A stretch of 42,879 nucleotides of DNA, taken from UHGV virus genome UHGV-0301147; one strand, written 5' to 3'. This document shows positions 1 through 42,879 of this stretch, in pieces; within the stretch, counting starts at the first letter, position 1, and every line of letters begins with the position of its first letter. The notes under the pieces are model-generated. The model saw nothing but the letters and a program-made list of their open reading frames with translations. It was not told where the DNA came from and made no database searches. This DNA is from a virus. The position numbers were made by a program, and so were the translations under genes.

Positions 1-20
1 AAACCACCCGAAGGTGGTTT
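1..20 (-). terminator. Hairpin downstream of the tRNA 3' end (probable tRNA terminator; U-tract reaches the window edge)
   Basis: Perfect inverted repeat aaaccacc / ggtggttt with a 4-nt loop at 1-20, lying 3' of the minus-strand tRNA fragment. Confidence 0.4.
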
Positions 21-64
21 CACGACACTGCTTATTGCTTTGATTTTATTCTTATCTTTCCCAT

Positions 65-119
65 GGTACCCGGAGCGGGACTTGAACCCGCACAGCGCGA
101 ACGCCGAGGGATTTTAAAT
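65..119 (-). tRNA. Partial tRNA-Leu(UAA): anticodon loop through CCA end only; prophage attachment core
   Basis: Reverse complement reads ...ATTTAAAATCCCTCGGCGTTCGCGCTGTGCGGGTTCAAGTCCCGCTCCGGGTACCA: T-arm GCGGG-TTCAAGT-CCCGC, long variable arm, anticodon loop with TAA, CCA end; match to a tRNA stops at ~119 so the 5' half is absent. Confidence 0.7.
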
Positions 120-300
120 TGGTCGCTTTGTGCAATAAATTCAAATAATTATGGCAAATTATCCGGACATAATGGTGTGTATGAATATCAAATAATCATA
201 TAGTTACGACGCGTCTTACTCATCGTCTTCTGAAGGTTTTTGGCAAAAATGGTGATGTTCTGCGCCTTTATGTGACCAAACTGTCAGGAGCAAAGCGAGG

Positions 301-331
301 TAAAGGGGTATGAGAAAAACTCACATACCCC
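301..331 (-). terminator. Rho-independent terminator candidate after the left-end lipoprotein gene
   Basis: ggggtatg / catacccc 8-bp stem at 305-331 directly after the stop at 340-342, followed on the minus strand by TTTA. Confidence 0.45.
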
Positions 332-339
332 AACACAAA

Positions 340-759
340 TTAAAACGCGGTTGGGTGAATTCCATATTCACCGTTTGATCCATACCCTATGCGATACATC
401 AAAGTACGATCTGTTGTCACCTTGCCCGCTTGTTCGCTCATGCCACCACCACATACTCCTTTTGGCCACGCGCTGAAGACATGATCACCAATCGTTGGGT
501 ATACAACGACTTTCTGAGCTGTACCTAAATCTGCCACCTCTTTACCATCAACATAAACACGGGAAAAACACGCGCTTCCAAAGAAACCCGAGTCACGCTT
601 GATGATCACCTCTCCCGTACCGTCTCGTTTTTCGAGTAACGCGGTACTGATAATTTGTTTTTCAGGAACAGGAGTGGCTTGTTCATTTGAGACAGGTTTT
701 GTAGCACAACCGACAAGAGCAAGCATAATCCCACAGGCAAGACCATTTTTAACGACCAT
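340..759 (-). CDS. Putative lipoprotein (cargo gene at prophage left end)
   Basis: 139-aa ORF with signal peptide and lipobox (LVGC); sits between tail gene D and the att core; no family recognised. Confidence 0.55.
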   Translation of the reverse strand: MVVKNGLACGIMLALVGCATKPVSNEQATPVPEKQIISTALLEKRDGTGEVIIKRDSGFFGSACFSRVYVDGKEVADLGTAQKVVVYPTIGDHVFSAWPKGVCGGGMSEQAGKVTTDRTLMYRIGYGSNGEYGIHPTAF

Positions 760-925
760 GTTTGAAAACTCCCAATATTAAAAATATGTCAGCATCTAAC
801 GATAACAACGTTCAGCACCAGAGACTCTTCGTTCTCCGGCTTACGCCTAAAAATATCGCAGGTGCCGTTTGCAGTCGACATCTGTTAATACTAAATTCAT
901 ACCGCCACCGGCTCGCCGAGCCCAT

Positions 926-1969
926 TTACTCCAGAGACAGCCGAACCGAAAAACCGTTTTCAGCGAGCGTCAGACTCAGTGTGTTGATAGTCCAGTCCCG
1001 GTCCTCCTCGGTCCCGAATCCTTGAGTTGTGACTTTGCATTCTGCTGTCAGCGACACTAAATCGAGCGTCGCTGGCGTCGTGTACGTCATAGAGAACTCT
1101 TTTTTAGCTGCACCGCCCTTGAGCCCTGGTGCAGCTTCTTTCGCTGCGTCGAGCGACGGCTCAACTGCCGGCCATTCAATGACAGGATCGCCGCCACTAC
1201 CTGTCCGCAATTCTTTGATCTGCCCAGTTGCTGTGTCGTGATATTTAATCAGATACGTCGGTTCCGGATTTTCGCCACCGCTACCACTATCGCCACTTTG
1301 TCCATTTCTCGAATAGCCCCAGCTGGAGTTATCACGACGAGTTAGCGTGTAGTGCTGGAGCGGAGCACCGCTAACAGATTCGCCCGCGCCGCGCGGCAGG
1401 AATATCCAGTACCCGCCCGCGGGTTTACTCACCGCATCGAATCTCGTTGCGAGCCGCGACATCAGGTGCATATCTGACTCGCCGACCTGATCGAGTTGCG
1501 TGATAACATTGTCTGCAAACCGCTTTGATACGCGTGGTTTTAGCCCATTATCGCTCGCTATTGTCGCAACGATATCGCTGACAGTGACGTCGCTCCAGGA
1601 ACGAGTCTTTTTGCTCTGAACTGTCGGAGATCCTTTTGCTGCGTTCATCGGAGCCGCTTTTGCTGTGAAATCAACTACCCGGGGTTCACCGCCACTGCTA
1701 GCACCGTCAACGATGTATATCCCTTTATCAATTATCTGATTACCGAAACCGAGCCCAATACTGATTTTTACTCCGCGGGCCGGAATTTTCAGAGTTTCAG
1801 AAACTATTGCTACGCGGAGTTCGTCTGTCTGTTTACTGGAGCCGCCGTAATCTGTCAGCGTGATATTGATCAAACCTTTTCTTATTTTATCCGTGATGTT
1901 TTTATTATCAGCAGATATATAAAAATTAGGTTTCCACGCCTCCACGCCAGTATTTACGTAATCACTCAT
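926..1969 (-). CDS. Tail protein, P2 gpD (late control D) family
   Basis: 347-aa ORF at the distal end of the tail operon, in P2 gene D position; sequence consistent with late-control-D family. Confidence 0.8.
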   Translation of the reverse strand: MSDYVNTGVEAWKPNFYISADNKNITDKIRKGLINITLTDYGGSSKQTDELRVAIVSETLKIPARGVKISIGLGFGNQIIDKGIYIVDGASSGGEPRVVDFTAKAAPMNAAKGSPTVQSKKTRSWSDVTVSDIVATIASDNGLKPRVSKRFADNVITQLDQVGESDMHLMSRLATRFDAVSKPAGGYWIFLPRGAGESVSGAPLQHYTLTRRDNSSWGYSRNGQSGDSGSGGENPEPTYLIKYHDTATGQIKELRTGSGGDPVIEWPAVEPSLDAAKEAAPGLKGGAAKKEFSMTYTTPATLDLVSLTAECKVTTQGFGTEEDRDWTINTLSLTLAENGFSVRLSLE

Positions 1970-1972
1970 TCA

Positions 1973-2197
1973 TCAATCCCATAATTGCGTTTCTTTTTTA
2001 ACCGGCTCTGGTTCGATATCTGGTAAAACAATTTTTTCTCCAGCACGAAACACGGCACACATATCCGTTACGCCGTAATTCGAAACCTGATATAAAACAG
2101 TCTCTGTCGTTTTTGACGCTCTCCCGTAGACCGCAAGGCAGATCTGATCGAGACGGTCACCGTCCCGTGTAGTGTATGTAATCATTTGGGGCCCCAT
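1973..2197 (-). CDS. Tail protein X (LysM-like)
   Basis: 74-aa ORF with the phage tail X family signature, immediately upstream of the D-like gene. Confidence 0.8.
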   Translation of the reverse strand: MGPQMITYTTRDGDRLDQICLAVYGRASKTTETVLYQVSNYGVTDMCAVFRAGEKIVLPDIEPEPVKKETQLWD

Positions 2198-2358
2198 TAA
2201 TTAAAAGGATTTCATAATGAGAATTAATTTTAGTAGTCGGAGAGGTATTAGTATTTCGGCGTCAAAAAAAATACCATCAGGTTGTTTTACATTTATGTTC
2301 GTAGTTTTTTTTATTATTTTTATACTTGTTAAGTGCTCTGGTAGCGCTTGATTTTGTA

Positions 2359-2787
2359 TTAATCTAGCGAAGCTCCATAATATTCGAGCGTGAGTGAAAA
2401 GTCCTGCGATTTAGGTGTTCCGCCCATCAAAAAGCTGTTTTGCGTTTCAGTTAGTTCTCGCAGCACCCAGTACCCTTTCACCTCCCCGGTCCCCAGCACT
2501 AGCTGCTGGGGTTCTCCCGTGTTCCCGAGCGCTCGCAAATCTGTCAACAGGCCGACGCCGCACCCGTCAAGAAATAAAGCGTTTATCTTTCCATCGATAG
2601 TAATTGTGGGGTTCGGTCGTCCGGTTATCTGCAACGCGTCGTTTTTCCCGAATCGTGTTTGCTGAGCCCAGCGCCAGGCGTCACTACGTTGCAGTTTGTT
2701 GTACGCTACTGTTGATATAGCAAAAATGAAATCACCCAGGCCGAGCATGATATCCTCAGCACCGTTTATTGCATCACTCATTGTCAC
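2359..2787 (-). CDS. Tail protein, P2 gpU family
   Basis: 142-aa ORF directly downstream of the tape measure gene, matching P2 T-U-D order. Confidence 0.8.
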   Translation of the reverse strand: MTMSDAINGAEDIMLGLGDFIFAISTVAYNKLQRSDAWRWAQQTRFGKNDALQITGRPNPTITIDGKINALFLDGCGVGLLTDLRALGNTGEPQQLVLGTGEVKGYWVLRELTETQNSFLMGGTPKSQDFSLTLEYYGASLD

Positions 2788-4424
2788 CCCGCCGCCGCTG
2801 GTTTATCAAACATCGCGCCACGATTGTACGAACTCGCAGCCTGTCTCAGTCCATCGAGCACCCCCGACGCTGCAGATTGTTGTATTGACTGCGGATCTGT
2901 CGCACCGACAATATTGATTTCGATTTTATTGTTTTGCTCCGGCGCAGGTGTCGAGACTGCCTGCTTCAACGTATCAATATTTAACGTCGACGAATCCAGT
3001 GCTGCAGGCGCGGTATTTTTATTTACCATCCCGGATAATGGATTAACAAACGCGAGCATTGATTCTGCCTGAGATTTTGCCTGTTCTTGCCGTTCTGGAT
3101 GCCGCATATTTTCGACAGCCTCTTCGGCTTTTGCCTTCGCAATATTATCAGCAGTCAATCCAGCGTTCGGTGAATATTTACCTCCCGAATCCATAAACTC
3201 TTGATATGCCCGATTATATTCGTCATTATAAGTTTTCTGTTCTTCATCTGATTTTTCATCCGGAATAAGCCACTCCAGTTTCTTTACGACAGCCCATATA
3301 ATCTTCCCGAATTTGACGCAACCTTCTCCAAAATTGACGATGCCATCCCACATTTTTTTCATATTTTCTGGTTTTACCCACTCAGTAATTGTGCTGACAA
3401 AACCACCCTGATTATCCTTAAACCAGGATGTAAATGTTTCACGTACTGAGTCAAACGTCGGCGCGAGTTCCCCCCCGATTTTACCGAGTGTATCTGCAAG
3501 TCCCGACGTAATAGAGCCCCACAGATTTGTCACTGATACATGCGCACGCGCCGCCCCTTCCGCACCCTCTTTTGTTAACAAATTCGACTTTTGCGCGTCA
3601 GACATTGTCTGTTCCCAGCTTTTACCCGTCGCCTTCATATACGTCATGATCTTATTAGCCTCGCCCCCCATGAGCTGGTCAGCGAGGCTCGCCGCTTGCT
3701 TCTCATCTTTCATTTCAGAGATGCGACGCATAACCTCATTAAACTGTTTTTCCCGATCCCAGCCAGCCATTCGTTTTTTCGTCAGGCCAATTTGAAATAA
3801 CATGGGATTCAGGCTTTTTTCGTTTCCGATTTCGCCGATTTTATTTGTAAGTTCTTCAGACAAATCCCCGATATTTTCGCCGTTCAGGCCCGCGGCTTTA
3901 CCAATATTTTCCCACGCAGCGTATTTTTCGACGCCAACGCCGTAGGACTTCGCCAGACCGAGTTTTTCTGACGTCTCTGCATTCATTGCCAGCGCACCAG
4001 CTGCAGCACCGCCAATGAGCCCTGCCGCGCCAAGTGTCCCCCATTTGATACCCCGCCCCGTAGCCCTCACCGCACCTGCGGCGGCTCGTCCGCCCCATTT
4101 TGCAGCTCCTTTTGCGCGACCCGTCCACTTCTCCAGCTGCTGTTTTTTAGCAAGTTGAGTATTCAGCGCCTCCTGGTCCTGCGTTGTCGCTTTTATCCGA
4201 CGGTCCAGCTTTTGATACTGAGCAGATAAATCAGAAACGTCTTTACCTGCCAGTTTCATTGCTGCGATTTTGTCTTTTAATTTATCCTGACTTTTCGTTA
4301 ATTTCCCGACAGTAGACGACGTCTGCCGAATCGCATCATTGAGTTCTGTTGTACCGCGACGAAACGACGGGTCTATTCGCCCACCGAATACAACCTGCGT
4401 TTTAAAGTTTTGAGAAATAGCCAT
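2784..4424 (-). CDS. Tail tape measure protein
   Basis: 546-aa Ala/Gly/Lys-rich coiled-coil-type protein between the assembly chaperone and gpU. Confidence 0.75.
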   Translation of the reverse strand: MAISQNFKTQVVFGGRIDPSFRRGTTELNDAIRQTSSTVGKLTKSQDKLKDKIAAMKLAGKDVSDLSAQYQKLDRRIKATTQDQEALNTQLAKKQQLEKWTGRAKGAAKWGGRAAAGAVRATGRGIKWGTLGAAGLIGGAAAGALAMNAETSEKLGLAKSYGVGVEKYAAWENIGKAAGLNGENIGDLSEELTNKIGEIGNEKSLNPMLFQIGLTKKRMAGWDREKQFNEVMRRISEMKDEKQAASLADQLMGGEANKIMTYMKATGKSWEQTMSDAQKSNLLTKEGAEGAARAHVSVTNLWGSITSGLADTLGKIGGELAPTFDSVRETFTSWFKDNQGGFVSTITEWVKPENMKKMWDGIVNFGEGCVKFGKIIWAVVKKLEWLIPDEKSDEEQKTYNDEYNRAYQEFMDSGGKYSPNAGLTADNIAKAKAEEAVENMRHPERQEQAKSQAESMLAFVNPLSGMVNKNTAPAALDSSTLNIDTLKQAVSTPAPEQNNKIEINIVGATDPQSIQQSAASGVLDGLRQAASSYNRGAMFDKPAAAG

Positions 4425-4814
4425 CGATTTTCATGACCTCGTTTACATAGAAATTAAAAACCCGGTACGGCAGGTCCATTTGCGTATCGGGCGGGATGGC
4501 AAGTTTTTTCGCAATAAACGGAATCAGAATAACTATATCTGATGTCGGTCTTTCGGGGGCTTTACCAGTTCGTTAAACGCGGCCTCCATTTGATCGTAAT
4601 CGCACACAGGCAGTGCATATAAATCCTCACGCTCCAGATTTGCCAGGCGCGCCAGCATTGTCGCTGTCCGCTCTTCAAGACCACTTTTATCGTTACTGAA
4701 CATAATGCGGTCGCGTAATTTTGGTTCGCGAATAGTAATTGTATCGCGGCTCTCACCCTTAATAATAAACGGGCGAGAGAGCGTAATAGTCATACTGTCT
4801 AATAATGATTCCAT
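4402..4814 (-). CDS. Predicted E+E' fusion produced by programmed -1 frameshift near the 3' end of the chaperone gene
   Basis: The -1 frame opens after a stop at 4573-4575, runs ~55 codons without stops across the 108-bp gap and ends at 4402-4404, overlapping the tape measure start at 4424; G GTA AAG lies in the shift window. Confidence 0.5.
4533..4814 (-). CDS. Tail assembly chaperone (P2 gpE-like)
   Basis: 93-aa ORF between the tube gene and the tape measure gene. Confidence 0.7.
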   Translation of the reverse strand: MESLLDSMTITLSRPFIIKGESRDTITIREPKLRDRIMFSNDKSGLEERTATMLARLANLEREDLYALPVCDYDQMEAAFNELVKPPKDRHQI

Positions 4815-4826
4815 TTTATTTGCCTT

Positions 4827-5339
4827 TTAATATACATGGAGAATACGAGCAACGCCCGCAAGAACGTCAACACCATTAATTACTCGTTTCATTTTTGCAG
4901 GATGAATCTCGTAAATAACTTTTCCATTTTGAACTCGTTTATAATAGCTCGGCGCAATCGTTACTGATTGCCCAACTGCTGATTTTGAATCAGTCCCCTG
5001 CGCGTCATCAGTAATCGCCGTAATAAGCCCCTCATATGTATCAATACGTTCAAAATTGACACCGTAATTGTCAGTATATGCACTTCGAATTTCGAACCTT
5101 GTTTTAGCACCTGGTATTAATCCAAAATACCCCATCACACCAGAATCGGAGCCAGAGACTTTAAAACTGGCTGACATTTTCTCCATTCCTCCGTCCAGAG
5201 TGATAGCTGTATCCATCGCGCCTGTTTTAAACTCGTCTTCGATTATTTTCATATCGACTGGAGTATATTCAGTACAATTTAAAACCCGTTCGCCCTGCAC
5301 GAATAGCGCAAACGCGCGGTAAGCGTTGCTGTCTGACAT
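4827..5339 (-). CDS. Contractile tail tube protein (gpFII-like)
   Basis: 170-aa ORF directly downstream of the sheath gene. Confidence 0.8.
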   Translation of the reverse strand: MSDSNAYRAFALFVQGERVLNCTEYTPVDMKIIEDEFKTGAMDTAITLDGGMEKMSASFKVSGSDSGVMGYFGLIPGAKTRFEIRSAYTDNYGVNFERIDTYEGLITAITDDAQGTDSKSAVGQSVTIAPSYYKRVQNGKVIYEIHPAKMKRVINGVDVLAGVARILHVY

Positions 5340-5356
5340 ATTTAATCTCCGAATTA

Positions 5357-6859
5357 TCAGGCTGCTTCTTTAAAAAGGGAGGCCAGTGCTTCAACTGTAT
5401 AGTCATTATTAATGCGGTACATTAACGTAATTGTTTGTGCCGGAGATTTCGGACCAAAATCAACATTAATATAAAGATTACCCGCAGCCAGGCTTTCTTT
5501 TGTATTCAGCTCACTGTCTAACCACGCACGCCCTCCGTTAATCGCACCCTGCTCCTCTAATTTGTGCAGATATGCGTTTATCGACTCGACAACGTCTGTT
5601 CCGAGGTGCAGGTCTATCGGACGAACAATAAAATCGGTCATCATTGCCCGGGCTATAGAATCCTCAATTACGTCAGCTGTTCGACGAACGCTCTCGAAAG
5701 ACCATTGCGGGCTGAGGCTGCACAAATAGTTACCCCAGTGTCTGAACCCGTCATAGCGAATAATCGTGCTGACCTGGCTGGCATTCAGCAGGTTCGCTGT
5801 GCAGTTTGTCTCACCAATAATAAAATCGTCGACTTGTTCAAGCCCTGTAACTCCGTAGATATTCTGGTTCGATTTACTCCACCAGAATCCTTTTTCATTA
5901 TCAATTCGGGCTCGTAAACCAGCAGCGATAGCTGAATACGGACGAGATAACCCACTGACATCACTCGTAGAATAAACGCGAGGTCGCAACAACTCAGCGC
6001 GTCCGCCGAGTTTTTGCCTGCGATTCACAACGTCTGCAGGGGTAGCAGCGCGCGGAGAGTCGATATAACACACTCCCCGGAGTTTATTTGCAACCACTTC
6101 AAGCTGAGCCGCTATTTCGTCTCGTGCGCTGTAATCCGGCGCTATAATAATTCGCGGGGTAACTTCGTTAATTTGCGCTGACGTCAAAAGCGAATTAATT
6201 CCGGCGATAACATTTTCGCTCATATCAGCGTCGTCGCTACTCTCTACAACGCGAACAACAACGATTAATGCATCAGTCTGATTTAAAATATCAGAAATAG
6301 CGGGGGGCAGAGTCCCGTATTTCCCGAGCAGGGCGGCTTTCTTCTGACTACCTGCAATTAATACAGGAGAATTAATCGGGAATGCGTCATCTGTTCCACC
6401 TGATAAATTTGTTGGTGGAAGACCAAATACTGTACCGGTTCCGGAATGCTCGCCACCAAAAGTTACATTAATCCACTCTCCGTCTGTTTTCCCCTCTCTA
6501 TATTCCTGATTCTGATCATACATTTTGCCGGGGGTCATTCCCGGCTCCGTAATCATCGTTAATTTTTTTGTTCCGTCGGGCAGCGTGCTATATCCTGGAG
6601 TGCAGGTTGCGCCCTCAACTGTCATATCTACAATTTCAACAACCCATTTGTTCCCGTCGCTGCCCGGTGATACAGTTGAAAACTCAACGAGATTATCAGC
6701 CAGCGATGAGCCCCACGTTAATGATGCTCTCGTAGCCTCCGCGACGTTCGTCGCAGTACCAACAATCCCAATCACGGAAATATCTACTGTGTTGATCTCT
6801 TTTGTGCCGTCGTCGTATTCGAGCGTGCGAATACCGTGCAAAAAATTAGTTACGCTCAT
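5357..6859 (-). CDS. Contractile tail sheath protein (gpFI-like)
   Basis: 500-aa ORF with sheath-family character, in sheath-tube-chaperone-tape measure order. Confidence 0.85.
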   Translation of the reverse strand: MSVTNFLHGIRTLEYDDGTKEINTVDISVIGIVGTATNVAEATRASLTWGSSLADNLVEFSTVSPGSDGNKWVVEIVDMTVEGATCTPGYSTLPDGTKKLTMITEPGMTPGKMYDQNQEYREGKTDGEWINVTFGGEHSGTGTVFGLPPTNLSGGTDDAFPINSPVLIAGSQKKAALLGKYGTLPPAISDILNQTDALIVVVRVVESSDDADMSENVIAGINSLLTSAQINEVTPRIIIAPDYSARDEIAAQLEVVANKLRGVCYIDSPRAATPADVVNRRQKLGGRAELLRPRVYSTSDVSGLSRPYSAIAAGLRARIDNEKGFWWSKSNQNIYGVTGLEQVDDFIIGETNCTANLLNASQVSTIIRYDGFRHWGNYLCSLSPQWSFESVRRTADVIEDSIARAMMTDFIVRPIDLHLGTDVVESINAYLHKLEEQGAINGGRAWLDSELNTKESLAAGNLYINVDFGPKSPAQTITLMYRINNDYTVEALASLFKEAA

Positions 6860-7245
6860 TTTATTCCTTCTCTATTTTCACCAATTCGCGTCGCTATTGC
6901 TTCTTTAAGCTCGGCCAAGTTTTCGATTTGCGCGTCAGATGCGGTTCCGGCATCTACTGCACACTGAATTGAGAATGCCTCAATTGACAGATCGCCAACA
7001 GTCCGTAATGTAGTCTGGAGTTTTTGCGTCTGCTCTTTTTTTACAAATTTAGAAATGCTCCCATAATCCCCGCTCAGCGCTCTTTCATATAAAACCCTAC
7101 CGTGTTCCTCGCAATCATTTTTCATTGCGGTGAATGGAATGTCGTTTCCAATCCCGTCAATATCGCAAATAATATTTATAGATAACCCATGCTCGTCATT
7201 AAAAACAGGGTTTGTTATTTTTCTAAATGAATCAACACTTATCAT
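6856..7245 (-). CDS. Tail fiber assembly protein (gpG-like)
   Basis: 129-aa ORF immediately downstream of the tail fiber gene; call is mainly positional. Confidence 0.55.
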   Translation of the reverse strand: MISVDSFRKITNPVFNDEHGLSINIICDIDGIGNDIPFTAMKNDCEEHGRVLYERALSGDYGSISKFVKKEQTQKLQTTLRTVGDLSIEAFSIQCAVDAGTASDAQIENLAELKEAIATRIGENREGIK

Positions 7246-8456
7246 TACGCAATCCTAATAGCTAAAAAACAGGCAGTCCCAATATCACCGACCCCGCCTG
7301 GTGAATACGCCATAGCTCGCCATGAGCCAACAAGGGGTGTGTCATAAAATGGTTTTGTGGCAATATCCGTGTTATATGAACCGGTATTATTTATACTAGC
7401 GTAATATAAATCACCTCCAGCCCATATGGAGCCCGGTAGTATTTGTGGTGCATGATTAATAGCGACAAGCGCATAAGTATTAACCGCGCCAACAACACCT
7501 ATTTCCGGTGATGGGTCCGGTGAAAGACTTATATCTATGTTGCCATTTTCATCCGGCGACTCCCCGTTAATCGTTTTAACCGGTTTAAGATTAGCCTCAT
7601 TCCAGTATTTATACGTCATTCCGCCACACAGTAATACCAGGCCATCATAGTGAACTCCGCGTAATCTATAAAAAACCTTCTGATTGTTTTCTCCACGGGT
7701 CGAAAAATCTAAATAATCGCCCGACACATCTGATAAACCAGCAAGTGAAAACAACGTCAAATCAGTGCCCGGTTTGTTTATATTTATTTGTTTTTTAGAG
7801 GATAAAACGTCTTCAAAAATCACATCATCTTTAAAAGTATTTGGATGAGTAAATGCATTACCCTTATCTCTATATGCAACGTCCCCATCTATACCAATAT
7901 TTTTCCGCGCAGCCTGCTGAGCAGTTTCACCATTTGCGGGAATTTCAGATAAGTTTTTACTTATCTGCAAATATTTTTTGTCAGCTTCCTCGGGAGTTAC
8001 GTAGTTGTCATATACTACAACATTAACCGTAGATGTGCTGGACACCGCGAGTGTGTATTTATACGTGATTGAAATCAGCGCACCGTTGCTGTCCGTAGGT
8101 TTTAAAATGTCCGGCGAGCGCGCCACAGAGTACAGCTCGCCTTTATCTGTTAATATCCCCACCTCACGGATAGTATAGCCCCCAGTGTCTGGCGGTACGT
8201 AAAGTGTAAAGATAACCTGGTTACCGCTATTTTCTGCGGATTTAATATCCCCACGATACGTCTCGTGAATTAATGCAGTTCGTGCCGGGTCCGGTGTTAC
8301 GTCGTCGTTTCCGTTTGCGTCGCCAATAACGAATTTATTCAGCACCACGGGTACACCCGATGCCAGCGCAGCGGCTTCAAGTTGCGCCCCCCGGTCTGTC
8401 AGTACCGCATAAACCTGGCTCGCGCTCGCTTTCAGATTTGATTTTAATTTAGCCAT
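7245..8456 (-). CDS. Tail fiber protein (gpH-like)
   Basis: 403-aa ORF after baseplate gene I with a conserved-looking N-terminus and a variable C-terminus. Confidence 0.75.
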   Translation of the reverse strand: MAKLKSNLKASASQVYAVLTDRGAQLEAAALASGVPVVLNKFVIGDANGNDDVTPDPARTALIHETYRGDIKSAENSGNQVIFTLYVPPDTGGYTIREVGILTDKGELYSVARSPDILKPTDSNGALISITYKYTLAVSSTSTVNVVVYDNYVTPEEADKKYLQISKNLSEIPANGETAQQAARKNIGIDGDVAYRDKGNAFTHPNTFKDDVIFEDVLSSKKQININKPGTDLTLFSLAGLSDVSGDYLDFSTRGENNQKVFYRLRGVHYDGLVLLCGGMTYKYWNEANLKPVKTINGESPDENGNIDISLSPDPSPEIGVVGAVNTYALVAINHAPQILPGSIWAGGDLYYASINNTGSYNTDIATKPFYDTPLVGSWRAMAYSPGGVGDIGTACFLAIRIA

Positions 8457-9075
8457 TAGGTCCTATCTCCACTAACAAACTCACAATTGGCGAGCCTGAT
8501 ATATATAGCCCGCCGTTAATTTTTACACCGCCGTCGCCGTCTGCTGGGATATTTACGCCTATTTTCGCGTAAGGCGCACCAGCTATAAAAAATTCACCAT
8601 CGACACCCGTTTCAAAATTTATTTCTTTTAATAAGGAACGGCAATTTTTTGCATCAAATATTTGTGCAATAAAGGTATTCAATAGTTCTAAATCTAACCC
8701 TATACTTTTTAGCAGATATATTTTAATTGCGAATGTATACGGGTCGTCCCTGGGCGTGGCTTCAAACCACTCTCTCATTTTGCTCTCAAATCCCACCGTT
8801 AATAATGCTCGTTCGACGGCACCACGCGTGCCGCGATGTTTATTTTGCCAGGCTGCGGCCTTAATAATTTCGCGTTTTTGCTGCTCGCTCCAGTCGGGGT
8901 TCCAGTAGGTGACCGCGTACTCCCACGCCAGCCACGGCAACAGATTTGCAGGGCACAAATCGGGATTTTTAATAATTCGAATATCGCCAGGCAGATCGCC
9001 GACGTGAGATAAAACAACCTCAAGCGCCCTCTCAGGGGTTATTGCGTTCGGAGGCAGTACGCTTTGACTTGTCAT
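8449..9075 (-). CDS. Baseplate/tail protein I (P2 gpI family)
   Basis: 208-aa ORF between J-like and H-like genes. Confidence 0.75.
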   Translation of the reverse strand: MTSQSVLPPNAITPERALEVVLSHVGDLPGDIRIIKNPDLCPANLLPWLAWEYAVTYWNPDWSEQQKREIIKAAAWQNKHRGTRGAVERALLTVGFESKMREWFEATPRDDPYTFAIKIYLLKSIGLDLELLNTFIAQIFDAKNCRSLLKEINFETGVDGEFFIAGAPYAKIGVNIPADGDGGVKINGGLYISGSPIVSLLVEIGPNG

Positions 9076-9077
9076 GG

Positions 9078-9998
9078 CTACCCCATTTGCACGCTGAGTT
9101 TGATTTCTGTGCAGTACGGAGCCTGTCCGACGCCAGCAATCACATCCTCTGTTGGCGATATCAGAATCACACGCTCCGTTCCGTCACGATGTATCGCGTC
9201 GTAAATTCCTGACAGGGCTGCTGTCGCCCCGATTTTATGTTGTGTAGCCACGTATATAGCTAAATCGCTTTGAGCACCGTTGAGCAACACGTTCTGATCG
9301 GGACCGAGCCCCGCTACGATAACGGCTTCAACCCGGTAATTCAGGTTCGACGCAGGTTTTACAGTCACGAAATCAGTCAGCGGTCGAGTATCGTCAGGAG
9401 ACAGGGCCGCATTCACTGTATTCAGTAGTGATTGAGGCGGAGTGCCGTCGCCGGTTCGCGACAAAACATACATATCGACGTATCCAGGCTGGGTCACCGG
9501 CGGGCCGTACGCCTGAGCTGACAGAACGTCGGGATCACTCGACAGCGCGAAATAGTTATAGGCGTTCGTACTGCCGGCAGTATTCCGCGCGTACCATGAT
9601 AGCTGTATGCGATGACGATACTCGTCGTCACTCTCGTAAACCGCCTCAGTCGGAGGAATTGCGTCAGGATTAGCTGGCGTTATCAACAGCCGCAGGCAGT
9701 CAAAATTAGCGCCGATCTGGTCGAGGTCACTCCCTTTTGCAAACGCGAGCAATACAGCGAGCATCCCCTGATTTACCCGAGCTGTAATAATGATTTCTCT
9801 GTATGCAACTATTTCCAGCAGTTTAACGGCCGGGTCTGACTCCAGGAGTGCGTTAAATTGTGGATATAATATCTGCAATTCTGACAGTAGACTGGATTTA
9901 ACATCTGAAAATAATGGGGTTTTAACGAATGCTGGCGGCGGCAGCAGACTCATATCAATAGTTTTCACTATCGAATTCTGAACTGTTGATGTTATCAA
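9078..9998 (-). CDS. Baseplate protein J
   Basis: 306-aa ORF with baseplate J character, in W-J-I order. Confidence 0.85.
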   Translation of the reverse strand: MITSTVQNSIVKTIDMSLLPPPAFVKTPLFSDVKSSLLSELQILYPQFNALLESDPAVKLLEIVAYREIIITARVNQGMLAVLLAFAKGSDLDQIGANFDCLRLLITPANPDAIPPTEAVYESDDEYRHRIQLSWYARNTAGSTNAYNYFALSSDPDVLSAQAYGPPVTQPGYVDMYVLSRTGDGTPPQSLLNTVNAALSPDDTRPLTDFVTVKPASNLNYRVEAVIVAGLGPDQNVLLNGAQSDLAIYVATQHKIGATAALSGIYDAIHRDGTERVILISPTEDVIAGVGQAPYCTEIKLSVQMG

Positions 9999-10384
9999 AA
10001 TATCAGTTCCATATTATTAAACTCTAATCGCTGTTGTGTTTCGATATCTGTTGCGATAATTAATATTGTTATTTTCCCGATGTCCACTGCTAACACATTT
10101 ATTCTGTCAATTCTGACGCGTGGTTCCCAGCGTGCTATTGCTCCTGCACTTTCCATTATTATTCTCATAGCAAGCGACGGATCAGTGGGATTATCAACGA
10201 GGTCAAATAATTTGCTGCCGTATTCCGGCAACATTACACGGGTTCCCAGCGGGGTCGTTAAAATATCAACGATAGACTGACAAATGTGATCAGTCCCCGA
10301 TAAAGGCTTACCGGTGTTACGGTCCATTCCAAGCATATTTACGCCATTGGTTGGTTCGGTTGTTGTGTTTCCCCGTCCGGACAT
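9995..10384 (-). CDS. Baseplate wedge protein, GPW/gp25 family
   Basis: 129-aa ORF with the MLPEYGS ... WEPR signature of the gpW/gp25 family. Confidence 0.85.
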   Translation of the reverse strand: MSGRGNTTTEPTNGVNMLGMDRNTGKPLSGTDHICQSIVDILTTPLGTRVMLPEYGSKLFDLVDNPTDPSLAMRIIMESAGAIARWEPRVRIDRINVLAVDIGKITILIIATDIETQQRLEFNNMELIF

Positions 10385-11256
10385 ATATGAGTGTGTCCGT
10401 TGTACGTTGTGCGGACCTCAGTCATTGTGCCTTGTCGGTCCTGCACCTCTTGCCCTGCTAACACACTACCGCGAGTTGTGATATTACCTGTTCCACCGTT
10501 ATCTCCAGTGACAGAAATATCGTTACGGAATGTCGCTAATTTATCTACTACTAATGTCTCGGTAATATGCGTTGGACCAGCTAGTGTTATACCACCCGGA
10601 GCCCACGCGCTGATTGTTTGAGCTGTCAGCGATATTCTGTTCGCAGCAGTAACACTAACAGAACTCGTTGCTATAACGTTCACTAAATCAGCATGTGCGT
10701 TAATTGTATCTGTCGCTGTGACATTAATAATATCAGCGTCTGCGTTAATTAATTTCCCACCATGGATATTAACTACATTTTCGCTATTAATAGTAACATC
10801 TGCGCGTCCAAATATTTCTATTTCAGACTCACCGAGTATTTTTACCACGCCGTCCGGTACGCCCTGCCATGTCAGAGTGTGATTTTTTGTGTTATACGTC
10901 ATCGTAGCCCCGTCACAGTATGCAGTGACATGATCATGGGGGTCATTGCTTGGCGGAGCTTTGTCGTCAATGTGCAGCCCGAGCATAACTACACCGTTCC
11001 GCGTATCCCCACCCTCAGAAACAACAGTAACGGGATCGCCCACTGATGGTGCGCTCCAGTCGACGCGTTCTGAGGTGGCGTGAGTAAACCACTGCAGCCA
11101 GCCTGACTGGTGTTCGCCACCAAATGAGACTCGGCAGCGTGGAGGATTCATTTTAACTGCAGCTATCGTGCCGCGTTTAACTGCGTCACGCAGCCTGCGC
11201 GCGTTCTCCGCTGCAGCATATTCATCGTCCGATTGGGCCATAATAGTCGCCCTCAT
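10339..11256 (-). CDS. Baseplate assembly/spike protein V
   Basis: 305-aa ORF with gpV-type N-terminus and Gly-rich repeat C-terminus; true start may be an internal Met. Confidence 0.8.
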   Translation of the reverse strand: MRATIMAQSDDEYAAAENARRLRDAVKRGTIAAVKMNPPRCRVSFGGEHQSGWLQWFTHATSERVDWSAPSVGDPVTVVSEGGDTRNGVVMLGLHIDDKAPPSNDPHDHVTAYCDGATMTYNTKNHTLTWQGVPDGVVKILGESEIEIFGRADVTINSENVVNIHGGKLINADADIINVTATDTINAHADLVNVIATSSVSVTAANRISLTAQTISAWAPGGITLAGPTHITETLVVDKLATFRNDISVTGDNGGTGNITTRGSVLAGQEVQDRQGTMTEVRTTYNGHTHICPDGETQQPNQPMA

Positions 11257-11758
11257 GTTCTGCGCCGATATCTGGTGCTATTCCGACGTATATATTTTTC
11301 AGGGTCCCCTGTGAGGGATAATCGAAAATATCTGGACCAACGCCTACAACCTGCGTGAACGACACGCACTGAACTGAATGCGAACCGACTGACTGCCCGT
11401 TTTTAATCCAGTCGCACGGTTCCGCGTCGCTGAATTTTGCCGGTTTAGTTCCGGGACCGAACATTCGCCCATTGATCCAGCTCGTCATATAGAGCGCTGC
11501 ATTCTGCGATTTCAGTCCGTACTGATCAGCTGCAAATTCACGCAGCAAATACAAATTACACGACAGCTCGACTGACTGAATTGAGCCTGGAACCGATTCG
11601 TCACTCTGTGACCAGTTGCTGATTTCCAGGAACAGAGCTGGCGTTTCAAATCCAGCCGGAATTTCCGGATAAATTCCGAATGTTTTGATGAACGGTATTT
11701 GTAAAACCGCGCCTTTAACGCGATCAAGATATTCGTCAAATGCATCCAGTCCGCTCAT
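11222..11758 (-). CDS. Putative tail completion protein (P2 S position)
   Basis: 178-aa ORF upstream of V; assignment is positional. Confidence 0.45.
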   Translation of the reverse strand: MSGLDAFDEYLDRVKGAVLQIPFIKTFGIYPEIPAGFETPALFLEISNWSQSDESVPGSIQSVELSCNLYLLREFAADQYGLKSQNAALYMTSWINGRMFGPGTKPAKFSDAEPCDWIKNGQSVGSHSVQCVSFTQVVGVGPDIFDYPSQGTLKNIYVGIAPDIGAEHEGDYYGPIGR

Positions 11759-12435
11759 AATCGTTTACCTGTTTTTGGGTCTACGTGGACATTACCTTTC
11801 ACGCGACCGCGCAAATCTTTCTCAAAAAAGCCCATAAAAACAGGGCCAATGTTTTCAAAAATATAATCATCGATAGCATCCTCCAGCGCGTCGTGCACAG
11901 GTACGCGAGCCTCTTCGATTCCTCCGCGATCCAGTCGAATCCAGACACTTTTCGCACCGTAGCGTTTCGCTACGAATGAATCGGGCCAACTCATCATCGC
12001 CAGCCCTGCACTTTTGGGTGTAAAAGTTGCCCCTCTAGCGCCTTTTTTGGTTTTCAAAAACAGGCCGGTCTCAAGATCGCGAGGCTGTTTTTGCCTCCGT
12101 GGATTTTGTAATCGCCCCTTTAGCTCAGATACCCGGAAATCATTCAGACCGTACCAGAGCTTGGCGCTGCTCAGGTCTCCTGCCCCTTCTTTTGTAAAAT
12201 TACGGCGCTTAATGAACGGCTTGATTCGTTTATCTACGGCCTTATGATTTTTAGCTGCCAGTGCAGTCAAAATCATTCCTGCTGAAATTCGGTGCATATG
12301 TTTTGCAGTTCGGTTCAGCGCCCTGTTGTATACCATTAACATTTGATGTTGCGTCGCGCTGATTTCGACTCTGAGCTGCTCCAGCGCCGAAACATCGATA
12401 TCGAACATCTGCGCGTTACTACGTAAATCGGCCAC
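11755..12435 (-). CDS. Putative virion morphogenesis / tail completion protein (P2 R position)
   Basis: 226-aa ORF, translationally coupled to the next gene. Confidence 0.45.
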   Translation of the reverse strand: MADLRSNAQMFDIDVSALEQLRVEISATQHQMLMVYNRALNRTAKHMHRISAGMILTALAAKNHKAVDKRIKPFIKRRNFTKEGAGDLSSAKLWYGLNDFRVSELKGRLQNPRRQKQPRDLETGLFLKTKKGARGATFTPKSAGLAMMSWPDSFVAKRYGAKSVWIRLDRGGIEEARVPVHDALEDAIDDYIFENIGPVFMGFFEKDLRGRVKGNVHVDPKTGKRL

Positions 12436-12466
12436 GGTTCCCCCTTAAGTGGGACCGAGGTCCCAC

Positions 12467-12847
12467 TTAGTATTTTGAATACTCGCTGTTTTCGCTGGAC
12501 GTGTGAGGCTCTAAAAAAATATTCGTGAGCCCTGTGCCATCAGGTTGAGGCTCTTTAACCACGTAATCGGTCCAGCCAGACCAGGTAACAGAGCCGTCAG
12601 GTTCGATGCTGCGCTGCTTTGGAACCTGGACGACGTCACGCGCAACAACGCCAGCGACGTCGTCCGAGAGCGCCGTCAGGCTCGTTACTGTACCGGTAAT
12701 AAAACCAGCGTGAGGAACGTCAACGCGCGCGTAAGGCTCGTTGAAAATAGCGATAATGGGGTCGGTTTTACCGCGTAATTTAACGGGCCGTCCCCACTCA
12801 CGGATCATCTCCTCGTCGCCGGCCCGGAGGTCATCGTAGTAGCTCAT
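12467..12847 (-). CDS. Putative head-tail adaptor (lambda gpFII position)
   Basis: 126-aa ORF between the FI-like gene and the tail module. Confidence 0.45.
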   Translation of the reverse strand: MSYYDDLRAGDEEMIREWGRPVKLRGKTDPIIAIFNEPYARVDVPHAGFITGTVTSLTALSDDVAGVVARDVVQVPKQRSIEPDGSVTWSGWTDYVVKEPQPDGTGLTNIFLEPHTSSENSEYSKY

Positions 12848-13263
12848 AGAGCGTAAACGTGATCAGCTGCGATAAGGTCTGCGACCTCCGGTGAATCAAC
12901 AACAATTTCACGGCCTGCGGCAACAATCTCGCGAACGCGACGCCCGTTCACGTAGTGATAAACGTCCAGCGTGTTACGCAACTTGACGCGGCGCGTAGCC
13001 GGTGCGAGCTCCTGCTCTTGTGACTGTGAAACGATAGCGCTCGCGATTGATTGAGCGAGTTCATTATCGGTCCCGGACGCAGTATTCACTGTAATCTCGA
13101 TGCCTCCCGCGTCACCGGATTGCTCGTTCAGAATATCGAGCTCTGACTCAGCGCCGGCAACGATTGATTCCAGTTCCGCAATAGTCCCGCTGCGCGGTAA
13201 TTCGCGACCGAGCTGAGCGCTCATATCGTCAATACGCGCCAGCAATTCTGTTTTTGTGCTCAT
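12844..13263 (-). CDS. DNA packaging protein, lambda gpFI-like
   Basis: 139-aa ORF immediately after the major capsid gene; N-terminus resembles lambda FI. Confidence 0.6.
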   Translation of the reverse strand: MSTKTELLARIDDMSAQLGRELPRSGTIAELESIVAGAESELDILNEQSGDAGGIEITVNTASGTDNELAQSIASAIVSQSQEQELAPATRRVKLRNTLDVYHYVNGRRVREIVAAGREIVVDSPEVADLIAADHVYAL

Positions 13264-13297
13264 GTTGATTCCTTAACAAAAAAGAGCCTTTCGACTC

Positions 13298-14332
13298 TTA
13301 CGCGATTTTTACGACAACGAACGCGTCGGCGTCCGTGAGGACCATTGCTGGCGCGGATTGCGTCATTGTTTGCGTCACTGCCGGATCACCGGTAGTGGTC
13401 CAGACTTTTGGATAGCGCGTCGCTTCGGAAATACCCTCTTTCAGCGCGTCTTCGTCCTGAATTGCGCCATAAGTGCGGAGCCCGCGGTTTTTTGTGTTGC
13501 CAAGGATCATCGTGTTATCCGGCATATAACGCGTTTCAGTATCTGTTACCGGGTCGAGGTATTGCCCTTTGTAGACAAACAGCGCAGTGTCGCCGTAGTA
13601 GCCTTTAAAGCTGACAACGTCGCCCAGGTTTTTCAGCGCGACCTCGAGCTGGCTGTTTGAGCCACGGCGCGTATCCAGTGCCGTCCAGAATTTTTTAAAA
13701 CGCTTCAACTGCTTCCAGGCTTTACCATCCATGATGATCACGTTAACCGCACCGGAGGCGAGGTCCGCGTAGGATTCAATATCGTCGCTCGGGTCATACG
13801 TTTCCGCGTCCTGAGTCGACCAGGCTGTCGAACCGGACTGAGTGACGTTATTCGTCGCGCTGCGGCTCATGTCGATCTCATATGTCTCGATATTGCTGCC
13901 GGAAACAGTGTATTTACCGTACAGAACAGCCTGTACCGCCTGGAACTCTTCGAGCTGGCTGATGCTCAGTTCCTCATCAAGCAGGTTCTGCATGATGATT
14001 TTTGCACGACGTTCGACCGGCGTTTCCGGCTGGCCAATCTGCTCACCGGCTGCGCGCTTGATGCTCATATTCGGATTGATCGTGTGCTTGGGTTTCGTGT
14101 AACCCGGTTTGAAATGGTTCGTTGAATAGCCGCGAGTGCGGTCAACTTTGCCGGTGATCATCGGCGCGCAGTACACGGCCATGTTCACTTTTCCCGGGAT
14201 TTTATCCAGAAAAACCTCTTCGCTCGTAAACGTGTAGGTCTCACGGAAAAACAGCTTTAAAAACAACGGATTGAACTTAAATACCTGCTGTGTCGCGGTA
14301 ATCAGTTCTGACGTAGTAAACGAATCGCTCAT
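13298..14332 (-). CDS. Major capsid protein, lambda gpE family
   Basis: 344-aa ORF with long colinear similarity to recalled lambda gpE (FKF-PLFL-LFFRE ... GNT-ARGLRTYG-IQD). Confidence 0.9.
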   Translation of the reverse strand: MSDSFTTSELITATQQVFKFNPLFLKLFFRETYTFTSEEVFLDKIPGKVNMAVYCAPMITGKVDRTRGYSTNHFKPGYTKPKHTINPNMSIKRAAGEQIGQPETPVERRAKIIMQNLLDEELSISQLEEFQAVQAVLYGKYTVSGSNIETYEIDMSRSATNNVTQSGSTAWSTQDAETYDPSDDIESYADLASGAVNVIIMDGKAWKQLKRFKKFWTALDTRRGSNSQLEVALKNLGDVVSFKGYYGDTALFVYKGQYLDPVTDTETRYMPDNTMILGNTKNRGLRTYGAIQDEDALKEGISEATRYPKVWTTTGDPAVTQTMTQSAPAMVLTDADAFVVVKIA

Positions 14333-14348
14333 TTATATATCCTGTTAT

Positions 14349-14377
14349 AAAAAAACCGCCCGGAGGCGGCTTGTTTT
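14349..14377 (-). terminator. Intercistronic stem-loop with flanking T/A runs between decoration and capsid genes
   Basis: ccgcc-cgga-ggcgg hairpin flanked by a 7-nt A run and a T-rich run. Confidence 0.4.
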
Positions 14378-14390
14378 GAGTTTTTTGCTA

Positions 14391-14720
14391 TCAGCCGACG
14401 CTGATCGGCGTACCCACAAATGCTGATTTGCGTTTAGCTACGTCGGTAACCGTACCCCAGTTAATCGCCGTGTAACGGAACGAGCCTGATTTATAGTACG
14501 AGCAGTCTGCAGAACTGGAGCCAGTATTAACTGCGGTGGCAGTGAGGCCAATAGCTTTACCGACTGAGCCGTCCCAAACCTTAAACGTCCCGACAGTAGC
14601 GTCGAGCATAATCGGTGTCAGCCGGGGTACGTTGATCCCGCCCTGAAAATGACCGACGGTCGTGACAACAAGGTCAGGCCCAAGAATAAAATCGTCCGGG
14701 CTATACGTTTCTGTAGTCAT
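14391..14720 (-). CDS. Head decoration protein, lambda gpD family
   Basis: 109-aa ORF similar in length and sequence to recalled lambda gpD (YKSGSFRY ... AFVGT). Confidence 0.85.
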   Translation of the reverse strand: MTTETYSPDDFILGPDLVVTTVGHFQGGINVPRLTPIMLDATVGTFKVWDGSVGKAIGLTATAVNTGSSSADCSYYKSGSFRYTAINWGTVTDVAKRKSAFVGTPISVG

Positions 14721-15829
14721 TATTCATCCCCTAAAATTGAACGCCCTGCAGCAACCAGCATCGAGACGTTTGCGGTTGTTCCTGTTGCCGTAGTACTGCC
14801 AGCATCCTGAATAGTCGCTGGTGATTCAGTGCTCATTAGTGTATCGAGCGCCGTTTCTGTCCGCGCCTGCGCCGTTTTAGGTGCTGCAGCGAGGACTACC
14901 TGCGCCTGCCCGACCGTCATCCCGGGGACGCCAGCGAGCGCTTTTGCCTGCGCCTCGCGCCCAACAGCTTCGGGACAATTGATGATGGCCATCACACGCG
15001 CCAGTTCGCTTGATGCGGCGTCCGCGCCGATAAATACTGCAGCTTCCGTGGCCAGCACCCTGGATTTTTTCAGCCCGGTATAATCCGAGACTTTTTGCGC
15101 GAACTGCTCGCGCGTGCTGTTAATACTCAGCTGGAATTCGTCGCGAACGTCGCCTGGCAGCTGGGAATACGGGTTCCCGTCAACTTTGTGCGCGCCGGCG
15201 TAAATCAGCGTCACGTCGACGCCAGCAATCTCCAGCGCTTTTTCGACGCAGCGGTGAGCCATCAGGACACCGATTGAACCAACTGTGCCTGTCTGCGTTA
15301 TCAGCCGGCGCGAACACGCTGACGCCAGCAAATAGGCAGCGCTGCAGGCCGTATCGCTGGCCAGCGCCCACACAGGTTTTTGCTCTCGCGCCCGGGCGAT
15401 TAAATCAGCAGTATCAAACGCGCCGGCGACTTCACCGCCAGGGGAGTCAATATCAAGCAGGACCCCTCTTACATCGGGATCAGAAATCGCCTGCTGCAGG
15501 CGTTTTGCGATTCCGTCGTAACCGCTCATCCCGCTAACTGGGTTGATATAACCCAATTTATGAACCAGCGTCCCGGTAACCGGCAGAACGGCTATACCAC
15601 GCTCCACGCGATACGATTTCTGGCGTGTTCGCTCGCTGCTGTCCCACCCCATCGCGAGCGCGTTCATTTCGTCGCTGTTCATTACCTCTCCAGACGCTGT
15701 ATCAATCAGTCGCCCGGTACCGAACCGGTCGCTCAGCGCCGAAAAAAATACCCGCGCGTAGGTGGGCTCCAGCAAAAGCGGTTGATTGAACGCCCTGGCG
15801 GCGAGGTGCGGAAAATTGTTCCACGGCAT
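14720..15829 (-). CDS. Prohead protease (S49/SppA family) with C-terminal scaffold region, lambda gpC/Nu3-like
   Basis: 369-aa ORF with an S49 peptidase core and an Ala-rich C-terminal tail. Confidence 0.85.
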   Translation of the reverse strand: MPWNNFPHLAARAFNQPLLLEPTYARVFFSALSDRFGTGRLIDTASGEVMNSDEMNALAMGWDSSERTRQKSYRVERGIAVLPVTGTLVHKLGYINPVSGMSGYDGIAKRLQQAISDPDVRGVLLDIDSPGGEVAGAFDTADLIARAREQKPVWALASDTACSAAYLLASACSRRLITQTGTVGSIGVLMAHRCVEKALEIAGVDVTLIYAGAHKVDGNPYSQLPGDVRDEFQLSINSTREQFAQKVSDYTGLKKSRVLATEAAVFIGADAASSELARVMAIINCPEAVGREAQAKALAGVPGMTVGQAQVVLAAAPKTAQARTETALDTLMSTESPATIQDAGSTTATGTTANVSMLVAAGRSILGDE

Positions 15830-17403
15830 CAGTTACCTCCCCAGCCGTTATCGTTGGTATTTGAGGGGTGAGATACAGACCATGACGGTTCGCTCAGCCC
15901 CATTTCACGCCGGCGCTGAATTTCGTATTCCTGCTGCTCCATAACCTCCTCGTAATCCTGTCCCTGCAGCGCCAGTTCGTTCTGATACGTGCTGAGGCCA
16001 GTTGTGATGCGCATGGCGCTCTCCTGAACCTCTTTCAGCCCATCAATCGCCATGCGACCAGCGCCGATCCAGAGCGCGTTCGTCCAGGAGTTCCGCGCCT
16101 CATAAAACGACCGGACAGCTGAGCGTGGCAGGGTGATAATTCCGCGTGCCAGCGCCTCTTCAAACCAGCAGCAGAACATCAGCGACGCCTGTCGCGCGGC
16201 GATAAAACGTCGACGCCCCATGAAAAATCGCCAGCTGACGTTAGCACTGGCCCGGGCGCTGGAGTAACTGACCTGGCTGTAGTCCCGGCTAAGTTCTTCG
16301 TATGACGCGCCAACGCCAGCTGCAACGTAACGCAGGAGTGATTTTTCCAGTGAACTAAAACCAGCATCAGCATTCTGAGCGGTCTGTAAACTGAGTTTGT
16401 CGCCGGGATGCAGGTGGGGAACTTTCACACCACCGAGCTTGATATTTGCGCCGTTGTAGTACGTCACGTAACTCTGAATAAACGAATTCAGCGGGTTCGA
16501 GTCGATATCAGTACCCGCGCCGGCGATATATTCAAACGCCTGCTGGCTGTCGAGCTCTGATTCGATTGTCGCGGCATACATCGCCTTCACAATGGCGCTC
16601 TGCAGTTGTGTTTGCTGCAGTGTGTCGAGCATTTTCAGGCGCTCCATGACGCTGTAAAAAATATTGTCCCCGCGGGTCTGTCCGTCCTCGAGCGGCTCGA
16701 ATATGTGGATGAATGCGTGTCTGCCGCTGCTGAGCTGTGCTGGGATACGCCGGCATTTACCGACTCCGCCGAGAGGGTAAGTATCCTCGGCTATCCAGTA
16801 CCCGACCGCGGCCCCGTTTTTATCGATATCAACACCGGCGCGGCGAAATTGAGTGTCAGCTGCGTAACCCGGATTTCGAATCCGTTTCGGTGAGACCATT
16901 TTGAATCGCGTCCGAAAAACGCTGCCGGCACTACTCTCCCAGACTGGTTGTACGCAGGTTTCACCGTTGAAAGCGTGAGTAGCCACGCCCTCGCGGATCA
17001 TCATTGTGAACGTCCGTTTCCGCTCGATATCAATCGTGCAGTGAGGGTCCTCGGCGTATTCAGTCCACGCTACCTCGACGTCACGCGCCAGCGCCCTGGC
17101 GTCCTCGCGAGATATGCCGAGGTAACGCCAGTTAGGGCGATAACTCAACTTAAACAGATTGCCGACGATATGATCCTGGTGCAGCTGCACGGCGTTCGAC
17201 GCGACGCCGTTATTGCGAACGAGATCGTCTGCTCGCGCGTTACCGCGATAAAAATTCGGCAACAGTGCTGCGTCGGCGCTCTGCTGTGGTGCGTTCCAGT
17301 CAATCAGCTGGCCACCGAAACCGGGACCGCCGCCGTTATACCCCGCGTAACGGCGTAGTGGCGTTTTACCGTCAGGCCCGAGCAGCTGCTGCGGAGCAGT
17401 CAT
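15829..17403 (-). CDS. Portal protein, lambda gpB family
   Basis: 524-aa ORF between the gpW-like and protease genes. Confidence 0.85.
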   Translation of the reverse strand: MTAPQQLLGPDGKTPLRRYAGYNGGGPGFGGQLIDWNAPQQSADAALLPNFYRGNARADDLVRNNGVASNAVQLHQDHIVGNLFKLSYRPNWRYLGISREDARALARDVEVAWTEYAEDPHCTIDIERKRTFTMMIREGVATHAFNGETCVQPVWESSAGSVFRTRFKMVSPKRIRNPGYAADTQFRRAGVDIDKNGAAVGYWIAEDTYPLGGVGKCRRIPAQLSSGRHAFIHIFEPLEDGQTRGDNIFYSVMERLKMLDTLQQTQLQSAIVKAMYAATIESELDSQQAFEYIAGAGTDIDSNPLNSFIQSYVTYYNGANIKLGGVKVPHLHPGDKLSLQTAQNADAGFSSLEKSLLRYVAAGVGASYEELSRDYSQVSYSSARASANVSWRFFMGRRRFIAARQASLMFCCWFEEALARGIITLPRSAVRSFYEARNSWTNALWIGAGRMAIDGLKEVQESAMRITTGLSTYQNELALQGQDYEEVMEQQEYEIQRRREMGLSEPSWSVSHPSNTNDNGWGGN

Positions 17404-17633
17404 AATCGAACTCCCACGGGCCGACGGCGTCCCGTACTCAGACCGAGCTGTGATTTCAGCTCGATAATGTACGTTCGGAGCTGCTCAATACTCGCCTGCG
17501 AGTATTGATAGCTCCGGTTATTTCCTGCTGAATCGCCGTGAGACAGCGACACGGTCGATTTACCCGTTAATAATTTGTGCAGAGCGATTTCCGCTTCCAG
17601 CAGTCGTTCTGTTAAAACCTCGCGCGACGTCAT
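17400..17633 (-). CDS. Head-tail joining protein, lambda gpW family
   Basis: 77-aa ORF between terminase large subunit and portal. Confidence 0.8.
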   Translation of the reverse strand: MTSREVLTERLLEAEIALHKLLTGKSTVSLSHGDSAGNNRSYQYSQASIEQLRTYIIELKSQLGLSTGRRRPVGVRL

Positions 17634-19594
17634 TAGCTCCCTCCGAGCATTCTGGCCATCTCCTCGAGAGACAGTTTGTTTTGTGATTTTTTCCGTTGCT
17701 CAGCGAGCGTCTCGAGATTGAGCTGGAAACGAATTTTACTGATACGCAGCGCTGCCAGTCCGTACACCCAGCAGTCGAGCGCCTCATTTCGCCGGCCCTG
17801 GTTGTCCCAACGATAAACGACGCGACCGTTAATGAGTTTCGGGATCAGAACCTCGGAGACGAGCTGTTTTGCCTCTGTCGTGCTGAATATTTCGTCGTCG
17901 TTGGGAAAATGAATCGCACCTGGTGTCGCCGATTTGGAGTCGGGTTCCAGCTGCAGGCGCATTGCGAGCAGGTCTTTCGCTGTATCTGTCCCAATCAACG
18001 ACAAATACACTTTATTCGCGTTACGGGTACGAGGCATATTTACGACCGGCTGGCCGTATGAGCTCGCGCCCTTGATTGGAATGACCCACAGCGGACCGAG
18101 TTTCAGCGAGCGGTTATAAACGACCTGCGCATCTATGCCGCCGGTATCCCACGCCCAGCGACTGACGCCGATTGTGGTCCCGTCGCTGCGCCGGTATTGT
18201 TTGCGAATCACGCCGTCGACGCGCTGCAGCGTATCCTCCTCGTCGTAGCGACCGAGGACGATTGTTTTATCAATCAGCCAGCACTCCTCCTCGGCTCCCC
18301 AGCCCCACACGTAACACTCGTAGCGCCCGGACGTCTGAGAGTCGATGCCGCCGGTTATATAAACAACACCGTCAGGAACCTGGCTGGCGTATCTTTCCCG
18401 GCGATTAACGAGAATATCGTGTTCCAGCTGCTCGCTGGCCACTTCGCTCCAGAGTTCGCCGAGCGTAGTGTTATGAAACGTTTTTTCTTTGAGTGGTTCG
18501 CCCTTCGCTTTCAGCCACTCGCTGACAATCTCGCCCCAGCCGTCGAGATTCAGTGAATACAGGGCGTTTATCACGATCGCCGCGTGTTTCGGCGCGCGAA
18601 CGACGCCACCGTCATGATCAAAAAAATGGATTCCGTCTCGGGTCCAGGTGCAGTCCTCGGCTATCCAGCGCCCCCCGAGCTCCATTTTTTCGAGATCGCG
18701 ATAGTAAAAATGCTCCGGGCAGTGGCAGCACTGGTAATACGCGGACGACGATTTCGACTCGTTGGTCTGCAGGCTGTCATCCCACTTGAGACCGTATTCG
18801 ATACCGTCGAAACCAAATACCAGGGTCTGCTCCTCGCTACAATGCGGACACTTCAGGTAAAAACGAAATGTCAGATCAGCAGCGTCTTCCAACATTTCGA
18901 TATGACTTTTACCGGTGACTGTCGGTGTCGAACCGAAAATCGCCTTCGGGTACGCTGCCCCTTTAATTCGAACGAGCGCCAGTTCGATGGGCGAGCCCTC
19001 GCCTTTGCCTTTTTTGGCAACTTCCAGCGGCCAGCCGTCAACTTCGTCACCCTCGACAACCTGTTTCGTTAGTCGCCGGAAATTTCCTGGCGTACTCGCG
19101 CCGCGAAAATCAATAATCGCGCCGTTCATTTCTTTACGCTGGAGATTGTTACGCTCGTTGCTTTTATCCCAGTCGGGGAAAATTTTCTGAATCACCGGCA
19201 TTTCGGCGATAGCGGGGTCAACCTCATCGGCGACAAATCCATCCGATTCGTCATCGATAGGCTGATAGACCACGGCACTACGTTTTTTGTGCTCAGCGAA
19301 ATAGAGCAGCGCCGCGACGAGTATTTTTGTATAACCGAGACGAGCTGATTTGCGAACAGACACGATTTTTATCGCGTCGTTAGTCATCATATTGAGCATC
19401 ACTACCTGGACCGGCTGAGTCGTCCAGTGGCCAGCGATGTGGCTGGAGCCCTCAGGGAGATAAAAATATTTATCAGCCCACTTAACCCCCGTCATCGGTA
19501 TCGTCACGCGCAAGGGATTCAACCCTGTCGAGATCGCGTTCGATATCGCTGACATCGTAATCGCTGAAGTCGACTCGTATGTCTGCCAGTTCAT
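17633..19594 (-). CDS. Terminase large subunit, lambda gpA family
   Basis: 653-aa ORF with gpA-like N-terminus (VKWADKYFYLPEGSS vs lambda VEWADANYYLPKESA); the annotated start overlaps the small subunit, so the true start may be an internal Met. Confidence 0.9.
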   Translation of the reverse strand: MNWQTYESTSAITMSAISNAISTGLNPLRVTIPMTGVKWADKYFYLPEGSSHIAGHWTTQPVQVVMLNMMTNDAIKIVSVRKSARLGYTKILVAALLYFAEHKKRSAVVYQPIDDESDGFVADEVDPAIAEMPVIQKIFPDWDKSNERNNLQRKEMNGAIIDFRGASTPGNFRRLTKQVVEGDEVDGWPLEVAKKGKGEGSPIELALVRIKGAAYPKAIFGSTPTVTGKSHIEMLEDAADLTFRFYLKCPHCSEEQTLVFGFDGIEYGLKWDDSLQTNESKSSSAYYQCCHCPEHFYYRDLEKMELGGRWIAEDCTWTRDGIHFFDHDGGVVRAPKHAAIVINALYSLNLDGWGEIVSEWLKAKGEPLKEKTFHNTTLGELWSEVASEQLEHDILVNRRERYASQVPDGVVYITGGIDSQTSGRYECYVWGWGAEEECWLIDKTIVLGRYDEEDTLQRVDGVIRKQYRRSDGTTIGVSRWAWDTGGIDAQVVYNRSLKLGPLWVIPIKGASSYGQPVVNMPRTRNANKVYLSLIGTDTAKDLLAMRLQLEPDSKSATPGAIHFPNDDEIFSTTEAKQLVSEVLIPKLINGRVVYRWDNQGRRNEALDCWVYGLAALRISKIRFQLNLETLAEQRKKSQNKLSLEEMARMLGGS

Positions 19595-20048
19595 TCAGGG
19601 CTATCGCCAGCTCCTCTCGTAATACACTGCTCGCCTCCTGCGGCATTTCAGGCCACACCTTTTTCAATCGTGGTGGCCACGACTCGACGCGGGTACGTAA
19701 TTCAACGGCGACGCGAGATACAGCAACGCTAATTAATTCAATTGGCGCGTAGCGTTTAGCGAGAATGCGGCGTTTTACTCGTGCCATCAGGATTCGCTCC
19801 TGTCGTTCCTCATTTTTCAGCCACTGCTCGCGATTTTTTTCGGGAGAATTGTCCCCCACTTCCGGTTCGTCAGTACCAATTGTGTCGCGTCTATTACTCC
19901 GGAGATAATGAATATAAAAATGGCGCCAGGCATCAAGGTCCCAATCGCCACGTCCCTGTGGGACTGGAGCTCCCGGAAGTTTTGCGAGATCGCGCAGACG
20001 ACGATCAGATAGCAGTAAATGTGCTGCGACCTCAGCCTGACTTGCCAT
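19482..20048 (-). CDS. Terminase small subunit (Nu1-like, N-terminal HTH)
   Basis: 188-aa ORF immediately upstream of and overlapping the large terminase gene. Confidence 0.6.
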   Translation of the reverse strand: MASQAEVAAHLLLSDRRLRDLAKLPGAPVPQGRGDWDLDAWRHFYIHYLRSNRRDTIGTDEPEVGDNSPEKNREQWLKNEERQERILMARVKRRILAKRYAPIELISVAVSRVAVELRTRVESWPPRLKKVWPEMPQEASSVLREELAIALNELADIRVDFSDYDVSDIERDLDRVESLARDDTDDGG

Positions 20049-20401
20049 TAAAAATCCTCACCGGAACCGGAAATACCCAAAATGAAAAAATACTAAAAAT
20101 GAGTGAGTTTTTGCGCGTCTACCGACCCTCGGTGTTTTGGATTTCGGAAAGGACCCGCGACCAGGGGGCTATCTCCCTTTCAGGACAGGAATTAGGGGCT
20201 CGCATCAGGTTCATCAAACTCAACTGTAGCCTCGCGGCGTACTTGTTTGCATACATCAGCTTTGTGTATCTGATTATCAGCGTAAGCTTTCACTTTGGCA
20301 GCGAGCCATCCTTTTGTGCTGTATCGATAGACTACCGAACAAGTTTTCCATATATGTATATATATTGAAATTATTGATATCATTACAGAAAAACAACAAC
20401 C

Positions 20402-20662
20402 ATGAGAACGCAAAAAATGAACAGAGAAAAAATTGAAGCCTTAATGAGCGTAATATTAAAAGAAGCTGACCCAAAAAAGTTTCCTGAGAAGTTATCAGAG
20501 GACGCCATCGTATCTTTTTATCGTGCGAACTCCTCTTATCTAAATTGTTCAACTTTAAGAGAATGGCTAAGCGGCGAAGCAGAGCCTTCAGATGAGATAC
20601 TTCAGAAGATTATGGTTCAGAACAACTGGCGCGCAACAAAATGGTCAAATCAGTTACCTTAA
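20402..20662 (+). CDS. Hypothetical protein (plus-strand cargo ORF in AT-rich segment)
   Basis: 86-aa ORF on the opposite strand to the flanking modules, in a locally AT-rich stretch; weak ribosome-binding site. Confidence 0.35.
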   Translation: MRTQKMNREKIEALMSVILKEADPKKFPEKLSEDAIVSFYRANSSYLNCSTLREWLSGEAEPSDEILQKIMVQNNWRATKWSNQLP

Positions 20663-20676
20663 TCTGTTGAATGTGT

Positions 20677-20700
20677 GCCGCCTTAAAACAAAAAGGCGGC
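20677..20700. terminator. Stem-loop between convergent genes (possible bidirectional terminator)
   Basis: gccgcctt / aaggcggc 8-bp stem with A-rich loop between the 3' ends of the 20402-20662 and 20722-20916 genes; no clean U-tract. Confidence 0.35.
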
Positions 20701-20721
20701 CTCTCGTTAAAGTAAATTACC

Positions 20722-20916
20722 CTATTTTCCACCAAGGCATGAAGCCTCTGCCCCGGTTGAATCAATACAACCACCGTTCGCAGTAGTAATCTTCGTACCC
20801 GGCGCGATCATCACGTGTTTAATACTGCTGCCGTCAGCGCGAGTCGCTTCGGTGTATGTCGAATGTGTGCAGCCTGCCATCGTGAAGAACGCGACAGCTA
20901 AGAGAAGTTTTTTCAC
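20722..20916 (-). CDS. Small lipoprotein at the end of the lysis cassette (possible spanin-like component)
   Basis: 64-aa ORF with GTG start, lipobox MAGC, 8 bp after the endolysin stop. Confidence 0.5.
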   Translation of the reverse strand: MKKLLLAVAFFTMAGCTHSTYTEATRADGSSIKHVMIAPGTKITTANGGCIDSTGAEASCLGGK

Positions 20917-20923
20917 GTTTTAC

Positions 20924-21403
20924 CTACGCTTCTGAGATAGATTTCTCAGCATTCACCAATGGAAGTGATTGTGGAACATCCGTTTGACCTGCTGGCCAGC
21001 GGTAGCCTGTTACGCGGGAACGAGGAAAAGCTTTGATATTCACTGCGTCTGCCTGGTTGCCACCCAAAATCATTAAATCCCCGGCGGCATTTTTCCCGAC
21101 AACAAAGCCAACGTGACCACCGCCAGACCGAGACAGAATAGCAATGCATCCATAGGCGGGTTCCTTCAGTTCATTACCCCAATCGAGATAAGAATTCGCA
21201 GACTCAAAACGCGTTGAGCGAATACCCGCACGTTCCAGCATTGCCCCGGTGAAAGCAGCGCACCACGGTGTTTCGTCATCCTTAATGCCGCCGCGTTTGA
21301 TATCTTTCCAGTACTGCACAATTTCCGCAGCATGTTGCTTCCCTTTCATTTCCCGAATGCCGAGGTTTTTTCGAGCCTCAATTAGCCATTTAGGATCGGT
21401 CAT
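20924..21403 (-). CDS. Putative endolysin (CHAP/NlpC-P60-like Cys-His peptidase)
   Basis: 159-aa ORF directly after two holin-like genes; conserved Cys (WCAAF) and His (GHVGFVV). Confidence 0.55.
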   Translation of the reverse strand: MTDPKWLIEARKNLGIREMKGKQHAAEIVQYWKDIKRGGIKDDETPWCAAFTGAMLERAGIRSTRFESANSYLDWGNELKEPAYGCIAILSRSGGGHVGFVVGKNAAGDLMILGGNQADAVNIKAFPRSRVTGYRWPAGQTDVPQSLPLVNAEKSISEA

Positions 21404-21675
21404 TACCTGTCTCCTGTTATTTTTGAAATATTCCCTCGTGCCCGCCAGACAGCAATACAGATGGTGAGGTTGAGAAAGAACTCTGCGGGATCAACCTGCG
21501 TATATTTCCCGTAAAAAATTCGTAGGGCTATCCACGCAGCAGACAGAATCGCCAGGTAAGCAGTTAGTGAGATGAAAAAACGATAGCGGCCTGTTTTTTG
21601 AAAAAACATTAACCGCAGTGCCAGCATCAGACAGATAATTGCATTGGCATTGATGAGGACAGAGTGCAGGGTCAT
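21403..21675 (-). CDS. Holin-like membrane protein
   Basis: 90-aa ORF with three predicted transmembrane segments in the lysis cassette. Confidence 0.55.
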   Translation of the reverse strand: MTLHSVLINANAIICLMLALRLMFFQKTGRYRFFISLTAYLAILSAAWIALRIFYGKYTQVDPAEFFLNLTICIAVWRARGNISKITGDR

Positions 21676-22058
21676 TATTTCATCCCCTTATCTGATTTCC
21701 ATAAACGAGCTTGTGACATGATCCGCAACAGTGATGTAACGCTGATTACTGATGCAACCAGTGCACCAATGGCGGGAGAGACTTTTACTGTTACGGGAGG
21801 GTTCAGGTGACTCAGCACCGCGTTCAGAATACCGGTAATGATTGCTGACGCTGTCTCAGCGCAATACACACCGCCAACAAACGAAATGAGTGCGAAAATA
21901 ACCTGCTTCCAGAATCGATGCTGCCCGGATGACAACACATAGAGAGCTGCGCCTGCCAGCGCACAGATCATCACTGCAGGTGTTGCCTCAGGAAATAACG
22001 CAGCAAACGTCACCCCCGCCGAGCCAGCAGCAACGCCAGCGGTTAGAGGTTCAGACAT
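21675..22058 (-). CDS. Holin-like membrane protein
   Basis: 127-aa ORF with multiple hydrophobic helices, first gene after the tR'-like terminator. Confidence 0.6.
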   Translation of the reverse strand: MSEPLTAGVAAGSAGVTFAALFPEATPAVMICALAGAALYVLSSGQHRFWKQVIFALISFVGGVYCAETASAIITGILNAVLSHLNPPVTVKVSPAIGALVASVISVTSLLRIMSQARLWKSDKGMK

Positions 22059-22082
22059 GATTTTTCCTGATTCAGAAACGAC

Positions 22083-22102
22083 AAAACCCCGCCGTGGCGA
22101 GG
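22083..22102 (-). terminator. tR'-like rho-independent terminator upstream of the holin gene
   Basis: Minus strand reads CCTCGCC-ACG-GCGGGG followed by TTTT, ~25 bp upstream of the holin start. Confidence 0.5.
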
Positions 22103-22452
22103 TTCTTAGAAATTTGGCAATATACCAAATTAGCGTTAAATATGGCCTATTTTGTTCGGTTTTGCAAGCATTATACGCAAACGTCGTCTAAATGGTTTTG
22201 ATAATGATGCAAAGTTGCAAGAAGTGCCACTTCATCAAGTGCTCTCACCGCCTCTTTCATTCCTGCCCAGTGCGGGGAGTATGTTTCGCACCAGGTGGAA
22301 CGAGAAACAGACAACATTCCAGCTAGCGCAGATCCGGCCATCTCCTTAAAATCCTCGCGTTTATTTGATGCTGCGACCGCCTGCACGGACAACCACACCA
22401 ACGAAAGCAGGCGCTTAACTACTTTTCTCTGAGTTGACGCGGGGATGTTTCC

Positions 22453-22480
22453 TTTATAGCGACTCCAGACAGCCTAACAA
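22453..22480 (-). promoter_or_regulatory. pR'-like late promoter candidate immediately after the Q-like gene
   Basis: Minus strand TTGTTA - 16 nt - TATAAA overlapping the stop of the 22474-22842 gene. Confidence 0.35.
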
Positions 22481-22842
22481 ATAGCTGTTTGGTGTTTGAA
22501 TGCCAGGTTACCACCGTAGCAATAACGCAACCACGCTTGCTGACTTGCATCCAGCGAGTTCACAGAACGCCGCCAGGATGAATCAGCAAATTCAAAATCA
22601 CTCATCGGCGGCGCGGGGCGACGTCTGCTGAAACTTTCCAGAGCGTAAACTGGCGTAACCAGAGCATCAACGGTCCGGTCCTCCAGCTGCACACGGTGAA
22701 TATGTTTGCGTGGGTATGCGTTTTTGTCTGCCGGTGGGTGCTCACACAATGCTTCCAGTTGCCCCTTAGAACCACCAGACAAATCCCGCAATGCAGCGCG
22801 CAGTTTTATGCGGGTATATTCCAATAAATACTCGTTACTCAT
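22474..22842 (-). CDS. Putative late-gene antiterminator (Q-like); assignment is positional
   Basis: 122-aa ORF between the YbcO-like gene and the promoter/terminator/holin region; lacks the DxD motif of RusA. Confidence 0.4.
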   Translation of the reverse strand: MSNEYLLEYTRIKLRAALRDLSGGSKGQLEALCEHPPADKNAYPRKHIHRVQLEDRTVDALVTPVYALESFSRRRPAPPMSDFEFADSSWRRSVNSLDASQQAWLRYCYGGNLAFKHQTAIC

Positions 22843-23135
22843 CAGATAAACTCCTCATCGCGCCAGATAGCCAGTGTTCTGAAAACTCCCTCAGCGTGCA
22901 TCAACAACAATGAGTCGTGCCCGTAATCCGTTTTTGTACGTCCGTCGATGGCATCGTGACACGCACTACAGGCGATAGCGCCCTGCATATCGTGAGGTTT
23001 GATGGCTGTGCCGCACGTTCCGGCGAGACGATAATGAGCCAGTACGCTGGTTTCAGGATTGTGATTGCACACACCGGGGATACGCACAGTACAAGCGCGA
23101 CCACGTGCAGCTTTTCTCAGGTCGATTTTTTTCAT
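22842..23135 (-). CDS. DUF1364 family protein (YbcO-like putative nuclease)
   Basis: 97-aa ORF with the conserved Cys pattern RGR-C-VRIPGVCN-NPETSVLAH ... ACSACHD recalled for YbcO. Confidence 0.8.
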   Translation of the reverse strand: MKKIDLRKAARGRACTVRIPGVCNHNPETSVLAHYRLAGTCGTAIKPHDMQGAIACSACHDAIDGRTKTDYGHDSLLLMHAEGVFRTLAIWRDEEFI

Positions 23136-23728
23136 GATGTGTAATCCAGCAGCTGCGCGGCAGCATTTTCAGCGGCCTCCTGAGAGGCAAACGTGCGGAA
23201 CAAAATATAATTCCACAGCACATCTAAAACGGCTGAATACAGTTGACCGAACTCAAGATCGTCCATCGCAGCAAACGAGATTGAACGAGGTACGCGCATC
23301 AAACTGCCGTCTGGCATCTGATGAACGTCATAAAACCCAGCTTCCATAATCGCCCATGCGCGAAACGCCTCGAACGACTTCACCGCACTGATATTCCCCG
23401 CGCGCTTTTCCGACTCATCGAGAAGATACTGATCAGCCAGCTCTGCCATGACATCACCGTGTCCACCGTAATACGCCAGTAACTTAACGTAGCCGTGAAC
23501 CAGTTCGCGCTCCGCAGGAGAAATAGCCCCTCCGGACGGATGCCAGTAATCAAAGCCCAGGTTGAGAAGTGAGAAAAATTTACGGTGAAACGCGGGATTG
23601 CGTGCCTGTTTGAAATCTGCATACACAACAGCACCTGGTTTGACTCGTTCAGTCAACCAGCGTTGCGTGTCTGGTGTCGCGGGTATTAGCGAACCGCCGG
23701 ATACCCTGATAAATGAATGCTGCGCCAT
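23132..23728 (-). CDS. DUF1367 family protein (YbcN-like)
   Basis: 198-aa ORF with ADFKQ-RNP-FHRKFF-LL-LGF-YW motif, upstream of and overlapping the YbcO-like gene. Confidence 0.75.
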   Translation of the reverse strand: MAQHSFIRVSGGSLIPATPDTQRWLTERVKPGAVVYADFKQARNPAFHRKFFSLLNLGFDYWHPSGGAISPAERELVHGYVKLLAYYGGHGDVMAELADQYLLDESEKRAGNISAVKSFEAFRAWAIMEAGFYDVHQMPDGSLMRVPRSISFAAMDDLEFGQLYSAVLDVLWNYILFRTFASQEAAENAAAQLLDYTS

Positions 23729-23805
23729 GGTTAACTCCAGGTGGCGCGGCAGTGTTCAGAAAATGGTGCCGGGTGTTCAATCCAGCACCGATATTATACC
23801 GTGTT

Positions 23806-23985
23806 TTACGCGTCAGGGGGTGTAATAGTATATCCAGCTATTTCTGCCAACTCGAGAAACGCCATCAGGCTGGCAATCCGCTCATCATCGGTCAGAACAC
23901 GCACACCAACGATGTGTCCGTCCTTACGCTTGATAACAGCCCGGCATGTTTCCGGTAGTTCGCCTATAGATTCTTGAATATTCAT
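23806..23985 (-). CDS. Small hypothetical protein (~59 aa) preceded by an SOS box; candidate SOS-inducible antirepressor or division inhibitor
   Basis: ORF below the supplied 60-aa cut-off (MNIQESIGELPETCRAVIKRKDGH...), strong SD AGGGGGAAG, CTGT-N8-ACAG box 22 bp upstream; stop coordinate approximate. Confidence 0.45.
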   Translation of the reverse strand: MNIQESIGELPETCRAVIKRKDGHIVGVRVLTDDERIASLMAFLELAEIAGYTITPPDA

Positions 23986-24005
23986 GTCTTCCCCCTAACG
24001 CCATT

Positions 24006-24025
24006 GCCTGTACATTTATACAGTA
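24006..24025. promoter_or_regulatory. LexA (SOS) box candidate overlapping a sigma70-like promoter
   Basis: gcCTGTacatttatACAGta, close to the CTGT-N8-ACAG consensus; overlaps a putative -10 (TATAAA) with ATGACA -35 on the minus strand. Confidence 0.6.
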
Positions 24026-24136
24026 TTTTATGGCATTTGTCATAACGCTAGATACAATGAGGGAATAATGAACAATTATATTCACGTCGTGAATTTTATT
24101 AAACGGTTTTATAGGGGATTAAACCGTTTATGGTCA

Positions 24137-24768
24137 TTATTTATCACTCCTGTAAATTGAAATTAACCATTTTCTAATCGTCGACGCTGCAGGTGGGTCA
24201 GAGTATTTCGCCACAAAAATACCGGATATGTATTGCACACCACGCGATAATGGCGCTGTCGGGTTTTCAGTAAAAAAACGATCAGCCAGTTCAATGGCTT
24301 CGCTTTTTAATCTGTGCTGTGGCCGTCCTCCGCCCTTCGTGCCAAGGTAGCGCGCCAGTTGTTTGAAACGGTAAGCAATGATTAACGGTCGCATCATCAT
24401 ATTGAAAAAATCGCGGGCATCGTTGTCAGCGCCTTGCGCTATCAACAGTGCAAAAAACAGATACGGGATTGTGTACACTTCAGGGGATATACGAACTCGT
24501 TTACAGGTTGGTGGAGCCAAATTAATAAGTAAGTCAGCCAGCGAATTCCCCTTTTCTCCACGTTTGTAATAGCGATACAGCGGCCCGATATCGAGTTTAC
24601 TCACATCGATTTCAGGGTGCTCGGCAACGGCTGTACGTATCTCTTCTGCCAGAGCGTCAAATATTGCTCCGGTCCGCTCAAGATAGAGCCTCCGGGTCGA
24701 ACCGCGATCATCCAACGCCCGTAACATATCTAACCGGCTAACGAAAGTTTCAGGCCAGCCCTCATAGA
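24137..24768 (-). CDS. Hypothetical protein
   Basis: ORF with good SD (GAGGT) before the Met at 24768; the longer annotated start at 24814 lacks a ribosome-binding site; no family recognised. Confidence 0.5.
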
Positions 24769-24845
24769 AGGTTTTCATAATTACCTCGAATAATAAAAAC
24801 TGCACTATTTGCACAATTTATTATTCGTTTTCACATCGCAGGGTT

Positions 24846-24875
24846 CTATAAAAAAGAAAACCCGCCGAAGCGGGT
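24846..24875 (-). terminator. Rho-independent terminator after the 24897-25175 gene
   Basis: Minus strand aacccgc-ttcg-gcgggtt hairpin followed by TTCTTTTTTAT. Confidence 0.6.
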
Positions 24876-24896
24876 TAGTTAATAAGTTACACCTGG

Positions 24897-25175
24897 TTAT
24901 GAGGCCATGCCGTAGGCTTTTTTATGCATCCCATGGTCATATCCCATGTTATATGCTTCAAAAGCATCTTTATGACGTACATGCCCGGCCTGGCTTTCGG
25001 GTAAATCACCTAAAACAGAGTCATCAACCGCACGCGGAACGCCAATTAATGCGTGCCACATACCTTTATCATAGGCACATCCACAACATTTGTGCCGCCC
25101 AACGTTCCCCTGATTTGCGGAAAGAACATCAAACATACTGTCGTGACGATGTGACTTTTTACAGATGTGTTTCAT
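24897..25175 (-). CDS. Small Cys/His-rich hypothetical protein
   Basis: 92-aa ORF followed by its own terminator; start may be the internal Met; no family recognised. Confidence 0.45.
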   Translation of the reverse strand: MKHICKKSHRHDSMFDVLSANQGNVGRHKCCGCAYDKGMWHALIGVPRAVDDSVLGDLPESQAGHVRHKDAFEAYNMGYDHGMHKKAYGMAS

Positions 25176-25203
25176 TCATTGACCTATATCATTTTCGGTA
25201 ATG

Positions 25204-25265
25204 AATGCTTTACACGGGATCCCGGTTGAGGTAATCTCCCAAACCGAGATCTCAACGAAAGCATT
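25204..25265 (+). ncRNA. Candidate structured small RNA (nested stem-loops) ending at the plus-strand terminator
   Basis: Outer stem aatgcttt / aaagcatt (25204-25211 with 25258-25265) enclosing gggatccc and an interrupted helix ggttgag...atctc / gagatctcaac; a terminator follows 9 nt downstream. Confidence 0.3.
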
Positions 25266-25273
25266 AACCGATG

Positions 25274-25308
25274 TTTTTGTATGGCCCTGACAGCTCCAAC
25301 TGTCAGGG
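25274..25308 (+). terminator. Rho-independent terminator (plus strand) with no protein gene upstream on that strand
   Basis: 10-bp stem gccctgacag / ctgtcagggc, 6-nt loop, followed by TTTCCCTTT. Confidence 0.6.
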
Positions 25309-25395
25309 CTTTCCCTTTGATGCGATTCTAAAATCTTCGCAACCTCCAGATCCTATCCAGGACCAAGAAAAACTTCAATGAAAAGATCAAGTTAG

Positions 25396-25415
25396 ATCTG
25401 TATTTTTTTACAGAT
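25396..25415. promoter_or_regulatory. Second LexA-box-like site
   Basis: atCTGTatttttttACAGat fits CTGT-N8-ACAG with an AT-only centre; in the 567-bp intergenic region between the 92-aa gene and the ImmA-like gene. Confidence 0.45.
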
Positions 25416-25651
25416 GTAATAAATCACACATGTAATAGCCTTCCCTTCCTGTGCTCATCCAGGCGCTTGTGGCATCCATTTTTTTCAGAAACATATGGAC
25501 GCCTAAAAAACCACTAATCTCATGATTATCCTGTATGTTTTTACTGGAAACATTGAGACATCCACAATGCAGCGTAAAAAGCAAGCAATTCACAAGATTT
25601 TAAAGTGATTTATCTGGAAGACTTTACTACTAACAGTTAATATCGTACCAG

Positions 25652-25670
25652 AAGTGCAGAATTTGCACTT
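25652..25670. promoter_or_regulatory. 19-bp perfect palindrome (operator candidate) upstream of the ImmA-like operon
   Basis: AAGTGCA-GAATT-TGCACTT, ~75 bp upstream of the start at 25743. Confidence 0.4.
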
Positions 25671-25742
25671 TTACAGGAATGTGGTACGGAACATGTTGTC
25701 TATATTTCGACCAATAATCGTAATGCAGTAACTGGAGGAGCT

Positions 25743-26231
25743 ATGGCTACCAACCCAAGAGAGCACGCCCGGCGAGTGCTGGACACGTTCTGGTGCGGGC
25801 GTGGTTTCCCTGTTGATCCAGCGAAAATTGCTCACGACATGGGATTAGATGTTTTTATTACCGATCTTCCTGGGAAAGTTTCTGGCGCACTGATTAAACA
25901 AAAAGATCAAGATCCAGCGATCTTTCTAAACAGTGATGACAACAAAGTTCGTCAACGTTTTTCATGTGGGCATGAGTTGGGGCATTACATCGCCCGGCAA
26001 GCATCGCATAGCGATGAATATGAGTACGTTGATTTACGTGGCGAAACCGCAAGCGCCGGAACGCATCCTGATGAAATTTTTGCGAACAAGTTCGCAGCAG
26101 AACTTCTGATGCCGGTAGATGAGGTCAGAAAACTGCACGCTGACGGCCAACCAAGTTATATAATGGCGCATCATTTTGGCGTATCTGACGATGCGATGAC
26201 TTATCGTTTAAAGAACTTGAGGTTGGGGTAA
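25743..26231 (+). CDS. ImmA/IrrE family zinc metallopeptidase
   Basis: 162-aa ORF with HEXXH motif (CGHELGHYIARQ) and strong SD GGAGGAG. Confidence 0.85.
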   Translation: MATNPREHARRVLDTFWCGRGFPVDPAKIAHDMGLDVFITDLPGKVSGALIKQKDQDPAIFLNSDDNKVRQRFSCGHELGHYIARQASHSDEYEYVDLRGETASAGTHPDEIFANKFAAELLMPVDEVRKLHADGQPSYIMAHHFGVSDDAMTYRLKNLRLG

Positions 26232-26240
26232 CGCTTTAGA

Positions 26241-26846
26241 ATGCCATCGGATGACGATTTTAACAGCCGTTTCAAACAGGAAGTTGCACGCCGACTGAAG
26301 GATTCCCTCAACCTACACCGTCAGTTAGCAGAAGAGGTTGAGCCGGAGGAGGATGAAACTCCGGTTCAGTCTCCTGACGAAACTTCACCTCAGACAAAGG
26401 TTTCGCACGCTCCAAAAAAACCGTCTGCCCGTATTCACGGAATAGCCAGAAAAAGAGCTGCCGAAGCTCACAAAATGGCTGTAGCTGCGTCAATCAAAAG
26501 AATTCCAATTCCTACCCCCTCTCAACAAGTCACCCGTACTGAGAGTAAAATCTTGACCGAGTTCACATCTGTGAAACAGGTGAGTTCACTTGATACCGAG
26601 CATGAGCGCAAACAACTCAACAACAAAGATTTTGAAGCTGAAATCGCTCTAAAAAAACGCTACGGAAAATGGTTCCTGATAATCCTTGCTTGCCAACTTC
26701 TGATAATGAATGGTGTATTTATTGCCGACGGCGCAGGTAAGCTGGAATTTGAAGATTTAACGCTACAGTTGTACATGGGCGGTACTTTGACAGAGGTATT
26801 CGGCCTCGTGCTGGTCGTGACAAAATACCTTTTTAAACGCAAGTAA
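26241..26846 (+). CDS. Hypothetical membrane protein (acidic N-terminal region, two C-terminal transmembrane helices), co-operonic with the ImmA-like gene
   Basis: 201-aa ORF starting 9 bp after the ImmA-like stop; hydrophobic segments KWFLIILACQLLIMNGVFIA and GGTLTEVFGLVLVVTKYLF. Confidence 0.6.
   Translation: MPSDDDFNSRFKQEVARRLKDSLNLHRQLAEEVEPEEDETPVQSPDETSPQTKVSHAPKKPSARIHGIARKRAAEAHKMAVAASIKRIPIPTPSQQVTRTESKILTEFTSVKQVSSLDTEHERKQLNNKDFEAEIALKKRYGKWFLIILACQLLIMNGVFIADGAGKLEFEDLTLQLYMGGTLTEVFGLVLVVTKYLFKRK
26775..26846 (+). repeat. Direct repeat copy A (last 24 codons of the membrane-protein gene)
   Basis: 72 bp matching 30377-30448 with 6 mismatches. Confidence 0.8.
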
Positions 26847-26955
26847 CTCTCTCTATGGAACAGACTTTAGTCGATTTAATGGAGAAGACCAGCAACCCCA
26901 AATGACCAAGTAACAAGTGCTGGCCTTATAGACGATTACTGAGTGTGTTCGAGTG

Positions 26956-27360
26956 TTATCGTTGTACAATTCGTCCGTTGGGATCCAGCCACATCCCATC
27001 AGAAAGATACACCATTTCCCTGGGTTCATCCGTTACCTGCAGGTCATGGTAAATTGAAGTAAGCTCATTTTTAGGTGAAGGAGTGATATCTTCGCTTCCA
27101 AAGATCATATCTTGGTATTGTGCCCAATTTTGGCGAATTTCGAAATACATATCAACATCATAATCCTGCCCTCTTAGTTCATCATCTGAAGATATATTCA
27201 ATGTCTTTTTGAGACCGATGATGTTAAAGATCCACTTCTTACCACCTTTAATGAAGTATGCCCCAGTATATGCCTCTTCATCTGGTACAGCCTCATAACC
27301 TAAATTTAATGCTAATTGTATCTGTTCTGCTAATGTAAAAGACTCTTTCCATCCACTCAT
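26956..27360 (-). CDS. Hypothetical acidic protein
   Basis: 134-aa ORF in the low-GC cassette; no family recognised. Confidence 0.5.
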   Translation of the reverse strand: MSGWKESFTLAEQIQLALNLGYEAVPDEEAYTGAYFIKGGKKWIFNIIGLKKTLNISSDDELRGQDYDVDMYFEIRQNWAQYQDMIFGSEDITPSPKNELTSIYHDLQVTDEPREMVYLSDGMWLDPNGRIVQR

Positions 27361-27680
27361 AGCTTATTACCTACCTGTGAACCTGTTTGCTGCATGAAAA
27401 ACAATATAATAAAGCGTTATTGAAGACTATGAACCAAGTAAATTTAATCAAAGACGTTTATAACGCATTTGCCTAAACAACTTCCACCGTATGATCCGCT
27501 TCTCGCTCTCAGCAGACCTTTATCTGCAGGTGCTTGTCTGCTGTGTTCCAGAAGCAGATATTATTATATAACTCTTTAACCCATGTATGACAAAATATTC
27601 TTGGAGCTTATTAAAACTTCATACGTCTAAATCACCTCTTCATTAGTGAATCAATAATTGTATAGTTAAAATGTAACACT

Positions 27681-28346
27681 TTATTTTTTATGATTAACTT
27701 GCTTTGCTAAAGAGCTATAAATCATATCAACCAAAACATATTTTTCGCATTCCCAAGGTTCACTAATAGATGGGTTTACTAAGTCTGGCTTCCCCCCCAT
27801 TAGTGTATGAACATGCGAATAAATACCTATTCTTTCTGCGAGTTGCATTATTTTTATTTGATGTTCTGGTGGGAGCATTTTGTTTTTAAACCATGTTGTA
27901 AATATATGCTTGGTAAGTTCCTTAGTACAAACAAACCATTCACCTTGACGTCTTTCGTTGCTAAATTTTTCATGAAGATAATTTTCTTTTTCTGAACCAC
28001 CAGGTTCCAAAGCGTGTAATATTAATTGACCAAATGCACCTGTTTGCAGGTTAGACAACCTTTTTAGCACATTATTGGAACGCCCTATTTTCACATAAAG
28101 TCCCGAGTAAGGGTTATTTTTATCTGAAGAACCGGCCCAAGTATCAGGCACTTGTAAAATATAATAAATACTACTTACTTTCCCACTCGATACATTATTT
28201 GCCCAAATCTGCCATTCTTCCATCCAGCTTTTTGCATCTTCTCTCGTGTCAAAGGCATGACTTGTATAGTAAAATTCACCAGTATCCAAGAACATATCGA
28301 AAACATATTTGCCATTCTCTATAATTCTTAAGTTGTCGGCTTTCAT
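27681..28346 (-). CDS. T5orf172 (MUG113, GIY-YIG-like) domain protein; putative defence-type nuclease
   Basis: 221-aa ORF containing LYVKIGRSNNVLKRLSNLQTG ... ENYLHEKFSNERRQGEWF, matching the T5orf172 signature (YKIG-T ... R ... L ... E ... LH ... F ... R ... GEWF); AT-rich. Confidence 0.75.
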   Translation of the reverse strand: MKADNLRIIENGKYVFDMFLDTGEFYYTSHAFDTREDAKSWMEEWQIWANNVSSGKVSSIYYILQVPDTWAGSSDKNNPYSGLYVKIGRSNNVLKRLSNLQTGAFGQLILHALEPGGSEKENYLHEKFSNERRQGEWFVCTKELTKHIFTTWFKNKMLPPEHQIKIMQLAERIGIYSHVHTLMGGKPDLVNPSISEPWECEKYVLVDMIYSSLAKQVNHKK

Positions 28347-28550
28347 GGAAGTTTCTCACAAAGTTACAGGAATATATAAAAACTTTACTACGCTTAGTAT
28401 ATGTTACCACCTGATTATGTATTATTTGATTTACACAACTTATTGCTAGTAATAACGGTTTTGATGTAATCTTCTCATCCCAAACTAACCTTCAAAATAG
28501 ATTTAATCTAAATTATATCAAAATATGCTCTCAGTTAAGATGGCTTATTT

Positions 28551-28748
28551 TTAATCAGTTAGAGGATCAACCTGATTTTCTCTAATAAGATTTCGTAACG
28601 CAGTACGAGCAGCCGCGACTTCTGTCATTCCATTTAGAACCACGCTGGAATGCCCTCCTCTAACCCCAAAGACTGTGACCATATCCTCTTCACGGAAGTA
28701 TTCTGCTTCATACTGAAGGCCATCTTTCTCTACGCGAATATATGACAT
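28551..28748 (-). CDS. Small hypothetical protein
   Basis: 65-aa ORF with SD GAGG, upstream of the T5orf172 gene. Confidence 0.45.
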   Translation of the reverse strand: MSYIRVEKDGLQYEAEYFREEDMVTVFGVRGGHSSVVLNGMTEVAAARTALRNLIRENQVDPLTD

Positions 28749-29374
28749 AACAACCTCATTTTATTATCTTTTGTTTGAATGATATATCCACAAAATAATT
28801 TAAGCAATCTCGCCCAAGACGGCACGCCAAGCTTGCCTTGTAAGTATAATGTAAATATTCCGATAAAACTAATCATTCGCTTTTAGCGCATGTCCAAAAA
28901 ATGGTTCAGGTATCCTATCGTGCCAATATTCGCTCCTCACTCATAGCGGCTTTCAGGCAAGTTAACTAGTCCGCTCGGTGCCATATAGAGCCATGGTTAT
29001 TAACAGCAGGGAATAATTCCACACTGAAATTAAATGTCTGCCTTTTACAGTAGAAATAGTTTCTCCAGGACACTATCCATTGCCGGGCACAATCACTCGG
29101 GGTATAACGATATAAAATATGTTCATGATAGTGCAGGTTCGTATATTAAGTTCAGCAGCGAAAACATGCCTTACAGGTTTCCGGTTTTGGGAGCGTCGTT
29201 ACAGGATCCTGCGCATACCGTTCCCATCTGTTGAATTAAAGGTTTCACAGCCTTTGCCGATATCGCCTTTTACCTTGCCTGTGATGCGTTCAGTGCTCAG
29301 CGTTGTTTACTGTAGCTCTCGGAACTGATTACAGACCGCGTCTTAAAAACCAATCCTTACTCTAAAGGGAATTC

Positions 29375-30298
29375 ATGAGATTAAAATACTCAGTACTCTT
29401 ACTCGCCATTGCCCTTACAGGCTGTGATAACAAAAAAGATGAGATCGGTTGTTCTTCGGAAATGACCCAATCAGCTCTCATGGATTTATTAAAAAAATCT
29501 GCTTATGAAGGACTCTCTGAACAGGTCGATAAATACCCTGATGTCACTAATCAGACCAAACGAAGCACACTGGACAAGATCAAACTAGCCGTCTCTGAAA
29601 TCTCCACAACATCAAGTGACACGGGCAGCACAATGAAAACTTGTGAAGGGACCGTGACGATGACTCTACCTGCGAACGAGTACGTCCAGCTTTCAGATGC
29701 TTACAGAAAGAATTTTAATCGTAATCTCGACAAGCAAATGGAAAGCCTGTTTTTGGAGAACAACGCAAACGCCTTTTCCAAACGTATCACCTACACCGTG
29801 CAGGCGACCGACGATCAGAAAAACGTTTTTGTAAAAACCTCTTCTGATAATCCGATATCAGTGGGCGCCGCTTTACTGACATCACTTTCTATTATCAACC
29901 CGATCGTTGAGCAGCAGAAAATCCAGCAGGCTAAGGATGCCCAACAGAGCCAAATTGAAGCGGAACAACAGGTGCAACTCAGGGCGCAGGAACAGGCTAA
30001 GTATGAGGCGGAGAAGCAAATAGAGAGACAGGCACAACTTCAGCCACAAAAAGCTGACAGCCTTGATCAGTCCCGAATGGCATTTGCGAATGCCGACTCT
30101 GATTTGAGTACCGTCTGGAGCAAGTTAACCCCGGCGAAGAAAAAAGATTTGCTGCCTTCTCAGCGTCAGTGGATCAAAACTAAGGATGCTATGTGCGGTA
30201 AAGTTTCAATGCAGGGAACAGATGCTGAAGTCAAGAAAATGCTCGACTGCCAGACGCAAATGACCCTTTCAAGAATCGCTTTCCTCAGAAACCAATAA
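29375..30298 (+). CDS. Lipoprotein with Gln-rich coiled-coil region and C-terminal DUF1311 (LprI-like) domain
   Basis: 307-aa ORF with lipobox LTGC and C-terminal DLLPSQRQWIKTKDAMCG ... MLDCQTQMTLSRIAFL typical of DUF1311. Confidence 0.7.
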   Translation: MRLKYSVLLLAIALTGCDNKKDEIGCSSEMTQSALMDLLKKSAYEGLSEQVDKYPDVTNQTKRSTLDKIKLAVSEISTTSSDTGSTMKTCEGTVTMTLPANEYVQLSDAYRKNFNRNLDKQMESLFLENNANAFSKRITYTVQATDDQKNVFVKTSSDNPISVGAALLTSLSIINPIVEQQKIQQAKDAQQSQIEAEQQVQLRAQEQAKYEAEKQIERQAQLQPQKADSLDQSRMAFANADSDLSTVWSKLTPAKKKDLLPSQRQWIKTKDAMCGKVSMQGTDAEVKKMLDCQTQMTLSRIAFLRNQ

Positions 30299-30312
30299 CT
30301 GAAGTTTCCTTC

Positions 30313-30346
30313 AAGCTGGCGCCAGGTGTTAACCTGGTGCCAGCTT
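30313..30346 (+). terminator. Strong stem-loop after the DUF1311 lipoprotein gene (terminator candidate)
   Basis: aagctggcgccagg / cctggtgccagctt 14-bp stem (one G-U) with loop tgttaa, 15 bp after the stop; no clean U-tract. Confidence 0.4.
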
Positions 30347-30376
30347 AGTCATCAAGTGCATATTTAACTGTTTTAT

Positions 30377-30448
30377 ATGGGCGGTACTTTGACAGAGGTA
30401 TTCGGTCTCGTGCTGGTCGTGGTCAAATACCTTTTTAAACGCAAATAG
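30377..30448 (+). repeat. Direct repeat copy B (orphan 24-codon remnant of the membrane-protein gene 3' end)
   Basis: 72 bp matching 26775-26846; retains ATG and a stop but no upstream gene body. Confidence 0.8.
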
Positions 30449-30472
30449 AGTATTTCCACCCCAAACAACCTG

Positions 30473-31309
30473 TCAAAATGCTGAATCAGCAACAGATACA
30501 GCCGACTTTTTCCCCATTACCATCAATTTATCCAGTGTCATACTTCGCAGATTGTCGCTGTGGATCACCAGATACCCTGCCCGCTCAGCGATCTCTTTGA
30601 AAGCGTCAAAGGTCATCAGATGTTCGCCTTTGGCAACATGGCGCATCCTTGTCACTTTTCCATTTTTGATAGTGGTGATAAAAGAAAAATCCGGAATGGT
30701 TGGCTGATTTTCATCGAGTAGCAGGCAGTGGATGTATTCAATCGCCTCTAACATTTGCGTCTGTGACAGTTGTTCTATGTGAGAGACGGCGAAGCGTTGA
30801 TGAATCATGGTGTAGGCATCGGGATACATCATGCCTTTCTTACCGACCAGCATATTAACGGCATCACGTAAGGGAGTACGGTCATCGGTAGTTGTACTCC
30901 GCCTCTCTGGGCGCTGGCTAAAATAACAATCTTCAAGCTTTTCGAAAACTTCCCAAGCCTGTTCTGTTTCCAGCATTTTGGCATGGCGAGCTGCGCCGCG
31001 TTCTGTCCAGAGAATGAGGGATCGGGTATGTTTAGCAACTGACTGACTATCTGTCAGTCTGTTTTTGAAGTCGCGTAATTCATTACCTTCCAGCTTAAAA
31101 AAATGCTTTCCTACGACAAATCTGGCGATGTTGCGCTTGAAGTTTTGCTGGATACCATTTACTTCCGTGCCATACAAACTGGCAAGCAATTCAGTAGTGA
31201 TGACGGGAAGTTGGTTATGATGTAGCGGAGAAAGGGATTCCGCAGATATTTGGATTGTCATCGCAGTGGCCTCACTTAGTGTTTTTTTCATCACCACCAG
31301 CGACGCCAA
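30473..31309 (-). CDS. Phage antirepressor-like regulatory protein (Ant/Rha-type N-terminal domain)
   Basis: 278-aa ORF with antirepressor-like N-terminal region; true start probably an internal Met. Confidence 0.55.
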   Translation of the reverse strand: MASLVVMKKTLSEATAMTIQISAESLSPLHHNQLPVITTELLASLYGTEVNGIQQNFKRNIARFVVGKHFFKLEGNELRDFKNRLTDSQSVAKHTRSLILWTERGAARHAKMLETEQAWEVFEKLEDCYFSQRPERRSTTTDDRTPLRDAVNMLVGKKGMMYPDAYTMIHQRFAVSHIEQLSQTQMLEAIEYIHCLLLDENQPTIPDFSFITTIKNGKVTRMRHVAKGEHLMTFDAFKEIAERAGYLVIHSDNLRSMTLDKLMVMGKKSAVSVADSAF

Positions 31310-31533
31310 TCATCTGGTGGTGAACTGTGCAGGGTTGGCGTAACCGGCTAAGTGAACCCGGCGCTTCCGCAGAAGCCCCCACACAGCCCACCATAATGCG
31401 AATGTGGCCGTGCCTAACACATAAAAAAACCGCTAACGCGGCTATGCGTCACTTAGATATCCGGGACGCCAATCCCGGCAACCGATTTTGCGGCTGCGCG
31501 GAAACTATAGCCCCGGGCTTTTTCTAAGTCAAT

Positions 31534-31755
31534 TCAATCAACTTCAAACCTCCGGTGTTCACATTCCATACACTCAACGGGAACATCATCGCGATGCAAG
31601 TCCACATATCCGACCCGCTTATACAACTCAATAATGTCCGGTAACGTGACCAGATGTTTTTCCGGTTCCAACACCTCAGCCCTGGTTACTTTGTAATCTG
31701 AAATATAGAGCACTATCCGCCCGTTCCGTGGTAACTCCAGTTTATCGCCAAACAT
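31534..31755 (-). CDS. Hypothetical protein (nin-region-like)
   Basis: 73-aa ORF colinear with the minus-strand early-right operon. Confidence 0.4.
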   Translation of the reverse strand: MFGDKLELPRNGRIVLYISDYKVTRAEVLEPEKHLVTLPDIIELYKRVGYVDLHRDDVPVECMECEHRRFEVD

Positions 31756-31941
31756 GTCCTTCCCTCCGGGAAACCAATGATATTGACGATATTACACCCA
31801 CAACGATTCGTTTTACGTCACTCCGCAATCACCATACATACGTACCAATCCGTACATTCCCACCACAAAAATGGCATTCGGCGGGCACTGGTAATGGATT
31901 TTTAACGTGTGCTATTGCCTTGCGACGTATTTTCAACTCAC

Positions 31942-32166
31942 TCATACAGCCTCCCTGCTCTCAAATGGGCGAATATTGGTTGGTTCTCCACACGGAATAG
32001 CCCAACCCAGCCAGGTAAATATTTTCAGGTCACACATCGCGTCATACCGTTCGCCAGGATTCACATCCACCATGCTGCAGGCAATTTCATATTGTTCACC
32101 ATTATCAGTCAGTGCGATCTGGTCATTAATAAACCGGGGCACAAATGCCAGAAAAAGTTCTTTCAT
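31942..32166 (-). CDS. Hypothetical protein
   Basis: 74-aa ORF whose stop abuts the start of the next gene; an overlapping plus-strand ORF was judged less likely. Confidence 0.35.
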   Translation of the reverse strand: MKELFLAFVPRFINDQIALTDNGEQYEIACSMVDVNPGERYDAMCDLKIFTWLGWAIPCGEPTNIRPFESREAV

Positions 32167-32474
32167 GAAATCCTCCGCTCAAAATAAACATACTGATTCA
32201 CCGCACCGATCGACATTTCGAGTTTTTCCGCGATATCCTGGCGATTAATACCCGACTGATGTAATTCCCTTGCCAGCTCGATATCCTCCTGGCGGTATTT
32301 CACTGACTGGTGATAATTACCCCGCAGATACATACAGATTTTCAACTCGCGCGCTTTTGTGCGTACCGCAGCACCGGTTCTTCCAATAAGCTGCCCTATA
32401 CGTTCAACTGTCATGCTGCCCGCACATTGTTTGATGATTACGACTTCCGCACGCACCCACCGTTTGTATTTCAT
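32163..32474 (-). CDS. HTH-motif DNA-binding protein
   Basis: 103-aa ORF with two helix-turn-helix-like segments. Confidence 0.45.
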   Translation of the reverse strand: MKYKRWVRAEVVIIKQCAGSMTVERIGQLIGRTGAAVRTKARELKICMYLRGNYHQSVKYRQEDIELARELHQSGINRQDIAEKLEMSIGAVNQYVYFERRIS

Positions 32475-32707
32475 TGCTCCATCCCCCCTCTCCAGTAGTT
32501 CAGACGCTCTCTGAAAAATTCCCGGTACGTATCCGGCGTCATTCCGATTTGCTCAATCACGCTTCCCCTCGGAATACGTTTCTCAAAGAGTTGGCGGATC
32601 AGCGTCGCCGCTCGCATGTCGTAGTGCTCTTTAAGCAGGTATTCCTGAGGCCATTTGGCGCGGTTGTGTGGTAAGCCGGGCGGCAGGTAATCTGATTGCC
32701 CTGCCAT
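32471..32707 (-). CDS. Hypothetical protein
   Basis: 78-aa ORF translationally coupled to neighbours. Confidence 0.4.
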   Translation of the reverse strand: MAGQSDYLPPGLPHNRAKWPQEYLLKEHYDMRAATLIRQLFEKRIPRGSVIEQIGMTPDTYREFFRERLNYWRGGMEQ

Positions 32708-32708
32708 A

Positions 32709-33119
32709 TCACGTCCCTTTCTTTGCTATCGGAGTGATGGAACTCAGCAGCAGGCGACAGCGACCGGGCGCGCCAATGCGCTGTCCGGTTATCTTGTCGT
32801 AAGTTTCATGCGGTGAGGCACACCAGGTTGTCGCTGTTTCGTGGAGTTTCACTTGCCGCTCACCATTTCTGCGAATCGCGATCCCGATGTGCGTTTTACC
32901 CTTACATTTCACTGCTGGCGCTGCGGCTACGGATGCCTGACGGGCAGGCTGAGCTGGTGTTGAAAAATTGCCTGCTTTGGGTCTTGGTACAAAAACCGCA
33001 CGAGTGCGCGCACGTGGCCCGGCGTTCATATTCCACAAAATGACGTCGAGATAGTTTTTACCGTCGTCTATGTGTCCTTTGTCCGACGGGTACTCTAATT
33101 TGCCTGAAATGGTGGTCAT
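32709..33119 (-). CDS. Hypothetical protein
   Basis: 136-aa ORF directly downstream of the helicase gene. Confidence 0.45.
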   Translation of the reverse strand: MTTISGKLEYPSDKGHIDDGKNYLDVILWNMNAGPRARTRAVFVPRPKAGNFSTPAQPARQASVAAAPAVKCKGKTHIGIAIRRNGERQVKLHETATTWCASPHETYDKITGQRIGAPGRCRLLLSSITPIAKKGT

Positions 33120-33157
33120 TGGTCTTTCCTCGGTTATTTCACGCTGGTCATGCGTGG

Positions 33158-34549
33158 TTAAAATGGGTCCGTATTAAAGTTTTTGTTTGAATACCGTTTT
33201 TCACGTTTTCTCGGTTGCTCTGCCTCCTTCTGGATGCGTAATTTTTCGCGTGCTACGTGTTGATCAACTGGCAGGAAATGCCCATTCCGGAATTCCTGAT
33301 AAATAATTTCACCTGCCCCGCCAGAACGGTTTTTACCGATAATCACCTCGGCGATACCCTTTGCAGGTGAATCAGGTGTGTAAACTTCATCGCGGTACAA
33401 AAACAAAATGCTGTCAGCGTCCTGCTCAACACTGCCGGAATCGCGCAGGTCCGACATCACCGGGCGACGCTGGCCAGCAGGTCGAGAATCCACCTGGCGG
33501 GAAAGCTGGCTAAGAGCAAAAACAGGGGTATGCAGACGCATGGCCATAGTCTTCATGTTGCGGGAGATATGCCCGACAGCGAGATCGTGGCGCTCGGCCT
33601 TCGGTTTTTTGATCAGGCCCATGTAATCAACACCAATCAACTTCAGGTGCGGATAACGGCGTTTATGAGTCTCTGCAATGGCGCGGATCTGCTCAATCGT
33701 CAAATCAGTGGCATCAACAATCCAGATATCGCGATCCTGCATGATTGCAAGCGCGGCGGTTAATCTGGTCAAATCCTCATCGTCCATTTCTTTTGGATTA
33801 CGCAGACGCGACGTGGACATATTCCCAGCCCCGGCAACGGTACGTTCAACAATCTGCTGAGCGCCCATTTCCATGCTGAAAAACAGTGCGCCGCCGCCAT
33901 CTGCGGTAACGCCATCGATAATCTTCAGGGTAAATTCCGTTTTCCCCATGCCTGGACGACCGGCAACCACAACAAGGTCGGTCATGTTGATACCGCCCAG
34001 GGCGACATCCAGATCCTCGACTCCGGTTTTCAGCATCATTTCCTGCGCGTCGCCAGACATCCGTTTATCAACGGTGTCAATGTAGAGCGGTAACAGCTCT
34101 TTGATGTGTACCGGCTGGACTGTGCCGGTAGCGGCGCTCATATCCAGCACCTGAGCAACATGAGATTCAATAACCTCATCACGCTGACTCTGGTTTACAG
34201 CGTTACGGATACCATCCGCGCCAGATTGCAACAATGCCGCCATTTTGCGGCTCCGCCATGCCCGCACCATTTTCCCGGCATAGCCTTTCAGATTCGGTAC
34301 CGTTGCCGGGATCCGGGATATTTGAGACAGATCCGCAAGGCTGGAACCGCCCAGCGCTTCGCTGATAAACAACATGTCGATCATGCCGTTCGCCAGTGCC
34401 TGCTTTTTGATTTCGCTGAAAGCGCGACGGTGAAACACGATGCTGAAGGCTTCCTCCGGAGTAGTGGCAATCACATCAAACGCGTCAGGCGTCGCGCCAC
34501 CGTTAATCAGACCAGCGAGAACGATCGCTTCCAGTTCTTCTGGATTCAT
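33158..34549 (-). CDS. Replicative DNA helicase (DnaB family)
   Basis: 463-aa ORF with Walker A (GRPGMGKT) and DnaB-like C-terminal motifs. Confidence 0.9.
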   Translation of the reverse strand: MNPEELEAIVLAGLINGGATPDAFDVIATTPEEAFSIVFHRRAFSEIKKQALANGMIDMLFISEALGGSSLADLSQISRIPATVPNLKGYAGKMVRAWRSRKMAALLQSGADGIRNAVNQSQRDEVIESHVAQVLDMSAATGTVQPVHIKELLPLYIDTVDKRMSGDAQEMMLKTGVEDLDVALGGINMTDLVVVAGRPGMGKTEFTLKIIDGVTADGGGALFFSMEMGAQQIVERTVAGAGNMSTSRLRNPKEMDDEDLTRLTAALAIMQDRDIWIVDATDLTIEQIRAIAETHKRRYPHLKLIGVDYMGLIKKPKAERHDLAVGHISRNMKTMAMRLHTPVFALSQLSRQVDSRPAGQRRPVMSDLRDSGSVEQDADSILFLYRDEVYTPDSPAKGIAEVIIGKNRSGGAGEIIYQEFRNGHFLPVDQHVAREKLRIQKEAEQPRKREKRYSNKNFNTDPF

Positions 34550-35646
34550 AATGCCCCTTCCCTGGTTTTACGCAGTGTTTCTGGCTTCATCAGGTAATCA
34601 AACCCTGCCCGCCAGCCGGTGCGATATTCGCCGCCGAAATAGAAGTCTGGGGCGTTATCGCGGAATTTTTCGAAGTAGCCGATAAATGCGCCAAGAGTTT
34701 GCGTGCGCATATGTGCCAGCAGGCGCAGGATTGCCCGACGGCGGTCAGTATCAATTTCAGCTATAGGTAGCAGGTCGCCCAGAATCTCGTTGTAGCCCTT
34801 CACAACTTCAGCAGGGTCAACGGCAGCCTCAGCAGTGGCCCACGTCTCAGCGTCAGCCAGGTATCCGTCAAACCGGTTTACGCGGCAAATGTTCGCAGGT
34901 TTCGGAACGCTTCCGCTACGACGGCGCCATGTCGCAATAACCCAACGAATTACTAACTGAATCTCAGCCACGCTGTAACCAGCGCGGGTGGTGGTGGCAG
35001 TTAGCAGCATGACAAACGGTTTAACGTCGCGGCAGCGGGTACCGACTTTCTCGTTGTAGTAGTTCAGAGCTTTTTGAGCGTCAGCGAGAATGATTTCCTC
35101 GCCCTCCCCCTTTTGGGGGTAAGGGGGATCTTTTATCTCTGTAGTACTCTCTGTTGTATTCTCTGTAGGAGATTGGGTCATTTTGACCTTAGCGCATGGG
35201 TCAACTTGACCTGATGCTTGGGTCACATTGACCTCTTCGATTGGGTCAACTTGACCTAATCGATTGGCCACAGGGAATGTTGTCTCTTCAATCTTACATA
35301 ACTGGGCATAATTGATTGAATACCACTTGGTTTTATCCCAGGCATCACTGTTAAAGTTCCCAGTAAGCAACACATTCAATTTTTCCAGATTGGCCAACAC
35401 GCGTTTTATTGTCGACTCGCTCCAGAACGGGAATTGTTCTTGCCAGTCGGTCACACTGTTGTACACCCAGTGGCGATTTTCGAAGAAATTTTGAGACGAA
35501 TTCAGCCAGTAGTGGATTTGCTGTAGAACGATGGCTTCATTCAACCCTATAGTGCATGCCAACGTGGGCAGGACCTGAAGGGGGTTTTCGTTAATCAGCA
35601 AACGACTCATACTCAGATCTCCAGAGCTTCGGCTATCTGACGACAA
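34546..35646 (-). CDS. Replication initiator protein (lambda O-like; iterons inside the gene)
   Basis: 366-aa ORF upstream of and overlapping the helicase gene; contains the iteron array at 35172-35256. Confidence 0.7.
   Translation of the reverse strand: MSSDSRSSGDLSMSRLLINENPLQVLPTLACTIGLNEAIVLQQIHYWLNSSQNFFENRHWVYNSVTDWQEQFPFWSESTIKRVLANLEKLNVLLTGNFNSDAWDKTKWYSINYAQLCKIEETTFPVANRLGQVDPIEEVNVTQASGQVDPCAKVKMTQSPTENTTESTTEIKDPPYPQKGEGEEIILADAQKALNYYNEKVGTRCRDVKPFVMLLTATTTRAGYSVAEIQLVIRWVIATWRRRSGSVPKPANICRVNRFDGYLADAETWATAEAAVDPAEVVKGYNEILGDLLPIAEIDTDRRRAILRLLAHMRTQTLGAFIGYFEKFRDNAPDFYFGGEYRTGWRAGFDYLMKPETLRKTREGAL
35172..35256. repeat. Origin of replication iterons (4 palindromic repeats, ~22-23 bp spacing)
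   Basis: TGGGTCAttTTGACC, TGGGTCAacTTGACC, TGGGTCAcaTTGACC, TGGGTCAacTTGACC at 35174, 35197, 35219, 35242, followed by an AT-richer stretch. Confidence 0.7.
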
Positions 35647-35837
35647 CCGGCTTCATAGTCCGCATTGCTCAGCCCTTTGTCGCGCAACTCGACCTTCCTG
35701 GATTCATACTGCTCCCACACCGAAAGCGCGGCAGCCATACGCCCATCAAAAATAGGTTGGATCTCTGCAACATGTGCCGGGCGCCCATTCAGGTGCCAGC
35801 CGTTACGCCAGGTAATGCGGTCAATATGTCTTAACAT
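35613..35837 (-). CDS. Hypothetical protein
   Basis: 74-aa ORF between the CII-like and initiator genes. Confidence 0.4.
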   Translation of the reverse strand: MLRHIDRITWRNGWHLNGRPAHVAEIQPIFDGRMAAALSVWEQYESRKVELRDKGLSNADYEAGCRQIAEALEI

Positions 35838-35876
35838 CGGTCTTTCCTCGGTATAAGTTAAACGCTGGTCAGGCGC

Positions 35877-36353
35877 TCATGCATGGTGGCCTTGCGCAGT
35901 GCTTATCACTGCTCCTCGCGTCGCTACCAGCGCCGCTATTGCTTCGTCAATTTCCTGAATAGTTAACTCTGGCGCGAAGTGGAGATGTACAGCGTTAATC
36001 GCTTCCACCCCTTCTTTTGCCGCCAGCGTTGCCAGCAAAACGGGATCGCCCGGCGACTCCAGACGCGCCCGCCGTTCTGCGGGTAGCACTGCTTTCATCA
36101 CACTGGCCAGCACCTGAGTTTTTCGGCGCGCCGCCGTTGTCTCGCCACGTAACCAGCGAAAGATTTTCTGCCGGTTGTTGTTGATGGCTCTCCAGTCCAC
36201 GTTGCCGTCCGTGTCCTCAAATTCATGTAGTCTCAACTCATCATTGCGTCCCTGACTGAACCAGGCCCGGCAGATTTCAATCGTGACGAGTTCCTGCCCT
36301 GCCCTTGCCGCCCAGGTCAAAATCTCTTTTTGTAATTCCTCTTGGTTTTCCAT
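35877..36353 (-). CDS. YdaT-like / CII-analogue regulatory protein (tentative)
   Basis: 158-aa ORF immediately downstream of the Cro-like gene, as in YdaS-YdaT arrangements. Confidence 0.45.
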   Translation of the reverse strand: MENQEELQKEILTWAARAGQELVTIEICRAWFSQGRNDELRLHEFEDTDGNVDWRAINNNRQKIFRWLRGETTAARRKTQVLASVMKAVLPAERRARLESPGDPVLLATLAAKEGVEAINAVHLHFAPELTIQEIDEAIAALVATRGAVISTAQGHHA

Positions 36354-36412
36354 AGCGTCTCCTGTCGCTAAAAATTGATTACGCTTAATCAGATGTAATA
36401 AGCCGCCTTTTG

Positions 36413-36610
36413 CTAAGCTTTTTCATGTTTTGGAACATCGTAAAAAGTCGGGTCATATTTCAGTGCTCCATTAGTGATATGGTCGAGTCGAGCTGCTCGC
36501 TTTTCAGGAACTGTTGCCCCCCAACGAGTAACCGCCACTTGTGATATACCCAGCACCTTGGCTGTGGCTGTCTTTGAACCAAAAAAACTAATAACCGTCT
36601 CTGTTTTCAT
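36413..36610 (-). CDS. Cro-like HTH regulator (YdaS/DicC-like)
   Basis: 65-aa ORF divergent from the repressor gene. Confidence 0.7.
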   Translation of the reverse strand: MKTETVISFFGSKTATAKVLGISQVAVTRWGATVPEKRAARLDHITNGALKYDPTFYDVPKHEKA

Positions 36611-36678
36611 AATTCCTCCGCGTAACTTTTGTTAGCAACACAAATACTAACGAAAGTTATGTCAAGTTAACTTATATT
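36611..36678. promoter_or_regulatory. Divergent promoter/operator region of the immunity switch
   Basis: 68-bp AT-rich intergenic region between the Cro-like and repressor genes, containing AAGTTA-N8-TAACTT and a TTAG...CTAA dyad. Confidence 0.5.
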
Positions 36679-37092
36679 ATGAGGATGAAAAATTTGATGC
36701 TTAGCGACCGTTTATCTCAAAGACGCAAACAGCTTGGTCTAACCCAACAACAGCTTGCTGATATGGTTGGAAGATCGAGTGTGAGCGTTTTTAAATGGGA
36801 AAGCGGACAAAATGAACCAAAGGGCCAGAACTTGTTGGCTTTGGCCAATGCACTCAAGTGTTCTGCCACATGGCTGCTTTTTGGTGACGAAGACCAGGCG
36901 CCAACTCCGGTAGACGAATTACCAACAGAGCTGGATTCACGTCAAAAAAGATTGTTAGAGTTATTTGATTCATTACCCGAGTCAGAAAAAGAAAAGCAAC
37001 TAATTGAATTAGAAGATAAAGTTGAAAACTTTAATCGTTTATTTGAAGAGTTACTGGTTACCAGAAAGAAACTAACCCCCACCAAAAAATAA
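36679..37092 (+). CDS. CI-like prophage repressor, XRE-family HTH only (no S24 autopeptidase domain)
   Basis: 137-aa ORF with HTH LTQQQLADMVGRSSVSVFKWESG; too short for a LexA-like cleavage domain; start may be the Met at 36697. Confidence 0.8.
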   Translation: MRMKNLMLSDRLSQRRKQLGLTQQQLADMVGRSSVSVFKWESGQNEPKGQNLLALANALKCSATWLLFGDEDQAPTPVDELPTELDSRQKRLLELFDSLPESEKEKQLIELEDKVENFNRLFEELLVTRKKLTPTKK

Positions 37093-37095
37093 AAT

Positions 37096-37130
37096 AAAGG
37101 CAATGTTTTCAATGCATTGCCTTTATTTTT
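37096..37130 (+). terminator. Rho-independent terminator after the repressor gene
   Basis: Perfect 10-bp stem aaaggcaatg / cattgccttt followed by ATTTTT, starting 4 bp after the stop. Confidence 0.7.
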
Positions 37131-37930
37131 ACCCCAAATACTAACTTTTGTTATAAAACATCTTGCACATAAAATTACCTTTAGTTATATTCATTCCATC
37201 AACAACGCTTACCCAGCGGCAGTTGTTCAGAAACACGTTCTGACAGCCGGAAAGACGGCACCAAATTTTGCGCGTCGGCGCCAACACGGTGACAGAGGGA
37301 AAGACTTCACCGGCATATGGCACATGTGTCGAAGCGGTCTGGATGGAAGCGGAGCCTTAACGCGTTGTCTCCATAGCAGGTAGCCGGAATGTGCAAGCCA
37401 CAGCCAGGTATGAGCGATTGATTCACCATCAAGGCGATACGGTGTGACCACCAGGGAAGAGTCCTGGCTACAACACGAGAGCGCACTTCATCGACTCAAC
37501 TTTGAGCTTTGTCGTTAAATTTTGAAATGGCGGAGTGCGCTCCCGGTTGTGGTGAACAGGTGTTTAACGGGAACTCCCTGCCCGTTACCCGGTTCGATTC
37601 CGGGCGCCCATCATCAATTTGCTGTGTTTAGTCTTTGCCCAGTCCGCACGATGGGCCATTTTTTCACACAGCCAGGTTTTATCGCTGTGCCTGAGTCCCC
37701 AACAGGAGAGGCCAAACCCGCAGCGTGACACCAGGGAAAGACCGGAGGAAGTACCACGCCTGACCAGCGTTGACCATGAGCCTGACCAGCTCAAAACAGG
37801 AAAGACCAGCCCTGTACGGTCGTAATGGAAACATAACGACGCCGGAAACGTAACCGGCACCCTTTAGATAGCAAAAGACCCGCACAAGGCGGGCCAGTTA
37901 CCCCGAACGGCGACCAAACCATTCGGATTT

Positions 37931-37954
37931 ATCACAAGTGACCAAACTTGTGAT
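37931..37954. promoter_or_regulatory. Inverted repeat (operator- or hairpin-like) upstream of the early-left operon
   Basis: ATCACAAG-tgaccaaa-CTTGTGAT, 8-bp arms with 8-bp spacer. Confidence 0.35.
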
Positions 37955-38038
37955 GAGGAAAGACCAACGACACTGACGCTATGGAAGCTGATCAATATTC
38001 GCTGATCGGCTCTGAGTATACATTACCAAGGAGTCGCT

Positions 38039-38359
38039 ATGGAAGCGCGCACCATCCCAGTAACACTCTTTATTCATTATGCAACTTCAACTTTCAGCCA
38101 CGAAAAGCTGCTTGTTGCGACGGTTGATATGTCAAAAAATTTTCCAGACAGGTACATCCTTCTGGAAAGCCGCGAAATTGAAATTACCGTCAACCAGCCC
38201 CAGCCAATCGACATCATCGGTTTACAGGTCGAGCAGCTGCATGAGCAAAAACAGAAAACAGCCGCCGACGCCCAACAGCGTATTGCTGCTATCGATGACG
38301 AAATCCAGCAGTTACTTTGCATCGAATACACGCCAGATACCGATGAAATCCCCTACTAA
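38039..38359 (+). CDS. Hypothetical protein (first gene of the plus-strand early-left operon)
   Basis: 106-aa ORF with SD AAGGAG; no family recognised. Confidence 0.5.
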   Translation: MEARTIPVTLFIHYATSTFSHEKLLVATVDMSKNFPDRYILLESREIEITVNQPQPIDIIGLQVEQLHEQKQKTAADAQQRIAAIDDEIQQLLCIEYTPDTDEIPY

Positions 38360-38389
38360 AGACCACTGACCTGTAATGAGGAAAGACCA

Positions 38390-40606
38390 ATGACCATTTT
38401 TAACGGCTTGTTAGAAGCGAAAAAAGGCGCGCTCAAAAACGGTGCGATCCCGGCGCTGGCCATCGCCATCGACGCCCCTAACAAAAAAGTTGCCGAGAAC
38501 ATCATCATCGGCAAATTGTGGGAAGCCTACCCTGACCACGGCGACAACTATTTCAAACCTAAAATCTGGGAGGATGCCCCAGGCCAACCGCGCCCAGGCG
38601 TCGGTGAGTTTGATGAGACGTTTGCCACAGAACACAGTTTTGATGGCGAAAAATGGGTAGTTAACCCCCCCGCTGATTCAGATAGCGGTTCAGCAGATAT
38701 CGCACAGGTTAACGACCTGATGAAACTGCCTGCTCGTGAACGCTTCGCCGCCGTCCTGCTGTTCAGCCACGACGCCAACGAAGTCGACAGTGAATTGCTT
38801 GCGCAGACGCGTGAATACCTGGAGATGCTCGACAACAGTGATACTAACAGTGAGGATGAGGTTGACGCGTTTAACCGCATCGTCCTCGATGCCATGGTAG
38901 CGTGTAAGCCCATTGAGTACATGCATATTGCTGGATTGAATAATCTGGTACATGCAATTTTGGCAAGTTGCGATACCCAGGAACAAAACCCGACCAGTTG
39001 GACTATCTCCAAATTTATAAAAAAATGGGTAGAGAATCCCGGTAAACGCGATGAAATGCTGCCGGAGGTAAAACCACAAACAGCATCCGCACGTCCTTAC
39101 CAACAGACTCACGCCACACTGGATCGTGAAATTGCCTGCGCCCTGTTACCTGTTGCCCCGGAAAAAATCACCCCCAGCATCCTGAAAGCGGCAGACGAAA
39201 TAATCAGTCAGGACAGGGAAGATTTTAAACGCTGGTCAATGGCCTTGCGCACAACGGATCAGATCCTTGCCTATGACCGCGCATCAGTATTCGGTGTTAT
39301 TCAGAGCGCCCCCGCAAAAGACACGTACCACTTCCCACAATCCCTGCGCAGTCACATCGACAACTGGCTGCAAGCTAACGGGCAGCGTGATGCAAATGCT
39401 GTTGAAGAGAAGCCAAAGGAAGCAGCACCAAAGGATGATGTAAAAGTCACCAACCACGGCGGCGGACGATTCTCAATTGATGGGATGATGTCAGAAACAC
39501 CCTCAAATCAGGGCGAAAAAAGCGAAGCAGCAAATGCTGGAGAACGTAGTTTGCAGCAGTTGCGTGAGCAGTTTGTCACGCCTCGCCATGTGTATGACGT
39601 ACCTGAAAATAACGCCGTATCACAGAGGGAACCTGCAGCTATTACCCCGGCAGAAGAGACTCCTCCACAAGAACAACTTAGCGAGCAGGTAAAGGATCTG
39701 GTGCAGAACGTTGACGCGCTGGTTGAGCGGATCCATACCGAAGAGTACAAGCGGCAGAATGCAATCTCAGCTATCGAAACGGAGTTAAAGGACTCCGACG
39801 ACACGGATAATCTGGCATTGTGGAAGAACGTATTCAAAACCGATGAGCGCTTCACCAGTGCTTTCTCTCAGAATGGCGGCGGCACATCCATCAACGGCAC
39901 TTATATAGCGATGAAAGCGACTCGCGAATTTGGGCCGTTTGGTATTGGCTGGGGTGTAGAGGTGCTGGAGGAGCGCTTTGATAAAGGCGCACCGATAGTT
40001 CGCAAAAAACAGGTTGGTGAAAAAATAGAATGGGATCTGATTCACGACGGTGTTGGCGGGTACCTATGTGAAATGCACCACACCATGAAAGTGAGAGTCT
40101 GGTACATATTGAATGGGGTGCGCGGCGAGTCTGCGGCTTACGGTTGCACTCCGTACATCTACGATACTAGACATGGACCAACAAGCGACGGCGAAGCGCC
40201 GAAGAAATCCTGGACGGATGCTGTTAAGAAAGCGCTATCCCCTCTCGGATTCAGCGCCGATATTTTCATGGGCCTGTACGACAATCCGGAATACCGCCAG
40301 AGGAATAAAGCTGAGTTTGATATCAAGAATGCCAGCGAGAATGCGGAAGATGCTACCCGTCTTCGTAAGGAACTGGATGAGAAGCTGATCAACGTTGCCA
40401 ATACGCTGGCCGCCGCGGTAACCACCAACGAAGTAAACAAGGTATTTGGCCTCATCGCCCGCGAAGTGGATGTACACCGAAAAGCAGCAGAAGCCAAAGG
40501 CGATAAAGAATATTCATCGTATCTGGGATCGCGCCTGCGCCGTATCACCGACATCAAAACTGAACGCCTCGCCACCCTCACCGCTGCACAGGAGCAAACC
40601 GCATGA
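38390..40606 (+). CDS. Rad52-like single-strand annealing protein with a ~450-aa N-terminal extension of unknown function
   Basis: 738-aa ORF; C-terminal third carries Rad52/Sak-type motifs (GPFGIGWG ... KKSWTDAVKKALSPLGFSADIFMGLYD). Confidence 0.65.
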   Translation: MTIFNGLLEAKKGALKNGAIPALAIAIDAPNKKVAENIIIGKLWEAYPDHGDNYFKPKIWEDAPGQPRPGVGEFDETFATEHSFDGEKWVVNPPADSDSGSADIAQVNDLMKLPARERFAAVLLFSHDANEVDSELLAQTREYLEMLDNSDTNSEDEVDAFNRIVLDAMVACKPIEYMHIAGLNNLVHAILASCDTQEQNPTSWTISKFIKKWVENPGKRDEMLPEVKPQTASARPYQQTHATLDREIACALLPVAPEKITPSILKAADEIISQDREDFKRWSMALRTTDQILAYDRASVFGVIQSAPAKDTYHFPQSLRSHIDNWLQANGQRDANAVEEKPKEAAPKDDVKVTNHGGGRFSIDGMMSETPSNQGEKSEAANAGERSLQQLREQFVTPRHVYDVPENNAVSQREPAAITPAEETPPQEQLSEQVKDLVQNVDALVERIHTEEYKRQNAISAIETELKDSDDTDNLALWKNVFKTDERFTSAFSQNGGGTSINGTYIAMKATREFGPFGIGWGVEVLEERFDKGAPIVRKKQVGEKIEWDLIHDGVGGYLCEMHHTMKVRVWYILNGVRGESAAYGCTPYIYDTRHGPTSDGEAPKKSWTDAVKKALSPLGFSADIFMGLYDNPEYRQRNKAEFDIKNASENAEDATRLRKELDEKLINVANTLAAAVTTNEVNKVFGLIAREVDVHRKAAEAKGDKEYSSYLGSRLRRITDIKTERLATLTAAQEQTA

Positions 40607-41172
40607 GCACCGCTATCGCTATTGCAAAAGAATATGCCAGCCTGATTGACCTGCTGGAAACCTCCGACGAACTGACGCCAGAGATGATCGCCGACACGCT
40701 TGAAGGTATGGAAGGAGAACTGGGAGACAAACTGGACGCCATGATGGTCATCTGCCGCAATTTACAGGGCAATGCCAGTACCTGCGCTGAAGAAATGTCT
40801 CGCCTGGCTACCCGTAAGACGTCCTTTGAAGGCAAGGAAAAAGCAATTCGGAAGCATATGCTCGCCTGCCTGCAAGCTGCTGGCCTGGATAAATTGAAAA
40901 CTGCTAAAAACACATTTACTGATGCACAGGGGGCTATCCGGGTAATTATCGATAGCAAAGATAAGATCCCGGACGAGTATGAAGGCGTGTCACTTGTTGA
41001 AGTAGAAACGGTTATTACACCAAACAAGCGAGCCATTAAAGAAGTGATTGAATCTGCGGAGGCGGTTGCCGCAGAAATAATGGCGCGTGGAGAAACACCA
41101 CCTGCCGAATTACTTAACCCGGTACCAGGCGCACATCTGGAACGCGGCGAACGTTCGCTGAGGGTACGCTAA
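40603..41172 (+). CDS. Gp157-family protein (recombination-associated)
   Basis: 189-aa ORF overlapping the upstream stop; N-terminus EYASLIDLLETSDELTPEMIADTLEGMEGE and IPDEYEG match recalled Sipho_Gp157 features. Confidence 0.65.
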   Translation: MSTAIAIAKEYASLIDLLETSDELTPEMIADTLEGMEGELGDKLDAMMVICRNLQGNASTCAEEMSRLATRKTSFEGKEKAIRKHMLACLQAAGLDKLKTAKNTFTDAQGAIRVIIDSKDKIPDEYEGVSLVEVETVITPNKRAIKEVIESAEAVAAEIMARGETPPAELLNPVPGAHLERGERSLRVR

Positions 41173-41354
41173 TGCTTAAACTCACATTAAAGCGTGGTGA
41201 CGCGGTTCACCTGGTACTTGCCGATGGTACCAATGGCATTATTGAAGCACGGAGCCGCTGCGAACTTGGGCTACACCTGCCAGAAAACATTAAGGTCACG
41301 CGGGAGAAATCGGCATTCCCCCCACCAGAACTGATTACGCCTAATCAGAAATAA
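41172..41354 (+). CDS. Hypothetical protein
   Basis: 60-aa ORF whose ATG overlaps the upstream stop (TAATG). Confidence 0.4.
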   Translation: MLKLTLKRGDAVHLVLADGTNGIIEARSRCELGLHLPENIKVTREKSAFPPPELITPNQK

Positions 41355-41403
41355 AAACTCACCATCGCTAGCATTACGATTCACCAGTAACCGGAGGATC
41401 ACA

Positions 41404-41628
41404 ATGCTGCGATGGCAACCGGGAGCAACTCTGCTCTCCGCATTTGATATCAAAATTGGCCGACTCTCGGCCAGCGTCAGGAAACAGACTTTGACCGAGT
41501 CTGATATTGCCCGTGCCTGCAAGGCGGCAGATGACGCAATAAGCTACATAATGAGGAAAGACCATGAGAAGCGATCACGACATAATCACCAGAGAAGAAA
41601 TGGTCGAGCTGACGGGAAGCCCACTTAA
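41404..41628 (+). CDS. Hypothetical protein
   Basis: 74-aa ORF with SD GGAGGA; overlaps the next gene out of frame. Confidence 0.35.
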   Translation: MLRWQPGATLLSAFDIKIGRLSASVRKQTLTESDIARACKAADDAISYIMRKDHEKRSRHNHQRRNGRADGKPT

Positions 41629-41827
41629 ATCAAAGCAATGTGAGGCTCTTCGCCGGGCTGGAATTTTCTTCATGGAAAGGGCTGACGGGCACCCAAAAAC
41701 AACCTGGGGCCATTTCATGAACCCAATAAAATTTCGCAATTTACAGGAGGTGACGACGCGAAAAGATGATGAACCTGATTTTGGAGCAATATTTAATGGC
41801 CGGAAAGAGAAAGAACCCAGCAGATAA
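41564..41827 (+). CDS. Excisionase-like protein (DUF4224 family)
   Basis: 87-aa ORF immediately upstream of and overlapping the integrase gene; MVELTGSPLKSKQCEALRRAGIFFMERADGHPKTTW resembles DUF4224. Confidence 0.6.
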   Translation: MRSDHDIITREEMVELTGSPLKSKQCEALRRAGIFFMERADGHPKTTWGHFMNPIKFRNLQEVTTRKDDEPDFGAIFNGRKEKEPSR

Positions 41828-42812
41828 CTGGATGCCGCCTCGTGTTTACCAGGGCAAAGCGGCCTACGAATTCAGGAATAAAGATAACAAAGCGATACGC
41901 CTGTGCGCATTGGATGCGCCACGATCAGCCGTATGGCTGGCATATGAAAAAGCGGTCGGTGACGAAAAAGAAAGAAATACTTTTCAGGCGCTCGCGGAAC
42001 AATTCATGACCTCCCCTGATTTTATGGATTTGGCAGTCGAAACCAGGAAAGACTACACAAAATATTCCGGAAAAGTTCTGCCTGTCTTCGGGAAGATCGA
42101 CCCGGATAAAATCAAACCTGAACATATTCGGCGCTATATGGATCAACGCGGTTTATCAAGCCGAACTCAGGCAAACAGGGAAAAAAGCTTTATGTCCAGG
42201 GTATTCCGTTGGGGTTATGAACGAGGTTATGTCCAGAGGAATCCTTGTCAGGGAGTTAAGCAGTTTAAAGAGACAGCACGCGAACGTTATATTACGGATG
42301 AAGAATATCAGGCCGTTTATGAAGTATCTCCTGATGTTGTTCGCGTGGCAATGGAGATTGCCTACTTATGCGTGGCCAGACAGAGTGATGTACTTTCATT
42401 GCAGAAAGACCAGCTGTTCGATTCCGGGATCTACATTCGTCAGGGAAAAACCGGCGTTAAGCAAATCAAAGCCTGGTCGCCTCGTCTGCAGAAAGCGATA
42501 GCTCTGGCTCGTTCTCTACCATTAAAACCGGGAATCAGTAGCCTGTTTGTGATTCATCAAACTACCGGAGGCAAGTACACCCGTGATGGTTTTAACTCTC
42601 GTTGGCGTGATGTCAAAGCGGCAGCACAGGAAAAATATCCTCATCTGCAAATAGACTTCACATTTCATGATCTGAAAGCAAAAGGTATCTCTGATCTGGA
42701 AGGCAGCCTGGAAGAGAAGCAAGCAATTTCCGGGCATAAGAACCCACGACAGACAGCAGCATATGACCGAAAAGTTAAAGTAGTGCCCGTAGTTGGTGGC
42801 CAGAGAAAATGA
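41766..42812 (+). CDS. int: Tyrosine integrase (lambda Int family)
   Basis: 348-aa ORF at the prophage end; QGKTGVKQIKAWSP and C-terminal HDLKA ... Y resemble lambda Int; true start probably an internal Met. Confidence 0.9.
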   Translation: MMNLILEQYLMAGKRKNPADNWMPPRVYQGKAAYEFRNKDNKAIRLCALDAPRSAVWLAYEKAVGDEKERNTFQALAEQFMTSPDFMDLAVETRKDYTKYSGKVLPVFGKIDPDKIKPEHIRRYMDQRGLSSRTQANREKSFMSRVFRWGYERGYVQRNPCQGVKQFKETARERYITDEEYQAVYEVSPDVVRVAMEIAYLCVARQSDVLSLQKDQLFDSGIYIRQGKTGVKQIKAWSPRLQKAIALARSLPLKPGISSLFVIHQTTGGKYTRDGFNSRWRDVKAAAQEKYPHLQIDFTFHDLKAKGISDLEGSLEEKQAISGHKNPRQTAAYDRKVKVVPVVGGQRK

Positions 42813-42879
42813 ATGATGATGCGTCCAGAGAAAAATCATCTTCGGACGCATCTTCGGAAATGAAAAAGAAGATACAAAA

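What the first reader, a model, noticed from the sequence alone, without database searches (positions are those of the whole stretch)
1..340. Prophage left junction: partial tRNA-Leu core plus AT-rich arm
A 55-nt tRNA 3' segment with no 5' half marks the att core. The adjacent 120-300 region is AT-rich with direct and inverted repeats, as expected for integrase arm sites. The integrase is at the far (right) end and the matching core copy must lie just beyond the window.
Basis: partly seen in the sequence, partly recalled or inferred. Interest (0 to 1): 0.4.

Follow-up and report, generated by a model that had tools for sequence, protein, structure and literature searches.

The report
Prophage attachment junction at tRNA-Leu (leuZ)
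The left end of this window is a genuine, ordinary prophage–chromosome junction in the E. coli tRNA-Leu gene leuZ, and the duplicated piece also holds a complete copy of the small-RNA "sponge" that follows that tRNA.

Summary
Confirmed, and of a known kind. Window 64-119 (- strand) is the last 56 nt of E. coli leuZ, tRNA-Leu(UAA). No whole tRNA lies in the window.

The window is identical to E. coli MEI3O-23.

The direct repeat is 125 bp, not about 55. It holds 56 nt of tRNA, the 67-nt 3'ETS-leuZ sRNA with its terminator, and 2 more nt. It brackets a 42.9-kb prophage, and K-12 has a single copy as an exact empty site.

A related lysogen, 23GD11002, places the crossover in the 29 bp at the anticodon end. 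The int-side tRNA 3' part, 3'ETS and terminator are therefore phage-supplied, and window 1-119 is the displaced host copy.

Eleven diverged relatives share conserved blocks in the AT-rich arm. These are TCCGRACATA (162-171), TCTTCKGA (226-233) and an IHF-like ATCAA. They match a tandem CATCTTCGGA pair beside int (42837-42858). From this window alone the arm sites are not significant.

The integrase is lambda-Int-like, with a predicted N-terminal arm-binding fold. Excision itself is untested, and the prophage's Q gene carries a stop codon.

The parts
1..20 (-). Terminator hairpin of the glyW-cysT-leuZ operon / 3'ETS-leuZ (AAACCACC-CGAA-GGTGGTTT). Its T-run lies mostly just before window position 1.
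   Evidence: Inverted repeat I7, 8/8 complementary; folded stem; compensatory stem changes in relatives.
1..63 (-). Copy of the sRNA sponge 3'ETS-leuZ (63 of its 67 nt; the last 4 nt lie before window 1). It contains the RyhB/RybB-complementary segment at about 21-35.
   Evidence: K-12 annotation b4759 directly 3' of leuZ; 100% identity; duplex with RyhB and RybB; role as sponge per PMC13501541.
64..119 (-). 3' 56 nt of tRNA-Leu(UAA) leuZ, from anticodon loop to CCA, with no 5' half. This is the displaced host copy.
   Evidence: host-type alleles on this side in the related lysogen 23GD11002.
91..119 (.). Interval to which the strand exchange is confined. The 7-nt anticodon loop TTTTAAA (112-118) is the inferred overlap region.
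   Evidence: In 23GD11002 all phage alleles are on the int side and all host alleles on the yecA side. The nearest SNP is equivalent to window 90. The loop as overlap is an inference.
120..123 (.). TGGT, the first phage-specific bases. It was part of the retrieval pattern, so its conservation is not an independent result.
139..151 (+). IHF-like site ATTCAAATAATTA (12/13 match to WATCAANNNNTTR). The ATCA core is conserved in relatives, and several relatives match the consensus perfectly.
   Evidence: Alignment A3. No exact consensus match occurs in this region of the window, so this is inferred only.
162..171 (-). Arm-type integrase site, inverted orientation (TCCGGACATA; relatives have TCCGAACATA), 43 nt from the tRNA boundary.
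   Evidence: Nine of ten positions invariant in 11 diverged arms. Same position (+42) as the inverted arm motif of mEp390, ZF40 and Fostie.
129..199 (+). Two copies of a 24-nt direct repeat (129-152 and 176-199, 75% identical) flanking the inverted arm site. Role unknown; not conserved in relatives.
   Evidence: 1 of 200 shuffles as good.
202..207 (+). Conserved block AGTTAC (RNTTAC in relatives). Role unknown.
224..233 (+). Arm-type integrase site, direct orientation (CGTCTTCTGA; relatives have WATCTTCKGA), 105 nt from the tRNA boundary.
   Evidence: TCTTC-GA invariant in 11 arms. Same position (+104 to +106) as in mEp390 and ZF40.
305..331 (-). Hairpin downstream of the lipoprotein ORF. Probable terminator, not part of att.
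   Evidence: Inverted repeat I5.
340..759 (-). Lipoprotein cargo gene (139 aa), the last phage gene before the junction.
   Evidence: phrog_890 lipoprotein, E 2.5e-52; RefSeq hypothetical protein.
41564..41827 (+). Excisionase-like gene (DUF4224).
   Evidence: Pfam DUF4224, E 1e-14; phrog_1266 excisionase, E 9e-35.
41796..42812 (+). Tyrosine integrase, 338 aa, lambda-Int-like.
   Evidence: Pfam Phage_integrase and Phage_int_M; lambda Int is the best PDB match; 64% identical to the Int of mEp390, ZF40 and Fostie.
42837..42858 (+). Two tandem arm-type sites, CATCTTCGGA (42837-42846 and 42849-42858), in the int-proximal arm.
   Evidence: These are the only two exact copies in the window. The block is conserved in relatives with 82-100% identical Int while its flanks diverge.
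42874..42879 (.). First 6 nt (ACAAAA) of the second copy of the 125-bp repeat. The rest lies beyond the window.

Best explanation
Window 1-340 is one of the two junctions of a 42.9-kb temperate phage integrated by its tyrosine integrase into the anticodon-loop region of leuZ in E. coli.

The phage attP carries a 125-bp copy of host sequence: the 3' 56 nt of tRNA-Leu, the whole 3'ETS-leuZ spacer RNA and its terminator. Strand exchange takes place at the anticodon-loop end of that block. The operon glyW-cysT-leuZ then ends in a phage-supplied tRNA 3' part, spacer RNA and terminator next to int, just beyond the right end of the window. The original host copy is left as a promoterless orphan at window 1-119.

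The DNA at 120-240 is the int-distal arm of attP. It carries one inverted and one direct arm-type integrase site and an IHF-like site. Two tandem arm-type sites lie in the int-proximal arm at 42837-42858.

Shown: the repeat, the empty site, the intact tRNA, the crossover interval in a relative, and the conserved blocks. Inferred: the 7-bp overlap, protein binding at the blocks, and present-day excision competence.
For: - Exact identity to leuZ plus 3'ETS-leuZ, and a single-copy empty site in K-12.
- Intact tRNA-Leu, tRNA-Cys, tRNA-Gly and pgsA directly beyond int in the genome identical to the window, with yecA on the other side.
- The same prophage ends occur in about 430 of 5426 complete E. 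coli genomes.
- Three sequenced phages with 64% identical Int (mEp390, Fostie, ZF40) have the same layout in one piece: int, tandem repeats, terminator, spacer, tRNA 3' part, AT-rich arm. mEp390's record labels it attP.
- In lysogen 23GD11002 (Int 85% identical) the int-side tRNA, spacer and terminator carry more than 10 phage-type differences. The yecA-side copy is identical to K-12.
- Conserved blocks at fixed offsets occur in 11 diverged arms. They match the tandem motif beside int.
- The AlphaFold model (pLDDT 86.5) shows an N-terminal three-stranded sheet plus helix, then a linker. Its best structural matches are full-length lambda Int.
- An excisionase-like gene lies upstream of int.
Against: - There is no direct evidence that this prophage excises. 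No phage record or IMG/VR contig holds its attP in one piece.
- Its Q antiterminator has an internal stop codon, so it may not make particles.
- In this strain the two 125-bp copies are identical, so host and phage origin are assigned by analogy with a relative.
- The two arm sites in 120-240 each deviate from the family consensus. From the window alone, matches to the int-side motif are not significant (P about 0.15).
- Sequence methods do not detect the N-terminal domain.
Confidence: 0.9

Rival explanations
1. The phage enters and leaves by RecA-dependent homologous recombination across the 125-bp identity, and the integrase and arm sites play no part.
For: 125 bp of perfect identity between the two copies in this strain is long enough for some RecA-mediated exchange.
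Against: In 23GD11002 all differences segregate cleanly, phage type on the int side and host type on the other. That leaves only the 29 bp at the anticodon end for the exchange. In an IMG/VR contig with both ends held (L034 and L097), the part of the int-side copy that was recovered likewise carries phage-type alleles while the other copy is host-type. The family keeps int, an excisionase-like gene and conserved arm blocks.
Confidence: 0.04
2. The junction is a fossil. The prophage is defective and fixed in place, and the arm is no longer functional.
For: The Q antiterminator has an internal stop. No free-phage copy is found. The two arm sites differ by 1-2 nt from the family consensus.
Against: int and the excisionase-like gene are intact and full length. 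Both repeat copies are perfect. The gene set is otherwise complete. The element is present or absent among E. coli genomes at a precise site. Excision needs early genes only, not Q.
Confidence: 0.2
3. The AT-rich 120-300 stretch is only an intergenic or regulatory region for the neighbouring lipoprotein gene, and its repeats are incidental.
For: Inverted repeats there are at chance level and motif matches are not significant within the window. About 9% of windows of that size are as AT-rich.
Against: Relatives have entirely different neighbouring genes (holin and lysozyme in 23GD11002). They still keep the same blocks at the same distance from the tRNA boundary. The lipoprotein gene lies upstream on the - strand, so 120-300 is downstream of it, after its hairpin.
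Confidence: 0.05

Closest known systems
Phage lambda Int / attP (heterobivalent tyrosine integrase with core-type and arm-type sites, IHF and Xis)
   Same: Lambda Int is the best match by sequence and by predicted fold. The protein has a predicted N-terminal sheet-plus-helix domain followed by a linker. Short repeated motifs lie on both arms in both orientations, with an IHF-like site between the core and the nearest arm site. An excisionase-like gene overlaps the start of int.
   Different: Only about 18% sequence identity. The target is a tRNA gene, not attB between gal and bio. The int-proximal arm sites lie about 140 bp from the crossover, because the tRNA 3' part, spacer RNA and terminator sit in between. 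The arm motif (about WATSTTCKGA) is unrelated to lambda's. No binding has been tested.
attP of lambdoid phage mEp390, also Escherichia phage Fostie and Pectobacterium phage ZF40 (leuZ-type attP)
   Same: Int is 64% identical. The order is the same: int, tandem arm repeats, terminator, spacer, tRNA-Leu 3' part ending at GATTTTAAAT, AT-rich arm. The inverted motif is at +42 and the direct motif at +104 to +106. The mEp390 record annotates the site as a putative attP.
   Different: Each phage has its own arm motif (AATGGCGAA, TATTATGAA, ATATTAGGAA, against CATCTTCGGA here). Their host-derived block differs from E. coli's by about 10%, including a compensatory T-stem change, whereas this prophage's block is identical to E. 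coli. The rest of the genomes are unrelated: here lambdoid early and head genes with a P2-like contractile tail.
tRNA-gene integration at the anticodon loop, with attP carrying the tRNA 3' part (as described for P22, HP1 and others; Williams 2002, Nucleic Acids Res 30:866, cited from memory and not held in the paper library)
   Same: The identity block begins at the anticodon stem-loop and runs through the 3' end of the tRNA, so integration rebuilds an intact gene and leaves a 3' fragment at the far junction.
   Different: The block continues 69 nt past the tRNA, through a spacer that is itself a regulatory RNA (3'ETS-leuZ), and through the operon terminator. This holds in all 21 distinct copies examined in this integrase family.
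leuZ as a recurrent prophage site in Shiga-toxin-producing E. coli
   Same: leuZ is listed among shared prophage integration sites in O121:H19 strains (PMC8767318).
   Different: That paper catalogues occupancy only. It does not describe the att anatomy or the spacer RNA.

Membership tests
Prophage att junction in a tRNA gene | A partial tRNA copy at one end and an intact tRNA at the other, as direct repeats bracketing the element | tested here: met
   A 125-bp perfect direct repeat. The partial copy is at window 64-119, and the intact leuZ lies 64-150 nt beyond the window end.
Prophage att junction in a tRNA gene | An empty site with a single copy and the same flanks in genomes lacking the element | tested here: met
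   K-12 MG1655 has yecA, one copy, then leuZ-cysT-glyW-pgsA.
Prophage att junction in a tRNA gene | Phage genes, including an integrase, between the repeats | tested here: met
   RefSeq annotation lists 60 protein-coding genes between the repeats (two tRNA genes lie outside them). They include terminase, portal, capsid, tail sheath and tube, holin, CI/Cro and int.
Prophage att junction in a tRNA gene | Excision to a circle carrying attP and restoring attB | not testable with these tools
   No contig with the joined attP was found in the phage collection or IMG/VR. This needs PCR or read-level data.
Lambda-Int-like heterobivalent tyrosine integrase | Catalytic and core-binding domains of the tyrosine recombinase type | tested here: met
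   Pfam PF00589 and PF22022 score above their cut-offs. hhalign to lambda Int gives probability 97% over residues 59-323.
Lambda-Int-like heterobivalent tyrosine integrase | A separate N-terminal arm-binding domain (three-stranded sheet plus helix) joined by a linker | tested here: inconclusive
   The AlphaFold model from 77 sequences has strands at 17-19, 23-27 and 33-38, a helix at 43-54 and a low-confidence linker at 56-59. Its best Foldseek hits are full-length lambda Int with 354-363 aligned columns, against 275-292 for constructs lacking the N-domain. Sequence methods see nothing there. This is a prediction only.
Lambda-Int-like heterobivalent tyrosine integrase | Arm-type sites: a short motif repeated on both arms of attP and distinct from the core | tested here: met
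   CATCTTCGGA occurs twice at 42837-42858. Related conserved blocks lie at 162-171 (inverted) and 224-233 (direct), with positions shared with mEp390, ZF40 and Fostie. This is met at the level of sequence conservation; binding was not tested.
Lambda-Int-like heterobivalent tyrosine integrase | Int protein binds the arm sites, and IHF and Xis shape the complex | not testable with these tools
   Needs footprinting or gel-shift experiments.
3'ETS-leuZ sRNA sponge | Sequence identical to the annotated K-12 RNA, directly 3' of leuZ sequence and ending in the terminator | tested here: met
   Window 1-63 equals 63 of the 67 nt of b4759.
3'ETS-leuZ sRNA sponge | Released from the glyW-cysT-leuZ precursor and active against RyhB and RybB | not tested
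   The window copy has no operon promoter and follows a truncated tRNA. The only promoter-like match upstream is at chance level. Complementarity to RyhB (12-13 bp) and RybB (8 bp) is present.

The most novel reading that the evidence does not exclude
Phages of this integrase family do more than repair the tRNA they cut. They carry their own allele of the regulatory spacer RNA 3'ETS-leuZ and the operon terminator.

Lysogeny therefore (a) replaces the expressed host sponge with the phage's version. That version is diverged by about 10% in mEp390-, Fostie- and 23GD11002-type phages, but the RyhB/RybB-pairing segment is kept. Lysogeny also (b) leaves a second, orphan sponge copy that phage or chance promoters might express.

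If either effect changes sponge dose or affinity, lysogeny at leuZ would tune the noise-buffering of the iron (RyhB) and envelope-stress (RybB) sRNA circuits. For the prophage in this window the phage allele is identical to the host's, so only the orphan-copy effect could apply.
Probability: 0.12. Interest if true: 0.55.

Novelty: new member of a known kind. Interest (0 to 1): 0.25.

Why it matters
The main value is for annotation. It fixes the exact ends of a prophage found in about 8% of complete E. coli genomes. It gives the true length of the att repeat (125 bp) and the likely crossover interval. It also gives a testable map of integrase arm sites for an integrase family that is widespread in Enterobacterales.

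A smaller point of wider interest is that the duplicated block includes a known regulatory RNA, 3'ETS-leuZ. Lysogens at leuZ therefore carry two copies, and with some related phages they express a phage-derived allele. I found no paper that mentions this.

Tried and rejected
- Rfam scan of 1-600: no tRNA. The only hit was a chance-level RsaE match (E 0.72, 20 bits against a gathering score of 79) over the hairpin at 302-371. Rejected.
- Exact-pattern scan of IMG/VR and megablast of the phage collection for the joined attP: nothing in one piece. The four vB_EcoM records are prophage cut-outs that include host flank.
- Exact IHF consensus search: no match in 1-340, and the window total is at chance. 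The IHF-like site rests only on conservation.
- Promoter and terminator consensus scans of 1-1000: at or below chance.
- Motif matches to CATCTTCGGA within 120-340 alone: not significant. The case rests on comparison with relatives.
- Single-sequence AlphaFold run: unusable, pLDDT 39. Repeated with a 77-sequence alignment.
- hhalign and BLASTP of the N-terminal 60 residues against lambda Int: no convincing alignment.
- L051, L014, L066 and L089 first looked like joined attP sites. The sequence after the tRNA fragment belongs to something else, in L014 and L066 a second element with a reverse-oriented integrase. They were not used for the arm comparison.
- Full-length RNA duplex energies for the spacer against RybB are not clearly better than shuffles. 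Only the short continuous helices are cited.

Full report
**1. What is at 1-340**

Window 64-119, read on the - strand, is the last 56 nt of E. coli tRNA-Leu(UAA), gene leuZ. It runs from the last base of the 5' strand of the anticodon stem to the terminal CCA (K-12 annotation; three-way alignment). ARAGORN finds no complete tRNA anywhere in the window, and Rfam finds no tRNA in 1-600.

It is 63 of the 67 nt of the annotated small RNA 3'ETS-leuZ (b4759), including the terminator hairpin at 1-20. This RNA is the processed 3' spacer of the glyW-cysT-leuZ transcript. It is described as a sponge for the sRNAs RyhB and RybB (Lalaouna et al. 2015, as cited in PMC13501541; see also bioRxiv 10.1101/2025.09.11.675593).

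**2. The predicted second copy exists**

The window is 100% identical to E. coli MEI3O-23 (NZ_CM149569.1, 2109733-2152611, reverse strand). Both ends match, and the distance between them fits exactly.

- Reading on past the window's right end gives the intact tRNA-Leu 64-150 nt beyond it. It is followed by tRNA-Cys, tRNA-Gly, pgsA and uvrC.
- To the left of the window lies yecA.

The direct repeat is 125 bp and perfect. It runs from 6 nt before window 1 to window 119, and again from window 42874 (62 nt after the int stop) to 119 nt beyond the window. It consists of 56 nt of tRNA, the 67-nt spacer RNA and 2 more nt.

K-12 has yecA, one copy, then the rest of leuZ. That is an exact empty site. 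Circularised, the window is thus one phage genome with one attP.

Between the repeats RefSeq annotates a complete-looking temperate phage. It has CI/Cro, a replication helicase, holins, terminase, portal, capsid, a P2-type contractile tail, an excisionase-like DUF4224 protein and a tyrosine integrase. About 430 of 5426 complete E. coli genomes carry the same two ends.

**3. Where the exchange happens, and which copy is which**

In MEI3O-23 the two copies are identical, so a relative was used.

E. coli 23GD11002 carries a prophage whose Int is 85% identical, with the same int-side repeats.
- Its int-side leuZ has the host 5' half but a phage-type 3' part. That part shows a compensatory T-stem change (GCGGG/CCCGC to GTGGG/CCCAC), a diverged spacer and a different terminator loop.
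- The copy on its yecA side is identical to K-12 over all 125 bp.

Two further cases fit.
- The int-side tRNA of 2017C-4173W12 likewise carries the phage-type T-stem pair.
- In one IMG/VR contig with both ends held (L034/L097), the recovered part of the int-side copy carries phage-type alleles and the other copy is host-type.

The exchange is thus confined to the 29 bp equivalent to window 91-119. That the 7-nt anticodon loop TTTTAAA (112-118) is the overlap region is my inference. It rests on the stem arms flanking the loop and on what is known of anticodon-loop integrases (Williams 2002, from memory).

Two consequences follow. The tRNA 3' part, spacer RNA and terminator that the operon now uses are phage-supplied. 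Window 1-119 is the displaced host original.

**4. The arm**

GC content:

| Region | GC |
|---|---|
| Whole window | 48.4% |
| 120-300 | 38.7% |
| 120-200 | 29.6% |

- **Within the window alone:** one 24-nt direct repeat (129-152 and 176-199) beats 199 of 200 shuffles. Inverted repeats do not beat chance. Matches to the int-side motif are not significant. The sequence alone therefore does not prove arm sites.
- **Related phages:** mEp390, Fostie and ZF40 have Int 64% identical. Each has 2-4 tandem copies of its own 9-10-nt motif between int and the terminator. Each also has an inverted copy 42 nt past the tRNA boundary. mEp390 and ZF40 also have a direct copy at +104 to +106.
- **This phage:** the int-side motif is CATCTTCGGA, present twice at 42837-42858. 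These are the only exact copies in the window. The block is conserved in relatives while its flanks diverge.
- **Retrieval of further arms:** I searched IMG/VR with only the tRNA anchor plus TGGT. With 23GD11002 this gave 11 distinct arms, otherwise heavily diverged. The family consensus for the arm-type site is roughly WATSTTCKGA.

The 11 arms share invariant blocks:

| Conserved block | Window position |
|---|---|
| ATCA(A), IHF-like | about 140-144 |
| TCCGRACATA | 162-171 |
| RNTTAC | 202-207 |
| TCTTCKGA | 226-233 |

The second and fourth blocks are an inverted and a direct version of the int-side motif. They sit at the offsets seen in the three phages.

**5. The integrase**

- Pfam finds the catalytic and central domains.
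- Lambda Int is the closest solved structure by sequence and by profile comparison, over residues 59-323.
- The first 58 residues match no family.
- An AlphaFold model built on 77 homologues has mean pLDDT 86.5. It gives three strands and a helix at 17-54, followed by a flexible linker.
- Its best Foldseek matches are full-length lambda Int chains. These align over about 70 more columns than the N-terminally truncated constructs.

This fits an arm-binding domain, but it is a prediction.

**6. Comparison with what is known**

This is the standard lambda-type attP logic applied to a tRNA target of the anticodon-loop class.
- leuZ is a recognised prophage site (PMC8767318).
- mEp390's record already labels its homologous site as attP.
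- The family is widespread in Enterobacterales.

I therefore file the finding as a new member of a known kind.

One feature may not have been remarked before. The host-derived block always extends through the spacer RNA and terminator, in all 21 distinct copies examined. In most copies the segment complementary to RyhB and RybB (ACGACACTGCTTAT in window orientation) is kept while neighbouring bases vary. That may reflect selection, or simply recent copying from hosts. These data cannot separate the two. Two full-text searches found no paper linking 3'ETS-leuZ with phage integration.

**7. Limits**

- Excision was not shown. No joined attP for this phage exists in the collections searched.
- The Q antiterminator carries an internal stop, so the prophage may be unable to complete lytic growth even if it excises.
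- Protein binding at the proposed sites is inferred.

Noticed in passing
window 1-63 (- strand): A near-complete second copy of the sRNA sponge 3'ETS-leuZ sits at the junction, behind a truncated tRNA and without the operon promoter. All 21 distinct int-side copies in this integrase family carry the spacer and terminator as well as the tRNA part.
   Followed up: partly
window 22171-22842 (- strand): The phage antiterminator Q homologue has an in-frame stop at codon 123 and is annotated as a pseudogene in RefSeq. The prophage may be unable to express late genes.
   Followed up: partly
L008 2570-2656; L009 2636-2722; L004 2486-2606: Phage-borne tRNA-Leu 3' parts carry a compensatory double change in the T-stem (GCGGG/CCCGC to GTGGG/CCCAC). 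Lysogens of those phages therefore express a chimeric but still base-paired tRNA-Leu.
   Followed up: partly
L014, L019, L066, L089 (downstream of int, after the tRNA fragment): In some contigs the tRNA fragment next to int is followed by other DNA rather than the tRNA 5' half. In L014 and L066 this is a second element with a reverse-oriented integrase, and its boundary is one base different (GATTTTAAAA). This indicates tandem occupancy of leuZ. E. coli genomes hold up to 4 copies of the block.
   Followed up: partly
window 158-185 (- strand): A promoter-like match (TTCATA, 16 nt, GATAAT) points towards the orphan tRNA fragment and 3'ETS copy. The count of such matches in the region is at chance level.
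   Followed up: no
window 340-759 (- strand): A 139-aa lipoprotein gene (phrog_890) with its own hairpin (305-331) is the last gene before the junction. This is a typical position for phage cargo genes. Function unknown.
   Followed up: partly
window 42820-42852: The inverted repeat GATGCGTCC / GGACGCATC overlaps the first arm-type site and the start of the second, and is partly conserved in relatives. It could be the int terminator or a further inverted partial arm site. Unresolved.
   Followed up: no
window 129-152 and 176-199: A 24-nt direct repeat (75% identical, better than 199 of 200 shuffles) flanks the inverted arm site but is absent from relatives' arms. Role unknown.
   Followed up: partly
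L005 (Escherichia phage 520873, NC_049344.1) 1-2039: This 'phage genome' record starts with the host gene yecA and the leuZ fragment, followed by a split integrase. It is a prophage cut-out with host flank, from a different (P2-like) element at the same site.
   Followed up: no

What the first reader, a model, noticed from the sequence alone, without database searches (positions are those of the whole stretch)
4402..4814. Programmed -1 frameshift producing an extended tail assembly chaperone
The chaperone gene and tape measure gene are separated by 108 bp. The -1 frame opens 12 codons before the chaperone stop and stays open for ~55 codons to a stop at 4402-4404 overlapping the tape measure start. 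The in-frame readthrough is closed by TGA at 4431-4433. The only slippery-like element is G GTA AAG, not a canonical X XXY YYZ heptamer.
Basis: partly seen in the sequence, partly recalled or inferred. Interest (0 to 1): 0.4.

Follow-up and report, generated by a model that had tools for sequence, protein, structure and literature searches.

The report
Frameshifted tail chaperone of E. coli prophage
A P2-type prophage tail module almost certainly makes a longer version of its tail assembly chaperone by a programmed -1 ribosomal slip, which is ordinary for tailed phages, but the slip site (G GTA AAG) is unusual, strictly conserved and unannotated.

Summary
On the minus strand a 93-codon chaperone gene (4814..4533, Pfam PF10109) lies between the tail tube gene and the presumed tape measure gene (4424..2784). 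A 56-codon -1 frame (4572..4405, stop 4404..4402) spans the 108-nt gap.

An open frame of that length is not significant alone (about 0.1 by chance). Comparison with relatives makes it real.
- All eight lineages down to about 45% identity keep a 55-56 codon -1 ORF with conserved residues.
- Third positions of that frame vary most (30/34, against 16 and 10).
- Synonymous changes make up 0.49 of codon differences, against 0.11 and 0.08 in the other frames.
- No lineage has a conserved start codon in that frame.

TGGTAAAG is invariant in every relative, including two adjacent synonymous sites. The neighbouring G CCC CCG is not conserved. The best explanation is a P2 gpE/gpE+E'-type frameshift giving a 137-aa fusion. 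The single tRNA-Lys would slip from AAG to AAA (the A_AAG motif known from IS3), with partial P-site re-pairing.

No downstream RNA structure is supported. An upstream GGAGG is conserved, but in this window it lies 16 nt away, outside the published 9-14 nt range.

This is a new member of a known kind. It is unannotated by PGAP in the two E. coli records inspected, out of 453 genomes that carry the locus. Interest is low to moderate.

The parts
4533..4814 (-). Tail assembly chaperone gene (gpE analogue), 93 codons plus stop TAG at 4535..4533.
   Evidence: ORF list and translation. Pfam PF10109 Phage_TAC_7, E = 5.2e-16, and phrog_166 'tail protein', E = 2.4e-24. PGAP names it 'phage tail assembly protein'.
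4560..4566 (-). Proposed -1 slip site G_GUA_AAG. The P site holds Val84 GUA and the A site Lys85 AAG, so it contains the A_AAG tetramer.
   Evidence: TGGTAAAG is invariant in all relatives examined. Only 5 of 36 amino-acid-invariant degenerate codons of the gene keep a single codon in all 8 lineages, and GTA and AAG are two adjacent ones. In several lineages the -1 frame opens only 2 codons before it.
4402..4572 (-). The -1 frame open stretch (E' analogue): 56 sense codons 4572..4405 and stop TAA 4404..4402. The part translated after the slip is 4560..4405 (52 codons).
   Evidence: Translation. Conserved in length and sequence in all lineages. Variable columns by codon position are 16/10/30 of 34. 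The synonymous fraction is 0.49, against 0.11 and 0.08 in the other frames. There is no conserved start codon.
4402..4814 (-). Predicted frameshift product gpE+E' analogue, join(4814..4560, 4560..4402), 137 aa (...AFNELVK|APERPTSDIVILIPF...YFSKL).
   Evidence: Constructed. The same architecture is annotated for P2 (E 91 aa, E+E' 142 aa) and for the distant PF10109 relatives Burkholderia phage Mica and Achromobacter phage Mano.
4583..4587 (-). GGAGG, a Shine-Dalgarno-like sequence 16 nt upstream of the heptamer. It is a possible 5' stimulator (inferred, uncertain).
   Evidence: It is the strongest, or joint strongest, anti-SD binding site of the whole chaperone gene in 8 of 9 sequences, at 13-16 nt from the heptamer. 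TGGAGG is invariant in most lineages. The spacing in this window lies outside the 9-14 nt range reported to stimulate -1 shifts (PMC5009743).
4516..4550 (-). Weak potential hairpin 9 nt downstream of the slip site (core CGGAA/UUCCG in relatives). It is not supported as a selected structure.
   Evidence: 66% of cells are paired, against 35-55% for slid controls, but covariation is no better than in shuffles. RNAalifold finds no consensus hairpin. Single-sequence z-scores range from -2.2 to +0.5.
2784..4424 (-). Gene in the tape measure (gpT) position, 546 aa. Its first 23 nt overlap the end of the -1 ORF.
   Evidence: ORF list. It has no Pfam or NCBIfam family and matches only phrog_3654 'unknown function'. 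The tape measure assignment rests on synteny with P2: FII, E, E+E', T, U, then D, with an X-family gene (PF05489) between U and D here that is not at that position in P2.
4827..5339 (-). Tail tube gene (P2 FII family), immediately upstream of the chaperone gene.
   Evidence: PF04985 Phage_tube, E = 8.4e-23.

Best explanation
This is the gpE/gpE+E' pair of a P2-type contractile tail module in an E. coli prophage.

Most ribosomes translate the 93-aa chaperone and stop at TAG 4535..4533. A minority slip back one base when Val84 GUA is in the P site and Lys85 AAG is in the A site (G_GUA_AAG, 4566..4560). They then read 52 more codons in the -1 frame and end at TAA 4404..4402, just inside the next gene. 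The result is a 137-aa fusion.

The slip is driven mainly by the single E. coli tRNA-Lys, which pairs better with AAA than with AAG. This is the A_AAG motif used by IS3. The P-site tRNA-Val can keep two of its three pairs on GGU.

By analogy with lambda gpG/gpGT and P2 gpE/gpE+E', the shared N-terminal domain would coat the tape measure protein. The rare C-terminal extension would recruit tube subunits. Neither protein would end up in the virion.

Shown here: the ORF anatomy, membership of the chaperone family, the coding signature of the -1 frame, the lack of a start codon of its own, and nucleotide-level invariance of the heptamer.

Inferred: that the shift is ribosomal, its exact site, its efficiency, and the function of the extension.
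For: Anatomy and family:
- The ORF anatomy was verified.
- The chaperone matches PF10109.
- The module order is P2-like: sheath, tube, E, T, U, X, D.
- P2 itself has the same layout, with E' overlapping the start of T (PMC3091744).

Conservation of the -1 frame:
- The 55-56 codon -1 ORF ends at the same position in all 8 lineages down to about 45% identity.
- Third-position variation dominates in that frame, and the synonymous fraction is 0.49 against 0.11 and 0.08.
- The first possible start codon in that frame is at codon 15-41, at different places in different lineages. Conserved residues lie upstream of it.

The slip site:
- TGGTAAAG is invariant, while nearly all other synonymous sites of the gene vary.
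- The alternative G CCC CCG is not conserved.
- A_AA.G is the most shift-prone tetramer in E. coli (PMC4066793).

Annotated precedents: distant PF10109 relatives carry annotated frameshift products.
Against: No protein evidence exists.

The heptamer is not X_XXY_YYZ. The P-site re-pairing has a central G.A mismatch.

In reporter assays A_AA.G alone was barely above background and needed a strong pseudoknot to reach 5.6% (PMC4066793). No downstream structure is supported here. The upstream GGAGG is 16 nt away in this window, outside the published 9-14 nt range.

The extension does not match the P2 E' family PF06528.
Confidence: 0.85

Rival explanations
1. The -1 ORF is translated on its own, from an internal start codon, as a small separate protein. 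Some annotations of related loci treat it this way.
For: The record of Hafnia phage yong2 annotates the tail of its -1 ORF as a separate 'hypothetical protein'. A 40-aa fragment starting at an internal Met of a relative exists in the protein collection (P0028).
Against: No start codon is conserved. The first ATG/GTG/TTG is at codon 30 in the window and at codons 15, 22, 32, 36 or 41 in other lineages. Conserved residues (D10, I11, P16, K20, L22, I24, P25, P26) and the codon-position pattern extend upstream of these.
Confidence: 0.04
2. The shift happens elsewhere in the overlap, for example at G CCC CCG (4560..4554), or by transcriptional slippage rather than ribosomal slippage.
For: The window has a run of five C right after the heptamer. 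The permitted slip window is 13 codons long in this phage.
Against: The C run is broken in close and distant relatives (TCCCCG, CACCCG, ATCCCG, ACGCCG, CCGCCG), which still keep the -1 ORF. No homopolymer of the length known to support transcriptional slippage is present; runs of 9 A or T are cited in PMC5009743. Nothing else in the overlap is invariant except positions explained by dual coding.
Confidence: 0.06
3. The 108-nt gap is a non-coding spacer conserved for regulation of the downstream gene, and the open -1 frame is coincidental.
For: An open frame of this length has a chance probability of about 0.1. PGAP and the phage records annotate nothing there.
Against: The substitution pattern has a period of three in the -1 frame only. 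The amino acid sequence is conserved between relatives whose chaperone proteins are only about 45-60% identical, while third positions are largely saturated. The stop of the -1 frame is at the same position in all lineages.
Confidence: 0.02

Closest known systems
Phage P2 gpE / gpE+E' (-1 frameshift at T_TTT_TTG)
   Same: The gene order is the same: tube FII, E, E' overlapping the start of T, then U and D. The sizes are similar: 93 and 137 aa here, 91 and 142 aa in P2. The N-terminal domain is in the same Pfam family, PF10109. As in P2, no downstream RNA structure is found (PMC3091744).
   Different: The slip site is G_GUA_AAG, not the canonical T_TTT_TTG. The extension does not match PF06528. 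Overall sequence similarity to P2 E+E' is not significant. The sheath is about 500 aa here, against the 390-391 aa annotated for P2-like Burkholderia phages, and the T-position protein has no recognised family.
Phage lambda gpG / gpGT (-1 frameshift at G_GGA_AAG)
   Same: The logic is the same: a chaperone plus a rare C-terminally extended form, encoded between the major tail gene and the tape measure gene. The A-site codon is the same, AAG read by tRNA-Lys. The heptamer differs at one base only (GGGAAAG versus GGTAAAG). The lambda slip-site sequence is from my own knowledge; the ratio and function are from PMC5009743.
   Different: In lambda the P-site tRNA-Gly re-pairs fully (GGA to GGG). 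Here tRNA-Val re-pairs with a central mismatch. Lambda is a siphovirus with an unrelated chaperone sequence family.
IS3 transposase frameshift (A_AAG tetramer plus downstream pseudoknot)
   Same: It uses the A_AA.G motif, in which only the A-site tRNA-Lys re-pairs cognately. This is the most efficient tetramer in E. coli (PMC4066793).
   Different: IS3 depends on a strong 3' pseudoknot. No supported 3' structure is found here.
Annotated frameshifted 'tape measure chaperones' of Burkholderia phage Mica and Achromobacter phage Mano
   Same: They are PF10109 relatives (28-30% identity) in the same position, with an annotated -1 frameshift product of similar size.
   Different: They use canonical heptamers, A_AAT_TTT and G_GGT_TTT.

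Membership tests
Tail assembly chaperone with programmed -1 frameshift (lambda G/GT, P2 E/E+E' type) | The gene pair lies between the major tail (tube) gene and the tape measure gene. | tested here: met
   The tube gene (PF04985) is at 5339..4827 and the chaperone at 4814..4533. A 546-aa gene in the T position at 4424..2784 is followed by genes matching the gpU, X and D families. The tape measure identity rests on synteny only.
Tail assembly chaperone with programmed -1 frameshift (lambda G/GT, P2 E/E+E' type) | The upstream ORF belongs to a recognised tail assembly chaperone family. | tested here: met
   PF10109 Phage_TAC_7, 58.9 bits against a cut-off of 25.
Tail assembly chaperone with programmed -1 frameshift (lambda G/GT, P2 E/E+E' type) | An overlapping -1 ORF without its own start extends the chaperone and is conserved as coding sequence in relatives. 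| tested here: met
Tail assembly chaperone with programmed -1 frameshift (lambda G/GT, P2 E/E+E' type) | A canonical X_XXY_YYZ slippery heptamer lies in the overlap. | tested here: not met
   The only conserved candidate is G_GUA_AAG. It has the A_AAG tetramer, but the P-site triplet is not XXY.
Tail assembly chaperone with programmed -1 frameshift (lambda G/GT, P2 E/E+E' type) | Both the short and the frameshifted product are made, in a fixed ratio, and both are needed for tail assembly. | not testable with these tools
   This needs protein detection and genetics.
Pfam PF06528 Phage_P2_GpE (the E' extension of P2) | Sequence match of the -1 encoded extension to the family profile. | tested here: not met
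   hmmscan gives no hit at E <= 10 for the window's extension, while P2 E' scores 78 bits. hhalign of the extension alignment against P2 E' gives probability 0.6%. Only a shared hydrophobic-x-P-P pattern is visible. Similarity to the extension of Hafnia phage yong2 is weak (E = 8e-4).
IS3-type A_AAG frameshift signal | An A_AAG tetramer in the zero frame. | tested here: met
   GTA_AAG at 4565..4560 is invariant in all relatives.
IS3-type A_AAG frameshift signal | A stimulatory pseudoknot or hairpin a few nucleotides downstream. | tested here: inconclusive
   A weak hairpin is possible in most lineages, but there is no covariation and no alifold consensus. Pseudoknots were not searched systematically.
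dnaX / IS911-type 5' Shine-Dalgarno-stimulated -1 frameshift | An SD-like sequence 9-14 nt upstream of the shift site. | tested here: inconclusive
   GGAGG is conserved and is the best anti-SD site in the gene. It lies 16 nt upstream in this window and 13 nt upstream in some relatives. The published range is 9-14 nt. The motif is also partly fixed by the encoded Glu-Ala/Glu.

The most novel reading that the evidence does not exclude
G_GUA_AAG may be a genuine, previously undescribed class of bacterial -1 slip site. In it the P-site tRNA-Val (cmo5UAC) tolerates a central mismatch, and no 3' RNA structure is needed. It might be helped by an SD-like GGAGG at an unusually long distance. The sister clade (Hafnia yong2, Citrobacter Chris1) has Val GTT followed by TTT at nearly the same place. 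This hints that 'Val codon plus shift-prone tetramer' is a recurrent solution in this chaperone family. If the efficiency were several percent without a stimulator, the rules derived from reporter assays (tetramers near background without a pseudoknot) would need extending.
Probability: 0.3. Interest if true: 0.45.

Novelty: new member of a known kind. Interest (0 to 1): 0.3.

Why it matters
The finding fills an annotation gap. The prophage is present in 453 of 5426 complete E. coli genomes, including ST131 strains. In both RefSeq records inspected and in the feature lists of the phage and E. coli hits, no gene is annotated for the extended chaperone.

The extension is essentially absent from protein databases. 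A search of 1.8 billion representatives found only one 40-aa fragment.

The locus also gives a natural, strictly conserved example of a non-canonical slip site built on A_AAG. Motif-based predictors that require XXXYYYZ-like patterns are likely to miss it. It would be a convenient test case for how much P-site mismatch E. coli ribosomes tolerate. It does not change the general picture of tail assembly.

Tried and rejected
- G CCC CCG was rejected as the slip site because it is not conserved.
- A downstream stimulatory hairpin was tested. My first count used a wrong register. The corrected count showed 66% pairing but no covariation. RNAalifold found nothing adjacent to the site.
- The 137-aa single-ORF proteins P0001 and P0002 in Logan assemblies looked at first like natural in-frame fusions. 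Their junctions differ, and many other frame-broken variants of the same gene occur (P0003, P0005, P0016, P0021, P0024, P0027). I therefore treat them as indel noise.
Relatives were obtained instead through the look-up of encoding contigs and a viral-contig scan.
- phmmer of the extension against 1.8 billion representatives gave only a fragment and a spurious repeat protein.
- Matching the extension to P2 E' failed.
- The AlphaFold model was moderate for the chaperone domain and poor for the extension (pLDDT 66 overall). The PDB fold search gave no significant hit. The HK97 tail assembly chaperone 2ob9 appeared only at E = 2, so no weight is placed on it.
- Literature searches for GGTAAAG and GGUAAAG as a frameshift site returned only unrelated papers.
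- The control on open -1 frames after long ORFs is confounded by neighbouring genes.

Full report
**What is in the sequence**

All genes of this region are on the minus strand. In order they are:
- a tail sheath gene, 6859..5357 (PF04984/PF17482);
- a P2 FII-type tube gene, 5339..4827 (PF04985, E = 8e-23);
- a 93-codon ORF, 4814..4533, that matches PF10109 'Phage tail assembly chaperone proteins, E, or 41 or 14' (E = 5e-16);
- a 108-nt gap;
- a 546-codon gene, 4424..2784;
- genes of the gpU, X and D families.

The same DNA occurs in 453 of 5426 complete E. coli genomes as a prophage next to yecA/tyrP, and in four induced E. coli myophage records.

The two RefSeq records I inspected annotate the chaperone as 'phage tail assembly protein' and the next gene as 'hypothetical protein'. 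They annotate nothing in the gap. The feature lists of the other E. coli hits show the same gene names.

**Checking the observation**

- The -1 frame is closed by TAA at 4575..4573.
- It then stays open for 56 codons and ends at TAA 4404..4402, 23 nt inside the next gene.
- G GTA AAG is at 4566..4560, in the register P site = Val84 and A site = Lys85.

Two details need correcting.
- The zero frame is closed again already at TGA 4526..4524.
- A second slippery-looking string, G CCC CCG, follows the heptamer directly.

An open frame of this length is not significant alone. The chance is roughly 0.12 for the 44 codons beyond the overlap (inference). A control on other ORFs of the window was confounded by neighbouring genes.

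**Comparative evidence**

Homologues of the chaperone were found by protein search. Their loci were fetched, and a scan of viral contigs with an alignment added more distant ones. Together they give eight lineages, with chaperone identity from 97% down to about 45%.

All of them share four features.
- The layout is the same.
- A gap of about 105-108 nt is present.
- A -1 ORF of 55-56 codons ends at the same position.
- The -1 frame encodes a conserved sequence: ..DI[IV]ILIP[FY]..K.L.IPP..Q...PYRVFNFYV.E..K..G.

The part of the gap that codes in no other frame gives three results.
- Variable alignment columns fall 16, 10 and 30 (of 34 each) on codon positions 1, 2 and 3 of the -1 frame.
- Synonymous differences make up 0.49 of codon differences in that frame, against 0.11 and 0.08 in the other two.
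- The first possible start codon of the -1 ORF lies at codon 15 to 41 depending on the lineage, downstream of conserved residues.

The stretch is therefore translated, and it can only be reached from the chaperone frame.

**Where the shift occurs**

The shift must happen between the upstream -1 stop and the zero-frame stop. In several lineages the -1 frame opens only two codons before the AAA of GGT AAA.

Within this window the only invariant element is TGGTAAAG. Of 36 codons of the chaperone gene that encode an invariant amino acid with a degenerate code, only five use one codon in all eight lineages. The adjacent Val GTA (fourfold degenerate) and Lys AAG are two of these five. A third, CCG two codons downstream, is explained by dual coding.

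G CCC CCG is replaced by TCCCCG, CACCCG, ATCCCG, ACGCCG or CCGCCG in relatives. It is therefore not the site.

No homopolymer long enough for transcriptional slippage is present.

**Mechanism**

The conserved bases fit a ribosomal -1 shift.
- The third base of GTA supplies the A that lets the A-site tRNA-Lys move from AAG to AAA.
- The preceding G lets the P-site tRNA-Val keep its first-position pair on GGU. Its cmo5U wobble base can read U. Only the middle position is mismatched. This step rests on established knowledge of E. coli tRNAs and is an inference here.

A_AA.G is the most shift-prone tetramer in E. coli. It reached 5.6% with the IS3 pseudoknot but was close to background without a stimulator (PMC4066793). 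I therefore looked for stimulators.

A hairpin 9 nt downstream (4550..4516) can form in most lineages. It shows no covariation, no RNAalifold consensus and unremarkable folding energies. This matches reports that P2-type E+E' sites lack downstream structure (PMC3091744).

Upstream, GGAGG (4587..4583) is the strongest anti-Shine-Dalgarno site of the whole gene in 8 of 9 sequences. It lies 16 nt from the heptamer here and 13 nt in some relatives. The stimulatory range reported for -1 shifts is 9-14 nt (PMC5009743). It is also partly fixed by the encoded amino acids. I regard it as a possible stimulator, not a demonstrated one.

A low efficiency would be adequate. Lambda needs about 1 fusion per 30 chaperones, and P2-type phages two- to threefold more (PMC5009743).

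**Comparison with known systems**

The closest system is P2 gpE/gpE+E'. It has the same gene order, similar sizes (91 and 142 aa against 93 and 137 aa), an extension that overlaps the start of T, and the same Pfam family for the shared domain.

The differences are as follows.
- The slip site is T_TTT_TTG in P2.
- The extension here does not match PF06528 by hmmscan or hhalign. It shares only a hydrophobic-x-P-P pattern with P2 E', plus weak collinear similarity to the extension of Hafnia phage yong2.

The heptamer differs by one base from lambda's G_GGA_AAG (my own knowledge).

Distant PF10109 relatives with annotated frameshift products use canonical heptamers: Mica has A_AAT_TTT and Mano has G_GGT_TTT.

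The nearer relatives yong2 and Chris1 have GTT_TTT, that is a Val codon followed by the U_UUU tetramer, at almost the same aligned position.

The extension is nearly absent from protein databases. Only a 40-aa fragment turned up among 1.8 billion representatives.

A structure prediction gave a moderately confident beta-hairpin plus helices for the chaperone domain and a low-confidence helical extension. No PDB match was significant.

**Verdict**

The feature is a new, unannotated member of a very well known kind. The one unusual point is a strictly conserved non-canonical slip site, G_GUA_AAG. I found no report of this heptamer as a frameshift site in the searchable literature; that is absence of evidence only.

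My confidence that a -1 frameshift product is made is about 0.9. My confidence that the slip is at G_GUA_AAG is about 0.8. Interest is low to moderate.

Noticed in passing
window 2198-2358 (between the gpU-like gene 2787..2359 and the X-like gene 2197..1973): This is an AT-rich gap of about 160 nt with a 44-codon ORF on the opposite (+) strand, 2217..2351. The ORF has a very hydrophobic C-terminal half and no Pfam hit. Relatives L004 and L005 carry an opposite-strand superinfection immunity gene (PF14373) at exactly this position. tblastn found no similarity between the two.
   Followed up: partly
window 2784-4424, minus strand: The gene in the tape measure position (546 aa) matches no Pfam or NCBIfam tape measure family. 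It matches only phrog_3654 'unknown function', and PGAP calls it hypothetical. Its role is assigned by synteny only. It is much shorter than P2 gpT (815 codons, 2448 nt).
   Followed up: partly
L031 (Hafnia phage yong2) 1489-1910; L033 (Citrobacter phage Chris1) 1429-1856: This sister clade (about 40% identity) has the same architecture, with the -1 ORF overlapping the next gene by 23-26 nt. At nearly the same aligned position it has GTT_TTT (a Val codon plus the U_UUU tetramer) instead of GTA_AAG. The yong2 record annotates the tail of the -1 ORF as a separate hypothetical protein.
   Followed up: partly
proteins P0001, P0002, P0003, P0005, P0016, P0021, P0024, P0027: Public assemblies (Logan, ENA, NCBI) contain many frame-broken versions of this chaperone gene. 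Two of them are 137-aa 'fusions' that mimic the frameshift product but have different junctions. They look like indel errors, not natural in-frame fusions.
   Followed up: partly
window about 4516-4497, minus strand (positions 51-70 counted from the first base of the heptamer at 4566): RNAalifold proposes a 7-bp hairpin inside the extension coding region, about 44 nt downstream of the slip site and present in several lineages. It is too far away to act as a conventional stimulator. Covariation was not tested.
   Followed up: no
window 340-759, minus strand, and the left end of the window: A 139-aa ORF without any family match lies between the gpD-like gene and the chromosomal yecA/tyrP genes seen in L001. 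It is likely cargo at the prophage end. The prophage occupies this site in 453 of 5426 complete E. coli genomes, among them ST131 strains.
   Followed up: no

What the first reader, a model, noticed from the sequence alone, without database searches (positions are those of the whole stretch)
23806..30448. Low-GC, mixed-orientation accessory island in the nin/late-regulator hotspot
Between the YbcN-like gene and the antirepressor gene, gene orientation flips repeatedly, each unit has its own promoter-like and terminator-like signals, and GC drops sharply (27.4-29.3 kb is visibly AT-rich). None of the ~10 ORFs is a standard lambdoid core gene. This slot is a known insertion site for cargo and anti-phage genes in lambdoid prophages, so it is the most likely place for an undescribed system.
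Basis: partly seen in the sequence, partly recalled or inferred. Interest (0 to 1): 0.75.

Follow-up and report, generated by a model that had tools for sequence, protein, structure and literature searches.

The report
Prophage cargo hotspot with protease–membrane gene pair
This stretch of an E. coli prophage is a real swap-in cargo site, where sister prophages carry proven anti-phage genes, and it also holds an uncharacterised protease plus membrane-protein gene pair that always travels as a unit in prophages of many bacteria.

Summary
The region 23806-30448 is the lowest-GC 6.6 kb of the window (41.9% vs 48.5%). Its genes run - - - + + - - - +, between a DUF1367 gene and an ORF6N antirepressor. 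Promoter-like motifs are not enriched.

It is a mosaic, not one unit.
1. p59, behind a conserved LexA box, and p213 are conserved across the prophage lineage.
2. An ImmA-like M78 peptidase (162 aa) and a protein with a C-terminal two-helix membrane hairpin (201 aa) form a mobile operon. The peptidase gene sits directly upstream of the membrane gene in all 38 loci examined, from Proteobacteria to Firmicutes prophages. The membrane family has 657 clusters, no Pfam family and no PADLOC hit.
3. A swap slot (26869-28973, 36.5% GC) holds a stand-alone T5orf172/GIY-YIG nuclease plus two orphan genes. In sister prophages this slot, or a larger replaced segment containing it, carries PD-T4-3, HEC-08 or a GmrSD_N/NsnA-like gene.
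4. An LprI-type inner-membrane lipoprotein follows.

The defence-hotspot reading is supported by comparison only. No phenotype was tested. The peptidase-membrane pair is the best candidate for an undescribed system; its mechanism is inferred.

The parts
23806..23985 (-). p59, a 59-aa protein (phrog_340) related to the C-terminal part of the neighbouring antirepressor. It is conserved in all sister prophages.
   Evidence: phrog_340, E = 1.6e-20; the same family also hits residues 213-254 of the antirepressor. (100% identical in L002, L013, L014 and L042-L047).
24006..24025 (-). LexA-box-like site TACTGTATAAATGTACAGGC, 20 nt upstream of the p59 start codon and overlapping a TATAAA -10-like hexamer.
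   Evidence: The CTGT/ACAG half-sites are kept while the spacer varies in L013, L014, L023 and L040. In ST131 strain MNCRE44 an ISEc53+clbS insertion splits the box, with an 8-bp duplication ATATTTAT. LexA binding itself is inferred.
24137..24778 (-). p213 (the ORF extends to 24814), an all-alpha protein with a probable C-terminal helix-turn-helix (phrog_5215). It is conserved across the lineage and its function is unknown.
   Evidence: The AF2 model has pLDDT 75, and Foldseek against the PDB gives no significant match.
24877..25480 (.). Variable slot A. It contains p92 (24897-25175, -; phrog_3941), its terminator (24876-24859, -), a strongly folding + strand element (25176-25325) that ends in a terminator (25283-25310), and a second CTGT-N8-ACAG site (25398-25413).
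   Evidence: Replaced by unrelated DNA in ST131. The fold z-score is -5.75.
25743..26231 (+). ImmA/IrrE-type zinc metallopeptidase, 162 aa, peptidase domain only. H77-E78-x-x-H81 and E111 are intact.
   Evidence: Pfam PF06114, 64 bits against a cut-off of 22. PADLOC capP E = 1.6e-25, covering model positions 3-151 of 242. PDB 7t5t CapP, E = 1e-4. The motif is conserved in all 10 aligned homologues.
26241..26846 (+). Membrane partner, 201 aa. It has a conserved N-terminal helix, a variable-length charged linker, a conserved juxtamembrane helix and a nearly invariant two-helix hairpin (about 26670-26822, residues 144-194), followed by a KYLFKRK tail.
   Evidence: The family has 657 clusters at 50% identity. 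There is no Pfam, NCBIfam or PADLOC hit. The peptidase gene lies directly upstream in 38 of 38 loci.
26765..26845 (+). First copy of an 81-nt direct repeat, which is the 3' end of the TM gene. The second copy, at 30367-30447, is an orphan remnant after LprI.
   Evidence: 90% identity. The orphan copy is also present in prophages that lack the ImmA-TM pair.
26869..28973 (.). Variable slot B, a low-GC cassette (36.5% GC) found in only 18 of 5426 E. coli genomes.
   Evidence: Alternative contents in sister prophages.
26956..27360 (-). p134, an orphan protein. Its only relative found is STM3752 in Salmonella SPI-3.
   Evidence: It does not co-occur with GIY221 elsewhere.
27681..28346 (-). GIY221, a stand-alone T5orf172/MUG113 (GIY-YIG superfamily) nuclease. 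It has a YegP/DUF1508-like N-terminal domain (residues 1-55) and a helical C-terminal part.
   Evidence: Pfam. The AF2 model has pLDDT 90.5. BFVD gives 56 matches with E <= 1e-3 to T5orf172/GIY-YIG proteins. The N-terminal domain matches 3bid and 6q2z with probability 0.97-0.99. R96, R132, R133 and E136 are invariant.
28551..28748 (-). p65, an orphan protein with no family match.
   Evidence: It is found only together with this cassette.
29375..30298 (+). LprI/DUF1311 lipoprotein, 307 aa. Lipobox LTGC with Cys17 and Asp at +2, which predicts retention in the inner membrane. It is conserved across the lineage.
   Evidence: Pfam PF07007, 31 bits against a cut-off of 22. phrog_5094. Sequence. Conservation.
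30367..30447 (+). Second copy of the 81-nt repeat, an orphan 3' end of a TM gene. It marks the right-hand recombination boundary.

Best explanation
The region is a mosaic accessory hotspot in the nin region of a temperate E. coli prophage that has a lambda-like head and a P2-like tail. The prophage sits next to tRNA-Leu/Cys/Gly and pgsA-uvrC. The region has four kinds of content.

(1) p59 and p213 belong to the prophage lineage. p59 sits behind a LexA box and is probably an SOS-induced regulator of a prophage whose repressor has no self-cleaving domain.

(2) The ImmA-like peptidase and its membrane partner form an autonomous two-gene module that moves between accessory sites. My proposed mechanism, which is inferred and not shown, is as follows. 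The cytoplasmic zinc peptidase is made together with a membrane hairpin protein of N-in/C-in topology. A cue from infection or DNA damage lets the peptidase cut the partner's disordered cytoplasmic tail. The freed, invariant hairpin, which carries polar residues Q152, N157 and E185 inside its helices, then oligomerises and collapses the membrane potential. The result is abortion or exclusion of a superinfecting phage.

(3) Slot B is a swap site for single-gene defences. Here it holds a T5orf172/GIY-YIG nuclease that most likely cuts incoming DNA.

(4) LprI is an inner-membrane periplasmic lipoprotein moron.

My confidence differs by part: about 0.85 for the hotspot reading, about 0.9 that ImmA-TM is a functional two-gene unit, and about 0.35-0.4 that it is a protease-gated membrane effector for defence. 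The single figure given (0.55) is a compromise between these.
For: Hotspot. Flanks are conserved while two sub-segments are swapped. Validated or defence-type genes occupy slot B, or a larger replaced segment that contains it, in sister prophages: HEC-08, PD-T4-3, a GmrSD_N/NsnA-like protein and a SMEK_N protein. The island has the lowest GC of the window.

ImmA-TM as a unit. The peptidase gene is directly upstream on the same strand, overlapping or a few to tens of nt away, in 38 of 38 loci. These loci include Klebsiella, Serratia, Leclercia, Gallibacterium, Thalassotalea, Microbulbifer and Desulfuromonas, and prophages with Firmicutes-type lysis and spore-germination genes. DNA upstream of the ribosome-binding site is not conserved, so the module begins at the peptidase gene. 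The module sits at classic cargo positions: next to the integrase and tRNA, downstream of lysis genes, beside an MmeI restriction enzyme, or beside toxin-antitoxin pairs. It is also found outside prophages. The catalytic HExxH and Glu are intact in all aligned members. The hairpin is nearly invariant while the tail varies in length and sequence. Three E. coli type I-E CRISPR spacers match the pair and LprI exactly, with correct PAMs.

GIY221. It has the T5orf172 fold and conserved catalytic-type residues. Its homologues are single genes beside an AAA_15+DUF4435 pair (I read this as PARIS-like from my own knowledge) and in a Vibrio gene array that also holds BrnT and ParE toxin genes, which I read as an integron cassette array.
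Against: No window gene matches a known defence model beyond the peptidase domain. No phenotype, expression or cleavage data exist. The substrate of every characterised ImmA/IrrE/CapP peptidase is an Xre-type repressor, not a membrane protein (PMC13228613). This peptidase lacks the GAF domain through which CapP and IrrE sense ssDNA, so the trigger is unknown. Promoter motifs are not enriched. T5orf172 genes are best known as selfish homing endonucleases (PMC10448857). The prophage's Q gene carries an internal stop, so some content may simply be decaying.
Confidence: 0.55

Rival explanations
1. The ImmA-like peptidase is an anti-repressor protease of the prophage's own induction circuit, as ImmA is for ImmR. 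It would cleave the HTH-only CI-like repressor, and the membrane partner would tune its activity or the timing of lysis.
For: The prophage repressor (36685-37092) is 135 aa with an HTH_3 domain only and no S24 domain. That is the size and type of known ImmA, CapP and IrrE substrates (PMC13228613). In some phages the pair lies beside lysis genes. The two divergent repressors share a C-terminal motif, LLxLFxxLPESEK.
Against: The peptidase is 99.4% identical in prophages whose repressors are only 31% identical. Strain LD91-1 has the same repressor protein accession as strain AVS0747 but no ImmA-TM pair. The pair also occurs outside prophages, after sucCD and beside MmeI. The strict pairing with a membrane protein is left unexplained. 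A LexA-boxed p59 and a C4-RNA-controlled antirepressor already provide induction routes.
Confidence: 0.15
2. ImmA-TM is an addiction or toxin-antitoxin-like module. A membrane toxin would be held in check by a protease, or the reverse. It would stabilise the mobile element without protecting against phage.
For: It is a compact operon, overlapping or closely spaced, found on mobile elements and beside classical toxin-antitoxin pairs. COG2856 peptidases were predicted to be toxin-antitoxin components (PMC2701414). PD-lambda-2B, an Xre-peptidase fusion, is toxic when expressed alone (PMC9519451).
Against: Many toxin-antitoxin-like modules do act in defence, so this rival overlaps the main reading. 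No HTH autoregulator is present. The locations match defence cargo sites.
Confidence: 0.15
3. The low-GC cassette is a selfish insertion, a homing-type T5orf172 endonuclease with hitch-hiking orphan genes. The island's variability would then reflect nuclease-driven recombination rather than selection for defence.
For: T5orf172 genes sit at boundaries of genetic exchange in phages (PMC10448857). The cassette is rare (18 of 5426 genomes) and AT-rich. It lies next to an 81-nt recombination scar. p134 and p65 have no partners elsewhere.
Against: GIY221 lacks the Zn-finger CapR-type DNA-binding repeats typical of T5orf172 homing genes (PMC10448857). Its homologues are full-length and conserved (43-90% identity), and they lie in non-phage chromosomal islands, in what I read as a Vibrio integron cassette array, and next to a PARIS-like pair. 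Sister cassettes are proven defences.
Confidence: 0.25
4. The conserved cargo, LprI and perhaps ImmA-TM, consists of host-fitness or virulence morons, for example lysozyme resistance in animal hosts, rather than anti-phage functions.
For: The Pfam LprI family is named for a lysozyme inhibitor. The island is common in extra-intestinal clones and in blood or urine isolates.
Against: The count is dominated by one clone, ST131, so it says little about selection. The domain match is modest (31 bits) and covers only residues 226-304.
Confidence: 0.15

Closest known systems
ImmA-ImmR, CapP-CapH and IrrE-DdrO peptidase-repressor pairs
   Same: The peptidase has the same M78 zinc-peptidase domain with an intact HExxH and Glu. 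It is ImmA-sized (162 aa). Like these pairs, it is carried on mobile elements and near immune loci.
   Different: No Xre-type repressor is encoded next to it in the loci examined. It has no HTH or GAF domains and no cysteine-switch loop, unlike CapP. Its invariable partner is a membrane hairpin protein with no known family.
RosmerTA (RmrA) and PD-lambda-2B, Xre-peptidase fusion defence proteins
   Same: The PADLOC RmrA models match the peptidase domain (E down to 3e-12). These are proven defences built around an M78 domain.
   Different: Those proteins are 360-400 aa fusions of an HTH to the peptidase, and they pair with other toxins. Only the peptidase part of the models is matched here, and the membrane partner matches no PADLOC model.
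Protease-activated or two-component membrane effectors, such as bacterial gasdermin with its protease and lambda RexAB (comparison from my own knowledge)
   Same: The logic is the same: a cytoplasmic sensor or enzyme is encoded next to a small membrane protein that could depolarise the cell, and both are carried by prophages.
   Different: There is no sequence or fold relationship. Cleavage and pore formation are not shown for this pair.
T5orf172 homing endonucleases of ICP1-like and T5-like phages (PMC10448857), and PD-T4-3, a single-gene GIY-YIG defence (PMC9519451)
   Same: GIY221 belongs to the GIY-YIG superfamily. It is a stand-alone gene located at a recombination boundary and cargo slot.
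   Different: GIY221 has a YegP-like N-terminal domain instead of Zn-finger DNA-binding repeats. It does not match the PD-T4-3 model.
Defence hotspots of temperate phages and satellites, such as the P2/P4 hotspots (from my own knowledge), and prophage-borne systems in Vassallo et al. (PMC9519451)
   Same: Flanks are conserved while the content is interchangeable and often consists of single-gene defences. The DNA is low in GC.
   Different: This slot lies in the nin region of a hybrid prophage with a lambda-like head and a P2-like tail. It is nested beside a resident two-gene module whose 3' end serves as the recombination boundary.

Membership tests
Peptidase_M78 (ImmA/IrrE, COG2856) | Profile match above the curated threshold. 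| tested here: met
   PF06114, 64 bits against a cut-off of 22, residues 32-157.
Peptidase_M78 (ImmA/IrrE, COG2856) | HExxH zinc site plus a downstream Glu ligand. | tested here: met
   H77-E78-L-G-H81 and E111 (in the EIFAN motif) are identical in all 10 aligned homologues.
ImmA-ImmR / CapP-CapH / IrrE-DdrO regulatory pair | A cognate Xre-type HTH repressor encoded next to the peptidase. | tested here: not met
   Gene lists with Pfam labels show no HTH gene adjacent to the pair, which is always peptidase followed by the membrane protein. PGAP annotates no gene in the 570 bp upstream in the window. The small ORFs in that stretch were not tested individually.
CapP | C-terminal HTH and GAF domains that form the ssDNA groove, and a cysteine-switch loop. 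| tested here: not met
   The protein is 162 aa and matches capP model positions 3-151 of 242 only. There is no Cys between H81 and E111. Features are taken from PMC13228613.
RosmerTA RmrA | An Xre HTH fused to the M78 peptidase (about 360-400 aa). | tested here: not met
   Matches cover only the peptidase part of the RmrA models, for example positions 166-266 of 363.
T5orf172 / MUG113 (GIY-YIG superfamily) | Profile match above threshold and the fold. | tested here: met
   PF13455, 39.9 bits against 22.3, and PF10544, 30.8 against 20. 56 BFVD structural matches with E <= 1e-3 to T5orf172/GIY-YIG proteins.
T5orf172 / MUG113 (GIY-YIG superfamily) | Conserved catalytic-type Arg and Glu residues. 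| tested here: met
   R96, R132, R133 and E136 (in GEWF) are invariant in 29 homologues. Which of them is catalytic is inferred.
T5orf172 homing endonuclease | Zn-finger (CapR/DUF723-type) DNA-binding repeats, and a target site in endonuclease-free alleles. | tested here: not met
   The model has no Cys-rich domain; the N-terminus is YegP-like. A target site was not tested.
PD-T4-3 | Match to the PADLOC model. | tested here: not met
   GIY221 gives no PD-T4-3 hit at E <= 0.1. The LD91-1 gene in the replaced segment of that sister prophage matches at 5.7e-138.
LprI / DUF1311 lipoprotein | Profile match, signal peptide and lipobox. | tested here: met
   PF07007, 31.1 bits against 22, residues 226-304. 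The N-terminus reads MRLKYSVLLLAIALTGC-D. Lysozyme inhibition cannot be tested here.
Prophage defence/cargo hotspot | Conserved flanks with interchangeable content that includes known defence genes. | tested here: met
Prophage defence/cargo hotspot | An anti-phage phenotype of the content in this window. | not testable with these tools
   This needs cloning and phage challenge.
Holin | A small protein with two membrane helices, encoded in a lysis cassette, that triggers lysis. | tested here: inconclusive
   The two-helix hairpin is present. The pair sits beside lysis genes in some phages, but here and in several Enterobacterales loci it sits at cargo sites. There is no match to any holin family.

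The most novel reading that the evidence does not exclude
The ImmA-like peptidase and its two-helix membrane partner are a widespread, undescribed prophage-borne immune module. In it, an M78 protease gates a membrane-depolarising hairpin instead of cleaving a repressor. That would be a new output for the ImmA/IrrE/CapP sensor-protease family.
Probability: 0.3. Interest if true: 0.75.

Novelty: new variant of a known kind. Interest (0 to 1): 0.55.

Why it matters
The hotspot is an ordinary kind of thing, but it is well defined, and it is present in the pandemic ST131 lineage, which dominates the roughly 440 matching complete E. coli genomes.

The more useful result is the peptidase-membrane pair. 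It is a compact operon of about 1.1 kb. Its membrane component defines a family of hundreds of clusters that has no annotation, and the two genes are strictly paired across phyla. Until now, ImmA/IrrE/CapP peptidases have been understood only as cleavers of repressors. If this pair acts as a protease-gated membrane effector, it widens what that sensor family can control. It is cheap to test by cloning, phage challenge and a catalytic mutant.

The LexA-boxed p59, and the IS insertion that splits its box in the ST131 strain examined (MNCRE44), also give a testable lead on how this prophage lineage is induced or has been locked.

Tried and rejected
- **LF82 prophage Tritos.** A paper reports an ImmA/IrrE gene plus a hypothetical gene expressed in lysogens (PMC9928086). 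In the genome this is a 381-aa HTH-peptidase fusion with only 27% identity, not this module, so I did not use it as expression evidence.
- **Three-gene system in the low-GC cassette.** I tested whether p134, GIY221 and p65 form one system. GIY221 homologues in Enterobacter, Vibrio and Thiohalophilus never carry p134 or p65 relatives, so this was rejected.
- **Conserved leader upstream of the peptidase gene.** Alignment of six contexts shows conservation only from the ribosome-binding site onward.
- **Promoter enrichment.** None was found.
- **p213.** The family is narrow (14 clusters). The AF2 model is of moderate quality, and Foldseek against the PDB found nothing significant. Only a weak Pax-like HTH resemblance at the C-terminus appeared.
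- **GIY221 against the PDB.** There was no whole-protein match; only the YegP-like N-terminal domain matched.
- **tblastn of the membrane protein against isolated phage genomes** gave no match.
- **Rfam** found nothing inside the island.
- **Literature searches** for an M78 or COG2856 peptidase paired with a membrane protein found no description. The library is incomplete, so this is not proof of absence.

Full report
**What the window is.** The region is 100% identical to a chromosomal prophage of E. coli 22KM0354. That prophage is integrated beside tRNA-Leu/Cys/Gly and pgsA-uvrC. It has a lambda-type head (gpW, portal, S49 protease, gpFI) and a P2-type contractile tail. Most phage genes lie on the minus strand. 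Read in the phage's own direction, the order is:
- repressor and cro
- YdaT
- replication genes
- four small genes
- C4 antisense RNA and isrK
- ORF6N antirepressor
- the island
- DUF1367, DUF1364 and Q
- holins and endolysin

**Check of the observation.** Nine ORFs between 23806 and 30448 run - - - + + - - - +. The island is 41.9% GC against 48.5% for the window. It coincides with the lowest-GC 6.6-kb stretch of the window. The segment 26869-28973 is 36.5% GC and essentially the lowest 2.1-kb stretch (z = -2.8). No ORF matches a lambdoid core family. The claim that each unit has its own signals is not supported statistically. Promoter-like sites number 12 against 16.6 +/- 3.8 expected. Terminator-like sites number 12 against 6.9 +/- 2.7. 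Clear terminators exist only after p92 and at 25283-25310.

**Variation among relatives.** Parts of the island occur in 572 of 5426 complete E. coli genomes, but only 18 carry at least 80% of it. About 120 of the 572 hits are only CRISPR spacers (see below). Most of the rest are ST131-type prophages.

Against ST131 strain MNCRE44 the flanks and most genes are 96-98% identical. Two segments are replaced by unrelated DNA: 24877-25480 (slot A) and 26869-28973 (slot B). In addition, an ISEc53+clbS unit is inserted at about 24019.

Slot B, or a larger replaced segment that contains it, differs in each relative examined:

| Relative | Content |
|---|---|
| ST131 (MNCRE44) | a 232-aa protein |
| AVS0747 | HEC-08 (PADLOC E = 1e-173), a small integrase, an ETEC_3214 protein and a 269-aa protein |
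| C41 | a transposase remnant and a 266-aa protein |
| LD91-1 | a larger segment that also removes ImmA-TM, with PD-T4-3 (E = 5.7e-138), an HNH protein and four unknowns |
| IMG/VR L055 | a GmrSD_N/NsnA-like protein (E = 4.6e-41) |
| IMG/VR L042 | a SMEK_N protein and a methyltransferase |

HEC-08 and PD-T4-3 are experimentally validated defences (10.1101/2024.01.29.577857; PMC9519451). By contrast, p59, p213, LprI and the antirepressor are kept in all of these prophages.

**The ImmA-TM pair.** The gene at 25743-26231 encodes a 162-aa M78 peptidase (Pfam 64 bits; PADLOC capP E = 1.6e-25; PDB 7t5t). It consists of the peptidase domain only. It lacks the HTH and GAF domains and the cysteine switch that let CapP sense ssDNA (PMC13228613).

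Nine nucleotides downstream, 26241-26846 encodes a 201-aa protein with no Pfam, NCBIfam or PADLOC match. Its homologues share four features:
- a short N-terminal helix
- a charged linker of very variable length
- a conserved juxtamembrane helix
- an almost invariant C-terminal hairpin of two membrane helices, with polar Q152, N157 and E185, ending in KYLFKRK

The distribution of charges predicts that both ends face the cytoplasm; this is my inference. A profile search finds 657 clusters at 50% identity, mostly 100-190 aa long.

In every locus examined that carries a full-length homologue, an M78 peptidase gene lies directly upstream on the same strand, often overlapping. The count is 38 of 38, made up as follows:
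- 9 loci
- 10 from species genomes
- 6 from remote representatives, including prophages with Firmicutes-type genes
- 13 from IMG/VR

The peptidase is better conserved (77-87% identity) than its partner (44-52%) among Enterobacterales. DNA upstream of the ribosome-binding site is unrelated between contexts, so the mobile unit is just the two genes.

The contexts are cargo sites:
- between the tRNA attachment site and the integrase (Klebsiella, E. coli)
- after the late antiterminator (Serratia)
- downstream of the holin and endolysin at prophage ends (prophages with Firmicutes-type genes)
- beside an amidase and a holin (a Desulfuromonas phage)
- beside an MmeI restriction enzyme (Microbulbifer)
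- beside ParE/Phd or PIN/Phd pairs, outside any prophage (Thalassotalea and an uncultured proteobacterium)

I conclude that this is a functional, autonomous two-gene module. Literature searches found no description of it. Known M78-based defences (RosmerTA, PD-lambda-2) use HTH-peptidase fusions.

**Mechanism.** The strict pairing, the close or overlapping gene spacing, the intact active site, the disordered variable tail next to an invariant polar hairpin, and the cargo locations fit best with a protease-gated membrane effector. In this model a cue activates the peptidase, the tail is cut, and the hairpin assembles and depolarises the cell. Every step of this is inferred.

The main rival is that the peptidase cleaves the prophage's own HTH-only repressor. 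Three results weaken it:
- The peptidase is 99.4% identical in prophages whose repressors are 31% identical.
- Strain LD91-1 shares its repressor accession with strain AVS0747 yet lacks the pair.
- The pair also occurs outside prophages.

An addiction-module reading cannot be separated from defence without experiments.

**An 81-nt scar.** The last 81 nt of the TM gene (26765-26845) recur at 90% identity at 30367-30447, just after LprI. This orphan copy, with a more degraded stretch before it, is present even in prophages that lack ImmA-TM. The conserved 3' end of the TM gene has therefore acted as a recombination boundary. It brackets slot B plus LprI.

**The low-GC cassette.** GIY221 (27681-28346) passes the Pfam thresholds for MUG113 and T5orf172. 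Its AF2 model is confident (pLDDT 90.5). It matches 56 viral T5orf172/GIY-YIG models, and its first 55 residues form a YegP/DUF1508-like domain. R96, R132, R133 and E136 are invariant in 29 homologues.

Full-length homologues (43-90% identical) occur as single genes in other settings:
- beside an AAA_15+DUF4435 pair in Enterobacter, which I read as PARIS-like from my own knowledge
- in a Vibrio vulnificus gene array with BrnT and ParE toxin genes, which I read as an integron cassette array
- in Thiohalophilus

None of these is accompanied by relatives of p134 or p65. GIY221 is therefore a stand-alone unit. Its slot-mates PD-T4-3 and HEC-08 are single-gene defences, so defence is the leading reading. 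However, T5orf172 genes are best known as homing endonucleases at exchange boundaries (PMC10448857), so the selfish reading remains serious. p134 resembles only STM3752 of Salmonella SPI-3. p65 has no relatives outside this cassette.

**The left end is probably not cargo.** Only two CTGT-N8-ACAG sites occur in the whole window, and both are in the island (0.44 expected). The first, TACTGTATAAATGTACAGGC, matches 16 of 20 positions of the LexA consensus as I recall it. It overlaps a -10-like hexamer 20 nt upstream of p59. Its half-sites are kept while the spacer varies in four sister prophages. In MNCRE44 the ISEc53+clbS insertion lies inside the box, with an 8-bp duplication.

p59 is related to the C-terminal part of the antirepressor, and the prophage repressor has no S24 domain. 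I infer that p59 is an SOS-induced regulatory protein of the prophage.

p213 is all-alpha with a likely C-terminal HTH, and its function remains unknown.

Slot A holds three elements: p92, a second LexA-like site, and a + strand element. That element folds far better than shuffled sequence (z = -5.75), ends in a terminator, and is antisense to the p92 leader. It may be an sRNA. This was not tested further.

**LprI.** The 307-aa product has a lipobox with Cys17 followed by Asp. By the +2 rule (my own knowledge) this predicts retention in the inner membrane. It also has a glutamine- and glutamate-rich middle region and a C-terminal DUF1311/LprI domain. It is a conserved moron of this lineage. 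Its role could be lysozyme inhibition against incoming phage or against the animal host, but that is speculative.

**Verdict.** The island as such is an ordinary kind of feature. Its most valuable content is the uncharacterised, widely distributed peptidase-membrane pair, for which I give a specific and testable mechanism at modest confidence.

Noticed in passing
window 25951-25982, 26797-26828 and 29375-29406; L011 and L012: E. coli type I-E CRISPR arrays carry 32-nt spacers that match the ImmA gene, the 3' end of the TM gene and the start of LprI exactly. Each protospacer is followed by CAT or CTT, that is an ATG or AAG PAM. The ImmA and TM spacers are adjacent in strain JX21CE8. The LprI spacer accounts for about 120 of the genome hits.
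   Followed up: partly
window 24006-24025; L002 6205-6225 and 8095-8115: A LexA-box-like site lies directly upstream of p59. In ST131 strain MNCRE44 an ISEc53+clbS unit is inserted inside the box, with the target duplication ATATTTAT. This would uncouple p59 from SOS control.
   Followed up: partly
window 25176-25325 (+) and 25398-25413: A + strand element with three hairpins and a terminator folds at z = -5.75 and is antisense to the leader of p92. A second CTGT-N8-ACAG site lies about 220 nt upstream of p92. The layout recalls SOS-induced genes under antisense RNA control. There is no Rfam match.
   Followed up: partly
window 31313-31398 (-) and 31423-31497 (-): A C4 antisense RNA (74.5 bits) and isrK (80.4 bits) lie just upstream of the ORF6N antirepressor. 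This is a P1/P7 immI-type or Salmonella isrK-type control region.
   Followed up: no
window 22171-22842 (-): The late antiterminator Q gene is split by an internal stop. It is annotated as a pseudogene in the identical genome but is intact in ST131 relatives. This copy of the prophage may be unable to express late genes.
   Followed up: no
window 36685-37092 (+): The CI-like repressor has an HTH_3 domain only and no S24 self-cleavage domain. It is 31% identical to the repressor of sister prophages that share the same island genes.
   Followed up: partly
phage record ON470624.1 (24776-27112): Escherichia phage vB_EcoM-705R4, a 27-kb record, ends within this island (p59 to ImmA, 97% identical). 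By its name it was recorded as an isolated phage, which suggests that the lineage can form virions.
   Followed up: no
L016-L018 (Enterobacter), 4228-7923: The closest non-Escherichia homologue of GIY221 sits between a 151-aa unknown and a divergent AAA_15/AAA_21 ATPase plus DUF4435 pair, which I read as PARIS-like. The whole block lies in a small chromosomal island between transporter genes.
   Followed up: no
L006 (Serratia prophage), 10651-10932: The Serratia prophage that carries an ImmA-TM pair also encodes an Acb2/Tad1-hairpin family protein, an anti-defence fold, about 4 kb downstream.
   Followed up: no

What the first reader, a model, noticed from the sequence alone, without database searches (positions are those of the whole stretch)
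23806..24025. SOS box controlling a small ORF in a prophage whose repressor cannot autocleave
gcCTGTacatttatACAGta overlaps a sigma70-like promoter 22 bp upstream of a ~59-aa ORF with a strong SD. The CI-like repressor has only an HTH domain and no S24 peptidase domain, so induction presumably needs a trans-acting factor. A LexA-repressed small antirepressor (as in phage 186 Tum or Gifsy-type systems) fits; a division inhibitor is an alternative.
Basis: partly seen in the sequence, partly recalled or inferred. Interest (0 to 1): 0.6.

Follow-up and report, generated by a model that had tools for sequence, protein, structure and literature searches.

The report
SOS-controlled small prophage antirepressor gene
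A near-consensus LexA binding site sits on the promoter of a 59-residue gene that belongs to the Gifsy/Fels-1/Qin family of small antirepressors (GfoA, FsoA, Rem), so this E. coli prophage most likely couples DNA damage to induction in the way already described for Salmonella Gifsy phages.

Summary
The 20-mer TACTGTATAAATGTACAGGC (24006-24025, minus strand) is the best LexA site in the window. It overlaps the -10 of an ATGACA-17-TATAAA promoter and ends 20 bp before the ATG of a 59-aa ORF (23806-23985, minus strand).

The ORF matches phrog_340 (E 1.6e-20). So do two antirepressors shown experimentally, Fels-1 FsoA and Qin Rem, and a near-identical relative of a third, Gifsy-1 GfoA. The ORF lies just upstream of the irsA/DUF1367 homologue, as gftA and gfoA do in Gifsy phages, but there is no dinI gene.

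The LexA box is kept 18-22 bp before the start codon in relatives down to about 32-37% protein identity. The prophage repressor is HTH-only and 52% identical to DicA.

Caveats:
- The window holds two more copies of the same module: a 73-aa ORF, and the C-terminus of an ORF6N antirepressor behind isrK/C4 RNAs.
- The identical 59-aa protein is paired with two repressors only 33% identical to each other in different genomes, so its target here is inferred.
- Q carries an internal stop in this strain.

Verdict: new member of a known kind, of modest interest.

The parts
24006..24025 (-). LexA (SOS) box TACTGTATAAATGTACAGGC; the CTGT-N8-ACAG core is at 24008-24023
   Evidence: It is the best site in the window (approximate HI 6.4). 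CTGT and ACAG are invariant in the promoter alignment of relatives, except in the 2-bp-deletion variant. A box is kept 18-22 bp before the start codon in distant homologues.
24015..24043 (-). Sigma-70-like promoter: -35 ATGACA (24038-24043), 17-nt spacer, -10 TATAAA (24015-24020). The -10 lies inside the LexA box.
   Evidence: Read. TTATGACA is invariant. The composite pattern is found in 11 related loci. The promoter scan did not list it because the -10 lacks T at position 6.
23990..23996 (-). Shine-Dalgarno AGGGGGA, 4 nt before the ATG
   Evidence: The GGGGGA motif is conserved.
23806..23985 (-). 59-aa ORF (identical to WP_001025459.1, annotated 'hypothetical'): a small antirepressor of the GfoA/FsoA/Rem family
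   Evidence: phrog_340 E 1.6e-20. A family HMM built without this protein gives E 1.4e-25. BLASTP against FsoA: 41% over 39 aa, E 3e-8. dN/dS about 0.19 against the 75%-identical variants. AlphaFold2 pLDDT 82.
23765..23789 (-). 8-bp hairpin followed by AUUUUCU, between the small ORF and DUF1367. It may be a weak terminator or attenuator.
   Evidence: The fold is not better than shuffles (z 0.12), so this is only a possibility.
23132..23728 (-). DUF1367 gene, homologue of Gifsy-2 STM1020 (the 'irsA homologue' that follows gftA)
   Evidence: and Pfam PF07105.
22171..23135 (-). DUF1364/YbcO (22842-23135) and antiterminator Q (22171-22842; internal stop in this strain)
   Evidence: 'internal stop'; the open frame is only 22474-22842. 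Q is intact in relatives.
24068..24130 (-). Two hairpins between the upstream 213-aa gene and the promoter (24100-24130 and 24068-24085). They may insulate or terminate, as in the Gifsy loci.
   Evidence: z -3.3, 1 of 200 shuffles folds as well. Lemire 2011 notes terminator-like palindromes before the Gifsy LexA boxes.
36679..37092 (+). Prophage repressor, HTH-only, DicA/GfoR/GtgR type: the presumed target
   Evidence: HTH_3 is the only Pfam hit above its curated cut-off and there is no S24 hit. 52% identical to DicA, E 2e-48. 31% identical to Gifsy-2 GtgR, E 2e-11.
36413..36610 (-). Cro-like gene, divergent from the repressor gene
31534..31755 (-). Second copy of the family: a 73-aa ORF in the early rightward operon, with no LexA box
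   Evidence: phrog_340 E 3.5e-21. Family HMM E 7.6e-11. Annotated as WP_000466604.1 in NZ_CP022393 but not annotated in NZ_CP098214.
31313..31510 (-). isrK, C4 antisense RNA and c4 a1b1 target elements (P1 immI / Gifsy-1 isrK-like control region)
   Evidence: Rfam matches above gathering score.
30473..31309 (-). ORF6N-type large antirepressor. Its residues 211-254 are a third copy of the GfoA/Rem module.
   Evidence: Pfam ORF6N. phrog_4792 'anti-repressor' E 2.5e-163, and phrog_340 E 3e-12 on residues 213-254. Family HMM E 2.4e-11.

Best explanation
The 59-aa ORF encodes a small antirepressor of the GfoA/GfhA/FsoA/Rem family, transcribed from a promoter that host LexA occludes.

In an undamaged lysogen, LexA sits on the box that covers the -10 element and the gene is silent. 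After DNA damage, RecA-stimulated LexA cleavage frees the promoter and the protein accumulates. It binds the HTH-only DicA-type repressor, which has no S24 domain and cannot cleave itself, and takes it off its operators. Early transcription then starts.

**Shown here:** the box, the promoter overlap, family membership, synteny with the Gifsy locus, conservation of the box in relatives, and the repressor type.

**Inferred by homology:** LexA binding, repressor binding, and that the repressor encoded in this window is the target.

Transcripts from this promoter may also read into DUF1367, YbcO and Q. In this strain Q carries an internal stop, so late gene expression is probably impaired.
For: 1. 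**The site.** It is the best LexA match in the window, HI about 6.4, reached in 1 of 200 simulated windows. It overlaps the -10 and ends 20 bp from the ATG. That geometry matches the Gifsy dinI boxes, which lie 19 bp from their ATG (PMC8072944), and phage 186 p95-tum.

2. **The family.** phrog_340 is matched by this protein (1.6e-20), by FsoA (1.1e-26), by the GfoA-type protein of SEN34 (7.6e-21) and by Rem (4.4e-21).
 - The identities of FsoA and GfoA were fixed from the primer sequences in Table S1 of PMC3121763.
 - A profile search of 1.8 billion representative proteins gave 38 hits. One of them, P0020, looks FsoA-like by eye (E 8e-6).
 - Relatives carry faint precomputed hits to Pfam PF27490 'Rem'.

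3. **Function of family members.** GfoA, GftA and FsoA bind and inactivate Gifsy repressors (PMC3121763). Rem derepresses DicA-controlled dicBp 165-fold (PMC10448788).

4. **Synteny.** Gifsy-2, SEN34 and mEp237 have LexA box, dinI, small antirepressor, then the irsA/DUF1367 homologue. Here the order is LexA box, small ORF, DUF1367, YbcO, Q.

5. **Comparative evidence.** A good LexA box (HI 1.4-4.5) lies 18-22 bp before the start codon in E. coli variants of 75-76% identity whose boxes differ in sequence. The same holds in a Raoultella prophage and a metagenomic contig, whose proteins are 32% identical to this one in the full alignment (37-46% in local alignments). Their upstream DNA shows no evident similarity to the E. 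coli sequence by eye.

6. **The repressor.** It is HTH-only and 52% identical to DicA, the repressor that Rem antagonises.

7. **Conservation within the prophage group.** The LexA-controlled copy is the only copy of the module present in all six prophages of this group that I examined over their full early regions. The other two copies, and ImmA, are missing from some.

8. **A real gene.** dN/dS is about 0.19.
Against: - No binding or expression data exist for this locus.
- The HI matrix comes from recalled sites, so its absolute values are approximate.
- The identical protein is found in 439 of 5,426 complete E. coli genomes, but this window's immunity region is in only 12.
- In the one majority-class genome examined (strain p11A), the same protein is paired with a repressor only 33% identical to this one. 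Either its specificity is broad, or the pairing in this window is not the evolved one.
- Two other copies of the module and an ImmA/CapP-like protease in the window could contribute to induction.
- A lineage with a 2-bp deletion in the box spacer keeps its repressor and lysis genes. That is unexpected if an unrepressed antirepressor were always lethal.
- Q is a pseudogene in this strain.
Confidence: 0.75

Rival explanations
1. One of the other two copies of the module is the real inducer of this prophage: the 73-aa ORF at 31534-31755, or the ORF6N antirepressor behind isrK/C4. On this view the LexA-controlled 59-aa protein is redundant, or acts mainly in trans on other DicA-type prophages in the cell.
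For: - All three carry the same module.
- The ORF6N protein matches phrog_4792 'anti-repressor' at E 2.5e-163 and sits behind isrK/C4 RNAs. That is the arrangement which activates the AnrP antirepressor in Gifsy-1 (PMC4825925).
- FsoA shows that family members can act on foreign repressors without being needed for their own phage.
- The same 59-aa protein occurs with heteroimmune repressors.
Against: - Neither of the other copies has a LexA site, so neither explains SOS input.
- The 73-aa ORF lies inside the repressed early operon, so it can only act after derepression.
- Both copies are absent from the P0006-type prophages (L022, L027), which keep the LexA-controlled copy.
Confidence: 0.12
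2. The LexA-controlled promoter matters mainly because it transcribes the downstream DUF1367-YbcO-Q genes. SOS would then switch on the late antiterminator directly, and the small ORF would be a leader or accessory.
For: All four genes are on the same strand with short gaps, and no strong terminator lies between the small ORF and DUF1367. The Gifsy LexA operon also includes irsA.
Against: - In Gifsy-2, gftA alone is sufficient for induction, and non-polar irsA or dinI deletions had no effect.
- The small ORF is under purifying selection and belongs to a protein family with shown antirepressor activity.
- In the Erwiniaceae relative, the small ORF directly precedes a Q-like gene without any LexA box.
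Confidence: 0.06
3. Induction runs through the ImmA/IrrE (CapP-like) metalloprotease at 25743-26231, which cleaves the HTH-only repressor after DNA damage, as ImmA does with ImmR and CapP with CapH.
For: Peptidase_M78 E 1.4e-17. PADLOC capP E 1.6e-25. Two weak LexA-like sites (HI 10.8 and 11.1) lie in its upstream intergenic region.
Against: - The gene is about 10.5 kb from the repressor gene and is not beside any HTH gene.
- It lies in a variable region that holds IS elements in relatives, and it is absent from the P0006-type prophages.
- The weak sites are at chance level: 83 of 200 simulated windows have a site at least as good.
Confidence: 0.05
4. The small protein is an SOS-induced host-directed factor (a division inhibitor or a RecA modulator like DinI) and not an antirepressor.
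For: SOS operons of related phages carry dinI. Rem expression causes filamentation, though through DicA, DicB and DicF.
Against: There was no Pfam match at all, so no DinI-like or division-inhibitor family. SulA, Kil and DicB were not compared directly. Family membership with three antirepressors is strong.
Confidence: 0.02

Closest known systems
GfoA/GfhA of Salmonella Gifsy-1/Gifsy-3, and the GfoA-type proteins of phages SEN34 and mEp237 (Lemire et al. 2011, PMC3121763)
   Same: - Same protein family (phrog_340).
- Small size.
- LexA-repressed promoter in the nin region.
- Gene immediately upstream of the irsA/DUF1367 homologue.
- Cognate repressor is a short HTH-only protein.
- Similar C-terminus: GYTITPPDA here, GYRVTPPSD there.
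   Different: [quoted passage not shown]
- ATG start instead of UUG or GUG.
- 59 aa against about 82 aa.
- 29% identity in the family alignment.
- The host phage has P2-like myovirus tail genes.
FsoA of Salmonella prophage Fels-1
   Same: Same family. It is the closest of the tested proteins by pairwise comparison: 41% over 39 aa, E 3e-8.
   Different: fsoA lies in the leftward early operon under the phage's own cleavable repressor and has no LexA box. The same arrangement is seen in the Stx phages, ASU11 and Klebsiella phage KPP5665-2.
Rem of the E. coli K-12 cryptic prophage Qin, antirepressor of DicA (PMC10448788)
   Same: - Same PHROG (E 4.4e-21).
- Same nin-region position upstream of the Q homologue.
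- Its target DicA is 52% identical to this window's repressor.
   Different: - Rem is 83 aa with an extra central segment.
- The direct profile comparison with this protein is weak (hhalign E 0.003).
- No LexA box lies upstream of rem (best HI 18).
- The signal that induces Rem is unknown, according to the paper.
GftA of Gifsy-2
   Same: Same position, between dinI and irsA, and same LexA control. It aligns with the family.
   Different: It falls in a different PHROG (phrog_4847, E 1.3e-45) and only marginally matches phrog_340 (E 0.23). It is 19% identical to this protein.
Tum of coliphage 186
   Same: Same logic and the same promoter geometry: the LexA box covers the -10 of p95 and ends about 18 bp before the start codon. 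The product inhibits CI DNA binding.
   Different: No detectable sequence relationship (hhalign E 0.17). Tum is 146 aa with a DinI-like C-terminal half, and phage 186 is a P2-like phage with a different repressor type.
AnrP/IsrK of Gifsy-1 and the P1 immI (c4-ant) module
   Same: The window also carries this second kind of antirepressor control: isrK/C4 RNAs followed by an ORF6N antirepressor.
   Different: That module lies outside the finding's coordinates and has no LexA input. I have not seen it reported that the C-terminus of the ORF6N protein is a GfoA/Rem-like module, but I did not search for this systematically.

Membership tests
GfoA/GfhA/FsoA/Rem small antirepressors (phrog_340; Pfam PF27490 'Rem') | Sequence homology to the experimentally characterised members | tested here: met
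   phrog_340 E 1.6e-20, the same profile that FsoA, the GfoA-type protein and Rem match. BLASTP against FsoA E 3e-8. Family HMM built without the query gives E 1.4e-25.
GfoA/GfhA/FsoA/Rem small antirepressors (phrog_340; Pfam PF27490 'Rem') | Match to the curated Pfam model PF27490 | tested here: inconclusive
   The local Pfam copy appears to lack this model. No Pfam hit was found for the query, FsoA, the GfoA-type protein, GftA or relatives. Only 'faint' precomputed PF27490 hits exist on relatives P0027, P0036 and P0041.
GfoA/GfhA/FsoA/Rem small antirepressors (phrog_340; Pfam PF27490 'Rem') | Small single-domain protein of about 55-85 aa | tested here: met
   59 aa. The AlphaFold2 model is one compact unit: a short helix, a beta-hairpin at 16-30 and a helix at 40-49, pLDDT 82.
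GfoA/GfhA/FsoA/Rem small antirepressors (phrog_340; Pfam PF27490 'Rem') | The prophage encodes a short, non-cleavable HTH-only repressor of the GfoR/GtgR/DicA type | tested here: met
   137 aa. HTH_3 is the only Pfam hit above its curated cut-off and there is no S24 hit. 52% identical to DicA, 31% to GtgR.
GfoA/GfhA/FsoA/Rem small antirepressors (phrog_340; Pfam PF27490 'Rem') | The protein binds the repressor and releases it from DNA | not testable with these tools
   This needs pull-down, EMSA or reporter assays. The structure tool folds single chains only.
Gifsy-type LexA-controlled antirepressor locus | A LexA box on the promoter of the antirepressor transcription unit | tested here: met
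   The box covers the -10. It is conserved in relatives. LexA binding itself was not tested.
Gifsy-type LexA-controlled antirepressor locus | Operon order dinI, antirepressor, irsA homologue | tested here: not met
   The irsA/DUF1367 homologue follows the ORF. No gene was annotated as DinI anywhere in the prophage, and the box directly precedes the small ORF.
Gifsy-type LexA-controlled antirepressor locus | Location in the nin region between the replication genes and Q, outside the immunity region | tested here: met
   The ORF is about 12.7 kb from the repressor gene, upstream of DUF1367, YbcO and Q.
Tum (phage 186) antirepressors | Sequence homology to Tum, including its DinI-like C-terminal half | tested here: not met
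   hhalign of the family profile against Tum gives E 0.17, probability 0.4%.
ImmR/ImmA or CapH/CapP protease-controlled repressors (considered for the prophage switch) | The protease gene lies next to its HTH repressor substrate gene | tested here: not met
   The ImmA/CapP-like gene at 25743-26231 has no neighbouring HTH gene. It is absent from related prophages that keep the LexA-controlled ORF.

The most novel reading that the evidence does not exclude
The GfoA/Rem module could be a general binding domain for DicA/GfoR-type repressors that recognises their conserved C-terminal LLxLFxxLPESEK region and not the immunity-specific HTH.

This prophage would then wire three copies of one module to three inputs:
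- LexA (SOS) for the 59-aa ORF;
- the early operon itself, as feed-forward, for the 73-aa ORF;
- an isrK/C4 RNA gate for the ORF6N fusion.

Because the 59-aa protein is paired with heteroimmune repressors in different genomes, it could also act in trans on other DicA-type repressors in the same cell. One such target is Qin DicA, which would make DicB/DicF-mediated division arrest SOS-dependent in strains that carry this prophage. About 8% of complete E. coli genomes do.
Probability: 0.2. Interest if true: 0.6.

Novelty: new member of a known kind. Interest (0 to 1): 0.33.

Why it matters
- It gives a function to a protein annotated as hypothetical. WP_001025459.1 and its variants are present in about 8% of complete E. 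coli genomes, and phrog_340 is still labelled 'unknown function'.
- It shows that the Gifsy mode of SOS induction, a LexA-controlled small antirepressor acting on a non-cleavable repressor, operates without dinI in a widespread E. coli myovirus-type prophage.
- Intact relatives of the Qin DicA/Rem pair have an explicit SOS input. The paper that described Rem reported its inducing signal as unknown.
- The mechanism itself is established, so the gain is in annotation and comparison, not in concept.

Tried and rejected
1. **Antirepressor and repressor co-variation.** The first four genomes suggested that antirepressor variants track immunity type. This was rejected. The identical 59-aa protein occurs with a repressor only 33% identical to this one in strain p11A. 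That same repressor protein (WP_000853106.1) occurs with the 76%-identical antirepressor variant. The small ORF is in 439 genomes at >=95% identity, while this window's immunity region is in 12.

2. **Structure.** The AlphaFold2 model is confident (pLDDT 82). Foldseek against the PDB and BFVD gave nothing significant: best E 4.8 and 0.12. The PDB sequence search gave nothing.

3. **Pfam.** No hit for the query or for any characterised family member.

5. **Second CTGT-N8-ACAG (25398-25413) and a third weak site (25529-25548).** HI about 11, which is chance level. They are not clearly associated with a promoter.

6. **Tum homology.** Rejected.

7. **Literature on phage vB_EcoM-705R4.** Nothing useful.

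8. **Terminator between the ORF and DUF1367.** The hairpin is no better than shuffles.
Full report
**What the window is**

The 2 kb around the finding is 100% identical to a prophage in E. coli Z0117EC0036 (NZ_CP098214). It is 97% identical to part of phage vB_EcoM-705R4. The prophage sits next to the tRNA-Leu/Cys/Gly cluster by pgsA-uvrC. It combines P2-like tail genes and lambda-like head and packaging genes with a lambdoid early region. The early region runs leftward on the minus strand: cro, ydaT, replication genes, small nin-like genes, a variable accessory region, DUF1367, YbcO, Q, then lysis genes. About 8% of complete E. coli genomes (448 of 5,426) carry the 2-kb region around the finding.

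**Checking the observation**

- CTGT-N8-ACAG occurs at 24008-24023. There are two matches in the window against 0.44 expected.
- On the minus strand the 20-mer is TACTGTATAAATGTACAGGC.
- I scored every 20-mer with a heterology index built from 24 E. coli operators recalled from memory, so absolute values are approximate. This site is the best in the window at HI 6.4. The next best is 10.8, and the training sites score 0.8-10.2.
- Only 1 of 200 first-order Markov simulations of the window reached HI 6.41 or better.
- The box contains a TATAAA -10 hexamer (24015-24020). It lies 17 nt downstream of ATGACA (24038-24043).
- The box ends 20 bp before the ATG at 23985, and AGGGGGA precedes the ATG by 4 nt.
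- The promoter scan did not list this promoter because the -10 lacks T at position 6. TTATGACA, CTGT and ACAG are nevertheless invariant in an alignment of six related promoters whose other positions vary. The composite pattern is present in 11 of 13 related loci.
- The ORF is 23806-23985, 59 aa.
- The repressor (36679-37092) is 137 aa. HTH_3 is its only Pfam hit above the curated cut-off and there is no S24 hit.

**What the ORF is**

Word-based homology search found only close E. coli relatives. A profile search of 1.8 billion representative proteins found 38 small proteins that share the motif LPxxGRvv...nG.v...R.L.ddEHiasL..F.ElA..AGY.

Lemire et al. 2011 (PMC3121763) showed three things about Gifsy prophages:
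- their repressors are short and not cleaved;
- small antirepressors (GftA, GfoA, GfhA) encoded outside the immunity region inactivate them;
- the antirepressor genes lie in a LexA-controlled dinI-antirepressor-irsA operon.

Fels-1 FsoA is a homologue expressed from the phage's own leftward operon.

The primer sequences in their Table S1 fix the identities of these proteins. FsoA is Fels-1 STM0898.2n: it starts MNSQQMM and ends EAGIRFEEISNVG. GfoA starts MSNSALQK and ends RRLGYRVTPPSDI. The second primer matches near-identical genes in phages SEN34 and mEp237.

An independent profile library ties the family together. phrog_340 is matched by:
- the window protein (E 1.6e-20);
- FsoA (1.1e-26);
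- the SEN34 GfoA-type protein (7.6e-21);
- E. coli K-12 Rem (4.4e-21).

Rem was shown in 2023 to relieve DicA repression (PMC10448788). GftA falls in a neighbouring PHROG but aligns with the family. Pairwise BLASTP against FsoA gives 41% identity over 39 residues, E 3e-8. Between the E. coli variants dN/dS is about 0.19, so this is a real protein-coding gene.

**Context**

Gifsy-2 STM1020, the 'irsA homologue' that follows gftA, is a clear homologue of the DUF1367 gene that follows the window ORF. SEN34 and mEp237 have a terminator, then a LexA box, dinI, the small ORF, DUF1367, and further downstream Q. The window has the same order without dinI. As a result the box is 20 bp from the antirepressor start instead of about 365 bp.

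The repressor is 52% identical over its full length to DicA (E 2e-48) and 31% identical to Gifsy-2 GtgR. That places it in the family which Lemire et al. proposed to be antirepressor-controlled.

**Comparative test of the LexA box**

I fetched loci for family members and scanned the 500 bp upstream of each.

| Locus | Identity to this protein | LexA box | HI | Box end to start codon |
|---|---|---|---|---|
| E. coli, P0004 type | 75% | TGCTGTATAAATACACAGGA | 4.5 | 18 bp |
| E. coli, P0006 type | 76% | TACTGTATATATATACAGTG | 1.4 | 18 bp |
| E. coli, P0006 type (L014) | 76% | TACTGTACATATATACAGGG | 4.2 | 18 bp |
| Phage 705R4 | 100% | ACCTGTATATTTATACAGTA | 3.3 | not measured |
| Raoultella prophage | 32% (37% local) | TACTGTGATTATATACAGTT | 3.0 | 22 bp |
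| Metagenomic contig (L020) | 32% (46% local) | TACTGTAAATATATACAGTT | 2.0 | 20 bp |

In the Raoultella and metagenomic loci the gene again directly precedes DUF1367.

Members from Yersinia and an Erwiniaceae genome have no box. Neither do the FsoA-type genes that sit in leftward operons beside CI-type repressor genes (the Fels-1-like locus L018 shows an S24 domain), nor K-12 rem. The family therefore comes in LexA-wired and repressor-wired versions, and this gene is in the LexA-wired class. That a good box persists at a fixed distance while its own sequence and the flanking DNA change is the strongest in silico evidence that it functions.

**Mechanism**

The most likely mechanism has three steps.
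- LexA occludes the -10 in undamaged cells.
- The SOS response removes LexA, and the 59-aa protein accumulates.
- The protein binds the DicA-type repressor and releases it from its operators.

These steps are inferred from homologues. Nothing here measures binding. Promoter geometry matches the Gifsy dinI boxes, which lie 19 bp from the ATG with published HI 3.9-5.3 (PMC8072944). It also matches phage 186 p95-tum. Tum itself shows no sequence relationship to this family.

**Complications found**

1. *Three copies of the module.* A family HMM built without the query hits three ORFs among 1,039 six-frame segments of the window: the 59-aa ORF (1.4e-25), residues 211-252 of the ORF6N protein at 30473-31309 (2.4e-11), and a 73-aa ORF at 31534-31755 (7.6e-11). 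PHROG profiles confirm all of this. The 73-aa ORF matches phrog_340 at 3.5e-21. The ORF6N protein matches phrog_4792 'anti-repressor' at 2.5e-163, and its C-terminus matches phrog_340 at 3e-12.

2. *A second control module.* Rfam places isrK, C4 antisense RNA and c4 a1b1 targets at 31313-31510, between the 73-aa ORF and the ORF6N gene. This is the P1 immI / Gifsy-1 isrK-anrP type of control (PMC4825925). Neither extra copy has a LexA site. Both are absent from the P0006-type prophages, which keep the LexA-controlled copy.

3. *No co-variation with the repressor.* I first thought that antirepressor variants track repressor type. That is wrong. The identical 59-aa protein is in 439 genomes at >=95% identity, but this window's cro-repressor region is in only 12. 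In strain p11A the protein is paired with WP_000853106.1, a repressor 33% identical to this one. That same repressor accompanies the 76%-identical antirepressor variant elsewhere. The repressors do share a conserved C-terminal LLxLFxxLPESEK segment. Either specificity is broad, as for GfoA acting on both GfoR and GfhR, or the pairing in this window is a recent recombinant.

4. *A protease.* An ImmA/IrrE protease (PADLOC capP, E 1.6e-25) lies at 25743-26231 without an adjacent HTH gene and in a variable region.

5. *Q is broken here.* Q has an internal stop in this strain only.

6. *A broken box in one lineage.* One lineage has a 2-bp deletion in the box spacer.

**Structure**

AlphaFold2 with a 34-sequence alignment gives a confident small fold: helix 3-8, hairpin 16-30, helix 40-49, pLDDT 82. 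It has no significant match among solved or viral predicted structures.

**Verdict**

This is a new, unannotated member of the known GfoA/FsoA/Rem antirepressor family, in the LexA-wired arrangement of Gifsy phages but without dinI. It sits in a common E. coli prophage whose repressor resembles DicA. The mechanism is not new. The multi-copy module and the pairing with heteroimmune repressors are the only features that might repay experiments.

Noticed in passing
window 31534-31755 (-): A 73-aa ORF of the same GfoA/FsoA/Rem family (phrog_340 E 3.5e-21). It has a good SD, lies inside the early rightward operon and has no LexA box. It is not annotated in the otherwise identical RefSeq record NZ_CP098214, but it is annotated as WP_000466604.1 in NZ_CP022393.
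   Followed up: partly
window 30473-31309 (-), residues 211-254: The ORF6N 'anti-repressor' (phrog_4792, E 2.5e-163) ends in a GfoA/Rem-like module (phrog_340 E 3e-12). This suggests that the small antirepressors correspond to the repressor-binding end of the large Ant-type proteins.
   Followed up: partly
window 31313-31510 (-): Rfam matches above gathering score to isrK (80 bits), C4 antisense RNA (74 bits) and c4 a1b1 targets (53 bits), directly upstream of the ORF6N antirepressor. This is a P1 immI / Gifsy-1 isrK-anrP type RNA-gated antirepressor module.
   Followed up: partly
window 25743-26846 (+): An ImmA/IrrE metalloprotease (PADLOC capP E 1.6e-25) is followed by a 201-aa protein of unknown function. 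The C-terminus of that protein looks hydrophobic by eye, which I did not test. There is no adjacent HTH partner. It may be a DNA-damage-sensing or defence module. It is absent from some related prophages.
   Followed up: partly
window 25396-25415 and 25529-25548: Two weak LexA-like sites (approximate HI 11.1 and 10.8) lie 133 bp apart in the 567-bp intergenic region upstream of the ImmA gene. They are conserved in locus L009. Each is at chance level on its own (83 of 200 simulated windows have a site as good).
   Followed up: partly
window 25283-25310 (+): A strong terminator-like hairpin (11 pairs, 7 of them G-C, then a T-rich tail) on the plus strand, with no evident gene ending there. It may be the 3' end of a small RNA.
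   Followed up: no
window 22171-22842 (-): The antiterminator Q gene has an internal stop in this strain (the open frame is only 22474-22842). It is intact in phage 705R4 and in all the other relatives examined. This copy of the prophage is probably defective for late gene expression.
   Followed up: partly
L012 2463-2482; L027 (ETEC1738, NZ_CP122768): One lineage has a 2-bp deletion in the TA-repeat spacer of the LexA box (CTGT-N6-ACAG). The look-up grouped 15 further places with L012, though their sequences were not inspected. The ETEC1738 prophage keeps its repressor, antirepressor, Q and lysis genes but has a split terminase. How an unrepressed antirepressor promoter is tolerated is unexplained.
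   Followed up: partly
window 23806-24040 compared with 36400-37092: The small ORF with its box is in 439 complete E. coli genomes at >=95% identity. This window's cro-repressor region is in only 12. In the one majority-class genome examined (p11A), the same antirepressor is paired with a repressor that is 33% identical to this one.
   Followed up: yes
window 23896-24040 (-): There is a mosaic patch. Against the 75%-identical variant, 28 of 33 nucleotide differences fall in codons 1-30 and the promoter and 5' leader also diverge. Against the 76%-identical variant, the DUF1367 gene just downstream is about 98% identical.
   Followed up: partly
window about 27300-27700, compared with L001: The otherwise identical RefSeq record NZ_CP098214 carries an IS1A insertion that the window lacks (the coordinate offset changes by 777 bp). 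The window therefore comes from a sibling genome.
   Followed up: no
window 24137-24778 (-) and 24897-25175 (-): Two conserved phage genes of unknown function (phrog_5215 and phrog_3941) lie between the ImmA region and the LexA-controlled promoter. The second is rich in Cys and His and is followed by a good terminator (24859-24876).
   Followed up: no

What the first reader, a model, noticed from the sequence alone, without database searches (positions are those of the whole stretch)
24846..25415. Candidate small RNA with its own terminator next to a second SOS-box-like site and a Cys/His-rich small protein gene
Between the 92-aa gene and the ImmA-like gene there is a plus-strand terminator (25274-25308) with no protein gene upstream on that strand, preceded by a nested stem-loop region (25204-25265). 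A CTGT-N8-ACAG site lies at 25396-25415. The layout resembles SOS-inducible type I toxin-antitoxin or sRNA-regulated loci: a long 5' UTR on one strand, a terminated small RNA on the other.
Basis: partly seen in the sequence, partly recalled or inferred. Interest (0 to 1): 0.6.

Follow-up and report, generated by a model that had tools for sequence, protein, structure and literature searches.

The report
Antisense small RNA guarding a prophage gene
The plus-strand terminator most likely ends an undescribed ~73-nt antisense RNA that, together with a self-folding leader, keeps a small zinc-binding prophage protein switched off; the layout matches RNA-controlled toxin genes, but neither toxicity nor the SOS link is shown.

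Summary
A hairpin plus U-rich tail lies at 25283-25318 (+), inverted repeats at 25204-25265, and CTGT-N8-ACAG at 25398-25413.

Comparing 76 related loci changes the anatomy. The 92-aa gene (24897-25175, -) travels as a self-contained cassette with two face-to-face promoters, both kept in all 45 distinct copies:
- **P_anti:** TTTACA-17-TAATCT, 25209-25237 (+).
- **P_sense:** TTGAAG-17-TAGGAT, 25378-25350 (-).

P_anti should give a ~73-nt RNA (~25243-25318) with a 12-nt single-stranded tail, stem-loop 1, and a terminator stem-loop. Sixteen of 20 pairs show compensatory changes. G·U pairs outnumber A·C 65 to 7, which places the structure on the plus strand.

The RNA is fully complementary to the middle of a ~169-nt leader. 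That leader also has a 5' hairpin and a hairpin that pairs the Shine-Dalgarno sequence in 41 of 41 copies.

The LexA-like box is weak, sits near -61 and is not conserved.

The protein is a confident but uncharacterised Cys/His fold, not a membrane peptide. Its toxicity is untested. No Rfam family or paper found here matches.

Verdict: a new family of a known kind, namely a cis-antisense-controlled, type I toxin-antitoxin-like moron.

The parts
25209..25214 (+). -35 hexamer (TTTACA) of P_anti, the promoter of the antisense RNA
   Evidence: TTTACA in 40 and TTTACT in 5 of 45 distinct homologous cassettes, always 17 nt from the -10. In the window it matches the consensus at 5 of 6 positions.
25232..25237 (+). 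-10 hexamer (TAATCT) of P_anti
   Evidence: TAnnnT in 45 of 45 distinct cassettes, with nine variants including TACAAT and TAGAAT; the spacer is always 17 nt. In the window it matches at only 3 of 6, below the simple scan's threshold.
25243..25318 (+). Predicted cis-antisense small RNA, ~73-76 nt. The start is inferred from the -10 and the end from the U-rich tail.
   Evidence: Covariance model R1 scores 61.7 bits (E 3.6e-12) at 25238-25323. It is the only hit in the window and sits at the same relative place in 52 related loci. Fold: -30.3 kcal/mol, z -6.08. No Rfam family matches.
25243..25254 (+). Single-stranded 5' tail of the RNA (ACCGAGAUCUCA), the best-conserved part; contains a GATC
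   Evidence: GAGATCTCAA is kept in most cassettes. It is replaced by the other palindromes GGTGATCAC or GCGAGCTCAAG in two subgroups. Unpaired in the MFE and centroid structures.
25255..25280 (+). Stem-loop 1 of the RNA (A/U-rich; 11 bp in the window's MFE fold, loop AACC)
   Evidence: The covariance model represents this stem with 9 pairs, and 7 of those 9 show changes on both sides. 93% of cells are paired, with many G·U pairs.
25283..25310 (+). Stem-loop 2, the terminator hairpin (11 bp, loop CTCCAA)
   Evidence: Terminator scan. 9 of 11 pairs have compensatory changes. G·U wobbles occur where the opposite strand would have A·C mismatches.
25311..25318 (+). U-rich tail (UUCCCUUU)
   Evidence: Read from the sequence. 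The tail is only moderately U-rich and weaker in some homologs, for example GUCCUAUAU.
25373..25378 (-). -35 hexamer (TTGAAG) of P_sense, the promoter of the 92-aa gene
   Evidence: TTGAnn in 44 of 45 distinct cassettes.
25350..25355 (-). -10 hexamer (TAGGAT) of P_sense
   Evidence: TAnnAT-type hexamer 16-17 nt downstream of the -35 in 45 of 45 cassettes; TATAAT in 11.
25176..25344 (-). ~169-nt 5' leader of the 92-aa mRNA. The start is inferred. The whole antisense RNA is complementary to its middle part.
   Evidence: Fold: -61 kcal/mol, z -4.4. The leader is conserved better than the coding sequence between E. coli and Salmonella phage BIS08P22.
25321..25341 (-). 5'-terminal stem-loop of the leader (GCGA...UCGC)
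   Evidence: A hairpin starts 5-12 nt after the P_sense -10 in all groups. The arm sequences differ between groups: AUGUGG/CCACAU, UGUGC/GCACA, GGUGUG/CACUAG and others.
25204..25265 (-). It can form only in the minus-strand leader and encloses P_anti on the DNA.
   Evidence: Predicted in the leader fold. The arms flanking the -10 covary between groups: CTTGAGA/TCTCAAG, GATCACC/GGTGATC, TGAGATCTC/GAGATCTCA. The left arm is absent in the L055 and L058 groups.
25173..25207 (-). Hairpin that pairs the Shine-Dalgarno (AGG, 25183-25185) and the AUG (25173-25175)
   Evidence: The SD is at least partly paired in the local MFE of 41 of 41 distinct cassettes and fully paired in 22. Mean z is -3.3, and the arms differ between groups.
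24897..25175 (-). 92-aa Cys/His-rich protein gene
   Evidence: phrog_3941 over its full length, E 2.6e-42. Invariant C5, H9, H28, C30, C33 and SQAGxVRHKD. AlphaFold pLDDT 89. No Pfam, NCBIfam, PADLOC or PDB match.
24859..24876 (-). Terminator of the 92-aa gene
   Evidence: AACCCGCTTCGGCGGGTT followed by TTCTTTTTT.
25398..25413 (.). LexA-box-like palindrome CTGTATTTTTTTACAG (20-mer 25396-25415), centred about -61 from the P_sense start
   Evidence: Second-best LexA score in the window, but at the low end of real sites. Kept in Escherichia whittamii (L005) and degraded in most other cassettes.
25385..25388 (.). Invariant GATC 6 nt upstream of the P_sense -35. It is one of five GATC sites in the module; the others are 25218-25221, 25248-25251, 25349-25352 and 25395-25398.
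   Evidence: Invariant in the six-genus alignment. GATC is 4.4-fold enriched at fixed positions across 45 cassettes.

Best explanation
The region is the control part of a self-contained prophage 'moron' cassette. The 92-aa Cys/His-rich protein gene is transcribed leftward from its own sigma-70 promoter (P_sense). Its mRNA has a ~169-nt structured leader, and the gene ends at its own terminator.

Inside the leader DNA, facing P_sense, is a second promoter (P_anti). It makes a ~73-nt non-coding RNA that ends at the plus-strand hairpin. This RNA has a 12-nt single-stranded tail followed by two stem-loops, and it is perfectly complementary to the middle of the leader.

Inferred mechanism:
- The antisense RNA pairs with the leader, probably starting from its conserved single-stranded tail.
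- The duplex is then cleaved (RNase III) and/or blocks an upstream ribosome-loading or processing step.
- The leader's own hairpin over the Shine-Dalgarno and AUG keeps full-length mRNA poorly translatable.
- Protein would be made only when sense transcription outruns the antisense RNA.

What is shown and what is inferred:
- Shown by comparative analysis: both promoters, the RNA's structure and its strand, and the leader hairpins.
- Not shown: the existence of the transcripts, repression, and the nature of the protein.
For: Conservation of the non-coding region:
- It is conserved better than the coding sequence between E. coli and a Salmonella P22-like phage.
- It is conserved across six genera.

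Promoters:
- P_anti (-35 TTTACA/T, exactly 17 nt, -10 TAnnnT) and P_sense (TTGAnn, 16-17 nt, TAnnAT-type hexamer) are present in 45 of 45 distinct cassettes.

RNA structure and strand:
- The covariance model finds the RNA at the same place, always antisense, in 52 loci.
- 93% of cells are paired and 16 of 20 pairs show compensatory change. The covariation score is 0.47, against 0.146 for shuffles (0 of 500 reach it) and at most 0.105 for slid partners.
- G·U pairs outnumber A·C 65 to 7 on the plus strand.
- The plus orientation is more stable in 23 of 30 sequences.
- The predicted RNA folds with z -6.1.

Leader:
- The SD-pairing hairpin is present in 41 of 41 cassettes.
- The 5' stem-loop has covarying arms.

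Persistence and mobility:
- Two more distant gene groups (L065/68/70/73 and L079/80, below 52% protein identity) also carry an antisense promoter and a terminator upstream of the gene, with unrelated sequence (read by eye).
- The cassette occurs in many phage contexts with its own promoters and terminator.

Precedent:
- Antitoxin RNAs that bind far upstream of the ribosome-binding site of a structured, poorly translated toxin mRNA are described in the review PMC4147584 (tisB/IstR-1, zorO/OrzO; RNase III).
Against: - No expression data exist. The start and end of both RNAs are inferred.
- In the window both promoters match the consensus at only 8 of 12 positions, and the simple scan missed them.
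- The tail after the hairpin is only moderately U-rich and is poor in a few homologs.
- The RNA does not cover the Shine-Dalgarno or AUG. Masking its target lowers predicted ribosome-site accessibility only slightly (0.34 to 0.27, lower in 40 of 44). How pairing represses is therefore open.
- The alignment used for pair counts was fitted to the model, which favours pairing.
- Several distant homologs show no such RNA: L066, L069, L071, L074, L076-78.
Confidence: 0.7

Rival explanations
1. SOS-induced type I toxin-antitoxin locus. LexA represses the toxin promoter through the CTGT-N8-ACAG site, DNA damage induces the 92-aa toxin, and the small RNA is its antitoxin.
For: - The box is exact in its core. 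It is the second-best LexA-like site in the window and is kept in Escherichia whittamii.
- It lies in the spacer of a possible second, upstream promoter: TTACAT-17-TCTAAC in the window, TTACAG-17-TATAAG in BIS08P22.
- A much stronger box lies 1.4 kb away at 24006-24025.
- tisB, symE and dinQ are precedents for LexA-controlled type I toxins (PMC4147584).
- The antisense and leader architecture fits.
Against: - The box scores 14.1 against 12.6-26.9 for real sites, on a matrix rebuilt from memory.
- It is centred about -61 from the conserved promoter, not over it.
- In most cassettes the right half is ACAT or ACAC, with scores of 5-13.5.
- The protein is not hydrophobic, matches no known toxin family, and its toxicity is untested.
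Confidence: 0.22
2. Control by transcriptional interference. The two convergent promoters, about 100 bp apart, act through colliding or blocking RNA polymerases, and the small RNA is mainly a by-product.
For: Face-to-face promoters at a fixed distance in 45 of 45 cassettes. Sense polymerases must run through P_anti.
Against: - The antisense transcript is stopped by a conserved, covarying hairpin about 26 nt before it reaches the P_sense start. That limits interference in that direction.
- The RNA's two stems are under selection for pairing on the plus strand, which a by-product would not need.
- The two mechanisms are not exclusive.
Confidence: 0.15
3. The functional element is the minus-strand leader itself, or DNA operators within it. 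Candidates are the GAGATCTC-type palindromes, acting as a cis-regulatory RNA or as a protein-binding site. The plus-strand hairpin would be only its complement, or an insulator that stops stray transcription.
For: - The leader folds well (z -4.4).
- The inverted repeats around the P_anti -10 covary between groups.
- Palindromic 6-8-mers and GATC sites sit at fixed positions.
- The 92-aa domain is fused to DNA-related domains in distant relatives, so autoregulation at the DNA level is conceivable.
Against: - G·U pairs outnumber A·C 65 to 7, which places stem-loops 1 and 2 on the plus strand.
- The invariant -35/-10 pair with a fixed 17-nt spacer is not explained.
- The L055 and L058 groups keep the promoter and RNA but lack the left arm of the palindrome.
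Confidence: 0.1

Closest known systems
tisB/IstR-1 (also zorO/OrzO, dinQ/AgrB, shoB/OhsC), E. coli type I toxin-antitoxin loci
   Same: [quoted passage not shown]
- Full-length mRNA has its ribosome site sequestered.
- The RNA has its own constitutive-looking promoter.
- In the window there is a LexA-like box upstream of the protein gene (PMC4147584).
   Different: - Those RNAs are encoded divergently and share only about 20 nt with the target. Here the RNA is fully overlapping (cis, ~73 nt).
- Those toxins are 18-50-aa membrane peptides. Here the protein is a 92-aa soluble Cys/His-rich protein.
- There is no sequence or Rfam relationship; the only weak istR hit (18 bits against a gathering score of 45) lies elsewhere, at 24854-24957 on the minus strand.
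symE/SymR (E. coli)
   Same: - A cis-encoded antisense RNA opposite the 5' end of an SOS-regulated gene.
- The product is a ~100-aa non-membrane protein (PMC4147584).
   Different: - SymR covers the Shine-Dalgarno and start codon. This RNA ends about 70 nt upstream of the AUG.
- No Pfam family, SymE's included, matches the 92-aa protein.
hok/Sok (plasmid R1 and chromosomal copies)
   Same: - A cis antisense RNA in the leader, with a single-stranded 5' tail followed by a stem-loop.
- An mRNA folded so that translation is blocked.
- A mobile, self-contained cassette.
   Different: - There is no overlapping leader reading frame like mok. The only ORF in the RNA region is not conserved.
- There is no evidence of 3' processing.
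- The protein is not a membrane peptide.
IS10 RNA-IN/RNA-OUT
   Same: Face-to-face promoters giving overlapping transcripts, with GATC (Dam) sites built into the promoter region. The IS10 facts are from my own knowledge; the GATC enrichment here is.
   Different: - The IS10 overlap is about 36 nt and includes the ribosome-binding site of the transposase mRNA.
- Here the overlap is ~73 nt within the leader only.
- Any role of Dam here is conjecture.
Phage antisense RNAs: P22 sar/ant and sas/sieB, lambda OOP/cII, P1 C4
   Same: Small antisense RNAs of temperate phages that hold back a gene whose untimely expression would be harmful (PMC7067206). In at least 10 loci the cassette sits just downstream of the cI repressor gene, like other prophage-expressed accessory genes.
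   Different: - No sequence or structure match: sar scores 15.8 bits against a gathering score of 43.
- The target is an accessory gene of unknown function, not a lysis-lysogeny regulator.
- A separate C4/isrK locus exists elsewhere in this window.

Membership tests
Type I toxin-antitoxin system | The antitoxin is a small non-coding RNA that base-pairs with the toxin mRNA | tested here: met
   In silico only. A conserved promoter and terminator define a ~73-nt RNA fully complementary to the leader. It has no conserved ORF: the AUG at 25271 is absent from most homologs.
Type I toxin-antitoxin system | The protein is toxic when expressed without the RNA, and the RNA relieves this | not testable with these tools
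   Needs expression experiments. No similarity to any known toxin or defence protein.
Type I toxin-antitoxin system | The toxin is a small (usually under 60 aa) hydrophobic membrane peptide | tested here: not met
   92 aa, charged and Cys/His-rich, predicted as a compact helical fold with pLDDT 89. SymE and RalR are accepted exceptions (PMC4147584).
Type I toxin-antitoxin system | The toxin mRNA has a long structured leader that limits translation | tested here: met
   ~169-nt leader with z -4.4. The SD is paired in 41 of 41 cassettes.
Type I toxin-antitoxin system | Unstable RNA antitoxin versus stable toxin mRNA | not testable with these tools
   Needs half-life measurements.
LexA (SOS) regulon member | A 16-bp CTGT-N8-ACAG palindrome with an A/T-rich centre | tested here: met
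   CTGTATTTTTTTACAG at 25398-25413. The rough matrix score is 14.1, at the low end of real sites (matrix built from sites recalled from memory).
LexA (SOS) regulon member | The box overlaps or adjoins the regulated promoter | tested here: inconclusive
   Centred about -61 from the conserved P_sense. It lies in the spacer of a weaker, poorly conserved upstream promoter candidate.
LexA (SOS) regulon member | The box is kept in orthologous loci | tested here: not met
   Kept in E. whittamii only. Elsewhere it reads CTGT..ACAT, CTGT..ACAC or CTGA..ACAC, with scores of 5-13.5.
LexA (SOS) regulon member | LexA binding, and induction by DNA damage | not testable with these tools
   Needs a gel shift or ChIP, and mitomycin C induction.
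Any described RNA family (Rfam 15) | Score at or above the family's gathering threshold | tested here: not met
   No hit in 24700-25800 reaches a threshold. The best scores are 15-20 bits against thresholds of 41-95. A whole-window gathering search finds only isrK, C4 and c4-a1b1 at 31313-31510.
Rho-independent terminator | G+C-rich stem-loop followed directly by a U tract | tested here: met
   11-bp stem with 7 G-C pairs, then UUCCCUUU. The tract is interrupted and is weaker in some homologs, so efficiency is uncertain.

The most novel reading that the evidence does not exclude
The cassette is a new kind of phage-borne RNA-gated toxin or defence module.
- Its effector would be a previously uncharacterised zinc-binding, DNA-directed domain. 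The same domain is fused to DndB, HNH and WYL modules in distant relatives.
- It would be held off by a cis-antisense RNA and a self-sequestering leader.
- Its face-to-face promoters, studded with conserved GATC sites, would read the Dam-methylation (replication) state of phage DNA.
- The protein would then be released only during infection or induction.
Probability: 0.15. Interest if true: 0.75.

Novelty: new member of a known kind. Interest (0 to 1): 0.52.

Why it matters
**What is defined.** The analysis defines, from sequence alone, an undescribed small-RNA family and its target in temperate phages and prophages. It occurs in at least six genera of Enterobacterales: Escherichia, Salmonella, Yersinia, Rahnella, Providencia and Proteus. 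Protein homologues also occur in Enterobacter, Serratia, Cronobacter and Klebsiella.

**Why it is testable.** Promoters, ends and structure are predicted precisely enough to test directly.

**Why the gene may matter.** Two layers of RNA control on a short gene usually mark a product that is harmful if mistimed. The cassette is often placed just after the cI repressor gene, where prophages keep exclusion and defence genes. Together these make the 92-aa protein a good candidate for a new toxin, exclusion factor or anti-defence factor.

**Consequence for annotation.** Genome annotation currently shows only 'hypothetical protein' and an empty 570-bp gap here.

Tried and rejected
**Known RNA families.** Rfam at gathering thresholds and at E up to 10 gave nothing for this region.

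**Protein function.** All of the following gave no informative match:
- Pfam, NCBIfam, PADLOC.
- A PDB profile search.
- Foldseek against BFVD.

The AlphaFold database library was not available. The only lead is fusion of the domain to DndB, HNH_2 and WYL in a few distant relatives.

**Coding potential of the plus strand.**
- The 36-aa ORF at 25271-25381 is rejected. Its AUG and frame are not kept: there is a 1-nt indel against BIS08P22 and no ATG in most cassettes.
- The 130-aa ORF at 24809-25201 is rejected as a shadow of the 92-aa gene.

**Antisense binding refolding the leader to close the ribosome site.** The effect in silico is only small, so this is not proposed as the main mechanism.

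**STnc6030 of prophage BTP1 as the same element.** Rejected. It is a ~786-nt RNA antisense to tail genes.

**Promoter scan.** The simple promoter scan did not find either promoter in the window. They were recognised only through conservation.

Full report
**Where we are**

The window is a lambdoid prophage of Escherichia coli. It is 100% identical over the query to NZ_CP098214. The nin, Q, lysis and head genes run on the minus strand.

The finding lies in a 570-bp gap. On one side is a 92-aa gene (24897-25175, -). On the other is a divergent ImmA/IrrE-type metallopeptidase gene (25743-26231, +), whose closest defence-library match is CapP. The 92-aa gene matches phrog_3941 end to end. It has its own terminator at 24859-24876.

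**Checking the observation**

All three features are present:
- The plus-strand hairpin GGCCCTGACAG/CTCCAA/CTGTCAGGGCT (25283-25310) with a U-rich tail is found by the terminator scan.
- The inverted repeats at 25204-25265 are present.
- CTGT-N8-ACAG is at 25398-25413. It is one of two such sites in the window, against 0.44 expected.

Rfam has no family for the region.

**Related sequences change the picture**

A Salmonella P22-like phage, BIS08P22, carries a homologue of the 92-aa gene just downstream of its cI repressor gene. The ~240 nt upstream of the gene are better conserved than the coding sequence. The hairpin differs by compensatory changes.

Protein-guided searches brought in 76 further loci. 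They come from Escherichia, Providencia, Proteus, Yersinia and Rahnella genomes and from many viral contigs.

In every one of 45 distinct copies two promoters face each other:
- **P_anti** (plus strand in the window): TTTACA, exactly 17 nt, then TAnnnT. In the window this is 25209-25214 and 25232-25237.
- **P_sense** (minus strand): TTGAnn, 16-17 nt, then a TAnnAT-type hexamer. In the window this is 25378-25373 and 25355-25350.

In the window each matches the consensus at only 8 of 12 positions. That is why the simple scan missed them. The case for them rests on conservation.

**The small RNA**

P_anti predicts a start at about 25243-25246. The hairpin and tail predict an end at about 25311-25318. 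That gives ~73 nt.

The RNA folds into three parts at -30.3 kcal/mol, z = -6.1:
- a 12-nt single-stranded tail (ACCGAGAUCUCA);
- an A/U-rich stem-loop (25255-25280);
- the terminator stem-loop.

A covariance model built from 14 sequences finds the element once in the window (25238-25323, 61.7 bits). It also finds it in 52 related loci, always antisense to the gene and 60-150 nt upstream of its start codon.

On that alignment:
- 93% of cells are paired.
- 16 of 20 pairs show changes on both sides.
- The covariation score is 0.47, against 0.146 for shuffles (0 of 500 reach it) and at most 0.105 for slid partners.

Watson-Crick covariation cannot tell the strands apart, so I counted wobbles. There are 65 G·U cells against 7 A·C cells. 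The plus orientation is also the more stable one in 23 of 30 sequences.

One caveat applies: the alignment was fitted to the model, which leans towards pairing.

The -35 and -10 of P_anti lie inside it, so the sRNA contains only its 3' half. In the sRNA that half (25255-25265) pairs with 25270-25280 instead.

The nested structure can form in the minus-strand leader. Its arms covary between groups. Two groups lack the left arm yet keep the promoter and the RNA.

**The sense mRNA**

From P_sense the leader is about 169 nt (25344-25176). It has three conserved features:
- It starts with a hairpin whose arms differ from group to group.
- It carries the complement of the sRNA in its middle.
- It ends in a hairpin that pairs the Shine-Dalgarno, and often the AUG, in 41 of 41 distinct copies.

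The sRNA target ends about 70 nt before the AUG. Masking the target in silico lowers the predicted accessibility of the ribosome site only a little, from 0.34 to 0.27.

The likeliest modes of action are therefore duplex cleavage or blocking of an upstream loading or processing step. This is as described for tisB/IstR-1 and zorO/OrzO (PMC4147584). It is inference.

**Persistence over evolutionary distance**

Two groups of distant homologues (below 52% protein identity) have an antisense promoter and a clear terminator upstream of the gene, with unrelated sequence. Some other distant homologues have none (read by eye).

**The SOS box**

On a rough LexA matrix, built from sites I recalled from memory, the site scores 14.1. 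Real sites range from 12.6 to 26.9 with a median of 20.2. It is the second best in the window.

Three points count against a general SOS role:
- The box is centred about 61 nt upstream of the P_sense start.
- It lies in the spacer of a weak upstream promoter candidate only.
- In most cassettes the right half-site is ACAT or ACAC.

SOS control may exist in this E. coli copy. It is not a property of the module.

**The protein**

The family is small and, at the level of close relatives, confined to Enterobacterales. C5, H9, H28, C30, C33 and the motif SQAGxVRHKD are invariant, which suggests a zinc site.

AlphaFold gives a confident helical model with pLDDT 89. No relative turned up in the PDB or BFVD.

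A full profile search finds 273 representative proteins. A few carry the domain fused to DndB, HNH_2 or WYL domains. This hints at a DNA-directed role, but nothing more can be said. It is not a membrane peptide.

**Context**

The cassette is mobile among phage genomes. It occurs:
- after cI-type S24 repressor genes in at least 10 loci;
- beside umuDC-like genes;
- beside a ParM-like gene, suggesting plasmid prophages;
- beside lysis genes.

In ST131-type E. coli prophages a different small gene occupies the same site between the same flanks.

**Verdict**

Its extent needs correcting. The SOS link is weak. The 'toxin' label is untested.

This is a new family of a well-known kind of regulator.

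Noticed in passing
window 25218-25221, 25248-25251, 25349-25352, 25385-25388, 25395-25398: GATC (Dam) sites are 4.4-fold enriched in the module: 3.7 against 0.84 expected per ~238 bp over 45 distinct cassettes. They sit at fixed places: in the P_anti spacer, at +5..+8 of the RNA, at the edge of the P_sense -10, and invariantly 6 nt upstream of the P_sense -35. Methylation-state control, as in IS10, is conceivable.
   Followed up: partly
window 24006-24025: A strong LexA-box-like site, GCCTGTACATTTATACAGTA, with a rough score of 19.8, near the median of real boxes. It lies about 20 nt upstream of the 59-aa gene 23806-23985 (-), phrog_340, of unknown function.
   Followed up: partly
window 25654-25668 and 24800-24815: A perfect palindrome, GTGCAGAATTTGCAC, lies upstream of the ImmA/CapP-like gene. 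A related CTGCACTATTTGCACA lies upstream of the 213-aa gene (24137-24778, -). They may be a shared operator for an unidentified regulator.
   Followed up: no
window 25743-26846: The ImmA/IrrE-type peptidase is most similar to CapP, the protease of CapH/CapP-regulated defence operons (E 1.6e-25). It is followed not by an HTH repressor gene but by a 201-aa protein (phrog_5346) that matches no Pfam, NCBIfam or PADLOC family and, read by eye, has a hydrophobic C-terminus.
   Followed up: no
L002 1560-2110 (E. coli ST131-type prophages; same site as window 24840-25480): About 400 E. coli genomes carry a different cassette between the same flanks: a 77-aa plus-strand gene with its own terminator. 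The right junction falls at AAGATCAnGTTAGAnCTGTATTTT, inside the LexA-like box region. This points to cassette exchange at this spot.
   Followed up: partly
window 31313-31510 (-): A P1-type immI RNA locus. C4 antisense RNA (74.5 bits), its a1/b1 targets and isrK (80.4 bits) lie just upstream of an ORF6N-domain (antirepressor-like) gene at 30473-31309.
   Followed up: no
window 25529-25548: A third weak LexA-like site, TCCTGTATGTTTTTACTGGA (score 12.6), in the same intergenic region, about 200 nt upstream of the ImmA-like gene.
   Followed up: no
L044 2756-2908: A Yersinia-type viral contig has a composite control region. The 5' part of one cassette (P_sense, 5' hairpin, terminator hairpin) is joined to a second, different hairpin and promoter region. 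This suggests recombination between cassettes.
   Followed up: no
L016-L018, L052-L054 (upstream of the cassette): In one subgroup the cassette lies next to divergently oriented umuD- and umuC-like genes, which are SOS mutagenesis genes. This is a recurring neighbourhood that may bear on a DNA-damage link.
   Followed up: no
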